Shown here: piece by piece, positions 1 to 64,000 of the stretch
How positions within the stretch are numbered: position 1 is the stretch's first letter
Layout: each line of letters opens with the position of its first letter
Assembly: GCA_951406725.2 (NCBI GenBank)
Contig: OX597819.1
Span: 93,992,001 to 94,056,000 of the forward strand
Direction of reading: 5' to 3'
Length of the DNA stretch: 64,000 nt
From: Octopus vulgaris
Lineage: Eukaryota
Notes under the pieces: model-generated
Told to the model about the DNA's origin: nothing
Databases searched by the model: none
The model's input: only the letters and a program-made list of their open reading frames with translations
Translations under genes and position numbers: made by a program

Positions 1-1604
1 TCTACCAGCAGAAGCCTGAACCACAATTGTGGGACGATGGCTTGTCCAACAGAGAACATTCCAGTTACTTTCAGGTATCCCCTCATATACTTTCAAATGG
101 GTTTCAGAAACATCAAACTTTCCTTTGACTCTTTTATCTCACAGTTTAGATCTTAGTACATCATTAGTATCTTCATTATTTTATTGTCCACTTTTCCTTG
201 ATTACATGAGTTAGACAAAATCAACAGCCAAATGCCCTTCCTGCTGCCAATCCTCACCTGTTTCCAAACAAGTTAATTCTTCCCAGTGGTTGGACATGTT
301 TTCATGAAAGATTGAAAATGAAGGACACTATTTGCATGATGGAGACTCTAGTTTTACAACTGCCACATTGTGTCGAGTCAAGCAATAATACTGCACCAAA
401 TGTTGGAGCATTACTTCTTTGATATTCTAATATAGCTTTGCAGATGATCAGCAACTGATAGGAGTTGTAGAATTTTCTGGTTCCTAAGAGAGGAAGACTC
501 ATATCTGACATGCAACTTAGCACTTCTGTGTATACATATATAGGTTTGTGTGTGGAGGGAGTTGATCATCATGAATGAAATAACTTAGATAAGACTTCTT
601 ATATATTTTCTTAAGCACTAATACAAATCAAGAACCTTGGTAGAAATTATAACACCCCCCCACTCCCATCCTAACCTTATCAGATATTTGTTACAGCAGG
701 ACTTAACCACTTCACCTTTACCTTAAATTTAAATAGTTATGTCTAATATTAACCTGGTCACTATTGTACAAGTAAAGATCACAGGTCAAAACCCAATCCT
801 AGCTAAGAAAGAATATGAAAATTGATACCATTGCATTCATGTGAGTTCTAAAAATGATATATCATTATGTAATATATTTTCTTAATATTTCAAATTTTGT
901 TTTATTTTTGTTTTTATGTATTTGCTTCCTTAAAACCATTTTCTAATCAATGAAAAATAAAGATTCTCAGTTTGTTTCATTCAGTAAATAACACTTTACA
1001 GCATTTTTAGGAACAGCTATGCCTGTTAGATGGTGATGTACTGAGGGACATGCTATATTTTCTAGTAGACAAATCAATATAATTTACAGTGTGAACATGT
1101 ATCTATAAGCATTCAAACATCATCACTGTCTTTCAAAATCCTGTAACATTTCACATAGAATTTTTGGTCCTCCAAAGTTGTCTGGGTGTATAAATCAACC
1201 ATCTATTTTTTGGCCATGAATTTTGGTCTAAAAAATTTGACTTGTATACTGGAAAATGCAGTATGTGCAAACTTCTAAATATATTGAAAGTTGCTTCTAA
1301 ATTGGAGAAAGAAGGCAAAAACTTGAAACTAATAGTCACTCACCCTATGTCCTTGCTATTATTAAAATAAGGAAGATGACTTTAAGAAATTAAGAGTTAC
1401 TGTATATATTCATATATAAGTTGCTTTGTTTTATACTTGATTTTAAATGGAAATACTGTAGTGATACTTTATACATGAGGCAAAACTAAAACTATGAAAG
1501 GGAAAAAATTTGTACCAAGATTTAACACTAAAGTAGGGGTGTGACATATACATGAGTGTGATTTATGCATGGTTAAATACAGTGATATCTGTTATGTAGA
1601 AGTA

Positions 1605-2051
1605 ATAAGCTGGAAGCTGACAGGATCATTAGCATACCAAGTAAAATGTTTAGTGGCAGTTCATCTGTCTTTACATTCTGAGTTCAAATTCCATTGAGGT
1701 TGACTTTGCCTTTCATCCTTTCAGTGTCAATAAAATAAATACTATTAGAGTTCTGGGGTTGAAGTAATTGACTAACCCCCTCCCCCGAAGTTGCAGGACT
1801 TGTACCAAAATTTGAAATCAATATTAGACATTGACTAAGGTGGCAAGCTGGCAGAATCATTAGCATGCTGGGCAAAGTGGTTAATGGCATTTTATCCATT
1901 TGTTCTGAGTTCAAATTCTACCAAAGTCGACTTTACATTTCATCATTTTAGGATTGATAAAATAAGTACCAGTGGATCACTGGGATTGATGTTAATCAAC
2001 ATACCTATCCCCCAAAATTGCTGGCCTTGTACCAAACTTTGAAGCTAATAT
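1605..2051 (+). mobile_element. Two head-to-tail SINE family B copies (~1605-1823 and ~1838-2051)
   Basis: Each has the gagttcaaattc...tttcatc...aagtacc core and a ccaaa.tttgaa tail. Confidence 0.8.
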
Positions 2052-2889
2052 CTATTACGTAGAAGTAATAAATATCTATTTCTTACTCAGTGGACTTTTT
2101 TTTTTCTAGCAGATTAAACATCTCAACTTTGGAATTTTTATCTGATGTTTGTACTTCGTTATGTGCTCATTAGCATAAATATATTTATCCAGACATACCC
2201 TCTCTTAGTAATTGTGTAATAATCCGAACTAAATATTTTCATCATAAAAGAATGTAATACATTCCAGAGCATCATTGCAACACTTGAGAAAAGAAAAAAA
2301 ATCTTCAACAAAGAATTTCCTTTAAACTCTATACAGAGAACTTATAAAATGCTGTAAGGTGTAATTTCCTGTATAAAACATTCTGTCTAAATATTTACTT
2401 AATGATTATTGCTATTTTTGATTTTTGCCAATCTATGAAATCATCACCAAGCCACCATCCTTATTGTCATCATCACAAATATTATTATTATTATTATTAT
2501 TATTATCATTAAAAGAAATCATCAACAGCAGCAGAAGCAGCATCTTCATCATCATTATCATCATGATCAACATCATCATCATCATTATTATTATTATTAC
2601 TATTATTATTATTATTGTTATTGTTATTGTTATTATTATTATTATTATTATTAAGAAGCGTTTTACTTTGTTCAATTTCTTTTAATTTTTAGTTAACTTT
2701 TCTGGAAAATTCACATAAGGCTGTAGAAACTGGATGCTTAATGTTACAATGTCAAAAGTTTATTAACACCTGATTTCTTTTAAATTGTAAAAGACAATGA
2801 ATTTTTTAATGTTTTCCCAATGATTTTTTCTAATTAAGTATAAAAATAATATTAATTTATCTTTTTTCTTTCCTTTTAATTTTAGCTGT

Positions 2890-3031
2890 TACATACTTGC
2901 ATACATAATTATGCACATGCATACATACATATATACATACATGCACATATATATATATATACACACACATACATATGTGTGTGTGTATCTGTGTGTATAT
3001 ATGTATATATATATATACATGTATATATATA

Positions 3032-3089
<58 letters not shown>

Positions 3090-3230
3090 CATATATATAT
3101 ATATATATATACATATATATTATATATATGTATGTTATATATATGTATATACACACACATATATATATATACATATATATGTATGTATGCGTGTATATAT
3201 ATATGTATATATATGCATATGTATGTATTT
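2890..3230. repeat. Compound (TA)n/(TG)n microsatellite, representative of many (e.g. 4516-4712, 27346-27582, 28064-28407, 28890-29116, 29372-29655, 36800-37230, 43940-44195, 51912-52110, 60860-61200)
   Basis: Directly visible; these tracts generate the IYIY/CVCV/HTHT ORFs in the track. Confidence 0.97.
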
Positions 3231-4644
3231 ATTTTACGTCTATTTTTTTCATAAGATTTATTGCAATGTATGTCAGATTTACGGCTAAAACTGTATGCCA
3301 GATTATGTCTCAACCGTATGTCCCTTAATATGTATCTCTATGTATATATATCTTTTTAAATGTCTGTGTTTTCTGCCTTACCTGTTAATTTTTCAATTAC
3401 CTGCCCAACTGTCAACTTATATATCTTTACATAGGCATTTGGGGGGGGGTCTTTTTTATGCATGTTTTATGTTTAGTATTATATTTTATCACTTCCGAAG
3501 CATTCTTTTCCCCCATCAATGTATGATACTCTTTATTCTTCATTGGTAATGGACACTAAAAATGTCATCTTATATTTAAAGTAAGCACCATGATAAGCAA
3601 TTATTCCATTTGCCTCAATCAACCTACCTGTTAAGTAGTTAACTCTCCTTACATACATCCTATGATTAGAGTTTAAAAGGTAATTCGGTTGTAAAACACA
3701 TACTCAAATTCAATACGGGAGTTTTAACATTGAGATAGTAAGGTTGTCTGTCAACTCTTATTTGAAATGATCTTTACTTAAGGATAGATTATTTATCAGT
3801 ACATGTTTATCTTTTTTTTATTATTTATATATACTTATTTATTTATTTATTTTTCTATATTATTACCAGTCGCTGTTAGGTTGTGAGTAGAAGTTGACTA
3901 CACACACCGGTGACTGTTCTATTGAAATATGACTGGCTTCTCTTTTGCATTTGCTTGTCTGTAGGTTTTTACTGCTTGGAAAGAATTTCCTCTCTATCTA
4001 CAAGATTACAGTGTGTCGTCGTTATCATAATTTCCTCAGTAAAATGATTAAACACAGATTAATGAACAAGCCAAGATATTTTCCTTCTTTTGATGTAAAA
4101 TAATTGAAGGATTGTCAAATAACCTTGTAGTCCTACTTCTTATGAAATGTTCCCAAGTAACTGAAATTGGTGATTTTTTTTCCCTAATCCCTCCATTGTT
4201 GAATATAGTTCCATTATTGGTTTTACTGTCAGTCTATGTTTATGCTATATGTGCTGTGTGAGTTTATATTTTGCTTTAAAGATATATCATCATCATCACC
4301 ATTGCCATCATCATCATCATCATTTAATGTCCCTATTTTTATACTGGTATATATTGAATAGCTCTAAAGAAACTCACAAGCCAGAAGGCTGAGCCAAGCT
4401 CCACCCTCTGCTTTGGTTTGGTTTATACAGCTAGATGCTCTTCCAAATGCCAACCACTTTACAGAGTGTACTAGATGCTTTTACCATGGCACTGGCAAGG
4501 TCACAAAACAAGAGTCATATATAATATATATATATGTGTAATATATATATAATACATATATGTATGTATATACACACACATATCTATACACATATATGTG
4601 TGTGTGTGTATATATATATGTCTGTGTGTGTGTATATATATATA

Positions 4645-4705
<61 letters not shown>

Positions 4706-4714
4706 ATACATATA

Positions 4715-4877
4715 GGTGCAGGAGTGGCTTTGCAGTAAGTAGCTTGCTTACCAACCACATGGTCCCAGGTTCAGTTCCACTGTGTGGCACCTTGGGAAAG
4801 TGCCTTCTACTATAGCCTCGGGCTAACTAAACCCTTGTGAATGGATTTGGTAGACGGAAACTGAAAGTAACCCATCG

Positions 4878-4914
<37 letters not shown>

Positions 4915-5047
4915 TTCTACAGCTGGATGCCCTTCCTAACGCATATATATATATATATATTTTGTCTGTGTTTGCCACTCCCCCCATCATCACTTAACAA
5001 CCACTGTTGGTGTGTTTACATCCCCATTACCTAGTAGTTCAGCAAAA
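4715..5047 (+). mobile_element. tRNA-derived SINE family A copy (3' truncated)
   Basis: Head ggtgcaggagtggc...ggttcagttccac with A/B-box-like motifs, followed by ccttgggaaagtg. Many copies occur in the window. Confidence 0.85.
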
Positions 5048-5599
5048 ATGTGTTTTTTTTCACGTGCCACCAGCACAAGTGCTAGTAAGACAACACAGTT
5101 GAGTTGGAGGTTAAAATAACCATCTAAGGGATAGAAGTATCCATTACACTTCAAGTATATTACCTATATTCTATATTTAACCATGTGTATACATATGCAA
5201 ACATATTATGCTCATAAGTTATAGGTAAATACAAGGGTAATATATATATATGCTTTCCTTATTACCACATTGTTTCAAGTTCATGGCACCTTATATGAAT
5301 GTATTTTACTAAGGCCCTGGGTCAAGCAGTGCCTTATGAGTAAATTTGGTAGATGGAAGCTTTGTAGAAATTTGTTGTGCATGTGTGAGTGTGTACCTTT
5401 ATATTTGCCTTGGATCACTTGGCAACTGGTATTAGGATTTTTTACTTCTCTGTAACTTCGTGGTTTGGCATAAAAAGTCAAAGAGAATAAAATTAGTATT
5501 AGTGTCAATTTGATCAACTCGATCTTCCCAAACAGTGCTCCAGTATAGCCACAGTTTCATGATGGAAACAAGCAAATGAATAAAAGGATATTATGTTAG

Positions 5600-5935
5600 A
5601 TAAAGTTTTAGAGATAAGGAAATTCAACCAAAATCTGACTTACTACAAATACTTAGGGATTAATAGACCAGAAAGTGTACAGCATACGCAAATGAAAGAA
5701 TATTTTAAGGATTATTAAAAATGCATTAGATTAATATTAAACTCTGAGCAAGATACTAAAAATAAAGTAATAGGTGTCAATACTTTAGTTGATCCAAAAA
5801 TAACTAGTAGTTATAATATTCTACACTGGAGTCTAAGATAATTTGATAGACTAGATAGGAAAACAAGAAAAATATTAAATATATTTATAATGCAACATGC
5901 TGATATAGGAAAATTCTATTTACTATGAACAAATA
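5600..5935 (+). pseudogene. Dong/R4-like LINE ORF fragment (region after the RT domain), degenerate
   Basis: Reads YKYLGI...ILNSEQDTKNKVIGVNTL...YNILHWS...DRLDRKTRKIL, with in-frame stops. Confidence 0.7.
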
Positions 5936-7116
5936 GGTGAAGAGATGTCAACTAAGGGTTAGATTTTGTTGCTTACAAACGTTAGGTCATGGGTTCAATT
6001 TTAAGGTTGGGCAGTGTTTTGTATCAACTTTTGAAAACATTTTTATCATATTCAGGGTTATTCAAGTAAGGAATAACTAGACATATTAGTTGTTGGTTAT
6101 CAGGGCGTGCATACTTCAAAAACTCCATGCTCCCCAAAAGTCAATAGCACAACTCATGATGTGCCACCACAAGATCCTGTACTTGTTCTAGTGTGGTGGT
6201 TTGTGTTCCTCAATGATCCAAAGAGTTATGCCAGTAAAGTGCAAGCTCCCAGCAGGATCTCACATGTAGGACAAGTCAGAGGGTAGAGGTCAAACTAATA
6301 TGGATCATCTCTTCCCAGAGGCACAAGTGGGTTTGTGTAGGGATAACACTCCTACCTTGGTAAAAAATGAATACAAAATTATTGAAGATCAAAAATAATT
6401 TAAAACGAAAAAGTCCTGGGAGCAAAGGGCCTTCCCTCGCAGAAACCTCAGAAAGACAACCCAGAGTCAAGAACTTCCCAAAGAGCATAAAGAGCTTAAG
6501 TAAGTGCTCCTTATATGCCCATGCACCCTTTCTTCTTTATGGCCCTGTTACTATTAATTTTTCTCTCTTTTTGTGTCTTATTCAGTGTACTGTACATATA
6601 CTTTTAGCTATCATTATTGCCTTTCTTCATTTGACATATTACTGTCTCTTGTCCCCTCTTTCACTCTTTTCTGATAAGTTGTAGTACACTTGAGCATTGA
6701 ATACAAGAAGTTCATAATTTTCATTTCACGTTGCTCCAGTAAAATGAATACCATTGTCACCCTGTGGGTTAATCAAGTGACAGATTAGCATTCCATTCAA
6801 TGAGTTTCGTTTACTCTCAGAATAAATGCCTAGATAAGCTCAAAGACAAAACAATGGAAATGAACAAAGAGAATATAGGTCTTCTAGAACAAGAAAACTG
6901 TTATAAAATATGTTTTATAAACCTACAAAAATGAATAATAAATAACAAAGAGGAATTAATATAAATCGCTACAAAATATTAGTTTATTTCACCAAACTGT
7001 TGAGTTATCAAGTTACAGGGATGTAAGCAAACCAACACCAGTAATTAAGCAATGATGAGGGACAAACACAGACACATACTCATTGATACATATATATACA
7101 TACATACATACATACA

Positions 7117-7168
<52 letters not shown>

Positions 7169-7173
<5 letters not shown>

Positions 7174-7601
7174 AAAAAGCACCAAAAATATCACAAAAAT
7201 CGTTACTCAGAGTTTCACGTTCCCATTTGTCGGACAGTTTGTTTAGAAAGTTGCTAGGAGTGAGGACTTGCCCTTGGCAATTAGGGTAATTTGACCTGTT
7301 GGGGTTTCTTGATATTAGAGCTGTTTTAATAGAATTATAGATTAATGTTGGGCCCTTACACTTGTTGGTAGCAGTCCAGAGTGTTCATGTCTTGAGACAG
7401 CACTGTTTGATTGTCCCTTAAAAAGCTATTCCATTACTGGAAGATTTAATGCCATTTCTTTCTATACATGTTGGTTTTTTACCATATTCATTTCTGTGTA
7501 AACTCTCACTGCTTTTGTAATTAATCCTAAGCAAAACTGTCTAATGAACAGGAATGGGAAACTCTAACAGTTTTTGTGATATTTTTGCTGCTTTTTAATA
7601 A
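7169..7601. mobile_element. Penelope-like element remnant with ~70-bp inverted terminal copies, each holding a degenerate hammerhead
   Basis: 7169-7241 is an imperfect reverse complement of 7533-7601. Motifs are aaactgt-CCGACAA-atg ggaa cgt-GAAA-ctctgag-ta (minus) and aaactgt-CTAATGA-aca ggaa tgg-GAAA-ctc-ta-acagttt (plus). Confidence 0.5.
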
Positions 7602-7901
7602 AGCATATTACTCTACCTCTGGTATTCAAGTACTATTTTTTTCCACCTTGTTTCACTTCCACAGTTTCTCACAAAGCATTAGTCAACCAGAGACTATAGT
7701 AGAAAACACTTGCACAAGTTTTCACACAGTGGGGCATGACTGAAAACCATGTGGTTGGAAAGCAAGCCTCTTAACCACATAAGCTGAGGCCAAAGAGTCT
7801 GCCATAAACTACTAAAACTATACATATTAATTAACGAAGGGACCTCTAATAGGTTGTTTAACCAGCTAGAAATTCCAACTAAATTTTCTTTTCTTACCTT
7901 C

Positions 7902-8114
7902 TTAATCCTTTGGCATTCAGATTACTCTCTGAAGTATAATGCTTTTTTATTCAAATTGTTTTGAATTAATCATGCATTATGTCATAGCTTTGACATTTCA
8001 TTGATTACAATGGCATTGTAGGTAGGAGTGCGAGGTCAGATCTAGCTGGTATCAACATAAAAACAGGTAAAATATTTGGGCCTGATATGGTTGGTTTAAA
8101 TGTTAAAGGGTTAA
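7902..8114 (+). mobile_element. TTAA-flanked MITE (piggyBac-like ends), nested in another repeat
   Basis: ttaa-tcctttggcatt...aatgttaaaggg-ttaa. Similar copies occur at 12813, 35371 and 61460. Confidence 0.75.
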
Positions 8115-8268
8115 ACAAGGAAAGACTACATCATTAGATGCTTCTAAGAAGACTTGTTGATCATGGCTAGAATGCTTTTGGCCATAAGTCTACTTACACA
8201 TGGCTGACCTGCAGTTACATCAATAACAAGAAAATATTTATAATGAATCAGAGTACAAATAGTAACAA

Positions 8269-8888
8269 TGTGGTGGAGGCAGGGACGAAGAAGCAATTTA
8301 TCACATTAGTTCTGGTTGCTCAGTTTTAGCCAAAGCAAAATATATATGAGACTTGTTTCATGAACTTGAAACTATGCCAGAATTATGGAATATGTACAGG
8401 AAAAGAGATGACAGGGAAATTACAAGGATTAATTACAAAAGCAGTGAGAGTTTACACAGAAATGAATATGGTAAAAAACCAACATGTATAGAAAGAAATG
8501 GCATTAAATCTCCCAGTAATGGAATAGCTTTTTGAGGGACAATCAAACGGTGCTGTCTCAAGATATGAACACTCTGGACTGTGGACAAGTGTAAGGGCCC
8601 AACATTAATCTATTTATGTTTTTGTGTGTGTAGGGAGCTTCTGTGCTTTACCCAGGGGACTATTAGGAAAAAGAAAAGGATCAGCATGGGTCGCACAGCT
8701 GAAGAAAAGAAGACGAAAGGAAGAGAAAGAATCGAGCCTTTTTTTTTTTGTGGACTGAGAGGCTGGTTTATTAGAGAACCCCTCTACACATTTTTTTTTT
8801 GACCAGGAGGAGGTAGTAAGGTTATAGAGCCTTGCTTCGGTCGAGAGCAAATAATATAAATTTTGTCCTATTGTAAAACAACCCTACA
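8269..8888. mobile_element. Possible solo LTR
   Basis: Starts TGTGG and ends CTACA, flanked by a near-identical 5-mer aacaa/atcaa. Less AT-rich than its flanks. No second copy is present in the window to confirm it. Confidence 0.35.
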
Positions 8889-11870
8889 ATCAACAGATCA
8901 AATTACCCTTATTGCCAAGGGCAAGTCCTCACTCCTAGCAACTTCTCTGTCCTACAGGAACATGTTGAGACTAGGTTCACCACTGCCTGCCAACTTTCCG
9001 CAAATTCATTAAAGCAAAAGACCTATCTCTTCATAGCACCTTCTCTAAGTAGTTTTTGATGAAGATGGTGAGAGCTTGACTAAAGAGAGAAATGCATGTG
9101 TCCTCAATCTTTTCACACTGTCTTTTAGACAACATATTTTGACATAGTCACCAAAAAGAGAAAATTTGCATTCCCTTCTTGGTTTAGAGTCATCTGATAG
9201 CCAAATACATACTATAACCATCAACAGCTGCTCAATAATAATAATCCTGTCTACTAAAGATACAAGGCCTGAAATTTGGAGGAGGGGGACTAGTTGCTTA
9301 CATCAACTCCAGTGCTCAACTGGTACTTATTTCATTGACCCTGAAAGGATGAAAGGCAAAGTCAGCCTCAGCAGAATTTGAACTCAGAATATAAAGACAG
9401 ACCAATAATAATAATAATAACAACAACAACAACAACAATAACAACAATAATAATAATAAATGCCCTGATGCAGTACCAGGCAGTGGCTCTCATGGCTTCT
9501 GATTTTAACTGATTGGAAGTGCTATCATGTACATTGTTTTGTCTTGGTATAAAAAATGGGCTACAGCAAATATTCTGCTCAATACCACAGATTTGCTTGT
9601 CAGTTGTTTGACCTTAACCAATTGAGCATGTTACTTAGTAGCTGACGATAGGTAATCTCTGATTACAAGCAGAAGTAGTGGGGGAGCATCATAGCCGTGT
9701 GTTGAAAGGAATGCTTGGAAGTTTGGATTATTCACTTTTGGAAACATGGGTGTTTCGTTCAACATCCTTAAACAATCCTTATTCAGGGACCTTTTGAGCG
9801 GGATGGGCTACTCAACATGAAGAAAATTCTAACTGGGCCTCACCTGCAAGGTCATGCGCTGTTTATCTTGATATGAGATCACCATGTCGTGCACATATGG
9901 TTGTGATGCATGTGCCTGGTGTACCGTTATCAGACAGGTAGTCATGGTGGGTATACTGGGCTTCGTATATTTTACCCCAGTGTCACTTTGATGGCATGCA
10001 CTGCTCTCTCACTCAATAATAATAATAATGATAATAATAATTCTTTCTATTATAATTACAAGGCCTGAAATTTGGGGAGTTGGGGTTAGTCAACTACACA
10101 GATTCAATACTTGACTGATACTTTATTTTATTGATCCCCAAAAGGATAAAAGATAAAGTCGACCTTGACACCATTTGAACTCAGAATGCCAAACCAGAAG
10201 AAATACTAATAAGCATTTTTTCTGACATGCTAAACAATTCTGCTAATCCACAACTCTAGAAATAATAACAGACTCTTGAGGAGGGACTAGCTGATTATAT
10301 TGACCCAATCATTTGACTGGTATTTTATTTCATCAATCACAGTGAATGAAAAGCAAATTTGTCTTTAGCAGGATTTAAAGCTGAAATGTAAAGAGTCAAA
10401 ACTGATAATTTAAGGCATTTTGTCTAATATTCTAATGGTTCTGTTAATCTGCCACACTAATAATTTCATGTATAGACTAAAGTCTAGAACTTCAGAAGAA
10501 AAGAACACTCAGCTATATCAACCCTAATGCTTGATTGGTTCTTATTGTATCAATTCATAACAATTGTTTCAAACATTTCAAACTAGGCCTAAAATTTCGG
10601 AGGGTATGGGCTATTTGATTAAATCACCTTCAGTACTTGAGTGGTATTTTATTTTATTGACACCAGATAGATAAAAGGTGAAGTCAGACTTGGCAGGATT
10701 TGAAATCAGTGTGCATTGAGCCACAGCAAATACCACAATGCTTTAATGATTCTGTTAATCTACTCCCATTATCAAATGAAAATAATTTACTTTTCTTTCA
10801 ATGTGTTGCATGGTAAAATAGCCTGACTGATTGCCTCTTATTGCTGTGTACTTTGTTTTGTCACTGGTGAATCAGTAAATTTCTTTAGTGCATATCTGAA
10901 ATGAGAAAGGGATTGTTTCAAGGCTGCTATTATATTCTTTGTTTTTAAGAATATTTTGTTAATTAGAATTTATAATGTGCTGAACAAAATTGCCTTGAAG
11001 TATTTAGTTAGATCCACAGAGGATCAACCCTGACTTTCATCTGTCCAAGGTCAATAAAATAAGTACCAGTCAAATATTGGAGTTGATTTTAATCAACTGT
11101 GCCCTCCCATCAAATGTGTTGCCTTGTGCCAATGTTCAAATTCAGTATTGTTGCTTTTATAGCAGTTGCTTTGATATGGTTGTTGAATTCTCAATGAGGC
11201 AAGTCTTTGGTGCATATTTGATTATAAATTTAAACAATTTTCTTTCATTTACATTGAGGTTGTTCTTTCACTCCTGTGAGAGTGCTTGCACTTGAAACTC
11301 TTGGACAGTATTCCTTTGAAATAGCTCGTTATTAATTTTTATGGTTATTATTCTAATCTGTGTGGTTGTAATAGTAGTCGCAGAGGTTGGGGTCTAATTT
11401 TGCTTGAAATAAAGAGAAGAAAGCAGATACAAGGTCAATTGCTAGGTGTACATTTTCTATTTGTATTTTGACATTATGTGATGTTTTATCAGGATGTTAT
11501 GAAAATGTCCAATAGTGCATGTAGAAACAGTGGATCAGCAAACAACTGGTAACATTATTATGGTAATACACTTGGTAATAACCAATTGGCATAGGTCTAC
11601 TTCCTACAAGATCTTCTTACTAATTTATTCATTATTTTTTTGATACATTATGCATGGTATCCATATGTGTGTATATACAGATATATATATATATGGATAT
11701 ATAGACAGACAGATGCCGACATGATTGTGTAAAGAAATTCACTTTAAGACTGTATGGTTTAGGGACTGTTCGCATTGTGTGTCGCCATCAGCTGATGTCT
11801 ACTACTATAACCACAGGCTAATCAGTGCTGTGCATGAGTGAATTGGTCATGAGAAACTGTAAGGAGTATG

Positions 11871-11911
<41 letters not shown>

Positions 11912-12812
11912 GTTGCCATATGAGATATGTCCATCTCATGAAATACCAGGAACAGTGTGAGAATTTTAAGAGAAATTCCTACCCTGCTTCTGACTTCTGA
12001 TGAAAACAATGGGTTCTATACACCCATAAAACTTTAAGTCATGTGGATCTGAGTCAAACTGTTATTAATATATATATTAGGTGCAGGCATGGCTGCATGG
12101 TAAGAAGCTCGTTTCTCAACCACATTCAAAAGGCCACCCTTGTCACATTTTGTATTATGCTGAATCTCCCTGAAAACTGCATTAAGTGTACATGTATCTA
12201 CGGAGTGCTCAGCCACTTGCACATTAATTTCATGAGCTGGTTGTTCTGTTGATTGGATCAACTGGAAATCTTTTCGTCAGAACTGACAAAGTGCCACTTT
12301 ATATTTGTACGCATGAACGTACACATACATGCACACAGACACCCATGTATATATATATATATATATATATGTTGAAGGAAATAATAAAGAAATTATTTTA
12401 CATATATTCAGAGTGATTATAAAAAGTAGACCCTTTAAGAATATTTTCAATAAATCAACAATAAAATTTTATTTCAGTAGCACTATTTAAATACTTAACT
12501 AAGTTTAAAAGTTTTCTTTTGTAATCTCCAATATAAATAATTAATTCAGGTGATGTACCAAAAACATATGCAAAAATTCTCAATGAATTGAAATTTGCCT
12601 TTTTAGTTGGGAACAAAATAATATTGTAGCAGCAATTCTTGAAGAAAACAGAAGATAATTTCAAAGAATAATGAATCATTAATATCACATAAAATTTAAT
12701 TTTTCTAGCTTCGAGAGAATATTTGAAGTTTATTTAAAAGTAAGGTGACAGCTATAGACAAGTTTTTGGTTTTGTTTGACCTTATCAGTGAAGGAAAGTC
12801 TCCTCAAACCAG

Positions 12813-13041
12813 CTAACCCTTTAACATTCAGATTTCTTTGTCACATATAATGCTTGTTTATTTACATAGCTTTGAATTAATCAGGTATTATCTTGTAGCT
12901 TTAATATTGTAATGATGTGATCGTATATTTTTAGAATGACATTGTAGGTTAAGTGTGAGAGGTTTGAGCTGGTCAGTTTTAACATGAAACAGGTAGAATA
13001 TTTCAGGTTGGATATGGCTAGATTAAATGCTAAAGGTTTAA
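12813..13041 (+). mobile_element. TTAA MITE copy
   Basis: Same internal sequence as 7902-8114, with ends ccctttaacatt / aatgctaaaggt. Confidence 0.75.
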
Positions 13042-13091
13042 TTAGAAAACATACAGTTTAACAAATATAAAGAGTTAAATCCGTTTGTATT

Positions 13092-13169
<78 letters not shown>

Positions 13170-13576
13170 CTAAATTGTTACAAAAGTGAGATAAGGGAAA
13201 TAATTCTAGTGGGCCCATAGCATGAAACTGTGAGAACAAGTACTAAGGTACTAATTTTTAAAAAGATAAATACTGGGGGTTGACTTGTTCAACTAAAACC
13301 CTTCAAGGCAATGCTCTGGCATGGCCACAATCCTATAACTGAAACGAGTAACAGATAAAAGATAGTTAAAAAGTAATACAAAATTTAACAGAACTTCATG
13401 ATGTAATTATCAAATTAAAACAATTTTGGGGCTGATATTTCCAAACATGCTTGTGTAGTGATATCTGATTTTGTTTTTGAGTGGCCTTCCTCTCAGCCAT
13501 TAGTCAAAGGGATTAGTATTTGATCTCCTAAGTAGCTATAATGACTCTACAGCCTTGAATAGTGTTTTGCTATAAC

Positions 13577-13615
<39 letters not shown>

Positions 13616-14220
13616 CATTACTGTAATTTTCCCATCCAAATTCTCTCTCAAACTATTAATAATAATAAAAATAAACAAACAAAAAAGCTCTGAAAGGGCT
13701 CCAGCTTTTCTGAATGGGAGTTTGTAAATGTTATGGTTATTTTGACAATTAAAGTAATACATGAATCGCTAGTATTTCAATGACATTAGCCAAATTAACA
13801 ATGCACTCACAAACATATAACTTTAAATCAACTGAACTGATGGATATAAAAAAAATATTCAAAATTTTGAAAATAATGCAATTATTATTTTTTTGTTTTT
13901 GATAATATTTTATTTTTTTTATATTATTAATCAATGCTAACTTCGATTAGTTTACATTAAAATAGATTACATAAAATAATTGAATAAAATGTTCAGATTT
14001 TATGGCCACCTAGTATAAAGACAAACACATTTGCACACAGACACATACAAGCGCTTTTGTACTTGATTAGAATATTTTTACGAACTCATAAAAATGAAAC
14101 TATGTGTGTGTATGTGTGAAGGAGAAGAAGATGGCCAAGTGGATAAGATTTTGAACTAACTGCTTTTGTATAATAAGTTCAAATCTAGTGCTGGCCAATG
14201 TTTCTGAACCAGCATGCATT

Positions 14221-14625
14221 TTTACCTCTGCCAAAGAAGAGGTTATGTTTTCACCGGCGTTGGTTTGTCCGTCTGTCCGTCTGTGTGCAAAATAACTCAA
14301 AAAGTTGTGAACGGTATTTAATGAAACTTGCAGAAAAAGTTGGTAATGACACAAGAAACAGATGATGAAATTCTAGTAGTGATTTGGGAATTTTTATGGA
14401 TTCTTGAAGGATTTTTCATTTGTTATATTTACTTTACATGAAGTATTACAATGTTACGTTCTTTGATTATCTCCCTTGAAAACACATTCATCGTTTCCAC
14501 GTAACCTATGGTGGTATTACTGTTTCCAAAGTTTATTTTCATTTCTCTGTCAGTAATTTTACTCGTGTATTTATCTTAAATTGAGTTTGGCAGAGGTCTG
14601 TGCTCTCCGAGTGCTTTTCTAGTTT
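14221..14625 (+). mobile_element. Non-autonomous Helentron/HINE-like (Helitron-related) element
   Basis: Subterminal inverted repeats acctctgccaa (14224-34) and ttggcagaggt (14587-97), an internal gtcc/gtct microsatellite, a 3' hairpin gtgctc-tcc-gagtgc followed by CTAG, and T-rich flanks. Confidence 0.7.
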
Positions 14626-15954
14626 CATTCTGGCAGGAATAAGTATTGAGATCAGGAACTTTTGATAGACTAACATCTTATTTAGTTGGTGATTTATTTC
14701 TTTTAACCATGAAACTATAGCTAAGCAATTGTTTTTATTTTTTATGTCTGTGCACATTTATGAATTGGGCAGAATCACAAGTGGGGATTGAACCACATAT
14801 CTTTACATTTGGAACTAAAATCCCACCATGCCCAACTTGTGTGGTATCCTTTATCTGTCAACCAATTTAGTATCCCTACCTATCTCTTAGATTCAATTAC
14901 AGGAGTTCACTTTAAGCCATATTTCTGTTATTCTGAGAATACCACCCTTCCTCTATTCTGTTAGTCATAGAGGCCCTGAAAAGTATCATAGGCATAAAAA
15001 GCTGGGCAGTTGAACCCTGGATATACAAAAAGACAGGACAGTCACAGCTAAAACGTCTTCGAGCATATGTCTGGTCAAACAGGGCTGACTTGGGAGCTTA
15101 ATAATAACAAGAACAGCACAATAGTTCATTGTTGTATATTCTTACATGAATTATATTAGAAGCAACATTTGGTTTCATTTTATAAAGTCTTTCTAATACG
15201 AAAATTGTCATTACACTATATTGACTGAATCAGTGTAACCTGGAAAAATCTAACATTCCATCATTGTAAAAAAATAAATAAAGGCTTTCATTATATATGC
15301 ATCTATCAATATGCATGCTCACACAAATATCTATTGATCTGTGCAGCCTTATCCATGCATAAATATATCCATAAAAACAAGCAAGAAAATAAAAATGCAA
15401 GTTATTACAGGTTTATATTTATTACAGACATTGTATCATATTCTTTGCCATAGTGCATTATTTAAATTCCAGCAATCAAATTTCGCCTTCGAGGATTTAG
15501 CATTAGAATGGGCATGCAATTCTATACATTCTCAGAACTCTCAAATGTATGCTAACATGAAGAGAGGGGGAAATAAATGTACAAACATTAAAAGCATGTG
15601 CATATTGTTATGAAAACTCTTACATATATGAGTAAATAAATCCAGCAACCATTTATATACATATTCAAACAAAGATTAATGTAATGTATTCTACATTTGT
15701 ATTGTATGCATGCATGCACACTTACATACACACAGGCACACATATACCCACATAGAGCAGTGCATTGGCAAAATCATTAGAGCACCAGATGGTCACGTTT
15801 TGTTCTTTGAATTGTGTGTTCAAATCTTACAGTGGCCTTATTAATCTTTTGCTCTTTTGTCCTTTCCCACCTCTCCTACCATCATAACCACAAAGAACTC
15901 TGTCCAAAACATTGGACATTCTACCCGGCATGTGCTCTTTTACCAAATAATACT

Positions 15955-16187
15955 TATGTTTTTATTACCCACAAGGGGCTAAACATAGAGGGGACAAACA
16001 AGGACATACATAGGCATTAAGTCGATTACATCAACCCCAGTGCGTAACTGGTACTTAATTTATCGACCCCGAAAGGATGAAAAGCAAAGTTGGCCTCGGC
16101 AGAATTTGAACTCACAACGTAACGGCAGACGAAATACCACTAAGCATTTCGCCCGGTGTGCTAACGTGTCTGCCAGCTCACCGCCTT
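15955..16187 (-). mobile_element. SINE family B copy (young)
   Basis: Reverse complement of 19478-19710. Confidence 0.85.
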
Positions 16188-19100
16188 AATATTTACCAAA
16201 TAATACTGTTGTGTGGATACCCCCAGACAATGAAGTAGGCTAGCCCAACACGTAGATGTAGAGGGAGAAGTCTAGACGTCGTCAGAGCACAGTAGTAGAC
16301 TAGAACAGAGTCGAGAGTAGAGTTGAGTTGAAGGCATCTGAATGGGCGACATAACAAATACAAACTTTGCCAATTCTGACCAAACACCAGAATCTTTGGA
16401 TTTATTTTACCTCATAAATTAGATAACAGTTATAGATATAGATGTGTATTATTTCACAGTAGTTTTGGATACAGTGTCACTATGTGACCCTTTCAACAAG
16501 TGTTATCTGCTATAGCCTTGGGGCAACCGAAAATTTGTGAGTGAACTTATGAGACAGAAACTGTGCTGGAGACTATCATGTGTATATGTTTGCATGCGTG
16601 TTGGTATGTTGTAGTTGTGTGTGTGTGTGTGTGTGCATGCATGTGTAGTTATATAAGTGTGTGCGTGCATTTATGTGTGTGTGTGTGTGCACATGCATTC
16701 ATTTATCTGTGTGCATGTACATTTGCATGTATGTATGTGTGTGTGTGTGTGTGCATTTGTACGTATATGTGCAGATTTTTGGGCAGCAGAATTGATTAAT
16801 GATCAGATAAAATTTTATATTCAGAGTTTGAATCTTGCCAATACCCATTTTACTTTCCCTTCTTGTGACTTCAAGAAAATAACAAACTAATATAATAGAA
16901 TAAGTACCTGGGTAGATGTAATCAACTGTACTCACAAGGCTTTGTTCAGCCAAAAACTATAGTAGAAGAAATGTGTCCAAGGTTTCATGTGGTTGGGAAG
17001 TAAGTTTCTTATCACCCAGTCATGTTTGTGGTTTCTATATGAATTCAAAAATAATATCCCATTTAGAAATAAAATCAATTTAAAAAGAATCTATGAAAAT
17101 ATAAATAAGTTACAGAATGAGATTAGCAAAAAAAAAAGAAATTCCATGGCTATGTGGAAGAAATTTGCTTCCCGATGACATGGTTCTGAGTTCAATTTCA
17201 GTGTGGCACTTTATAGAAATGTCTTCCACTCTATCCTCGAGTTGACCAAAATTTTGTGAGTAGATTTGGTGGACAGAGACTGAAAGTAGCCCATTATTTA
17301 TATATGTATTTATATGTGTGTGCATTTTTGTCTGTTTGTACCCAACCACCACTTGACTATCAGTGTTGATGCATTTACATCTCTGTAACTTAGCAGTTCA
17401 GCAAAAGATTCTGATAGAATATGTACCAGCCTTTAAAGAATGTACTGGGGGTCAATTTTCTCAACTAAGAATGCTTCAAGGTGATACCTCAGCATGACCT
17501 CAGTCTAATGACTGAAATATATAAAAATAAGAATTAATTGAAAGTTTCCTTTTAGTTGAAGAAAGAAAACAAAAACCTAGAAGTAATTGTTAGCAACTCT
17601 CAATGTAAAGGGAGATAATTTCAAGAAATTTACTGAATTCACAAGTTAATTTACATGCTTATGGAAAGAACAATCTAACATTTACATGTAAGTAAGGGGA
17701 ACAACTATAGACACGTTTCCATCTATTAGATCTCATCACCGTACTAAAATTTTATGAAGCCTGAAGATCAGTTGACATAGATCTTTACATAATGTATAGT
17801 GTTCCAAATACTTTTGAACAGAAATATATATTATGTTGTTCTGTTTTCTGTCAGCCATTTTGATATGAGGACCTACTGTTTAACATTGATATAAATCATT
17901 CTTTCTCGTACATACACATAATGTACTTAGATAACACCAAATACATACATGCAACATATAACACCTAATTCATACACCTAACACATTTTATAAATAAGAC
18001 ATAATACATACATATCACAACTAACACATACATACTCAGAAATATGTAACACTTATGCACAATACATATGTGCAATCTCCAATCCTCTCAGCACATCTCC
18101 AATCCTCTCTCTCAGCATATAGAAAGTTCAGCTTCCTGAAAAGAAATATAACTGATGCATATTCTATATTTGTTTATATCAACAAACAGTTTTCTGATTT
18201 TATTGAGAACTTTAGCGTCTTCAGAATTTTGCTAAGATACATAGTAATTGCGGTGACATAAGTTATTACTAGGACTGAGTATTCATAGAATAAACTTCTA
18301 ACTCTGACACCATCTTCATAACAGCTGCCTTCTTTGTCAAAGACACACATTATGATGTTTGATTTGAGGAAAGATTTTTTTTAAATGTTCAAATTTTGAA
18401 TGATTCATTTATATCAATGAAATGCTATTGAAATGGAATATCTTGAGTGTAAATTAGGTAAAAATGTAGAAAGAGATTATACAAAGAAACACTCTGACAT
18501 ATATAGGCATACATATATAATATAGACATATGTATATGTGTAATAGGTTGTAAACATGTGTTTGCATGTATATGTTAATCGATATGCGAGTGCTCGTATG
18601 ATTGTATATGCATGAATGCATGCATGTATGTCTGCATGCATGTATGTCTGCCTTTACATGTGAGTGAAAAATTATGTGCATTTGTATTTGTATATATGAA
18701 TATATGTGAGAGTGTGTGTGTATGTGTGCATCTGTGTTTAGATTTGTGTGTGTGAGTGCATATAAGTGTGGATATATGTGTATATGTGTATACACAACTA
18801 TATATGCTAAAATACATGCCTGCATGCATATGAATAATTATGCTATGTCCATGATTGTAGAAAGACAGAAGAAAGATATTGTTTTTTTACTCTAATATAT
18901 AGGAAGTCTGATGTGATAAATTTTATCTGCATTGATAAACACATCTCTCTGTACTAATAATAATGGTGGTATAAGATATATAATAGTGGTATACAATACA
19001 GATACATAATTCATGTATGTACAGTATATGAATTTATATAGAAATACTAAGAGCAATTCAGGCCAAATTCAGAAAAGTCATTCAACAGATCAACCTACTC

Positions 19101-19477
19101 ACTATATCACCAATGTCTGGTTCACTAATTCCTCAATATGTTGTATCAATTCCTTAATATCTCTGAACTTTCTGACTGCTCCCTAACATCAACGGAAATG
19201 CTAAAACAGGCACATACCTCCACCATCTTTATTTTGTTTCCTTCAACACTACTCATTCTAGGACTGTATAGCTCATGAGATCATGGAACTGCATCCAGGA
19301 AGTTTCTTCCTGAGTTGCAGGTCTGGGCAATATATCTGTCATATTTTGTTATGGAACACCAGCAGTTGCCTATGCATATATGACTTACATCCCTTTCTAT
19401 ACTGTTATTGTTGACCAAAGAAAAGGCAAGAGGCAATACAGCTTGGCACCCGTTTCATTGCAGGTATTACCATCAGA

Positions 19478-19710
19478 AAGGCGGCGAGCTGGCAGAAACG
19501 TTAGCACGCCGGGTGAAATGCGTTGCCATATTTCGTCTGCCATTACATTCTGAGTTCAAATTCCGCCGAGGCCGACTTTGCCTCTCATCCTTTCGGGGTT
19601 GATTAAATAAGTACCAGTTATGCACTGGGGTCAATATAATCGACTTAATCTGTTTGTCTGTCCTTGTTTGTCCTCTGTGTTTAGCCCCTTGTGGGTAGTA
19701 AAGAAATAGG
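19478..19710 (+). mobile_element. SINE family B copy (young)
   Basis: aaggcggcgagctggcagaa...ttctgagttcaaattcc (B-box-like)...catcctttcggggttgattaaataagtaccag. More than 10 copies occur in the window. Confidence 0.85.
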
Positions 19711-19892
19711 AATTACCATCAGAATCCAGTGAACCAGAACAGAAATTACAAGGCATCTCAACCACACTTTAACAATTCCATTCACTACAATCCTGGACTG
19801 GCACTTGATTCACTGACCCCCTCCTGAAAAGATAAAATGTAAAGATGACTTCAGTGGGAATTGATACCTGGGTGCAATAAGTTAGAACAAAC

Positions 19893-20110
19893 ATTGGTTT
19901 CAAATTTTGGCACAGGTCCAGCAATTTTGAGGGAGTGGGCAAGTTGATTACATTGACTTCAGTGCTCATCTGGAACTTGTTTTACTGACCTCCAAAAGGA
20001 TGAAAGGCAAAGTTAACTTCAGCAGAATTTGAACTCAAAACGTTAAGTTGGACGAAATACCACTAAGCATTTTGCCTAGTGTGCTAATGATTCTACCAGC
20101 TCACCACTTT
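19893..20110 (-). mobile_element. SINE family B copy (others at ~33156-33372 +, 38003-38192 +, 58665-58862 +, 59975-60190 -, and several at 9245-10740 -)
   Basis: aaggatgaaaggcaaagttaac...gaatttgaactca is the reverse complement of the family B core. Confidence 0.8.
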
Positions 20111-20423
20111 AGTCAGAACAAGTATTGCAAGACACTGTAGCTGACACTCAAATGATTCTGCCAATTCATCACAGAACTGTTCCTACAAGGTTCCCCACGA
20201 CATGAACAGTCCACATATATTTCATGACTCATCACTCAACATTCTCTCTCACTTTATTTACATCTATATTTTAAAGCCATTTAGAAAAATGAAAATAAGT
20301 CTTTTTAATGATATATCTTGGATGTGAATGCAGTTATAAACAATAGTTCATAACACATTGAGTTTAAAAAAATGTTTGGACTGGAAAAAGTGGAAATGTT
20401 ACCGGCATTACACATCCACCATA

Positions 20424-20645
20424 ACCTGTGGGTAACTTTTCTACCTTTTTGTCTGACCAAAGGTTTTTTTTAGCCCAATATAGTCCCATTCACTTAAAGG
20501 GGATTGTAGTGTTTCAAATTACATGGTGATCTCACCTGTGGGTAACTTTTCTACCTTTTTGTCTGACCAAAGGTTTTTTTTAGCCCAATATAGTCCCATT
20601 CACTTAAAGGGGATTGTAGTGTTTCAAATTACATGGTGATCTCAC
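20424..20645. repeat. Perfect 110-bp tandem duplication
   Basis: 20424-20533 equals 20534-20643 (acctgtgggtaactttt...acatggtgatctc). Confidence 0.95.
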
Positions 20646-23601
20646 TTATGCTGGTACCATAGAAAAAGCACTCAGAACATGTAAAGGATTTAGCATTTGG
20701 AAGAGCGTCCAGCCATAGAAGCCACATCAAAGCGGTCATTGGAGTACAATGCAGTTCTCAGACACTTCAGATTTTGTAAATCCACTCAACCTATGTCAGC
20801 ATCAAATATGGATGTCAAATGATGATGATGATGTATTAAGTGCTATTATTTATAAATGCATTCGTTCATACTAAAATAAGTATACTTGGAAAGAGGGGTG
20901 TAGAATCAAAAAGAAAGCCTGTACATGGTTGTTTGGCCTTCTAGAATTAGCATCCAAATCTCACTTGAATGACATCCTACCATCTTAAGTAAAGGAAAGG
21001 CATATTTGATAGTCTTAGATATACTATATATTAAAATAAGACTGGAAGGCCATGGCTGGGTGAATTCCTGTAATCCCTTTGGATCAGAAAACACTGAGAT
21101 AAACCATAGGTTATAAAAAGTGAGATTTAGCTTTGGCAACAGTTAGTAGCTTCTGTGACATGTTCTCTAAAATGACAGGTTATTTATATAAAGGCAGAAT
21201 ACAGTTAGAATTTGTCACTGACATATTCAGTTCCAGGAGATTTTCTTTTCTCCAGGGTTGATAAAATTAACATCATTTGCATATTCAGGCTTAACAGATA
21301 TAACTAGACCTAACTACAAAACTGGTTGTCTATAGTTCATTGCAAATGTTGCTCAGAATAAAACTGGATTAAATTTGTTTGTTATTGTAATTTATGATTC
21401 AATAAAAACAGTTATGGTGAAAGTGTGTTGAAGCTAACTTCAAAATTACCACAGACTAAAAAAAAATAATAAAATATTGAAAATACTAATCTGTCCAATT
21501 GAGAAAATTTAGTTATCAACAACATTAAAACTTTAGACAAGTAAATATAACAGGGAACTTGTATATAGTCATTTGACTTGTTAGAAATAGTGATCAAACC
21601 TCCGTAAAATCACACTCTACCATCTTTTGGGTTACCTGCATATAGATAAAAGACAGGAAGGTCACAACTGGCAGACTTTTGATGATAGATAAGTCTTTTC
21701 GATCAGAGGTGTCTTGGAGGTAAGCTACAACATACACAGCTTGAGCCAGTGATGAAGCCTTTGTATCATTGTCCAGCTTGCTAGAAGTAGTAACCAAATC
21801 TACCTCAAATAACACTCTACTATCTTAAAAAAGAGAAAGTGCACATTGAATAATGTAGTCCTAGATAATACTCCTTAAAGTACTAAAAAGGATGGTCATA
21901 GTTGAAACATGTTTGGTCATCATAGATCTGCTTCATCTGTGAAGGAATGTGATCTAGTTGGTTAGGATATAAACTCATGATCATGTTTATGAGCTGGATT
22001 CTTGGAGTGGGTGGTGCATTTTGTCCTTGGGCAAAGCACTTCATTTCACATTTTCCTAATTCACTCCATTGAGAAGTAGCTGCCCTTGCAAACTCTTAGC
22101 CTAAAATCTTGCAAATGTACGATGTCAGTTGTCTTTGGTGCCTCCAGTACATTGGTTTGCTTACTTGATACTTGATTAGAATTGACCAGACAATACCCAG
22201 TAATGGCACACATAGATATTTATAAGTTCACCAAATACTTCTTTGGTCATACAAAAACGTCTTTGGATATCAAATGGAGTTCAACTTACCTGATATGATT
22301 TCTTTATTGCATACTACCATAAGCAAGTAGAAAATACAGTTTAGAGACTTAAATATACTTGTGTGCAATAAGAAGAGGAAAATTATATTGTTTGGGACAA
22401 GGCTATTTATTATGGATTTTAGTTGCGTTTTTTTTCTGTTTTCTTTTTCTTTTCTTTTTTTTCCTTACTTTCAGAAACATAACTACAGAATGTGTAGTAC
22501 GCTACAATAAGTCCAAATAAAAGTATTTCTATATTTAGTATTTTTAAATTATAGCTTATACTATATAGGTCTATATACTATGAATCTACTCAAATTGATG
22601 GAACAATGTCCATTGAAATAAATTTTATTTAGCAATAACTAATGCAGCCTACCATTATACATTTTTTTTTCACTGGTTATAGCTAAATTATGGGAAGAGA
22701 TGCACTTCCTGGAATTGTGTCATTATAGTTTATAATAAGAAAAATATGACAAACTGAGGCCCTGACAGCTAAAAATAGTAAGACTGTCAGAGTTTCACAT
22801 TATAAAACATAGATAATTGGAAGATTCCTTTAGGTTCATGCTCAAAATAACATCTGGATGTTGAATTCTGAGTTTTTATTTTTTGTTATTATTATTTTCA
22901 TTTTTTTACTTTATCTAGTATTTTGGATTTGCGTGTGTGTGTGTGGTGGGGGATGGGGGAGTTGCTTTTATTTTTTAACTTAACACATTCTTATTCATTG
23001 TTATTTCTTTTCATAAAGTCTATAGTCCTGGTAATTTGGACATTTGCAAGAATTATTAGGCCATGTTTTTATTGGTGAATATACTTTTTTAAAGACTATC
23101 TGTAAATAGTGAAGACTTTATATCTAATTTTCAGTAAAATTAATAGTGTCTTACATTATATAGCAATTGTGGGGATAATAGAAGCAGCAGTTATGGTGTT
23201 AATATCAACATTCTGTTGAAAGAAAAACAAGTGAAAAACACTCTTTTGTAACTTACAAGAAATCAATTAAAAAATAATTTTTTATTTTATTCATCTTTAA
23301 TAAGAAGCTTCCTATTATATTTTTCTATTATATCACTATATAAGATTTTTCTTCAAATTTAGATATATTTTAGAATAATTCACTTATTTTTTGCCTTTTT
23401 GTTTTTTGTTTATTCTCTGTAAGCCATTATTTTATGTTTTAATAGTATATTATGAAAATTTTACTTCTCTTTTTAATTAAAACTATACATGATATTACTA
23501 TATTAACTCAGCTCCATCTTGTTAATGATGGCTCCAGCTTTAAAAAAAAATAGCATTATTTCATTTAAGCAGCAACCCTGAAATCTCCCCTATCTATATA
23601 A

Positions 23602-23738
23602 CAAATCGACCCCAGGACTTATTCTTTGTAAGCCTAGTACTTATTCTATCGGTCCCTTTTGCTGAACCGCTAAGTTACGGGACATAAACACACCAGCATC
23701 GGTTGTCAAGCGATGTTGGGGGGACAAACACAGACATA

Positions 23739-23792
<54 letters not shown>

Positions 23793-23958
23793 CATATATA
23801 CGACAGGCTTCTTTCAGTTTCTGCCTACCAAATCTACTCACAAGGCTTTGGTCGACCCGAGGCTATAGTAGAAGACACTTCCCCAAGGTGCCACGCAGTG
23901 GGACTGAACCCGGAACTATGGGGTTGGTAAGCAAGCTACTTACCACACAGCCACTCCT
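23602..23958 (-). mobile_element. tRNA-derived SINE family A copy (young, CpG-retaining)
   Basis: Reverse complement of the 40166-40580 element. Confidence 0.9.
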
Positions 23959-25460
23959 ATGTTAGCAAGGTACAAGCTTATGGTAAGTGGCTTCCATGTT
24001 GGACAAATCAAAGAATAAAGGCAAAGCCAAAATAATATGGACAACCTTCCAAAGGTTAGAAATGGGTCTGCATAAGACCAACATTCCTACCAAGAGAAAA
24101 GTTACAGAAGCATTGATGACAATTCAAAACCAAGATCTTAAAAAGGATAGCCTTCCTTCTGGGAAATTTATGAAACCACAAAGAAGGTGGAAGAGAAAAT
24201 ACCATAAAACTGAAGTAGAGCTGAGAAAAGCAGAGCTGGAAAAAGCAGAGCTCTAACTGGAGAGGAGTAAAGACAGCCTGGAGTTGACAACAGTTAAGAT
24301 TGCTAATGTTCCATTGGAACTGAAGGGTATAAGGGAAATGTGAGTGTCTTGGGTTGCTGACATTGATAATGTGAAAAACAAAGGAAAGAGAATTCTAAAG
24401 ATTAATTAAAAGTGGAAATGAATTCAATATTATGCTTATTTAGAAGTAAACATTCAGAGATAATACTAAACAACCAGCTGCTGAAAATCTGGCATTATAC
24501 AGTCTTAACTGCAAGTCAAAAATCACTTTTCCTGACTCAGTTTGTCATGAATTGAATAGTTTCATGCTGTCTATTGTATTTAAGTGTGAGGAAATGGCAG
24601 CATTTATCTAAATAAGTTATCAACCAACACAAATCATTTATCTAAAAGGATATCCATGATAGCAGACCAGTTATTTAGGAAATGTAACTGTCCATTCAAG
24701 ATACCCAATTATGGATATTGTTGGCTGGCTAGAAATAGCAGCTAAATAAACCTCCAATCTTAACTTACTTGTCTTTAAAAAAAATAGCAGAGACACAATG
24801 ATTAAGATAATTCTTGCTACACTGCCTGAAATAATGATGGTATGGTCATGGCTGGAGCGCCTTTGATCTTAAACCTGGGTGGACTACAACAACAGTTTCC
24901 ATCTTTTCCTTAAACTCCTCCTGCCTTACCCACCAACCTCTCAAGCAACAATAAAAGAATCAAGAAATGGTTGCTATCATTGTTGATATTGTTGTTGTCA
25001 TTGCTTACCTTCAGGATAGCCTTGACTGCATACAAAGATGTTTAAGCCATGACAATCCTGTCTTTTTTTATTAGCTTGCGTAGTTGTTGATGTTTTTGTT
25101 GTTCTAATAGAAGTTCAATGCAACGATTTTAGTTGAAGTGGAAGAATATCTTCAACTCAATTCAATTTGACATTCGAAACTTCTGACAAGAATTTGGTCA
25201 CGAAGACAGTGCCTTGGTCAAGTTTGTTAGAGCAATTTGCATACAATTTGAAATATGGTTTTACAGCAAAAAAAAAAAACAGTTCTATTACAACATTGTG
25301 TTGTACTTTATAACTGTCTCTAACATGTTTGATATATTGGAAGTAAGAACAATAACTCAGGTTAGTTACCAGGGTCTGAGGTGATTAGTAGCAGATTTCC
25401 TGTAAAATTTTCTTTGAGATAGTTGGTGCTACAACAAAGATATGCCTAATAGTCCTGCTG

Positions 25461-25703
25461 TGGAGGCACATGGCCCAGTGGTTAGTGTGTTGGACTCATG
25501 GTCATAAGATTATGGCTTCGATTCCTGGACCAGGCAACACATTGTGTTCTTGAGCAAAACACTTCATTTCACATTGCTCCAGTTCACTCAGCTTCCTGCA
25601 ATGGGCCAGCATCCCATCTAGTTGGGGAATGTGTATGCACCATGGAAACTAGGAAACCAGCCCTCATGAGTCAGCATAGCTCAAGAAGGAAACTTTACCT
25701 TTA
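25461..25703 (+). mobile_element. tRNA-derived SINE family C (related copies ~35730-36032 -, 62440-62590 -, 21942-22070 +)
   Basis: A box tggcccagtgg and B box ggcttcgattcc, followed by gtgttcttgagcaaaacacttcatttcacattgctcc. Confidence 0.75.
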
Positions 25704-26134
25704 TCTTACTAATAATCCTGCTGAGAAGATATATCAAGTATTGCATGGGTTCCCATGGTTCATAGAATTATTGAAGTTTTAGTTTTTGCCTTTTAATTTT
25801 TTTCAGTCACTGGGCTGTGTCCATGCTTGGGCAATACCTTGACAGGTTTTTAGTCAAACAATTTGACCCTTATTTTTTTAAAGTCTGCTACTTTTTAAAG
25901 TCTGGTCTCTTTTACAAAACTACTAGATTACAGTTGACAATCGGTGTTGGTTTGTTTATGTCCCTGTAACTTAGCAGTTTGGCAAAAAAAAAGTCCAAAG
26001 GAAAATGTACCAGGCTATAAAAAATATATAAATACTGGAGTCAATTTGTTTGCCTTATACTTCAAAGCAGTGCTCCAGCATGGCTGCAGTCTAATGACTG
26101 AAACAAGTAAAAATATAAAGATAAAGCTTTGACA

Positions 26135-26500
26135 GAGTACTCTGCTGAGTGGCATGGTGGGCTTTGAGGAAGCTAGAGGTAGATAAGTGGCTTGTGAAAG
26201 CTGTACAGGTCATGTACAGAGGTTCTGTCAGTAAGATGAGAGATAACTATGAGTACAGTGAAGAATTAAGTGTATAGGTAGGCATTCATCAGAGTACAGT
26301 TTTCTGTTACCTCCTATTCACCATTGTCCTTCAGGCCATAATAAAGGAATTCAAGACAGGCTATCCTTGGGTACTGCTATATGCTGATGGTCTTGGTCAC
26401 AAAGATTCTGTAACTGAACTAGAAAAGAATTTCAAGTGTGGGAGCAAAATCTAGAACCAAAGGGCCTTAAGATTAACTTAGCAAAGACAAAGGTCATGAG
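26135..26500 (+). pseudogene. RTE-clade LINE reverse transcriptase fragment (disrupted)
   Basis: Reads WWALRKL..VDKWLVKAVQVMYRGSVSKMR..YSEELSV*VGIHQ..LLFTIVLQAIIKEFKTGYPWVLLYADGL (degenerate YADD), with a stop and a frameshift. Confidence 0.8.
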
Positions 26501-27346
26501 GAGACCCTACTTCAGTCATGAATGACCATGGGATTGCATCTAGAAAGTTACCCTCCAAGGCACAAGTCCAGGCAAGATTGTTTGTGGAAGGCCAGCAGTC
26601 GCCCATGCATACCAGCCTCCTCTCTCCACACCACTGATGTTATTCAAGAGAAAAGCAAAGGCCAATACAGCTTAGCACCTGTGATGTTGCAACTCATTTC
26701 TACAGCTTAGTTAACTGGAGCAACGTGAAAATAAAGTGTCTTGCTCAAGAACACAACACACAGCCCGGTCCAGGAATCAAACTCACAACCTCAAGGGTTG
26801 GGGGCACTAGGAATGTAGCCTCAGAACCAAGGGGGTGGCAGCCTGCTCTAGGGCAGTCCTAATGCATCTTTACCCCCATCTTTCTCATTATTGCTCTCTT
26901 TATCTTACTCTCTGACTTACCCACTCTCTTTATCTTATTCTCTATCTCCTCTACAGCAAGACAATTATCCTTGCCCCCTATACCACTAATCTCTCATCAG
27001 TTGACACAAAATTTCCATCCTACTCACAACTACTCCCTCCCCCAGCTAAGGGAGTTTTTGCCATGGTGGTTTTGTCAGTTCTGTTGCCATGTATAAAGCA
27101 CTAGAACTGGTGACATGTAAAAAGCACCAGTGCTGGTGTGACATGAAAAGCACCGGTGCTAGTGTCATGTAAAAACCACCTAGTACATTCTGTAAAGTAG
27201 TTGGTATTAGGGAGGGCATTTGGCCATAGAAACCATATCAAAGCAATGGAGCCTGGTGTGGCTCACAACCTTATCGGCTCCTATCAAACCATCCAACCCA
27301 TGCCAGTATGGAAAGCGAATTTTAAATAATAATGATGATGAGGAGG

Positions 27347-27379
<33 letters not shown>

Positions 27380-27417
27380 AACACACATACATGTATTATG
27401 TACGTATGTATATTACA

Positions 27418-27488
<71 letters not shown>

Positions 27489-27497
27489 ATATGTATG

Positions 27498-27539
<42 letters not shown>

Positions 27540-28073
27540 CATGTGTATGCATGTGTGTGTGTATACATGTATGTATGTCTATATAAAACAAATACACAAC
27601 ACTTGAAATTGATTTGGAAATGTCTTCTATTTTTCTCGCAGTATTTCAGTGAATTTCTTCTACTAAACAAATAACAAATGAAAATAGATTAAAATTCATT
27701 TTTTCCAATCAATTTTTTACTCATTTCATGTTTATTTTATTTTTTTTCTTTATCTATTAAACATTTTCTGTGTATTTGGTTTATTATCTAATCTTCAGTT
27801 ACTATTTGTCATTGGAATTATTGCTATACATATGAATTAATTTGCATATGTTTAAATGCTTTGAATATATCTTGTATTTGTTTTGTAAAAAGTATGTATG
27901 GAGGTGGTTTAATGTGTCATAAATGATGAAGATGATGGCAGTAGCATCAATGTTATTGCGATGCTTCTTATAACATTTAATAAATTAGTTATAAATTACA
28001 CAAACATAAATTCATTATTTCTATGTGTAATAATTTCCAAGTTATCTTCATGTATATCATATACTATACATAC

Positions 28074-28112
<39 letters not shown>

Positions 28113-28197
28113 AACACACATACATGAATTATGTACGTATGTATATAACATGTGTGTATATACATATATATATAAGTAAATATGTATATAATGCATA

Positions 28198-28290
<93 letters not shown>

Positions 28291-28313
28291 AGTAAATATA
28301 TATGTATATAATG

Positions 28314-28399
<86 letters not shown>

Positions 28400-28885
28400 T
28401 GTATATATTGTCTTCATATACTTTGTGCTTTACTAACTTATTTTTTGTTCCAGTTTTATTTCCATCACATATGACGGCAACTAGATCATATTGTTTCTCC
28501 CAGAAAAAAAAAATGTTTTCTTAATATCTTTCGTTGAAAATTGTAGACTACATTGAATACATCTATTTTTCTGAATTAAATAATTTTATGCATAAAATTT
28601 CACAATGGATACATTGCAGTGATTTTATCAAATGTCATCTGACATTTTTTAATCTTTTGCCTTCAGCTTATTTACAGTTTCATGCTTTTAATCAATACCA
28701 TACATTTCTCTCCTAATTTCTCCCCATTTTTTAAAAATATTTCTTTATCTTATTCATCCTATTTTTCATTTATTTTATTTTCTCTACTTCTGTTTCCCTC
28801 TTCCTCTAAATTCTTTCTATTTCTTTATATATATATATACATATATATATATACACTTTGATATATATATAATATATCTCTTATG

Positions 28886-28952
<67 letters not shown>

Positions 28953-29017
28953 GTGTATGTATTTATAAAATATATTTATAGATATGACATGTATAATATA
29001 CATATTTAGAATATATA

Positions 29018-29066
<49 letters not shown>

Positions 29067-29405
29067 GTAATATATATATATATATATATTATATAGATAT
29101 ATATATATGTATATATTCGATTAAGCAATGGGCCTTGTCTTAGCCTGTGGTTAACAGTGGCAAATGCACATCTAGCATTCTCACTTTTGCAACTGGATGG
29201 TTTTTATTTTTTGCCTGCTACAGTACTTTCATAAGTAATATTACCGCCAGGTAAATGCCACAGTTTATTTGCCTTTTCATAAAGTATCTGCAATAAGTAT
29301 GATATGCAGATATCTATTTTAATCTAATATGCCTTTCTTTTGCATATAATAGGTATCAATCTATCTATCTGTCTATATGTATGTGTGTGTATATATATGT
29401 ATATA

Positions 29406-29466
<61 letters not shown>

Positions 29467-29585
29467 CTCTTCCCATTTTTCTACATTCAATAACTTCATT
29501 TCCTCTCTCTCCTGCTTTCTCAGTTTCTCGTTTGCATTTTCTCTCTCTCCCTGTATATATACATATGTCTATATATGCATGTGTG

Positions 29586-29617
<32 letters not shown>

Positions 29618-30044
29618 CACATTTATATAAATGCACATGCATACATCATACATACAAAGGTTAACTTTGCCTGTCATCATTTTAGGGTCAATAAAATAGG
29701 TACTTATTGAACACTGGAGTTGGAACAACCGACTAGGCTTCTCCCTACAAATTTCAGGCCTTGTGCATATAGTAAAAGGACACATTCTTTAGTTTCCTTG
29801 TCCTCTACTTCCTCCTCTTTCTACATTATCAATCATCTGTTCCCTTTTCTTTCCTCATCTCACTGCATAAGTTTCTTCTTAAGCCTTGTCTTAAATATCA
29901 TCAGTCACATCATCATTATTGTCATCCCTCACCCATCTATTTCTACTCTTCCTTTTTCTTGTTTTTATCCTCTCCAAAAAATTTTGATTTCCATCAAGCT
30001 GCTATATTGCACTGTTGTGAAGTGCTGTCCTTATCCTCCTCCAC

Positions 30045-30072
30045 CTCATCATCATAATCGTCGTCGTCGTCC

Positions 30073-30120
<48 letters not shown>

Positions 30121-30122
30121 AT
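30045..30122 (+). repeat. (CAT)n/(CGT)n microsatellite just upstream of exon 12a
   Basis: A long tcatcatcat run ends ~65 nt before the acceptor. Confidence 0.95.
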
Positions 30123-30187
30123 GTTAATATAAATATTATTATTATCACCAATGTTTAACATGTTTCCTAATTTGTGTTTTGCTTCAG

Positions 30188-30329
30188 CATCCTTGGAATG
30201 AACTTATTTGGGTGTAAATTTTGTGGCCAGAAAAGGATAATGTCCACGCAGACGTACTCATATGCCCACCACAACTGTAGTCGAAAGAATTTCGACTCCT
30301 TACTCTGGTCAATCCTTACTGTGTTTCAG
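30188..30329 (+). CDS. Cav3: Cav3 (T-type Ca2+ channel alpha1) domain II S5-turret-P1 cassette exon, exon 12a type (tri-cysteine CxxC...C)
   Basis: Translates as (S)[47 protein letters not shown], matching the Cav3 domain II motif ILGMxLFGCKF...[16 protein letters not shown]. Acceptor is tttgtgttttgcttcAG (30186-87), branch-like CCTAAT at 30166-71, donor CAG|GTATCG. Length 142 nt = 1 + 47 codons. Confidence 0.93.
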
Positions 30330-30348
30330 GTATCGTATCTCAACCCAC

Positions 30349-30354
30349 TGCATG
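30349..30354 (+). promoter_or_regulatory. Candidate RBFOX-type splicing element TGCATG, 20 nt downstream of the exon 12a donor
   Basis: Exact hexamer in non-repetitive context. Function is inferred. Confidence 0.4.
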
Positions 30355-30859
30355 ATAGTATATACGTAGTTTACATTATCCTTGCCTTACTTTACTCACA
30401 ACTCAAACTTACAGAATCCATGTGTCAACACATCCATCCACACATATATATATGTAGATGTGTGTCTATATATCTATATGTATATATACACACACTTATA
30501 TACATATGTATATATATATATGTAAATATATATACTCACATATTTTTTTTTCAATTTTTTTTTCTGTTGCCTAGAATAGCTGCTACTATTGCTGAAATCT
30601 CTGGTATACATTGATGTCCCTACCTTTTCTTAGTCGTCTCTTAGTTCTAATTTAACCAACTAGCTTGTTTGCATAACTTAGTAATCTCTTATACTTACTA
30701 AGTAATAATTTAACTGCTTCCTCAAGAATCGAAAATCTATTTATCTATTAACTTGCCTTACCCACTTAACACAATTCTTTGAATATACATATAGAGACAT
30801 AGAGCAAATTTGTAATCTGGATCTAAAGCAGTACCTAAGCTCAAAAACATTTGCTTAAT

Positions 30860-30894
<35 letters not shown>

Positions 30895-31067
30895 TGTGTA
30901 CAGTGCTCAGGTGCACTACAACTCATCTAAAGGTACTCATCTGCAGTACCTTAGCTAATTTTTAATACTCAACAACATCAATTGTGGGGAAATAATGTCA
31001 GTGAAACAATTTAAATAAAATGTTTACATGGGTTTCAAGGATCTGCCAGAGTTAGTCTGCATTCTGA

Positions 31068-31157
<90 letters not shown>

Positions 31158-34100
31158 CTTGACATATTCCCAACTTAATAAGCAACTTAACTATCGACTG
31201 TCAATTATAATTAGTTTCACTTAAAGATTCAGTGATGTAAAGTCAAACAAGTAGTGAAAATATTTGTCTGTAAAGCATGAAAGGCCTGCAGTGGAATGCA
31301 AAATTAAAACTGTAGAGCAACATGTCTAATAAGCATACCAACATTTTTTTATTATTTTTTTTTACTTGTTTCACTCATTGGGCTGTGTCCATGCTGGAGC
31401 AATGTCTTCAAGGATTTTGAGTCAAACAGATCAACACTAATTTTTGTAATTTAAAATTATGACCAAGTATGATGGCATTTATTCTATCAGTATCTTTTGC
31501 CGAACTGTTAAGTTACTGGGAAGTAAGCAAACTAACACTGTCTGCTAATCAGTGCTTAAGGACAAACACAAGCGCAAACACTCAATGCATATACAATGAG
31601 CTCTCACACAGTCTCCATCTACAAAATCAACTCTCAAGGTTTTTGTTAGCTTGGTACTATAGTAGAAGACACTGCCATGCAATGGAACTGAACCTGAAAC
31701 CACATGATTGCAAAGCAAACTTCTTAACCATGCAGCCATGCTTGTGCCAAGCTATTAAAACTTCACATAGAATTGATTTTATATTTGTTTTTTTGAAAAG
31801 AAGATGGTTTTTTTTCTCTCGCTCTCTTCATTATAGAGAAAATATAAATAATGTCAGAGAAAAAGACAGTTTTCTTGTGTACTGTAAGTTTGCAACTGAC
31901 ATAAGCCTTATTCATTGCTCGTTTCTTAGAGCATACTTCATTCTTGAACTGGTCATTTCGGTAGGAACTTCGTTTTCTTCTTGCTAGAAGACAAATATCC
32001 CTTTGTATAAGATTCACTGTCTATAACAAGGTGTTTTTAGACTGATACTGTGCCACATATAAATGAAACAACTTCAACAGCAACAACAAGACTGAGTTTT
32101 GGGGTATTTTTGTTGGTTGTTTTTTCATTTATTTCCTTCTTCTTCTTCATCTTCTTCATAGAAAACTGATTTTCAATAGCATATCTGTCTGGCAGAAATC
32201 TAAGTAGACATCTCACGCTTTTATAGTCACTAACATGCCAGACATCTTTTTATTAACAAATATATGCATATGTGTGTGTGCACACATATATGTCTGTATA
32301 TGTGTCTCTATGTTTATAATTATATATAAATAGAGATTTTATCATTGTTATTTTTGGTGTTAGAGCGGTAGTGAAGGAAAAAATCAGTAGAGATTTAAAC
32401 ACCTGATATAGAATAATAAATTTGATACCACAGGATTCTGAGTTCAAATTCAGATAATTTCTATTGAAATCACCTACTAATTATTAATAATATACTGAAG
32501 TTGAGGCAGTTAAAAATCTGTTCATTTACCTCAAAATTTGGTTCTTGTATAGACAAATGAAGTTGTTGGTATTGTTGGTTTTGATTTTATAATTTCCTAA
32601 TTAAAACATAGAGTTGAACATTTTTCGAGATATAAATCAGATTTGAAAAACACTCCATTTGACAGATCTGCAATATCTCACTTGTTCATATTTATTCTTA
32701 TTTATATATATATGTATAGAGTACAGTGATGTAACAGAGCCTTTACTAATCAACTCCAAAAAAAATCCTGATTCACACTTGCAAGCACTTCATTTACATT
32801 ATAGACAGATATAGTAGAACATCAAATGAAAATGCGACTGAATTCAAATCCAACTAAGATAGGTTTTGTATTTCATTCTTCCAAAGTCAACAAAATAAAA
32901 TACCAGTCAAACACAGTGGTCAATGTGATCAAGTGGTTCCTTCCCACTAAATGTATAGTCTTGTGTCAATGTCAGAAATCACTATATATATAAAAGAATT
33001 AACAATACAAATTCCCATTTCTGTTCCTCTAAAGCTTATGTTAAGAAATGTAAATAGAAATAAATAGTAAATATTAAAAAAACATATGTAAATTTCTGTC
33101 ATAAATTCAACTTTCTGAAAACCATAATGCCTGTTTTAGTATTGCATAAAACTATGAGGTGAAGAGCTGTTAGAATCATTAGCATACTGGGCAAAGTGCT
33201 AAGTGGTATTTCAGCTGTCATTACATTCTGAGTTCAGTTTCAGCCCAGGTCAACTTTGCCTTTCATGCTTTCAGGGTCTGTAAAATAAGTACTATTTGAG
33301 CACCAGGGTTGATGTAAGCAATATCCCCTCCCCCGAAATTGCTGGCCTTGTGCCAAAATTTGAAACCAATATTGTATAAAGCTATGACAATTATAGAAGT
33401 AAGGTTTTTAGCATTCTAGTTCAGCAATCCAATTTAAATTCCTGATCCCAGCCATTTCAATTACTCTTAAACTCCTTTAAAATGATATGAGCATTCCGAA
33501 CATTCACACAATCCCAATCACGCATACAAAATTGAGAACGTCTGCTGCCTGCCCACGTAAATTGGTATCTTACAAAATTTACCAGTTTTTTAAAGTAGCT
33601 AGAATGCATGTCGTTAAGAATGGAATTGAATTTCTTTGATATTTATACCTATTTTTATATTACAGCATATTAACTGAGTTTGGTTTTCATTTCTTTGTTT
33701 TTTTTTGTTTTGTTTTTGTTTTTTTTTTTCACTTCTGTCTCCATAATAATGAATTTCATATCTTATAGTATAGAAAAATGAATTATTGTTTTGTAGTTGC
33801 AAACCCAGATTTTGATCACATGCTACCCACTCAACTTTGTCATTTTTATTATTTAATTACCATAAAAATTCCTCTCTTATGTCATTTCATAGTAGAACAT
33901 TAATATTTTTCTCATTCTTAATTTGTTTCAATAACACTTTATTTTTTTTCTACCATCTAAGCTACCAATATATCTTTTTATTCTACGAACAGTATTGATA
34001 CAACAACTTACATACTGACAAATAGACAAATATTTAGGCATTTATTTAGATATTTACGAACAGTTTTGAGATCACCAATACTATAGCTTTCCACTCTGAA

Positions 34101-35370
34101 TATATCTTATGCAATTTTATCCTTTCTGTTCTAAAAATTTATTCTATTATGGCAATTGTCTGTTTAAAGGTTTTCTCATGCAAAAATTATTCTATTATAT
34201 ATTTTCTCAGTTTAACTAATTCTTCAAAGTTTGACATGTATGTCAGACATAACTTGATTAACAACCAAATTTGTATTATAGGTGTATTACGGTGTGGCTA
34301 AAAAAAGCTGACCAATATTTAAGTAGTAGAATTAATCATATGTTTAATCAATAAAAGTGTAAATTCTTTTCAGCTTATGGTAACAAAAAAAAAATAATAA
34401 AATAATTAAATCATATCTTTAACTTCCAAAACTATTCTGTCATGGTCTGAATGCGTTCATCACACTTCTTTAGCATATATATTCCTAACCGTTTATCCTT
34501 GCCCCGAATCTCTTTCACAGAGAAAATTACACTTGTGCATTTATGTATTTGCATCTGTGTGTGTGTTTGCGTGTGCATGCATGTGCACTTGCACATGAAT
34601 GTATGTGTCTGTATACACTTTCTTTCTCTTTCTCTTTCTCTTTCTCTCTCTCACTCTCACACACAAGCACACACATACACACAAACGCACACATACACAT
34701 ATAAACACATGTAGATATGCATATCTTACTCTTTCCTCTCTCTCTCACTCTTTCTCTCTCTCTTCCTTCTTTTTAAGGTCTAATAGTGGATCCTATTGTA
34801 ATTTTTATATTTTTACTTCTTTCTTCTTACATCTCAATATCTGCCTCCACCCTCTCTCTCCACTATGTCTTCTCTCTTTCTCTCTCTCCCTTTCTCCCCT
34901 CCTCCCTCTCCTTCTTTCTCTCCCTTCCTCTTTCTCTACCTATCTATCTATCTCTTGTAATGCCGAAATTGAGTAAGTGTTATGCTAACAATTACAAGTA
35001 CTACCATTAGTTTTACAATCATTAATTATTGTCTTTATTTGTATAATATTTATTAGTCCTGCACTTATTAGTTTCTGGTTATTGCCTACCTACAGACCTT
35101 TGTCTTTGACATAGATATCTTTCTCTTTTCTTCTTTCTCTTATATATCTCCTTTCAGTCTGCTGATAAGTTTCATTAAACTCTGGCAAATACATCTAATC
35201 AGAAGCGTGAGATTCCTCACCATTTCTGCTTCACCTTACATAATAAATATCACTTGCAGCCTAATCTACTAATGAAATGTAAGCTTCCCTATCATAATAA
35301 GTATGCAATCTACTTTGATTCTAATTACCCTATGTCTAAAGTAAATTACCTCCCTTGCACATCAAGAAAC

Positions 35371-35597
35371 TTAACCCTTTGTCCTACAGATTACTCATTA
35401 ACTGGAATGCTTATTTATTCACGTTGTTTTGAGTTAATCGTCCATTATCTCGTAGCTTTGAGATTTTCATGATGTGATTGCTTCGTTTTAGATGGACATC
35501 GTAGGGTAGGTGTGAAAGGGTGCATCTGGCCGGTTGGAACATTAAACAGGTAGGATATTTAGGCTAATTGTGCCCAGTTTGAATACTAAAGGGTGAA
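35371..35597 (+). mobile_element. TTAA MITE copy
   Basis: ttaacccttt...aatactaaagggtgaa, with internal similarity to the other copies. Confidence 0.7.
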
Positions 35598-36823
35598 ACA
35601 CTCCCAACAAATACACCAGTACACCAGCTTAACATAAATTTTCTGTCCATTCCTACCATCACACAATGAGCAGCTTTCACAGCATTGTGAAGAAACACGA
35701 GTTATAGTGAAAACAACCCATCTCACTCTGTCAGTTATGATGGTGAGAGTTCCAGTTGATCCGATCAGTGGAACAGCCTGCTCGTGAAATTAACGTGCAA
35801 GTGTCTGAGTATGCCACAGACATGTGTACCTTTAATGTAGCTATCAGTGTGACACAGAGTGTAACAAGGCCGGTCCTTTAAAATACAGGTATTATTCATT
35901 TTTGCCAGTTGAGTGGACTGGAGCAATGTGAAATAAAATATCTTGCTTAAGGACACAATGTGTCACTGGGAATTGAACTCATGACCTTACAATCATGAGC
36001 CGAATACCCTAACCACTAAGCCGCGTGCCTTCACAATGACCCATCTAGGAAAGTAGTAACTCAGAATGAAGCTCTGTATGAAAAAGACAAGGACACATTC
36101 CAGGTGAGAAGAAAAGTAAATCTGAATAAAATTATGAGGGACACCAGTACAAATATAATCCATTATATATAATATATTATCAAAGCAATGTGCTTCAACC
36201 TGCTGCTCCTGGGTGAATCCACTTTCTGCTACTCTCAATAAATATAATTTCAAATTATTTACATTTAATTAGAATTCTGAGAAAGTTAAGTTAAGGAGCA
36301 ATGTTTCTTAACTTACAAGCGACTATTGCTAAGTAGAAGGTTTGGAGAATTAAGTACACAACTCATTGTAAATAGAGGCAATTAAAATTGCATACATAAA
36401 ACACAAAAACAACGTATTCATCAGTTTTGCATCTGTTGGTTGATTTTCCTCGATTATTTGTTTGTACAAAAGTGTAAGTGTCAGTGAGCTTATGATAGTG
36501 TCTATGTATGTGAACCTACGTAGGATATGTGTGTAACTGTGTGTCTGTGAGAGCATGTGTTTCCATACTTTGTTTTAGAAAATTAATTACAAGAAAATAC
36601 ATGAAATATTTGTTATAATCATAAATTCACAGATTAACCTCTTGAAGACTAAAATAGTTAAGAATAGCTAATAACAATCAATTAATACAACCCAAAACAT
36701 GCACTGTCAGTAGTGTGAGATAGGTAGGTATGCCAAATCATGAGATCTGGTCCAAATTAATTGCCAAATTGAATGCAATCTTGGTAAATTCTAATGCCAA
36801 TTATATATATATATATATATATA

Positions 36824-36856
<33 letters not shown>

Positions 36857-36868
36857 TGTATGTATGTT

Positions 36869-36916
<48 letters not shown>

Positions 36917-38985
36917 CACACACACACATATCTATATCTGCATGTGTTTGTATGTATATATGGATGTGTGTGTGTATATATATATATATATATAAGAGAG
37001 AGAGAGATATACATACTTACATACATACACACACACATACATAAATACATACATATATACATGCATGCATGCATACATACATGCATGCATGCATACATAC
37101 ATACATGCATGCATGCATGCATACATACATACATGTATGCATGCATACATATATATAACCCATGCCTGCATAGAAAATGGATGTTATTGATGATGATATG
37201 CATAAATGTGTGTGTGTGTGTGTGTGTGTTTATGTAATTTATTATCTGGAAGTTGAATGCCATTTAGTGTTGCCAACAAAACGTGTTCAATTAATATCTC
37301 TCTAAATTTCATTGGCCTTAAAATTCAAGCAACATTTTATGTTTATCTATAATCTCATCAACCTTTAACTCTATAGCATTAATGGAGTGCTAGGTTTAAA
37401 GTTCAAATGAAATAAGGCAAGATTTACCTATAACATATTGATTTCTTTCATGCTTAAACTGAATAATTGGCTAAGATAATGAGACTGAGATTTAGTTGTT
37501 TAGTTTTCCACATTTTTTTTTAATCCTTTTTTTTGTTTGTCTCAAACATTTGACTGCGGGCATGCTTTGGCACCACTTTAAAATGTTATAGTCAAACAAA
37601 TGAACCCTGTTACTCATTTTTTAAAGACTGGTACATATTCTATCAGTCTCTTTTGCCAAACTGCTAAGTTACAAGAAAATAAACAAATCAAGCAGTGGAA
37701 AGACAGGCACAAACACAAAGACACACACGTGTATACAATGGGCTTCTTTCAGTTTCCACCCACCATATCTACTCACAAGGCTTTAGTCAGCCTGTATCTA
37801 TAGTAGAAAACTTTTGCCCAAGGTCCCACACAGTGAGACTGAACCTGAAATCATGTGGTTGGGAAGCAAACTTCTTATCACCCACCCACTTTTAATTAGT
37901 ATAATTCCATGCCCATGATTTGCATTTGTCTTGGCTATTTACATTTGGCAGAGATGATGGAGCATTGTATAGAATGATTCACAATATTTCTTCCAATTCT
38001 CAGGCAATGAGCTGGTGGAATCGTTAGCATGCAAGGCAAAATATTTAGCAGCATTTTATCTGGTTTTACATTCTGAGTTCAAATCCTGCCGAGGTTGACT
38101 TTGCCTTCATTCTTTTGGAGTCAACAAAATAGGTACTAGTTGAGCACTGGGGTTGATGTAATTAACTTATCCCCTCATTTTTTGCTGGCCTTTCGGGGAG
38201 CAATAAAAAAAGTACTAATCTTGGATGGTGGATTAACAGAATGGTAAAAATATCACATCAGATGCTTTGCATTATTTTTCTGGCTCAATGAATTCTGAGT
38301 TCAGAATTCACCATGTTATACTTGGCCAGTAGACTTAATCCATCATCTTAGCAACTTTGATGCCTTTAGCAAAATCCACTCTGCGAAATAATTATTAAAA
38401 ATGCTTTATTTCTACAAATCACAGCAGATTACAATTTAAATTATAACATTTAAATACAAAGAAACAGAAAAAAGGTAAGATGAAAAAGAAAAAACAAGAA
38501 AAAAGAGGGTTAAAGCAGCAGAATATAAAAGTGGAGGGGGCAATGGGCCCCACACCCTTGAACAAATGGTGCACTCAGCTATGCCTCGTCATAATGGCCA
38601 CAATGGTGTTGCCATGGAGAATGACCAGCAACACTCACTGCAGCAGCCACTCCACCTTGCAGGGCTCATTTCTCAAGACATTAGTTATTATTTTTGTTGC
38701 TCTTCTTCTTCCTCCTCCTCCTCCATCTTCTCCTTCAGCCCCAAGTCAGCTCTGATCAAACAAATTTACAATCAAAGAACATAGCAAACATGTCTCTTGT
38801 ATATTAAGGACTACAATAGACAATGGTATTTCCATGCAGTAATAGTAAGTTTTGAAGAAGATTTAGTTGCTATTTCTGGTAGATCATGTAGACCCATAAA
38901 AGTAACCTCATTGGCTCAGCATGAAACTTTATGTTTTAAAAAAGTTTTCTTTTATTTTGTCATCTTATATTCGTAGAATATACAG

Positions 38986-39388
38986 GGGCAGGCATGGCTG
39001 TGTGGTAAGAAACTTGCTTCCCAACCACATGGTTCTAGTTTCAGTCCCACTGTATGGCACCTTGGGCAAGTGTCTTCTACTATAGCCTCAAGCCAACCAA
39101 AGCCTTGTGAGTGGATTTGGTACATGGAAACTGAAAGAAACCCACCATATATATGTGCATGTGTGTGTGTATGTGTTTTCCCTCCTCCCTTCCACTCCTT
39201 GTTTGTGTGTTTATGTCCCCATACATTAGCGGTTCAGTAAAAGAGATCAATGGAATAAGTAGCAAGCTTTAAAAAAAAAGTACTGGGGTGAATACATTCG
39301 ACTATAAATTCTTCAAAGTGGTGCCCCAGCATGGCCACAGTCTAATGACTGAAACAAGTAAAGGACAAAAGATAAAAGATAAAAGATA
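38986..39388 (+). mobile_element. tRNA-derived SINE family A, full length
   Basis: tRNA-like head, internal (TG/TA)n, tail actgaaacaagtaaaag(ataaaag)n. Confidence 0.9.
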
Positions 39389-39955
39389 TGCTTCATCAAA
39401 TATCTTCTAGACTTCTATTTCTCTGTAGCTTAGAAATTTATTCTTTGTAAACTAGTCAACTCGCCTCTGCATTTCTTATTATTAAGCTATATTTATTAGC
39501 GACTGTTTCCCCATGTTGTTTACATACCATTAAGAAAAACTCAATCAGTCATATCCAAAAACCAATGCCTAAAGAAAATAATTTAGGAGAGGACTCATTT
39601 GGTTTCCCTGCAAATATCCAGCCTTCAGACAGAGATGTAATGCAAGAGAATGGTAAATATAGATCACATTTGGTGTCAGAAAACAAATGGCATCATAGAG
39701 AATTGAGAAAATGCTCGAAGGACTTCAATTATAGATAACGGTAATTTTGTTAAATGAGGTTTATATATAGTACAGTGTACACAAGGATGACCTAGAAATA
39801 TTTGTGGCAAAACATCAGCTCATTCATTAATGACAAGTTTCCATAATTGGATGCATTTATTGTCATGTAGTTATGTTGCATATCTACACTGCATCTGTCC
39901 CAGTAGAGTGTGTGCATGGTGCATACATGTAGATAAGTGTATGTGTGTATGCATG

Positions 39956-39986
<31 letters not shown>

Positions 39987-40093
39987 TTAATAAAAAAAAA
40001 ATAGTGGAGAAAAAACACAAGAAAAAGCAACAAAGCAAGGACGTGGTAAATGCAATGTATTAATAAAACACTCAGGGAAGGAAAGAAAGGGTA

Positions 40094-40126
40094 TTTTACG
40101 TTTCAAGCAGAGCTCTTCTTCAGAAA
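40094..40126 (-). ncRNA. Minimal hammerhead ribozyme motif in a Penelope-like terminal repeat fragment
   Basis: The minus strand reads UUU-CUGAAGA-A-GAGC-UCU-GCUU-GAAAC-GUA-AAA. The core nucleotides are present and stem III is the palindrome ACGU, but stem I is weak. Confidence 0.5.
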
Positions 40127-40165
40127 CAGGTGACAAAGGGAAGTCCAAAAGAAAAGGAAGACAAA

Positions 40166-40580
40166 GGTGTAGGAGTGGCTGTGTGGTAAGTAGCTTGCTT
40201 ACGAACTACATGGCTCCAGGTTCAGTCCCACTGCGTGGCACCTTGGGCAAGTGTCTTCTACTATAGCCTTGGGTCAACCAAAGCCTTGTGGGTGGATTTG
40301 GTAGACGGAAACTGAAAGAAAGCCATCGTATATATGTATGTATATATATGTATGTGTATGTGTATACGTTTGTGTGTCTGTGTTTGTCCCCCCAACATCG
40401 CTTGACAACCAATGCTGGTGTGTTTACATCCCCTTCACTTAGTGAGTCGGCAAAAAGAGACCAATAGAATAAGTACTAGGCTTACAAAGAATAAGTCCTG
40501 GGGTTAATTTGTTTGACTAAAGGTGGTGCTCCAGCATGGCCACAGTCAAATGACTGAGACAAGTGAAAGAGTAAAAGAAA
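40166..40580 (+). mobile_element. tRNA-derived SINE family A, full length, inserted in a Penelope-like fragment
   Basis: Same structure as the 38986 and 50506 copies. Confidence 0.9.
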
Positions 40581-40810
40581 GAGAGCTAAAAATCACCAAC
40601 AATCCAAATGTAGTTACATTTTGGAATGTATATATATGTATATATATATATATATAGTCACAATGAGAATATTTAAACCTCTTATAGGGATATTTTATTC
40701 AAATTACACTGGTTTAATACATTTTAAATAGGTATTTCTTCAATGAATATATTGTATAAAATATCATAAAATATCAAATATCATTATTGAGTTAGAAAAC
40801 AGGGAGATCT

Positions 40811-41524
40811 AATGGATAGAAATTAATTTATTAATTAATTAACATATTCACCTGCAATTGTTTTATTTCACAAACAAAATTAAAATTACAAAACATATAT
40901 AGATATATAATTTTGCATTTTAAATACCTTGTATGGAAAAGCATCAGGGTGTACAAAGGACAATACAAGGATTACATTAGGATACGTTTGGAACACTCAG
41001 AATATATAGACATGCTTATTATGTGTGTATGTATATGTGTGTGTGTGTGTGTATGTGTGTGTGCATGCATGTATTAAAATTATTTTTATTTTTAATTCAA
41101 TAACAATAATCATGAATGATGGGTTATAGTATATAAGGGTAAAGCAATATAATGAAGAAAGTGAAAGTGAAACAAATTTTATTTCACTTTTACTTTCATT
41201 TTATTACTTAACTCTTATATACTTATAACCCATTATTCAAGATTATTGTTATTGGATTAAAAATAAGAGTAATGATTTTAACAAATGTGCACACACACAT
41301 ACATATATACACAGATAATAAACATGTCTATATATTCTGAATGTTCCAAATGTGTCTTAATGTAATCCTTGTTTTGCCCTTTGTACAACTTGAAGCTTTT
41401 CCATACGAGGTATTTAAAATGCAAAATTAAATATTTATCTGTTTTGTAATTTTAATTTTGTTTGTGAAATAAAACAATTGCAGGTGAATATGTTAATTAA
41501 TTAATAAATTAATTTGTATACATT
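40811..41524. repeat. ~710-bp imperfect palindrome (foldback), centre near 41175
   Basis: Left arm aattaatttattaattaattaacatattcacctgcaattgttttatttcacaaacaaaattaaaattacaaaac is the reverse complement of 41441-41514. Pairing continues inward to aaagtgaaa...tttcacttt. Confidence 0.93.
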
Positions 41525-41582
41525 CGATATTTTATGTGTGTGTGTGTGTATGTGCGTGTATATGTGTGTTTATAAATATATA

Positions 41583-42545
41583 TTGGATCATCCCATAACT
41601 AATGCATTTTTTATACTTCTTTTATTTTTCAAAATTAAGAAGGGCGGTGCCCCAGCATGGCCTCAGCCGGATGGCTGAAACAAGTAAAAGAGTAAAAGAG
41701 TATACACAAAGTTTTTTTTCAATCTAAGATATACTCTTCTTCATTTTTTAGAATGCTCTTCCATCTATTTGATACACTTGCAAGGCCCCTCTTCCAAAAT
41801 TCACTTATCAGTGACAAAAAATTCTCCTCCACTACTGTTCTGACCTTGTCTACAGAATTCATATTTTTTCCATCCAAATGATTTTGAAGACTGTGGAATA
41901 AATGATAATCAGATGGGGCATGTCCAGTGCATATGGTGGGTGGGACATCGTTTCCCATTCAAACTGCTCCAGCGTTTGGAATTTCATCATCACTGTATGT
42001 GGTTAAGCATTATCCTGATGGAAGAATACCTTTCATCTTGAAACCAAAGATTGTCATTTTTCTTTTAGTACTGACTTGAATGACTGATTGAATGACCAAA
42101 TCCAAACTTGTCTGCTAGTTCCTCAAGAGTTACGATCGGATTTTGTTCTGTCAGGACATCCATATCGAGATCTACAGATCTTCCAGGATGAGGCTTATCA
42201 TCTAAGCTGTAGCTTCCAGCTCAGAATTTCTGGAACAACCGTTGACACTGGCTTATGCTTATTGTCCGATCCCATTATACTGCATTAATATTCCTCGCAC
42301 TTTCCATTGCGTTGTTGCCTTTAATGAACTCATATGCTGAATATGCTCCTTTGTCGCTTCTATTATAGCTTTGAGAAAATAACAGTTAAAATCAAATAGC
42401 ACTCTTCAAAACTTACACTTAGAATGAGGACAAGGTAAAATTACTACCAACTTTTATAAAAAGTTGATGCAGGTAGTTTATCCCTTCACCCCCGACTTTT
42501 AATTAATGCATTGAAAAAAAATGCATTATTTATGGGATGACCCAG
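41583..42545 (-). mobile_element. Defective mariner (DD34D-type) transposon with terminal inverted repeats (TIRs)
   Basis: TIRs are ttggatcatcccataactaatgcatttttt and aaaaaaatgcattatttatgggatgacccag, with flanking TA. Minus-strand motifs are FFHQDNA* and APSDYHLFHSLQNHL...FWKRGL...RW...EYILD. A SINE 3' fragment is nested at ~41643-41700. Confidence 0.88.
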
Positions 42546-42609
42546 TATATACACACATTATATATATGTGAGTGTGTATGTAAGTATGTATGTATGCATA
42601 TGTATATGC

Positions 42610-42643
<34 letters not shown>

Positions 42644-42702
42644 GGTGAGAGATAGTGGATAAAGAGTTAAAAACCTAGTATTAATTACAGGGATATGTGA
42701 AG

Positions 42703-42758
<56 letters not shown>

Positions 42759-42763
42759 CTATA

Positions 42764-43537
42764 CAGGGTGTGGTGAATAAAATGCCCTCTAAATTATGCA
42801 AAAATGGAAATAACAATGATATTCCATTTTAACAAATATATATATACTAAAATTACATAAAAATATCTTGAAATACTAAAGAGTAAATTTATTCAGTAAA
42901 TTCGCCATTGGCTTCAACCATGGCCTCTAGACAACTTCAGAATCTCCTGCAACACTTCTGGATGGTCTCCATGTTTAAGTTGGTGAATGCTGCCATAATC
43001 CTTGCCTTCAGTTCATCTTTGGTGTTACAAGGAGTTCTGTTCGTTTCTCACTCAGCTGTGCCCCACACATAATAATCAAAGGGGTTGCAGTCTGAGGAGT
43101 TAGGTGGCCAGATGTTAGGGGTGGTGTGGTCGCAGAAATTGTCTGACAGCCATCTCTGGGTTCTCCTTCTTCTGTGGAATGGTGCATAGTCCTGTTGCTA
43201 GACATAGGGTCTTCTGGCAGCCACCCTCTTGACCTAGAATAGTACTACCTCCTTCATTTTTATCACTCTCAGTGCACGCCCTCAGATTACACTGTCCTCA
43301 GATTAATACCCAAACACTCTGAAATTTTTATATTGGAGCTTCTGGCATGAATACCAAGCAGTACAGCATTTCATTTCCAAATTTCTGGTAGAGTGAATTG
43401 TGCCATATAGTTGCTTTTCTCACAGATGGTGCCCAACTGACCCTACTATATTGTGTAGTTGACAAAATCAAAAACAAACTATGCGCATGCATTAAATTAA
43501 AAATATAAAATGGCAACAATTTACCCATTGCACCTTG
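42764..43537 (-). mobile_element. Defective Tc1/mariner-superfamily transposon, maT (DD37D) type
   Basis: The minus strand reads *QQD-YAPFH...IWPPNSSDCNPF-DYYVWG, with 37 residues between the last two catalytic Asp, and C-terminal CRRF*SCLEAMVEANGE. Degenerate TIRs cagggtg / caccttg are flanked by TA. Confidence 0.85.
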
Positions 43538-43942
43538 TATATATCATCATCATCATCGTTTAACGTCCACCTCCCATACTGGCATTGGTTGGACAGTTTG
43601 TCTGAAGCTGGCCAGGCAGAAGACTGCACCAGACTTCTGTGTCCGTTTGGCACATTTTTTACAACTGGATACTCTTCCTATCACCAAACACCCCGAAGAG
43701 TGGACTGAGAGTGTGATGAGTACTTTTACATGTCACCAGCACAGGTGCCTTTTGCATGACACAGAGGCTCGTTTATGTGCCAGGGCTATGTGACACCAGT
43801 ATTTACCACAACTGCAATTTTGCTCAGCTTGATGGATCTTCTTCTGAAGCACGGCATAATGCCAAAGGTCTTAGTCATTGCCTCCATGAGTCCCAACATT
43901 CAAAAGATGTTCTTTATGTGCCTGTTACATAAATATATATAG

Positions 43943-44013
<71 letters not shown>

Positions 44014-44109
44014 CAGACAGGTAGATAGATAGATAGACAGACAGGTAGATAGATAGATAGATAGATACATACATACATACATACATACATACATACATAC
44101 ATACATACA

Positions 44110-44193
<84 letters not shown>

Positions 44194-44990
44194 TAAAATA
44201 GTAGTGAGAGCCAAATGTTTGTGGTAAAAACAGTTGGTTAGCCTCTAGAATAGACAGAGCATATATATAGATAACACAAGAGGAGATAATAAGCAACCAA
44301 TAAAGTTTATTAACCACTGTAGCCAATGCACTTGGTCCCATCTCAAAATTAGGTATATATTCCAATGAGATGACTACTACTATACAACTCCAGTATATAG
44401 CAACAAAAGTTGTTAATTATGCAATTAAGTCCATGAATAAAAGGAATGGAATGGGCAGTGATGTACTACCCTTGTTTCAAAGGAAGCACTGAACGATTGT
44501 TCTGTAACTTTAAGGTGCTATCTAATTTCTCATAGTTCTTCCTCATCAGGTACTTTCCACCTGTCAGTTAAAACTTCTTTGCCATTATGAATTCACCAAG
44601 AGAAACTGGAAAAAAAATTTATACATTTCAACGGTGACAAGGGGAGTAGAAATAGAAATAGAAATTGGTCAAGTAGTCTTCTACAAATAACTTAACTGAG
44701 GCAGAATCTGGTTTCATTTTGAGAAAGTCAGTTCCTTATCTGTATAAATGGATTTATGGGGTGGTTCCTAATAGTTCTTAGATTATTAATATTTTCATTA
44801 TATTGTAATAAAGCTGAAAAAAGGTGCATTAGTAGAAACGTCAGGATGGGATGTTAATTACTCAAAGAAGATAATGCGAGGAGGGAGAGGGAAGAGGAGA
44901 AAGATGAAGCAATAAAAAAGTGACATATACACTTACATATAAATATATATGTACATATAATATACACACATCTAAATACACATACATATA

Positions 44991-45041
<51 letters not shown>

Positions 45042-45136
45042 TATATTATGTTATGTTATATTATATTATATTAGAGGAAGAGTCAAAACCAAGGCAGAAC
45101 GAGTATCACAAGTCATTTAGAATAATTCAATTTGGA

Positions 45137-45214
45137 GTCTTACAGCTGTTTCTGGGATAATCCAAGTGGTAAGTTAGCATGTGTCCATGCACTGGGTATT
45201 CCATCATCAGAGAC
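45137..45214 (-). ncRNA. Type I hammerhead ribozyme, Penelope-like-element minimal type, intact core
   Basis: The minus strand reads GUCU-CUGAUGA-[UGGAAUA CCCAGUG...CACUUGG AU UAUCCCA]-GAAAC-AGCU-GUA-AGAC. Stem I is GUCU/AGAC, stem II is long, stem III is the palindrome ACAGCUGU, and the cleavage triplet is GUA. Confidence 0.75.
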
Positions 45215-45446
45215 AAGATATGAATGTTTTAGACAGAGGGAAATTTAGTTTATAAGGAATAAAATTCACAGTTTATAAGGAATAAAACAGAAGAATAAAG
45301 GAGTAAAATAGAGGAATAAAGAGTAAAAGTAGTTAGAAGAATATAGGCAGGAAAATAATGTTCATAACTTAGGAAGAAAATCAGCAAAATTTTGTTTGAC
45401 CCATGCAAGAAAGGAAAAATGGATAGAAAAACGATAGTGATGGTGA

Positions 45447-45488
<42 letters not shown>

Positions 45489-47291
45489 AATGTAATATAT
45501 GGGTTAATAGAATTATGGGGCTATTATGATATGCAAGTATATATATGTATATATATATATATATATACATATGTGTGTGTGTGTGTATGCATTTATTTAT
45601 ACATAGATTCATATCTATATCTGTATATATTATGCTATCCATATATTTTCAGAAATAACCATTCTAAGATATCTTTCTCAACATTTCTTAATATTTGTAT
45701 TTTTCCTTTTTTAACCATCAGAATTACTTGTGTAACTATTTTTTCTTGACTTTGGGGAAAGTAAGCAGCTTTATTGGTAACCATAATAATTACATTTTAC
45801 TCATTAGTAATTGGCCTCTATAATTACGGTTTCTTCATAAGAAGTGATTGTTATAATTACATAGAAACTATGAGCAGTCTGAAGTAGTAAGGTGACGTAG
45901 ATAGAACAGTAATGTTCTTCAAGAAAAAAATTAATTCATCGACTAATTACTCTTTTAGTTTTCATTCATAATGCTTGGAGGTAATATGTATTTGACTGCT
46001 CTGTTCACTTTTCACTTGTATATTTGTTGTTTTAGTACTGAAGTTTTTGCCTCATAAATATGGTTAAAGAAAAATACCCCAGGGGAGTGTTCTGCTTATT
46101 AATTACTAATATAATAGGGTCTCACATATGAAGTAATATAGACAGTCAAAAAAACTTTAGTAAATTGAGGTTATCAAAGCAATTTGTAAACAAAAATTTC
46201 TTCTAAAAATGCTTAGTATATAGAAGCAACAAACAGGGGAGATAATTCCTATAAGCTCAGTTGCATGAAATTTTTAAAGAGTATAGATAATGTTGATTAG
46301 AGTGGATTTGACCTATGAAGACAACTAGTGAAAACTGGAGGTGATTCTTTATGATAGTAAGAAGAGAAGTATTTTGTAAGTAATATATTGCAGCTTGTAT
46401 TTTATTTATAATATTGATGGCAGCAGTTGTTCCGTAGTTGCTTCTGCTGTGTTGTCCAAGTAAAACCTGATTCACAGATCCAACACACCACATATATAAA
46501 TATTCCTTAATTGAGATTGTGTCTAGCTGAGCTTCATGTTCAGAGATGATCTATTTTCTTCTCATTCAAACAGGATTTCAACCAGAACCATTCCACCTTA
46601 TTTTTTTTTTTACTAGTATAATATAAACAGGACTGATTTTTATTTCCATGATGTTCATTTTTAAGACGGTATATTTTCTGTTTTGACCAAGTGATTAATT
46701 GATTTCTGTACCTAAACACAACAGCCATTATGCTTAAAGAAATTCAGATTAATTGTGTTTATCTATTTTTTGTGTAGTAAACATAGAATGTATAATACAT
46801 ACTGAATTTGGAAAACTTTAGTGTATAGAAAACTTCTTTACTCTTCTTGAACTTGTGGAAAGTAAAAAATGTATAATTGATGTGATAATATGTAAGGACA
46901 GCACATGAAATTTGGTTTAGAAAAATGTAAGGGTTCCAAAACAACTAAAACCATCGAGTTTAATTTAGTTTGAACATATTTTACTTGTTTACCATTCATA
47001 AGAATTATTTAATACATAATTTTAACAGTTGAAGACGATAAATATTTATTTATATCCATATATCCTGACAATCATACTGATACATACACACACATGTGCA
47101 CTCACACACACACATATACACATGCTGTCATGAATTGATTTCACAAACCAAAGTGCATGTTTATTTTTTCTTCAATCCCAAAATAATCTATCATATATTG
47201 AGAATATCAATTTATATCTACTTTCTTAGTTGATTAAACTAAATAAAATACATGACTATTTCTTGATCTATGCTGCAGCCCTAAATCTCCC

Positions 47292-47356
<65 letters not shown>

Positions 47357-50300
47357 GTGTGTATTTGTGTGTCTGTGTATGTATATGTACATGCGCATGT
47401 GTGTGTGTGTGTGTATGTGTGTGTGTGTACATATATAAATTGTGGCAGTATGACTCCCCAGACACAACAAAATTTGATTCAACACACAAATTCTCATAAA
47501 GAATCTTGCAGGCCAGATACAGAAACGATGTAAATTAATCATCAACCCATATTTTTTTCTTTCTCTCTGTAACATAGGCTGAAGTACAAGTGGTAAGTTT
47601 CTGGGAAACTGAGCCTACAAAATAGGTTTAGTTCCTAGAAGTAGTTTCCCTTTCTATTTTTAACTTGTTCCACAAATGCCTTTGGGATAGGGATAAATGT
47701 CATAAATCTGATCACCAATCTTCTGAAATCAATAGGAATGACAATTCATTTATTTGTATCTATGATCATGGAAAGTTAAATAGTTGACTCAATTAAACTT
47801 TATGTGGGGGACAAATAATACATCTATGTTCTATTTTCTCCTATGATAAACTCCCAGTTTGGGAGCGAAAAACAAACCATCATCCTTCAAAAAAAAATTA
47901 TATCTACATTACTCTGAAATGCTCTGAAGTGTGGCAATGTCTTCTGATCTTGGCAGCGCTTTTGGCAAAGTTTAATTTCTTAATTTCTTTTGTTGCATTT
48001 ATCAACTAACTTTTCTTGAAAAACAAAAAAAAATTAATAATAATAAAATAAAATAGGAAAACATTTATTTTTCAGAAATTTAATTAACTTTTTTTTCCTT
48101 TCAATTTTGCATTAATTTTTTTTTTCACCCTCCACCCATTTCTTGTAATGCATGTCTTAGAATATTAGTAATGCAAATTGTTTTAGCTTTCCAATACAGG
48201 CCGCCAGGAAGTACTATTTATTTGCATCTACTTCAGTAGTAGCATGCACCATTGCATTGTTCTTGAACCACATTAACTTTTCCAATGCTGTACCAAATGT
48301 TTATTTTCCCAAACATCCCCTGCACCACCACCACCACCATCACCACCACTGCTACCTGAAATCCCATTGTTTCTTTATATTTTAACCATTATCAATTCTC
48401 TAATGAGAATTTCAGTAGGGGAAACAGTTCAAATATCTTTAATGTTTCAACATTTATTTTACCTTTAGAATATGAATTATGAAATATATAATCTTCTATC
48501 ATTCTAAAACAATTAATATAGCTATTTTTGTCATTTTAAAAGCAATTTTTTTTATTCTCTTATAACATAGATAGGAATGTTCTGCAACTTCATTTTCTTG
48601 TATACAAAATTCTAGGGAAATATCTTACAAATGGATACTATAGTGTTTTTCATGATAGAACAATGCCACTTTTCAACCAAGATGATAAGGACTAACAGAA
48701 TAATATTTCTAAAATGACTAAAGAATTATTCCCAGAAATTTCTGCTGCATGAAACAAATAATAAAACGGGCAGTAATATACTTGATGTAGTAAAAACAAA
48801 TTATTAATTAAAATTATTACACTCTAAATGATATTAGAAACCTGCAATATCTTAATTATAAATTCTGAACAAGAAAAAGCGAGGTAGACAATCTCAGAAT
48901 ATAAATTAATCAAAATTAATTAAATGTAAAATGCATGTACAATGTAGTAGGGAGTGAGTCTGTTGGTGTTAACATGACAGCCCTAGACATGTTTTAACCT
49001 TGTAAGACTTGGTATCTTTCTTGGTTAGTGTTCATATACAGTAATTATTCCATGATAATACTTCAATTAACATTTGTAAGTCAATTATTGTGTTGTTTAA
49101 AGTTATTTTAGATAATTCATTATTCTTCAAAATTTTTTCCATGTTCACATTTTCAAGTATAAAATTAACTAGAATATTTATAACTTCACCTTGTTTTCTG
49201 CCAAGCTATATTTTACTCTTAATTTCAAGAGATATTGATTTTTTCTTTTGAGTTGACTTACAACTCAGTTAACCTGATATTTATCTGTTGTAGTTAAGTG
49301 ATTAAAAAGAATAAGGATGCATTCGAATTTTGCTGCAAGCATTGCAGTGCCTCACTATACTGAGCATGTTATGCAATGTAACTAAACCTACAAACATAAA
49401 AGGTAATCATTATAGTTTGGCACATATATTAATGAATAAGACTTCACTGAGTTTTTTCTCAAATATATATGCATAAGAGAAGTTACACAGATATATGAAT
49501 GCCTTTGTTTTGTCTTTCTAAGAATATTAAAATTTATCTATGTATATGTATGTATGTTTGTATGTATATATATATATAAACATATACACATATTGTATAT
49601 ATATATTTGCTCACCTAGGCCTGAGCTGCTAGGTTTGAGTGACGAACCTACAAAACTTTAAGTTGCATGAAACCAACTTTAAAAACTAATATATATACTC
49701 CTAGTATATATATATGTATACTCCCATCCATGCCAGCATGGAAGGCAGATGTTAAACGATGATGATGATATATATATATATAATTTCAGCTAAAACAATG
49801 CTGCAAAAGCACATTGTAACCAGTGATGTGTAACATCTGACAGCCTGGTCAGTCACATGATCACATGATATATTTATAATTTCAGTAGGTAAAAAATGAA
49901 GTAGGCTCACATTCTTCTTTCTGTGAGGTGATAATCCCAAAAAAACTATTTCATTTTGCTCAAGGAACTTAACCTTCTCAAGCCTAGTTTTCTATTTTTT
50001 ATTTTTTAATTGGAATAGAAGGCAATACCCTTGTCCCATGACAGGGTCAATGAAACTGGTGGGAAGGAGAGAGTAGTTTATCCACAAACTAGGTGTCTCT
50101 TGCAACTGGGTGGACTCTGCTAAAGTCACCAAAGTTGCCACATTGTGGAGTTAAACTAGGTAATGAATTAAATAAACCCTCCTTATAGGCCATGATGGGG
50201 TTTGAACTCAAGATACATAGAGTGTAGAAACAAATACTGCAAGGCTATATCCTTATAGTTCTGCCAATCTCCTACACTGGATTGGTTGATTTTTTATTGA

Positions 50301-50505
50301 TCCTAAGAAGATAAAATCTCAGTTGACATTGATAAAATTTGAACTCAAGGTGCAAAGAGTCAGAACAAATTCTATGAGTCGTTCTACCAGACACTCTAAT
50401 GACTCAGCCATCTCACCAGCAAACACATAATTGTTGTTTCTTCAGAGCTTTCATTTAGTCAAAGGGTAAGACTACAGAGTTCGTGAAATATGAGTGACAG
50501 TGAGT

Positions 50506-50907
50506 GGTGCAGGAGTGGCTGTGTGGTAAGAAGCTTACATTCCAGTCACATGGTTCAAGGTTCAATCCCACTGCGTGGCACCTTGGGCAAATGTCTTTTA
50601 CTATAGCCTCAGGCCAACCAAAGCCTTGTGAGTGGATTTGGTAGATGGAAACTGAATGAAGCCCATCGTATATGTGTGTGTCTATATGTATGTGTGTTTG
50701 TGTGTCTGTGTTTGTTCTCCCACCATTACTTGACAGCCGAAGTTGGTGTGTTTACATCCCCGTAACTTAGCAGTTCACCAAAAGAGACTGATTGAATAAG
50801 TGCTATGCTTACAAAGAATAAATCCTGGGGTTGATTTGTTCGACTAAAGACGATGCTCCTGGATGGCTGCAGTCAAATGACTGAAACAAATAAAAGAGTA
50901 AAAGAGT
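50506..50907 (+). mobile_element. tRNA-derived SINE family A, full length
   Basis: Same structure, with a possible target duplication gagtggtg on both sides. Confidence 0.9.
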
Positions 50908-52036
50908 GGTGAAGGGTCAAGTGACAGTTGATTTATATTTCATTTTCAACACATGACTTTAATCAACCTTAATTTATGAGCATTAAGAAAGAATGAATGA
51001 ATAGTTTTATATCACAACATAATTTAAATTATGTAATTGACAAATCATTCAACAGCTATAAATAACATGCATGCAATATTTTCGTAGACATGAAACTAGT
51101 TATGTCTTGTATATCTCTTTAACCCTTTCATGGATATATTTCTAATGAAATACACTATTTTTCAATTAATTTCGAAAATAATTAAGAATTTGGGTGTATT
51201 TAGTAAAATAAATAACTTTTTCACTATATTTCACTATATTTAGAATGTAACAAAAGAGTATTATATAAAAATATGATGGAAGATTTTTAAATTAAAATTT
51301 TATAAGGTCTGTATGAAGGAACCAGAGGCTGATTCCATCTTACAGAAGCTTAAAGGATTAGTATCAATAGGTTTAGATTATTAGAATATAAGAGAGAGAA
51401 TAATGTTTAACCCAACATTTTTTTTAAAGAATTCTAATTTGTTATTGTCCATGCACCAGTGTCCCTATGCTAAAATATAATATTAACTTGACAGAATTTA
51501 AAAGTAAAATCTCTTGATTTGTGGTACATTATGTTACAGCAGTGAAAAGGTTAATGAGTAGATTTAATTGTGCAGCTAAATATCTTGCCTTGCAACTGCA
51601 TTTTGTCCTAAGTTTCCAGCAATATTATCACAGTCAACAACTCACAAGATCATCATCATCATCATCATCATCATCAACAACAACATCTATATTGACATTG
51701 CTTTTGCTAGTATAGTTCTGTTGCTTACTGGCATCAATCTGGGAGGCAATGTTTTTTTCTGTACCTTGCTCTCTTTATTGTCATCTGCAATAATTCCATG
51801 CGCTTTATCCAGCATCATTATCAATCATCATCATCATCATTATCATTAAGTAGCAGCTGTTACAAGAACTGCAGCGCATTAATGCATCAGCCAAGATTTT
51901 ATTTTATATAATATGTATATATATGTATATAAGTGTATAATTGTATATACATATATATTTATATATATTTATATGTATGTATATATATGTATATATATGT
52001 ATATGTATATACATATGTATATATATATATACATAC

Positions 52037-52069
<33 letters not shown>

Positions 52070-52273
52070 CGTATATATATTTACATACACACACACATAT
52101 ATATATGTATTCTCCATGTTACCAGTTTTATGTAATTACTAATTCTCTCTTCAACCTCACCTGCCATTGTAGTTGTTGTCTAACAATGTAGTCAGAAGAT
52201 ATGTAACCATTAATACTAGAACTGTTCTTTACCCAAGTTTGCCAACTGTGTCACTTTATTTTATCTCCCCACC

Positions 52274-52279
52274 TGCATG
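52274..52279 (+). promoter_or_regulatory. Candidate RBFOX-type element TGCATG inside the exon 12b 3' splice site (a second one at 52642-52647)
   Basis: accTGCATGtAG: the hexamer occupies positions -9 to -4 of the acceptor. Function is inferred. Confidence 0.45.
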
Positions 52280-52282
52280 TAG

Positions 52283-52601
52283 TGTTTTAGGCATGTGTTT
52301 TTTCGGCGGCAAATTCTGTGAAGGTCATCAGCAGAACGATGAACCCATTTACACCATCAACACCACTACTAGTACCACTGCTATTCCAATCTTCACCACC
52401 AATAACAACAACAACAATATTACCACAACTGTCACCAACATTTTTAATTCTACTACTAATTCTACTAGTACTACTACTACTACTACCACTACTACATTCC
52501 CATCACTACAAAATTGGAAACCTGCTACCAGCAATCTTAGTTGTCACTGCAAAAGAGCTAACTTTGATTCCCTTCTCTGGGCATTTATAACAACCTTTCA
52601 G
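52283..52601 (+). CDS. Cav3: Cav3 domain II S5-turret-P1 cassette exon, exon 12b type, with expanded Thr/Asn-rich turret
   Basis: Translates as (S)VLGMCFFGGKFCEGHQQ...SNLSCHCKRANFDSLLWAFITTFQ. GGKFC and CxC just before the P1 helix are 12b hallmarks. Acceptor is tgcatgtAG (52281-82), donor CAG|GTAACC. Length 319 nt = 1 + 106 codons with no stops, and the splice phases match the 12a exon. Confidence 0.9.
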
Positions 52602-54067
52602 GTAACCATTCCTTTGTTTGCTTTCATTGGGGTAGCAGTTTTGCATGCTTTGGATTTTGGGATTTTTTTTTGTTTTTTTTTTCTCTACCTTTCAGTATTC
52701 TCCATTTTTTTAATGTTGTTGTTGTTATTGTTAGTGTTGTTACAGTTGTTGTCTATTTAGTGCTTGATTAGTTTAAACCAAAATTAACCATTTCATCATA
52801 CCTGTACTAACATTTGAATAAAACTGGCCTCGTTATCCTGTTGAATGTCTGCAAATGAAAACTGAAAGGAAAAAAAAATAATAATAATAATTTGAATGTA
52901 AAGACCATCTTTTCTGATGCTGTAGTTCTTTAATTTCTTTTGTTTGTTTATATATATACTATTATGGGTTGGAAAGATGTGCAAATTTTCAGTGCTTACA
53001 TGAGAAAACTTTGAAGGAAATTATTTACATCTAAAAGAGAGTTGTTTCTTATTTTTCTTTCTTTATTTATTTCTTCATTTGTTTGTTTGTTTATTTATTT
53101 TCTCCAAAGGCTGATACAAGTAAAAAATACCAATAACCTGAATTTGTACAGACAACCGAAAGAAAGGCTATTTCTAGTAATATAACTACTCAGTAATCTG
53201 GCATATTAGCTTCTGAGATACTGTGTTTGGGAAATGTTTGTTTACACAATTTCCTGCGCAATTATCTTATCATATGAAAACACATAGTGAAAAAGGTTGC
53301 CTTACACTAAAATGTATATGAGTGTGTTGGAAGAGGGTTAGAGACAAATAAAAAAATTGCCTTTCATATATTACTGCATGGAAACAAAACTTTCAATAGA
53401 CCAACAAAGATTCAGATTTTTAAAGGATTTATTATTAATGAAGCATGGTCGTGTAGTGGAGAAGTTTGATTTGCAGTCATGTGGTTTGTACATCCAATCC
53501 CACATGGAAACACTTTGGGCAAGTACCACAGACTGGGTTTGATCAATGCCCCAGTGAGTGAAATTAGGTGCACAGAAACTTCAGAAGCCTGTCTTATATA
53601 TGTGTTATCATCATTCTAAATCTTTGTTTTCCATGCTGGCATCATGGATCAGATTAATGATTCTTCAGCTGACAAATACCAGCCTACCCACTTCACAAAA
53701 TTCTTTGCCTCTTTTCTCTTAGTTAACAAGAAGATAAAATACTCTTTGCTTCCGTATAATTCATCTTCCTTTGCCACGGTTTTGAACAGACACTGCAATT
53801 TGGTCACCCCATTACAGCCCCATACAGCTCTCTCTGCTGCCCTATGAGAAACAATTAGTTGGATGATCACATGGCATCTAGTCTCCTATTACAATGTTTT
53901 GTCATTGGAGAAACACTGCATTAGAGAAAAATAACACTAATCTCTATTGTTGTTCATGATGCTTTTAAGCATAGTTTCTATGACTGGACACCCTTCCTAT
54001 CAACAACCACTTTACAGAGTGCCTGGGCAGATATTATCATGCAGCCAGCACTAGGAAGACTATAAGG

Positions 54068-54133
54068 ATAAGATTAAATTGTCCCCTCAACCCTTATAAG
54101 ATAGGATTAAATTGTCCCCTCAACCCTTATAGG
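54068..54133. repeat. 33-bp tandem duplication
   Basis: ata(a/g)gattaaattgtcccctcaacccttata(a/g)g, two copies. Confidence 0.9.
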
Positions 54134-55111
54134 TTATTTTTCACAGTTACTGATTTCCTACAGCAAGCTGCCTGTACTGCTGCTTGCAGACTCCTCATCT
54201 TCAATCATTCCTTTTTTTCCTAACATATGTAAGTAAATATATGTTACAATATATAATAAACTTACAATATCATATAAAAAAAAATAAGTAATAAAGTTCA
54301 CTATATCAACTATGCAACCATTCTTGAATACCTCAGTCTCAAAACATTTCATACAAAGTTTGAACTCATCACATGCTGACTATTGTGCTTTAGGAACAAC
54401 ATTGGGCGAGGTGTTGGCAGAAGGATTTGAGCATTGGTAAAAATACCTTATGGCATTTGTTCTGGCTTCCAGTATCATGAGTTCAATAATTCACCAAGAT
54501 CAATTCTGCTTCTCATCAATATTATCCTCATTTGCCATCCATTATCCTTGTTGGCATGGGTAGGACTGTTTGACAGGAACTATCAAATCAGAAGACTGCA
54601 CCAAGCTTTGCTGTCTGCTGTGGCATGGTTCCTATGGCTGGATGCCCTTCCTAATGCCAACTACTTTACAGAGTGTACTAGATGCTTTATATGTGACACC
54701 AGTAACAGTGTGATCACAAGTAACTTGCAGGTCCAAGACCCCCTTAAAGAGGGTGTGAAATAGTATTGAGGGACAGAACAGTGTCTTGCATTAGAAGAAA
54801 AACATGGCTACCATAGACGGAGAGAGAGGGGTAGAGAGAAGCTGATGAAGATGTAATGGGGAGAAGGCAGCAGGTTTTCACCCAAGTGTTACAGGGAGGT
54901 GTATATAGTAAAGTGGTCTGGAGACTGGATATGGTGAATGGGTGGGAGAGTTCACAAGATTGCAAAAAGAGAGTGAGAATTAGGGGTGGGTGTAATCTAA
55001 TGAGTGAACGCATGATGCAGGTTAGTGGTAAAGGAGAGATACAAATTCTTGTGAATGAAAAATCCACTAAAGATGTCCCAACTTCACTTCTCAGAGCGTC
55101 ATTATTGCCAC

Positions 55112-55173
55112 AGAGTGAGGTACTGAGGCAGGTGTGAACTGCTAGAGTGGGGTACTGAGGCAGGTGTGAACTG
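55112..55173. repeat. 32-bp tandem duplication
   Basis: agagtg(a/g)ggtactgaggcaggtgtgaactg, two copies. Confidence 0.9.
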
Positions 55174-56319
55174 TGCAGCAGCAATGTTCAGAGGAATGAA
55201 TAAGCTCTGGGTCAGCCCACTAGTCCTGGGGGCTCTGGAAAGTGTCTTGAGCACTGCTGTTCTTTCTTGACTGAAATATGGAAAAACAAAAATAATGATA
55301 ATTCAGCCATAGATCTTCTCCAACAACTCATGCAGATTTCCAGAATAATTCAACTAGTGTGTAAAAACGAATGAGGAATGAGTTTTGGAAATCTGGATCC
55401 ATATCAAAAATAGCTTTAAGCAGAAAAAGAAAAAAAAAAAACTTTCAAAACATTGATTTTAATTTGTGTTTATTTTATCTTTGTTTTTTTTTCAGGTATC
55501 TTCTGGTTTAATTCTAAGCTGATATTTCTTTAGTGGGTTTTTTTTTTTTACTCTTAATCAGATAATGTTAAGAATTTATGTAGTGTACTAACATGTAGAT
55601 TGATAAAAGTGAACTGCAGAAACTGCTTTACCATAATCTTAAGATATGGAAGAACATCAATAAAAAAAGATATCCCAAGCATTTCTGTCCGTCTGTTTGT
55701 GTGCACATTGGTGTGTATGCATGTGTGTGTGTGGTATGTGCGCATGCGTGTGCGTGTGTATGTGTGAGAGAGCGTATGTGTGTGTGAGCATATGTGTGTG
55801 TGAGTGTATGTGTGTGTGTGTGTGTGCATGCAGACACATTTCTTTTTGTGTTGCTATGGCCTAATGTTTACTTTAGCGCAAGTAATAAAATGAGATGTTC
55901 ACTTTCTGAGAGGAAAAGATAACAGAAATCATTGTTTAGTTTTTTAAGAAAATGATTTAATTATTAGCGAAAGACTCATTAGAAGAGGAAGGATTTATTA
56001 ATTAAGCTTGGAGAACAGATACAAGATGGTAAATTAGTACAAAGTGAACAAGTGCAAAAACCAATTTCTATAGGGAACAGATTCAAAGGAAATGCCAAAA
56101 CTAGGGAGCAAATTAGAATTAGTGAGGGAATAACTTCTTTACATTACCAAAACAGGAAATCTTGATAAATGGTCTTTCCACAAGAGAGAACTTGAAAAGG
56201 TGAAATCAAAATGGGATAGTAGTTATCATTTTTGGTTATGAATCAGGTGATTTAATATCTTAGCAGATCATACTTGAAATATACCAGGATCTATAACAAT
56301 ATTTATATGATCATCATTA

Positions 56320-56777
56320 TAGTCATCGTTTGATGTCTGCTTTCCATGCTGGCATGGGTTGGCTTGTTTGACTGAAAACTGGCAAGCTGGGAAGTGGCAC
56401 CATGCTCCAATCTGATTTGGCAAGGTTTCTACAGTTGGATGTCCTCTAAGAGTGTAGTGGGTGCTTTTACATGCCACTGGCATGGGAGCCTGTCAAGTGG
56501 CACTGGCATTGATCACACTCAAATGGTGTTTTTTACATGCCACCAGCATGGGTACCAGTCAGGTTGCACTGGCATTGGCTGCAACTATGATTTTACTTAG
56601 TTCAACAGGTCTTCACAAGCATGACATATTGCCCAAAGATTGAAGGGTGCAACATTGGCGTCAACCATGACTATGATCTCACTTGGCTTGTCTGGTCTTC
56701 TCAAGCATGGCATATCTCCAAAGGTCTCAGTTGCATGCCTTTTTCACTATATATATGAGAGTGTGTGTATCTGTATG

Positions 56778-56812
<35 letters not shown>

Positions 56813-56965
56813 ATTATCATCATCATCACCATCATCGTTTAATGTCCGCTTCCCATGCTAGCATGGGTCGGACAGTTTGACATGGAGCATTGTCCAGCTG
56901 GGCACTGTCCAGACTCCAATTGTCTGTCATGGCATGGTTTCTGCAGTTGAATGCCCTTCCTTATT
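56320..56965 (-). mobile_element. (GAT)n-tailed retroposon 3' ends, probably RTE-related (copies also ~4290-4500, 43545-43920, 54530-54720, 61612-62176 -; 20630-20832, 27060-27342 +)
   Basis: Recurrent catcatcgtttaacgtccgctttccatgctagcatgggttggac...gctggatgcccttcctaatgccaacc. Confidence 0.7.
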
Positions 56966-58133
56966 GACTATAGTACTGCTAAGCAGGGGAACTGAACCCA
57001 AGATCACATTGTTGATAAGTAACCACACAGCCTCACTTGTTATATAATAAATATATATAAAAGATAAATGTGTGTGTGTGTGTGATGTCTGTGTGTTCAT
57101 AAGAGCTAAATAAAAATCATACATGAGTAAAGAGAATTTAGTGACATTGCCTTTGGATCCCTTATCTTAAATTTGTCTTAAGTTTCTCATTATGTCCCTG
57201 ACCATAACAGAAACTTAATTAAACTGTTATTACAAATCTGGAAAAGTTCGATCTTTATGGATACAAGTATGACTGTAAAAGGTTTGCTTCGTAACCACAT
57301 GATTTTGAATGCCATCTCTCTGGGCAAATATCTCTGACTATAGACTTAGTTTGGCCAGAGCCTGGTGAGAGGAATTTGACCAACAGAAACTATGTGAAAT
57401 CTCAACAGAGAGTTTCATTCCAGTTCTTGGATGGTAGATTAAATGCAGCACGCAATTAAACACCACTACCAAGACCTTGGATACCTTTAGCAGATTAAAC
57501 TCTATTAGAGGCATTATGGTCAGTTCTGCAGTCTGAGAATAACTTTTTTCTTGCCTCTCACTATTTTCAAACCCTGGAAAGTGTCATGACTGCTGACCTT
57601 CCTCTTCTGATTAAGTTACATAAAAATTTTCAAAAATAAGCATTTAATTTTAGTGAAACTGTTTTCCTTGCCAACTAATAGGATGTTTTTTAAAAAATGT
57701 TTACAGTTCAGTTGAATTGGTGAAGGCAGTAATTTTTGACAAAAACTGACAGTTTATTATTAAAAAAGAAAATAAATTTTCCGTGTTTTAGAGAGTTTTT
57801 CTGAAATTAACCTAAGGTTCAATTTAAAAGTTATTTTAGGTTAACCTACCAGTTTGGTATCCTGGTTGTTTAACACTAATTTGGTATGGTATTTTTTTAA
57901 CATAGTGATTTAAAATGTCAACTTTTAGCATTGTAATTTAAAATGATATCTAAAAGAATATTCCAACAGATTAGGAATTTTTACATTAAGTTCAAAAAGA
58001 CAAGCTACTGAGCTACACAACTGTTTATGCAAGAGCTGAGAAGTTGTGTCCTGTAGTGGTTTAATTAGGGGTAGGAAGGGTGGCATCATGTAAGGCCTCC
58101 AAACCTGGTGGACAAAATTAAGGAATGTCATTA

Positions 58134-58320
58134 ACTTGTTTCAGTCATTGGACTGTGGCCATGTCGGGGCACTGCCTTAAAGTGTTTTTTAATCAAATGA
58201 AATGCCCCCAGTACTTATTGTTTGAACCTGGTACTTATTCTATCAGTCACTTTTGCTAAACCAAGTTTTGTGGGTGTAAACAAACCAACACTAGTTATCA
58301 AGTGGTTTATTGAGTGATGA

Positions 58321-58397
<77 letters not shown>

Positions 58398-58556
58398 CAG
58401 GCTTTCATAGAGTTTCTGTCAACCAAATTCACTCACAAAATATTGGTCATCCAAAGGCTATAGTAGAAGACACTTGTCCAAGGTGCTGCACAATGGGACT
58501 GAACTGGAAACCACATGGTTTCAAAGCAAACTTCTTAACCACACAGCCATGCCTCT
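58134..58556 (-). mobile_element. SINE family A-related copy (older copies also at ~17145-17532 +, 31364-31742 -, 37535-37885 -)
   Basis: Reverse-complement similarity to the family A head and tail, with an internal (CA)n. Confidence 0.8.
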
Positions 58557-61026
58557 GCCTTGTTGATAAACCCATAGTGGAAACTTTGTTTGAATGCTAG
58601 CAACAGAAGCAGCTCTACTAAAGGAAAGAACTCAAGACTAAGCAGTGGTTTGAATATCAGGCAAAGAGAATTGAATGCATTCCAGGTAAAATGCTCAGTG
58701 GCATTTTGTCCATCTTTACATTCAGCATTGAAATTCCACCAAGGTCAACTTTACCTTTTATCCTTTTGGGGTCAATAAAATAAGTACTAGTTGAGTACCA
58801 GGGTCGATATAATCAACTTACCCCCTCCCCTTGTGCGAAAATTTGAAATTTGAAACCAATATCAGATAATGAATTAGATTACCCTTTAAATCCAACCTTC
58901 TTCTTTCTTCATGCTGTGTGTTCTAGCTCATGTGAGCAAGCTTATTCAAGATGTTTGTAAAACCTTACAGCCATATGTCACTTCACATTGGTTCACAACA
59001 TTGTCAGTTCACAACGTAGGTGTAAATCTACATAAAAAATGCAAACAGGATTTACTTCAGTAATTTATTCCCCACCAAGTTTTCATGGACATTAGTATTC
59101 TCATAACTCATTGTAGATAACGAAGTCTACTACTAATTATAGAAAACAGATCAAAGAGACAACCATTTAAAATGCTTATCTGTCATGTTCATTATACACT
59201 TAACTGTTGCAATAGGATATAATAAATGTTATGAGTTTTGCCATGACTAACATGACTACAATAAAGAGAATGTAATGTTAGGACAGTCGAACAATTAATA
59301 TTGAAAATTATTCTCATGTCAAGAAAAAATGAATTTCTTTTATTATAATTAAATCATATACATAAGCAATTTTAGTTACACTTTGCCTTTATGTTAGTCA
59401 TAATATCTTGACCTAGAGACACATTGATCCAACAAGAGAGCTTCTGTGTGGTGACTGTTAGAAATAGCAGTTAAATTTCCCTCAAATCACATCCTACTAT
59501 TCTGAAAAGTGAAAGATATATTGGATATTGTAGTCCTAAATGCACTGTTTTTGAATAAAAGATGAGATGCTCATAGCAACTGCAGATAATCAAAGGTTTG
59601 TTGACCAGGATTAAACTTAGGCTATACTACACTTACGAAGCTAAGGCAAAGCAAAGTTACAGTTGAGTCAAAGCCAATATATTTAATGCCGAATGCGATG
59701 CAGAGTGGCACATGGAGTGACCAGATAGTCGCAGCCATCTTTACTTGATTTTCTCACTAATTTTTGAGCAGATCTCCATATAGGCATTCGTTCGTCATAT
59801 GTTGCTGCCATTTCACATTTAGCACCATTTATAGGATCTTTGTGTAGCAGCCATCTAGTCTGTTTGATAATTTCTTTGTCAGTGTCCATGTTTCACTGAG
59901 TGAGGCAGTGAGGACTGAATTAGTCTTCTCCTACAGAAGAGTCCCACTTGTGGTTTCTTTCGACCGCAACCACATTGGTTCCAAATTTTGGCACAAGGCT
60001 TGCAATTGAGCGGGGAAGGTGCAAGTTGATTACATTGAATCCAGTGCTCAACTAGTACATATTTTATCGAACCTGAAAAGATGAAATGCTAAGTCAATCC
60101 CAGCAGCATTTGAACTCAAAACATAAAGTCAGAAGCAATGTCACTAAGCATTTTTTCCAGCATAGTAATGGTTCTGCCAATTCACCACCCAAAACCACAG
60201 CCACATTGAGCTAGTTTCAACTGTTATGCCTATCTCCTTGGTGGCATTCTTCAGTTGCTGAAGTAAGGCATTTTAGTTGATCAAACAACTGAATGCTTAT
60301 TGTTTAAACCAAGGGGGAATGCATCACCACCATCATTATCAGCATTTAATGCATGGAATATAAATTATGATAATGAAGAAAAGAATTATACAGTAACAAA
60401 AAAAAAAAGTAGAAAATCCCATTAGTTATTGACTAATGTTATTTCAGCAAGTCCAGGAGACAATTCCTTTTTGTATTACATTTAATTGTTCAGCAAAGAA
60501 GTAATGAATCTTCAAAAACACGACCAAATGTACACAGCCTCATTATTGCTATCTGGCATTGTTGCACCACACAGGCAAATACCTGATTGCTGACAATATA
60601 TTTCGCACATGTTAAATTACTTACAACTGCACAGATCAAAGTGCTGCTACTCTGGTTGTGAGACCAGGCAAACTATAATAATGTTTACTATTCTGGAGTT
60701 CTAACAGACAGAGTTAAACAAAACTAGCTTTGTTTGTCAAAGAAATGTGTCCAGTGTCTAATAAAGTGCCATAGTGACAGAGAATAATTGATGCATTAAC
60801 TTCCTAAGCATTTGGCAAGGGGATACTGAAAATATACTTCCTTCCTTTTGCCACATTATCTCTCTCTCTCTCTTCCTCCCTCTCCCTCTCTCTCTCTCTC
60901 TCTTTATTCCAATGCATTCATTATTTCCATTTCTTTCTCTTCTTATATCTCTTTCACATATCACTATATACATGTTTGTGTGTGTGTATGTATGTATGTA
61001 TGTATGTATGTATGTATGTATGTATG

Positions 61027-61057
<31 letters not shown>

Positions 61058-61134
61058 TTATATATAGAGAGAGGGAGGGGGAGACAGATAGATAGGGAGG
61101 AGGGAGAGAAGGATATATATATATATATATATAT

Positions 61135-61169
<35 letters not shown>

Positions 61170-61459
61170 TTGCAACATATACATATATAACTATATATGT
61201 GTATATAAAAATCATATGTGTGAGATTACAAAACTCTCTGCATGATTTTACCCCTGAGATAAATTAATAAATTATTTATGATTAAAATATAAAATGGGAA
61301 ATAACTCAGGACTAATACTGGGGATCTGGATAAACAGAGTTCTCAAGTTGATGTAATAAATGGCGTGCTTTTTAAGCGGAAGAAAGCAAACAAAAATTTA
61401 TAAAAATTGTTAGCAACTCTGAAAGGTAAAGGGAAATAAATTAGGAAAATAAGAATCTT

Positions 61460-62253
61460 TTAACCATTTAGTATTTTAACAGGGCACATCAGATCCAAAT
61501 ATTCTACCTGTTTTATATTCAAACTGGCCAGATTTGGCCTCTCACACCATCCTTAGAATATCCTTCTAAAAATTCCCTGTTACTTCATCTAAATCTCAAA
61601 AGCTACAAGACCATCATCATTATCATTGTTTAACATCCGCTTTCCATGCTAGCATGGGTTGGACGATTTGACTGAAGACTGGTGAACCAGATGGCTGCAT
61701 CAGACTCCAATCTTGATTTGGCAGAGTTTCGACAGCTGGATGCCCTTTCTAATGCCAACCACTCCAAGAGTATAGTGGATGCTTTTATGTGCCACTGGCA
61801 CGAGGGCCAGTCAGACAGTACTGGCAACGGCCACGGAAAAATTGTTTTTTTTTTTACATGTCACCGACACACCAGCACAAGTGCCAGTAAGGCGATGCTG
61901 GTAACGATCATGCTCGAATAGTGATTTTTACATGCCACCAGCATGAACACCAGCTAGCCACTCTGGCAACGATCATGCTCAGATGGTGCTCTTAGTGTTC
62001 CACTAGCACGGATGCCAGTCATCGAATTTGATTTTGATCCCGATTTCACTTGCCTCAACAGGTCTTCACTTCACAAGCAGTGTTCAATGAAGGGAAGGTA
62101 CGCATAAGTGGGCTGGTTACACCCCTGGCTTAAGCCACAAGGTTATGGTCTCACTTGGCTTGCTGGGTCTTCTCAGATATGCAAGATTAATTCAATTCAT
62201 GTGAATAAAGAAGCATTACTTTGGACAGGATAATGTGACTGCTAAAGAGTTAA
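61460..62253 (-). mobile_element. TTAA MITE copy interrupted by a ~570-bp retroposon (61612-62176)
   Basis: MITE halves at 61460-61611 and ~62177-62253 flank a (CAT)n-tailed element. Confidence 0.7.
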
Positions 62254-64000
62254 AGTTAATTCATATGCCTTGGAGTAATAAAGCCTAAATGCATATAAAA
62301 AATACAGCCAACAATGACTCAAAAGTGAGTTTGGAATTATAAAATCTCATGCATTTTTTTGACAAACTGTAGACACATTTTCAGCTCTTGACTCAGTAGA
62401 AGACACAAGATGTGATAGGTAGCAGGAGAGGGTTGCACCAGCTTGTATTCCTAGGAGCTGAGAAGAGTGGAGCAATGTGAAATGAAGTACACTGCACAAG
62501 ACCATAGCACATCAATTCATTAATTGGTCCAGGAACTGATATTATGACCTTATGATCATGAGTAAACACTCTAAACATTAGGCCACACACTGTCAAAAAT
62601 TGAATATATTATTTGAATTAAAGATCGCATGTAAAAGGATACTATATTAGGAAGATCGTTGAGAGTATTAATTCAGCTGAGATTATTGTCAGCACTAAGT
62701 GGTATATATAAATTTAGAGTAATATAAATTAAAGATATTTTCTGCATAGAAACTGTATTAAATAGAGAATATACTTAAATTCAAGGACCACTTAGAGATT
62801 TCATGGAGACAGTTTAATCTAATATACAAAGTACTTTTACAACAAAGTGTCTGATCACCAAAGTATCCAACCATACAGACACATGCATCTATGTATACCT
62901 TAACATCATATATATATATATATGCAACTGCATTGCCAATTCAAAAATTGTTATCTTTCTTACATTACTCAAATAAACATAAAACCAAAAAAGCTTAATT
63001 GTTAATTTTCTGTCTTGGCCCAATCTGCAAAAAGACAGGATGATCATGGCTGGAATGTCTTCAATTATAGGCAGTATAATATAGGTGTTGATAAAATAAG
63101 TACCGGTGGAGCACTGATGTCAATGTTATTGACTAATCCTCTACCTCAAAATATTGCTCAACTTGTGCCAAAATTAGAAAGAATTATATTGTTATGTATT
63201 TGATCGGGGTATATTCACGAGCTAAATAACAACATTGGAAATGAATTCTTTTTATGTATATGGAACAGAAAGAAACACGCACAGACTACTATGTCAAGGC
63301 ATGCCACCCAATTATGTTGGACTAAACAAAAGTCTATGAGACTGAGAAAAACATATCTGCTACTCTGGGGTTATATTTTGATCCTAGATTCAGTCAGATA
63401 TATTCATGTCCAAAGCTGGCAAGAGAAGATGTGATGAGCTTTGCAGAAACACAAATTATTATTACTAATTAATTTAGATAGTGAGCTGAGTTCAAATTGC
63501 ACCAAGGTCAACTTTACCCTTCATTCCTCCAAACAAAATATCAATCAAGTGCTTAATCAGTGGCATCAACTAACCCTACCTCTCTCAAATTTCATGTCTT
63601 GTGTCTTTGCTATAAAGAATTACTTGGAAAATTTCCCAGGAATGCCTTCAGTATAAAAAGCAATATAAAGTGCTGGCTAACATACTTAATGTAATAATAA
63701 ACCAAAAAGTATTTCTAATCATTTAAAATTAATGTGTAACAATAAGAAAATTAACAGGTGTTGAAGACAATTCTTGTCAAAAATGACAAGGAAAAAACTC
63801 TGAAATTTAGATTGATTAAAAATTAACTAACAATATACAGTGGATAGTGAGTCTGACTTTTGGTATGTATGGTGACAACTGTAGTTTCATTACACTTCCT
63901 TGGTGAAGAATAGTCTGATATATAAATAATTAAGATCAGATTCTTGAAATAGATATTAAGAATCTCATAGCATTAACAGGAATAATTCTAACATAAGATT

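What the first reader, a model, noticed from the sequence alone, without database searches (positions are those of the whole stretch)
30188..52601. Mutually exclusive 12a/12b ion-selectivity switch spread over a 22-kb intron
Seen: two paralogous exons share splice phases (start phase 2, end phase 0) and have lengths 142 and 319 nt, both 1 mod 3. Including both, or neither, shifts the frame. They are separated by 21,953 nt (30330-52282). Known: in Lymnaea, 12a gives a largely Na+-carrying T-type channel used in heart, while 12b is more Ca2+-selective. Inference: the switch is retained in this animal. Steric branch-point exclusion is impossible at this distance, so exclusivity must come from nonsense-mediated decay (NMD), splicing factors or long-range RNA pairing.
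Basis: partly seen in the sequence, partly recalled or inferred. Interest (0 to 1): 0.7.

Follow-up and report, generated by a model that had tools for sequence, protein, structure and literature searches.

The report
Octopus calcium channel's remodelled alternative exon
An octopus T-type calcium-channel gene carries the known either-or exon pair that in snails switches the pore between sodium and calcium; the 22-kb gap is ordinary for this huge gene, but the calcium-type exon is twice the usual length and has two conserved cysteines replaced by a threonine-rich stretch, so it likely makes an unusual channel or is decaying.

Summary
Observation confirmed. Window 30188-30329 (142 nt) and 52283-52601 (319 nt) are exons 12a and 12b of one Cav3 T-type channel gene. 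Exon 11 ends 1.5 kb before the window, exon 13 starts 52 kb past 12b, and no other Cav3 exon lies between. Either exon alone keeps the frame; both or neither give a premature stop. The Lys (12a) / Ala (12b) switch residue of Lymnaea is kept. The pair is well known in protostomes, and 22 kb is unremarkable: neighbouring introns are 31.7 and 52.2 kb. Steric, U12 and splice-site-proximal pairing mechanisms found no support; splice-site choice backed by NMD is inferred. All 5 full-length Octopus models seen use 12a. Contigs from 2 of 7 runs laid (two related organisms) join 12b to exon 13; one is 19 nt short, out of frame. Whether 12b gives a working Ca-preferring channel is open. The scan noted only a similar pair in an L-type gene elsewhere.

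The parts
30188..30329 (+). Cav3 exon 12a (47 aa, domain II end of S5, L5 turret, P1 helix); CxxC...C cysteine pattern
30285..30287 (+). Lys codon of 12a at the position that neutralises the domain II outer-pore Asp in Lymnaea (Na-permeable form)
   Evidence: sequence; role from PMC9694082 passages
30330..52282 (+). 21,953-nt GT-AG intron between 12a and 12b, rich in microsatellites and dispersed repeats
52283..52601 (+). Cav3 exon 12b (106 aa); C...CxC only, central CxC absent; extra Cys at residue 5
   Evidence: join to exon 13 seen in contigs of X3 and X10
52320..52538 (+). 73-codon Thr/Asn-rich loop (25 Thr, 13 Asn) in place of the central CxC segment; built on ACT/AAC/ACC microsatellite-like DNA; N-X-S/T sequons at residues 26, 45, 55, 59, 84
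52557..52559 (+). Ala codon of 12b at the Lys/Ala switch position (Ca-preferring form in Lymnaea)
   Evidence: sequence; role from PMC9694082 passages
52319..52321 (+). TGA read in frame only if 12a is spliced to 12b; 280 nt before the next junction, so a predicted NMD trigger
1..30187 (+). Distal part of the 31,729-nt intron from exon 11 (which ends 1,542 nt before window position 0, at G000:C6 about 93,990,458) to 12a
52602..64000 (+). Start of the 52,186-nt intron from 12b to exon 13 (G000:C6:94,096,788)

Best explanation
These are exons 12a and 12b of the single octopus Cav3 T-type channel gene; either alone keeps the reading frame and both or neither give a premature stop, so exclusivity likely rests on regulated splice-site choice with nonsense-mediated decay removing mistakes, and 12b is likely a minor but working exon whose turret has been remodelled. 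Shown: exon anatomy, single gene, frame outcomes, Lys in 12a and Ala in 12b, the 12b-to-13 join in contigs of two related organisms, 11-12a-13 in assembled and annotated cephalopod proteins. Inferred from Lymnaea: 12a gives a slow, mainly Na-carrying channel (the Lys neutralises the domain II outer-pore Asp) and is the main form. Inferred: 12b gives a more Ca-preferring channel because it keeps the Ala, but with one intra-turret disulfide and the usual voltage-sensor tether cysteine gone and a long, probably glycosylated and disordered loop over the pore; by analogy with the Lymnaea cysteine mutants it would pass somewhat more Na and be more sensitive to Zn and Ni than snail 12b.
For: Exons 11 and 13 unique and flanking; upstream exons collinear on one strand; no third exon-12 copy in 124 kb (HMM hits beyond 12a and 12b have E >= 0.69). 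Frame outcomes; same outcome, a stop 124-181 nt before the junction, in 14 of 14 metagenome loci with both exons. 12b donor matches U1 at 7 of 9 positions, 12a at 6 of 9. 12b stays open over 106 codons although about half is repeat-like. X3 (organism B) and X10 (organism D) leave 12b at the donor and go on with exon-13 letters (X3: 31 of 32 letters match). X6 (organism B) differs by an in-frame 6-nt gap. All 9 listed substitutions in organism D lie in the insert, none in the 100 nt of conserved ends (chance about 0.012 if uniform; low-complexity DNA also mutates faster). Lymnaea 12b with 4 cysteines mutated still expressed, and its Na fold-increase rose only from about 2.3 to 3.8 versus about 15 for 12a (PMC7382465 passages).
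Against: 5 of 5 full-length Octopus protein models and 3 of 3 full-length assembled relatives in the cuttlefish cluster use 12a; no 12b-bearing cephalopod protein was found. Only 2 of 7 distinct runs laid show the join; 4 of 7 show contigs running into the intron (including both runs of organism A, the best match to the window) and 1 of 7 shows no contig on the exon. The X10 contig is 19 nt shorter than the window exon (3+1+15), which would break the frame. 6 of 30 core positions of 12b hold residues seen in none of 34 other 12b exons, against 0 of 30 for 12a, which fits relaxed selection. The 11-to-12b join was not seen. NMD and splicing-factor control were not tested.
Confidence: 0.58

Rival explanations
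1. 12b is decaying in octopuses: 12a is effectively constitutive, 12b is spliced in only as low-level leak, and microsatellite growth plus loss of cysteines reflect relaxed selection. The ion switch would then be lost or on its way out.
For: No 12b in 5 of 5 Octopus and 3 of 3 cuttlefish-cluster full-length proteins; six unprecedented core residues including the otherwise invariant V of the P1 helix end; central CxC lost; 6 of 9 substitutions in the insert are non-synonymous; one spliced contig out of frame; both spliced contigs are of low depth (5.3). Some protostomes keep only 12a (PMC4436565 passage).
Against: Open frame and canonical splice sites in the window; in-frame 6-nt gap in organism B; exact use of the donor in two organisms; no listed substitution in the conserved ends between the window and organism D; switch Ala, three turret cysteines and the NFD motif kept.
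Confidence: 0.3
2. Exclusivity is enforced by long-range RNA pairing (docking and selector elements, or inverted dispersed repeats that loop out one exon), with NMD secondary.
For: Inverted repeat pairs exist that bracket 12a (25), 12b (43) or both (61) in the repeat-masked region. An 11-bp stem between 30233-30243 and 30373-30383 could enclose the 12a donor.
Against: Best reverse-complement matches of the eight exon and splice-flank windows score 24.3-28.2 bits, not above the median 28.2 of 60 random intronic windows. Folding z-scores are 0.52 and 1.62, no better than shuffles. The inverted pairs are ordinary dispersed repeats kilobases from the splice sites. No cross-species covariation test was possible, so short conserved pairings are not excluded.
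Confidence: 0.1
3. U2/U12 spliceosome incompatibility: the 12a donor (begins GTATC, like a minor-intron donor) cannot be joined to the 12b acceptor.
For: 12a donor shares its first five bases with the U12 consensus (consensus recalled); exon 13 acceptor has a 6 of 9 match to a U12 branch motif.
Against: The donor departs from the consensus at +6 and +8. Among the 47 distinct exon sets from 80 metagenome loci the 12a donors vary freely and none reads as the U12 consensus (judged by eye). A 6 of 9 branch match also occurs before 12a.
Confidence: 0.02
4. The two exons belong to two Cav3 gene copies, or exclusion is steric through a distant branch point.
For: None.
Against: One match each for exons 11 and 13, none between them; AG-free zone before 12b is 43 nt, so the branch point cannot lie near the 12a donor 22 kb away (about 50-nt threshold from PMC7969005 passages).
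Confidence: 0.01

Closest known systems
Lymnaea stagnalis LCav3 exons 12a/12b (PMC7382465, PMC9694082, PMC4436565, PMC10120453; passages and named sections read)
   Same: Same position (domain II S5-P1), same order, same phases, CxxC...C and Lys in 12a, Ala in 12b, EEDD filter with the domain II ED pair in the Octopus proteins, single gene.
   Different: 12b is 106 aa instead of 50, has C...CxC instead of C...CxC...CxC, a 73-aa Thr/Asn loop with five sequons, and six unusual core residues. 12a is 47 aa instead of 39. Function and tissue use are untested here.
Other molluscan 12b exons (Haliotis, Magallana, Mytilus, Mya, Mercenaria, Argopecten, Pomacea, Physella, Biomphalaria, Elysia)
   Same: GGxFC start, CxC-x-R-A-N-F end, neutral switch residue.
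   Different: All are 50-53 aa with the central CxC; none has a low-complexity insert.
70-aa 12b exons of rotifer-like loci
   Same: Longer than the published 48-55 aa range; same phase and frame logic.
   Different: Six cysteines and a Lys at the switch site; ordered-looking sequence; introns of 121-332 nt.
Mutually exclusive exons enforced by frame incongruity and NMD (listed as one of four mechanisms in PMC7969005, passage)
   Same: Both and neither give premature stops more than 55 nt before a junction.
   Different: NMD not tested here; the factor that picks the exon is unknown.

Membership tests
Cav3 T-type channel gene | Domain II S5-P1 sequence closest to Cav3, EEDD selectivity filter | tested here: met
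   exon 13 reads TQEDWN; four filter motifs in Octopus proteins with identical 12a
Protostome Cav3 12a/12b pair | Two paralogous exons between unique exons 11 and 13 of one gene, 12a first | tested here: met
Protostome Cav3 12a/12b pair | Equal phases, lengths 1 mod 3, both or neither out of frame | tested here: met
   14 of 14 comparison loci alike
Protostome Cav3 12a/12b pair | Each exon used alone in mRNA | tested here: inconclusive
   11-12a-13 in cephalopod proteins; 12b-13 join in 2 of 7 runs, from related organisms; 11-12b join and absence of double inclusion not seen
Exon 12a type | Tri-cysteine CxxC...C, short loop, Lys at the switch site | tested here: met
   Cys 9, 12, 30; Lys 33; 47 aa, one above the published 38-46 but within the 36-54 aa seen here
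Canonical exon 12b type | Penta-cysteine C...CxC...CxC | tested here: not met
   Cys at 5, 12, 87, 89 only; central CxC in 34 of 34 others
Canonical exon 12b type | Length 48-55 aa (PMC7382465 section 6) | tested here: not met
   106 aa; 49-70 aa in 34 others
Canonical molluscan exon 12b type | Neutral residue at the switch site, Gly in place of the first 12a cysteine | tested here: met
   Ala 92; GGKFC
Na/Ca selectivity switch | 12a Na-permeable, 12b Ca-preferring in recordings; 12a heart-specific | not testable with these tools
   needs expression and tissue RNA data
Steric (distant branch point) mutually exclusive exons | Branch point within about 50 nt of the upstream donor, long AG-free zone | tested here: not met
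   intron 21,953 nt, AG-free zone 43 nt
U2/U12-incompatible exon pairs | Conserved minor-intron donor and branch site | tested here: not met
Docking/selector RNA-pairing exon clusters | Conserved complementary intronic elements with covariation | tested here: inconclusive
   no flank complementarity above control; conservation could not be tested

The most novel reading that the evidence does not exclude
Octopuses have rebuilt the calcium-type turret of their T-type channel: a microsatellite expansion replaced a cysteine-stapled loop conserved across protostomes with a 73-residue mucin-like, glycosylated stalk and freed (or re-routed through the new S5 cysteine) the disulfide tether to the domain I voltage sensor, giving a third class of Cav3 with its own selectivity, kinetics and metal or peptide block, expressed in a restricted cell type and missing from current gene models.
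Probability: 0.3. Interest if true: 0.65.

Novelty: new variant of a known kind. Interest (0 to 1): 0.38.

Why it matters
The exon pair and its 22-kb spacing are not news. The remodelled 12b is a natural experiment on the Lymnaea model: it keeps the switch Ala but lacks the central cysteine pair and likely the voltage-sensor tether, so recording it would separate the roles of the single residue and the disulfide frame in Na/Ca choice and gating speed. If it is instead decaying, octopuses would depend on a Na-carrying T-type channel alone, which bears on how T-type currents in octopus neurons and hearts are read. Either way the Octopus gene models seen here lack this exon.

Tried and rejected
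No RNA holder listed on record: all runs are 'RNA?' guesses or unlabelled, so only the exon join itself is used as evidence. Run X4 showed no contig on 12b although listed as holding 73% of its words (a filter leaves records out, so no conclusion). Protein search with 12b against longer proteins: 0 of 690 candidates passed (weak evidence). Whole-gene search with a 2584-aa protein gave no answer; an 825-aa one worked. The genome search with the 12a protein returned 12a only and missed 12b, so it cannot exclude diverged copies elsewhere. AlphaFold of 12b alone: mean pLDDT 44.5, uninformative. U12, steric and splice-flank pairing ideas: not supported. The original Lymnaea paper (Senatore 2014, JBC) is not held and the supplement of PMC9694082 could not be read; either could show a cephalopod 12b. 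No complex prediction was run. Earlier findings near this place: none.

Full report
Observation. 12a spans 30188-30329 (142 nt) and 12b 52283-52601 (319 nt); both have AG/GT borders, start in phase 2, end in phase 0 and are 1 mod 3; the intron between is 21,953 nt. 12a matches domain II S5-P1 of human Cav3.1-3.3 structures and invertebrate Cav3 proteins. Its 47 residues are identical in the 5 full-length Cav3 models of three Octopus species, so the animal is an octopus or very close to one.

One gene. Exon 11 and exon 13 each match once in the genome, on the same strand, ending 31,729 nt before 12a and starting 52,186 nt after 12b. tblastn and exon-12 HMMs over 124 kb (window plus six neighbouring stretches) find no other Cav3 exon and no third exon-12 copy. 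Upstream exons are collinear over 430 kb, with gaps between matches of up to about 230 kb. The 12a-12b intron is the shortest of the three introns around the pair, so 22 kb is just the scale of this gene.

Frame logic. Spliced in silico, 11+12a+13 and 11+12b+13 are open; both exons together stop 280 nt before the 12b/13 junction, and skipping both stops 68 nt before the exon 13 junction. Both are NMD substrates by the 50-55-nt rule (own knowledge). Of 80 metagenome loci with an exon-12 relative, 14 hold both exons (9 distinct by the start of 12b); in 14 of 14 both exons are 1 mod 3 and double inclusion stops 124-181 nt before the junction, with introns of 121-3,604 nt. The safeguard is therefore old and independent of intron length.

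Mechanism of exclusion. Steric exclusion needs a branch point within about 50 nt of the upstream donor (PMC7969005, passages); the AG-free zone before 12b is 43 nt in a 22-kb intron, so it is out. The 12a donor begins GTATC, but it departs from the minor-intron consensus (recalled) at +6 and +8 and 12a donors vary freely among the 47 distinct exon sets, so U2/U12 incompatibility is unsupported. Eight exon and splice-flank windows have best reverse-complement matches of 24.3-28.2 bits against a median of 28.2 for 60 random intronic windows, and neither exon region folds better than shuffles. Inverted dispersed repeats bracket each exon (25, 43 and 61 pairs) as expected in a repeat-rich genome. 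Short conserved pairings cannot be excluded without other cephalopod genomes. The remaining explanation, inferred and untested, is regulated choice between two ordinary U2 exons with NMD clearing errors.

Selectivity residues. In Lymnaea one residue decides the ion preference: Lys in 12a, Ala in 12b; swapping them swaps the Na fold-increase between about 15 and about 2.3 (PMC9694082, passages and section 17). The window has Lys at 30285-30287 and Ala at 52557-52559. 12a also has the CxxC...C pattern and no core residue unseen among 150 other 12a sequences (one of the 150 is a 98-aa fused gene model; the sequence identical to the window's was removed; sequences that failed the pattern were not counted).

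What is unusual. Published 12b exons are 48-55 aa with C...CxC...CxC (PMC7382465 section 6). The window's 12b is 106 aa, has cysteines only at 5, 12, 87 and 89, and replaces the middle with 73 residues holding 25 Thr and 13 Asn; the exon has five N-X-S/T sequons. At the DNA level nt 70-213 resemble ACT/AAC/ACC microsatellites found across the genome. Six of 30 core positions carry residues seen in none of the 34. In the Lymnaea models the cysteine that tethers 12b to the domain I voltage sensor lies inside the two intra-turret bridges (PMC9694082 and PMC10120453 passages); by inference it and one bridge partner are the pair lost here, while the partner loop keeps its three cysteines in Octopus proteins. 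Lymnaea 12b with four cysteines mutated still conducts, with Na fold-increase 3.8 instead of 2.3, and cysteine mutants show much stronger Zn and Ni block (PMC7382465 passages), which is the basis for my functional prediction.

Is 12b used? For: contigs of X3 (organism B) and X10 (organism D) leave 12b at its donor and continue with exon-13 letters that lie 52 kb away in the genome (X3 matches 31 of 32 letters); X6 has an in-frame 6-nt gap; the 9 listed differences in organism D all fall in the insert. Against: of 7 distinct runs laid (7 of the 24 listed), 2 show the join, 4 run into the intron (X2 and X11 of organism A, X6, X9) and 1 shows nothing on the exon; the 11-12b join was not displayed; the X10 contig (depth 5.3) is 19 nt shorter than the window exon, out of frame, which is either an error or a broken allele; 5 of 5 Octopus models and 3 of 3 full-length assembled proteins of the cuttlefish cluster use 12a. 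I put a working minor 12b at about 0.6 and decay at about 0.3.

Literature. Searches: Cav3 + exon 12a + exon 12b, 6 papers; cephalopod + Cav3 + T-type + splic, 9 papers, none on this by title or abstract start; octopus + T-type calcium channel + heart + isoform, 11 papers, likewise. The words octopus and cephalopod do not occur in the main text of PMC7382465, PMC9694082 or PMC10120453, octopus not in PMC4436565, and neither in the supplement of PMC7382465 as machine-read text. The 2014 JBC paper and the supplement of PMC9694082 could not be seen and figures are not held, so a cephalopod 12b may be in print. The scan's own index holds nothing near this place and one note on a similar duplicated exon in an L-type channel of another genome, not tested here.

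Verdict. A known mutually exclusive pair in a gene with large introns; the long spacing is ordinary. The remodelled, apparently unannotated 12b makes it a new variant of a known kind. Interest 0.38; 0.65 if the remodelled exon proves to make a distinct working channel (probability about 0.3).

Noticed in passing
window 52425-52439 and 52485-52499 (run X10): The spliced contig of organism D is 19 nt shorter than the window's 12b (gaps of 3, 1 and 15 nt), which would shift the frame; assembly error or broken allele.
   Followed up: partly
window 52296-52298: 12b has a cysteine at residue 5 (end of S5), four residues before the position where 12a carries its voltage-sensor tether cysteine; none of 34 other 12b exons has it. 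It might replace the lost tether (speculation).
   Followed up: no
window 30023-30185: AG-free zone of 163 nt before the 12a acceptor, largely due to a CAT microsatellite; could shift branch-point use.
   Followed up: partly
window 30233-30243 with 30373-30383: An 11-bp perfect stem that would enclose the 12a donor; the region as a whole folds no better than shuffles (z 0.52).
   Followed up: partly
window 23806-23959, 38995-39143, 40170-40320, 50511-50664: Copies of a dispersed repeat of about 150 nt, 85-91% alike, in both orientations across the three introns; they form inverted pairs around each exon.
   Followed up: partly
L018, L020, L036, L037, L047 (12a-12b introns): Rotifer-like loci have 121-140-nt introns with AG-free zones of 77-126 nt reaching to within 14-50 nt of the 12a donor, so steric exclusion by a distant branch point may operate there; their 12b is 70 aa with six cysteines and a Lys at the switch site.
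   Followed up: partly
L021, L027, L032, L040 (exon 12a): 12a exons of 52-54 aa, longer than the published 38-46 aa range.
   Followed up: no
L061 (12b donor), L080 (12a donor): GC instead of GT donors after exon 12 in two arthropod-like loci.
   Followed up: no
G000:C6:93561494-93791188 (outside the window): About 230 kb between the first two matched Cav3 exons; the gene spans well over 500 kb.
   Followed up: no

Follow-up and report, generated by a model that had tools for sequence, protein, structure and literature searches.

An octopus Cav3 exon 12b with a 74-residue Thr/Asn/Ser-rich insert in place of the middle CxC of the domain II turret

The alternative exon 12 pair of Octopus Cav3

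The window, the 64,000-nt stretch of Octopus vulgaris DNA analysed here, carries the two alternative exons 12a and 12b of a Cav3 (T-type) channel gene (Table 1). Exon 11 lies ~1.5 kb upstream of the window and exon 13 ~52 kb downstream of 12b, starting at G000:C6:94096788; between them 12b follows 12a, and the two share phase, each comprising 1+3n nt. Exons 11, 12a and 13 together with voltage sensor domain I (VSD-I) are found in the genome and match named Octopus Cav3 proteins, while the EEDD filter motifs SLESW, TQEDW, SKDGW and TGDNW in P0295 place the channel in the Cav3 family. Scanned end to end by motif and by tblastn, the exon 11–13 interval yields exactly two copies of exon 12, and no third copy appears among the scored best candidates when the genome is searched with P0001 or a canonical 12b.

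Exon 12a is identical in entries from O. vulgaris, O. sinensis and O. bimaculoides. It is itself lengthened, with 47 aa against a published range of 38–46, and shows 17 residues between its last two cysteines, an NCS sequon and Ser for the usual Asp before RKNF. The S1–S2 loop of VSD-I is present in the genome with its three conserved cysteines. A fourth cysteine stands at the start of S2 (LELCDHF; L014:1501-1728, equal to G000:C6:93561255-93561482), occurring in 5 Octopus entries and absent from the 39 further variants listed as most common. In the intron before 12a a 110-nt unit is perfectly duplicated in tandem (window 20424-20694), which may be real or a feature of the assembly. Additionally, the 12a–12b intron holds dispersed 190-nt repeats at 37698-37890, 38995-39175, 40174-40361 and 50514-50706, which lie in opposite orientations, are 76–79% alike and could form dsRNA in the pre-mRNA. 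The 25 longest of 3923 inverted repeats, made up of dispersed repeats and TA/ATAC arrays, offer no lead to a docking site between 12a and 12b.

Table 1. Features of the exon 12 pair in the window (positions counted from its first letter)
Feature	Position	Strand	Description	Basis
Alternative exon 12a	30188..30329	+	1 nt + 47 codons; CxxC...C; Lys in RKNF; form in all annotated Octopus Cav3 proteins seen
3' splice site of 12b	52258..52282	+	75% pyrimidine tract (equal to 12a), TAG; no difference listed in the organism C contig
Cav3 exon 12b	52283..52601	+	319 nt = 1 nt + 106 codons; domain II S5 end, L5 turret, P1 helix	alignment with molluscan 12b
Conserved N-terminal end of 12b, VLGMCFFGGKFC	52284..52319	+
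Cys5 of 12b	52296-52298	+	new; with Phe6 in the N-terminal end
Cys12 of 12b	52317-52319	+	equals Lymnaea C1054	numbering of PMC7382465
74-codon Thr/Asn/Ser-rich insert of 12b	52320..52541	+	occupies the place of the middle CxC; five sequons
Asn6 run in the insert	52401..52418	+	AAT(AAC)4AAT
Thr9 run in the insert	52470..52496	+	(ACT)5 ACC ACT ACT ACA
Conserved C-terminal end of 12b, CHCKRANFDSLLWAFITTFQ	52542..52601	+	terminal CxC, Ala92, P1 helix
Ala92 of 12b	52557-52559	+	Lys/Ala selectivity position	PMC9694082
5' splice site of 12b, GTAACC	52602..52613	+	over the first four codons of read-through, residues identical to those of P0005

Architecture of exon 12b

Exon 12b extends from an acceptor ...CATGTAG/T at 52283 to a donor CAG/GTAACC after 52601 with no stop between, which bears out the earlier description of a 106-codon open exon of 319 nt between intact AG and GT splice sites. 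A recount of the insert, which lies between KFC and CHCK, returns 74 aa with the reported 25 Thr (14 ACT, 9 ACC and 2 ACA codons) and with 13 Asn, and five sequons are present in the exon at N26 (NTT), N45 (NIT), N55 (NST), N59 (NST) and N84 (NLS). With 32 Ser/Thr and 4 Pro among its 74 residues, the insert has the Ser/Thr-rich, low-complexity character of a mucin-like (PTS) domain, and its charged residues amount to 5% against a mean of 29% in other 12b turrets. Cysteines occur only at positions 5, 12, 87 and 89, and the middle CxC is absent. In a structure predicted for the isolated exon (AlphaFold, 3-sequence alignment), pLDDT is 45.8 and exceeds 55 only in the P1 helix region; these values are compatible with a disordered insert, although they are no proof of it.

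Contigs of runs X4 and X5 reproduce the exon with 0 differences over its full length, and the insert is therefore not an assembly artefact. An assembly error or a cryptic intron, leaving an ordinary 12b, could be suspected because the region is microsatellite-rich and because all four cysteines would survive four in-frame GC-AG excisions from 52331. The GC donor, TCA/GCAGAA, is far from consensus, however, and no excision restores the middle CxC. Moreover, 0 of 13 in-frame GT-AG excisions of at least 40 nt keep all four cysteines, none removes the insert while sparing the ends, as the cryptic-intron test named in the earlier note asked, and a homologous insert exists in P0005. These exact contig matches, the lack of a cysteine-sparing GT-AG excision and the homologous insert largely refute the artefact, which we regard as extremely improbable. 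When the insert is shuffled with its dinucleotides kept, 134 of 5000 sequences are free of stops, as are 39 of 1694 222-nt stretches sampled from the window. The actual insert, however, is open in 2 of its 3 frames, so openness by itself says little.

Divergence from other 12b exons

Published 12b exons measure 48–55 aa and follow the pattern C...CxC...CxC (PMC7382465, PMC4436565). The comparison set comprises 57 distinct complete 12b-type exons from gathered proteins and loci, over half of them from metagenome contigs. It contains no squid, cuttlefish or Nautilus, Octopus being the only named cephalopod among the best 120 of 4405 in the full-length protein search, and its pattern excludes P0005, which lacks an N-terminal start, as well as partial gene models and the 70-aa loop of rotifer protein P0032.

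The identification as Cav3 12b is supported by the partner 12a, the same phase, the GGKFC start, the terminal CxC and RANF with Ala. Specifically, the exon opens with the FGGxFC of 12b, lacking the tether Cys at FGC, closes with the terminal CxC, and carries the neutral residue of mollusc and nematode 12b, Ala92, at the position where 12a has Lys. The two departures claimed earlier also hold: all 57 other exons possess the middle CxC that Octopus lacks, and they span 49–55 aa, so that the 106 aa of Octopus are about twice the usual length. Judged by sequence, the exon is an orthologue of 12b that falls outside the canonical penta-cysteine class in both length and C...CxC...CxC pattern. The 57 other turrets hold at most 6 Ser/Thr each, with one sequon in 22 of them. 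Cys5, which the earlier note does not remark on, occurs in none of these exons, nor does any of the other unusual end residues, F6, F101, I102 and T104, although F101 and TTFQ are seen in other Cav3 channels. In the named molluscs (snails, abalone, scallops, oysters and clams) 12b always measures 50–52 aa.

Neither a long turret nor octopus-like ends occur at any of the 56 loci of a metagenome scan, 0 of 691 candidates from a P0001 query are longer homologues, and a PDB sequence search gives 0 matches. The ESM Atlas returns Ion_trans fragments only (0.82–0.84), which serve as a lead only. We found no description of the octopus 12b exon in the literature on the Cav3 exon 12 or turret, octopus or cephalopod T-type channels and octopus CACNA1G, on which Senatore 2014 and some supplements may bear; the words 'octopus' and 'cephalopod' are absent from the main text of PMC7382465, PMC4436565, PMC9694082 and PMC10120453. 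Cysteines have been lost elsewhere, in the uni-cysteine 12a of Mactra and Argopecten and in a 12b entry with three cysteines (P0203, P0379, P0221), and the metagenome loci L037, L047 and L061 present tri-cysteine 12a-type exons with Ala (RANF).

Apparent constraint on the ends and the reading frame

P0005, a genomic ORF, is the 1 match among 109 for the 143-aa frame and agrees with Octopus 12b at 29 of 30 end residues, among them the five unusual residues. Its Thr-rich insert measures 49 aa and contains 29 Ser/Thr, one sequon and one middle Cys, which brings its cysteines to the canonical total of five, in a nematode-like arrangement of positions 5 and 12, a single middle Cys and the CxC. The 74-aa and 49-aa inserts differ by several indel blocks with the frame kept. 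At least 2 nucleotide changes in 90 separate the ends, against at least 8 in the 21 nt of intron read-through codons 5–11, in a protein-only comparison of undated divergence whose intron figure a frameshifting indel would inflate.

Organism C (run X13), a nearer relative, differs from the Octopus exon by 1 substitution in 365 aligned nt and a net loss of 6 nt in repeats. The substitution, 52535 T>A, produces N84K and removes the NLS sequon. In the downstream intron the same comparison finds 6 substitutions in ~236 nt and 5 in ~158 nt, with gaps of 1 and 11 nt, and the exon–intron contrast reaches Fisher p 0.017 and 0.011 (0.046 for the exon only), from contigs of depth ~3. Together, the P0005 match at 29 of 30 end residues around a 49-aa insert and the near-identity of organism C make the ends and frame of 12b look constrained and the insert length and sequon number look free to drift, on sequence comparison. 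The five odd end residues also fit a phase of relaxed selection.

Annotation, splicing and the possibility of a relic

None of the 7 annotated Octopus Cav3 proteins that span exon 12 (11 cluster members, three species) contains 12b, all 7 using 12a. In other molluscs, 12b is found in 53 of 73 listed entries spanning exon 12 and in at least one entry of each of 8 clusters, counts that include at most 15 listed members per cluster and isoform entries that are not independent. This distribution suggests that 12b inclusion is low in octopus, bearing in mind that annotation can miss rare or low-complexity exons, and that T-type current in octopus flows mainly through the Na+-passing 12a form, in contrast to what snail and bivalve annotations indicate. 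Contigs were compared for 4 of the 20 runs listed as carrying the sequence, none of them listed as RNA (a guessed label): those of X4 and X5 run through both 12b splice sites into the intron, the X13 contig covers 12b with flanks too short to count, and X10 provides no exon-spanning piece. The contig rows listed have no joints or loose ends at 52283 or 52601, and with exons 11 and 13 too distant to fall in the same stretch they favour neither inclusion nor skipping of 12b.

Such a pattern would also be expected of a decaying relic, in which octopods have become 12a-only, splicing of 12b has ceased, and triplet expansions build up since they leave the frame intact by default. The annotation contrast with other molluscs, the five unusual end residues, the lost cysteines and the two open frames of the insert all fit such decay. 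A long exon amid very long introns may be poorly defined, and the 319 nt of 12b lie between introns of 22 kb and 52 kb. Several observations oppose it: the ends are near-invariant in P0005 while the intron flank has diverged, organism C conserves the exon more than the intron, whose indels are not multiples of 3, and the splice sites are intact. Furthermore, the odd residues are common to P0005, two of the features concerned (F101 and TTFQ) recur in other Cav3 channels, and the missing annotation may reflect a rare or low-complexity exon. On balance we consider a relic unlikely.

Repeat content and predicted glycosylation of the insert

The insert is proposed to have grown in the course of evolution by triplet expansion and by indels that keep the frame. 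Its length and the number of its sequons would drift because little would depend on either. The earlier note had gone further, proposing slippage as a possible means of tuning turret length, and had attributed the N6 and T9 runs to (AAC)n and (ACT)n. Both runs are present, but their arrays are interrupted (Table 1). The longest perfect triplet arrays of the insert have 4 and 6 units, against up to 21 in the introns of the window. Length differences between species are in frame, as microsatellite slippage that renders the turret polymorphic within populations would have it, yet organism A has a word share of 1.00 in 5 runs (2 possibly the source), with 0.77 in another source-sample run, and organism C has 0.73 in 13 of 13 listed runs (12 samples, 8 studies). 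No listed row falls between 0.77 and 1.00, and no within-species length variant of the insert appears among the listed runs, a weak test by word shares, given a capped listing that favours the best-matching runs and contigs in which rare or heterozygous alleles are concealed. Rather than the long pure repeats and common in-frame alleles of a coding-microsatellite tuning knob, the exon thus has short, interrupted repeats and one word share per organism among the listed runs; tunable length is not supported and strikes us as very improbable.

Judging from its sequence, the loop is probably glycosylated, and its composition would suggest dense O-glycosylation. An adaptive glycan shield would be a mucin-like loop selected to cover the outer pore, altering ion or toxin access, metal block or surface expression. 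A precedent is the glycosylated 36-aa insert in L5-I of mammalian Nav1.4 (PMC6259924), and N-glycans govern the surface density of Cav3.2 (PMC7373241). The Thr-richness is common to P0005 (29 Ser/Thr against 32, with at most 6 in the 57 other 12b turrets), and the remainder of octopus Cav3 is not repeat-prone, with two 5-residue runs in 2413 aa. Against selection of this kind, codons one change away from ACT number 5, 13 and 11 for changes at positions 1, 2 and 3, and since the third position is not enriched, there is no sign of selection for Thr itself. Sialic acid is regarded as scarce in molluscs. It is the agent to which the Nav1.4 effect is attributed (PMC6259924). Sequons are conserved neither in number nor in position, with 5 in Octopus, 4 in organism C (if N84K is real) and 1 in P0005, so the heavy glycosylation pictured in the earlier note is not supported as a conserved function. 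The shield is moreover predicted from sequence for an exon seen in 0 of 7 annotated Octopus proteins, and we judge it doubtful, somewhat more so than decay.

Cysteines, ion selectivity and a proposed mechanism

The Lymnaea channel is switched between Na+ and Ca2+ preference by one residue beside the domain II aspartate, Lys in 12a and Ala in 12b (PMC9694082, PMC10120453), a rule stated for molluscs and nematodes (PMC9694082). Lys occupies this position in 40 of the 57 sampled 12b exons, so the rule is not general. Many metagenome penta-cysteine 12b exons (L015–L069) have Lys (RKNF), and the rule may not extend to them. Octopus 12b, because it keeps Ala92, is likely the Ca2+-preferring form, and by analogy with Lymnaea its channel likely still prefers Ca2+. 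The suggestion that the insert shifts Na+/Ca2+ preference finds no support, as the Lymnaea switch is one Lys/Ala residue (PMC9694082) and the Ala is kept.

The bridges proposed for snail 12b are C1054–C1075, C1064–C1073 and C1062 to VSD-I C209 (PMC7382465). Removal of four cysteines from snail 12b raised the Na effect from ~2.3- to 3.8-fold, compared with ~15-fold for 12a, weakened Ca block and raised Ni/Zn potency (PMC7382465). Octopus 12b has no equivalents of C1062 and C1064, while Cys12–Cys89 maps to C1054–C1075, so that Cys87 and the VSD-I Cys would be left free of their usual partners. From the snail mutants, the lost cysteines are a more likely lever on permeability than the insert (PMC7382465).

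The reading we favour, to which we assign a probability of about 0.55, is that of an intact 12b carrying a 74-aa insert in place of the middle CxC, with its ends and frame under selection, spliced at a low level or in few cell types, Ca2+-preferring, and endowed with a predicted disordered glyco-loop and altered disulfides. Selection on ends and frame would likely keep the exon. By the Lymnaea numbering, Cys12–Cys89 would still clamp the base of the loop, so that the insert would bulge outward with Ala92 and the P1 helix unmoved. The VSD-I Cys and Cys87 may pair with one another; alternatively the tether to VSD-I may pass to the new Cys5, which lies four residues ahead of the tether position used in 12a and in vertebrates. 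On the snail-mutant analogy, somewhat more Na+ leak, weaker Ca2+ block and altered Ni2+/Zn2+ block and kinetics would be expected, with no switch to a Na+ channel.

A bolder and rather unlikely extension would have octopods rebuild the calcium-type turret of their T-type channel, dropping the tether CxC, moving the tether to the S5-end Cys and raising a glycosylated, mucin-like canopy over domain II. They would thereby add a third T-type kind, restricted to some cell types and distinct in kinetics, metal block and toxin shielding, to the dominant Na+-passing 12a form.

No example of ion selectivity set outside the filter has been studied better than the 12a/12b switch, whose model requires a short turret that is braced by disulfides and tethered to voltage sensor I. 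With the loop doubled, the tether Cys and inner bridge gone and the ends under apparent selection, Octopus 12b offers a natural way to learn which of these features count, and it is directly swappable into the existing LCav3 assay.

Comparison with known systems

Octopus 12b shares with Lymnaea LCav3-12b its position downstream of 12a, the phase, GGxFC, the terminal CxC, the neutral residue of RANF and the P1 helix (PMC7382465, PMC4436565, PMC9694082). It differs from protostome 12b in having 106 aa rather than 48–55, 5% rather than ~29% charged residues in the turret, five sequons rather than 0–1, and a new Cys5 but no middle CxC; in addition, 12b is common in the annotation of other molluscs, whereas the annotated Octopus isoforms are without it.

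The nematode 12b (CxxC...C...CxC) is reduced to one Cys in place of the middle CxC and has an extra Cys near the S5 end, a layout to which P0005 conforms with the same count of five. In Octopus the extra Cys stands at position 5, not at FGC, and the middle Cys has been lost as well; nematode loops, unlike that of Octopus, are of normal length. The 70-aa D2L5 of Cav3 P0032 from the bdelloid rotifer Didymodactylos carnosus also exceeds the published range, but it has six cysteines, is highly charged, is not of low complexity and keeps RKNF. This rotifer loop carries two sequons and falls outside the published 12a and 12b patterns. Finally, L5 of mammalian Nav1.4 domain I is likewise a lineage-specific, sequon-rich insertion in the S5–P loop of a four-domain channel; its insert (~36 aa, four extra sites) belongs to another family and domain, is constitutive, and has a demonstrated function, attributed to sialic acid (PMC6259924).
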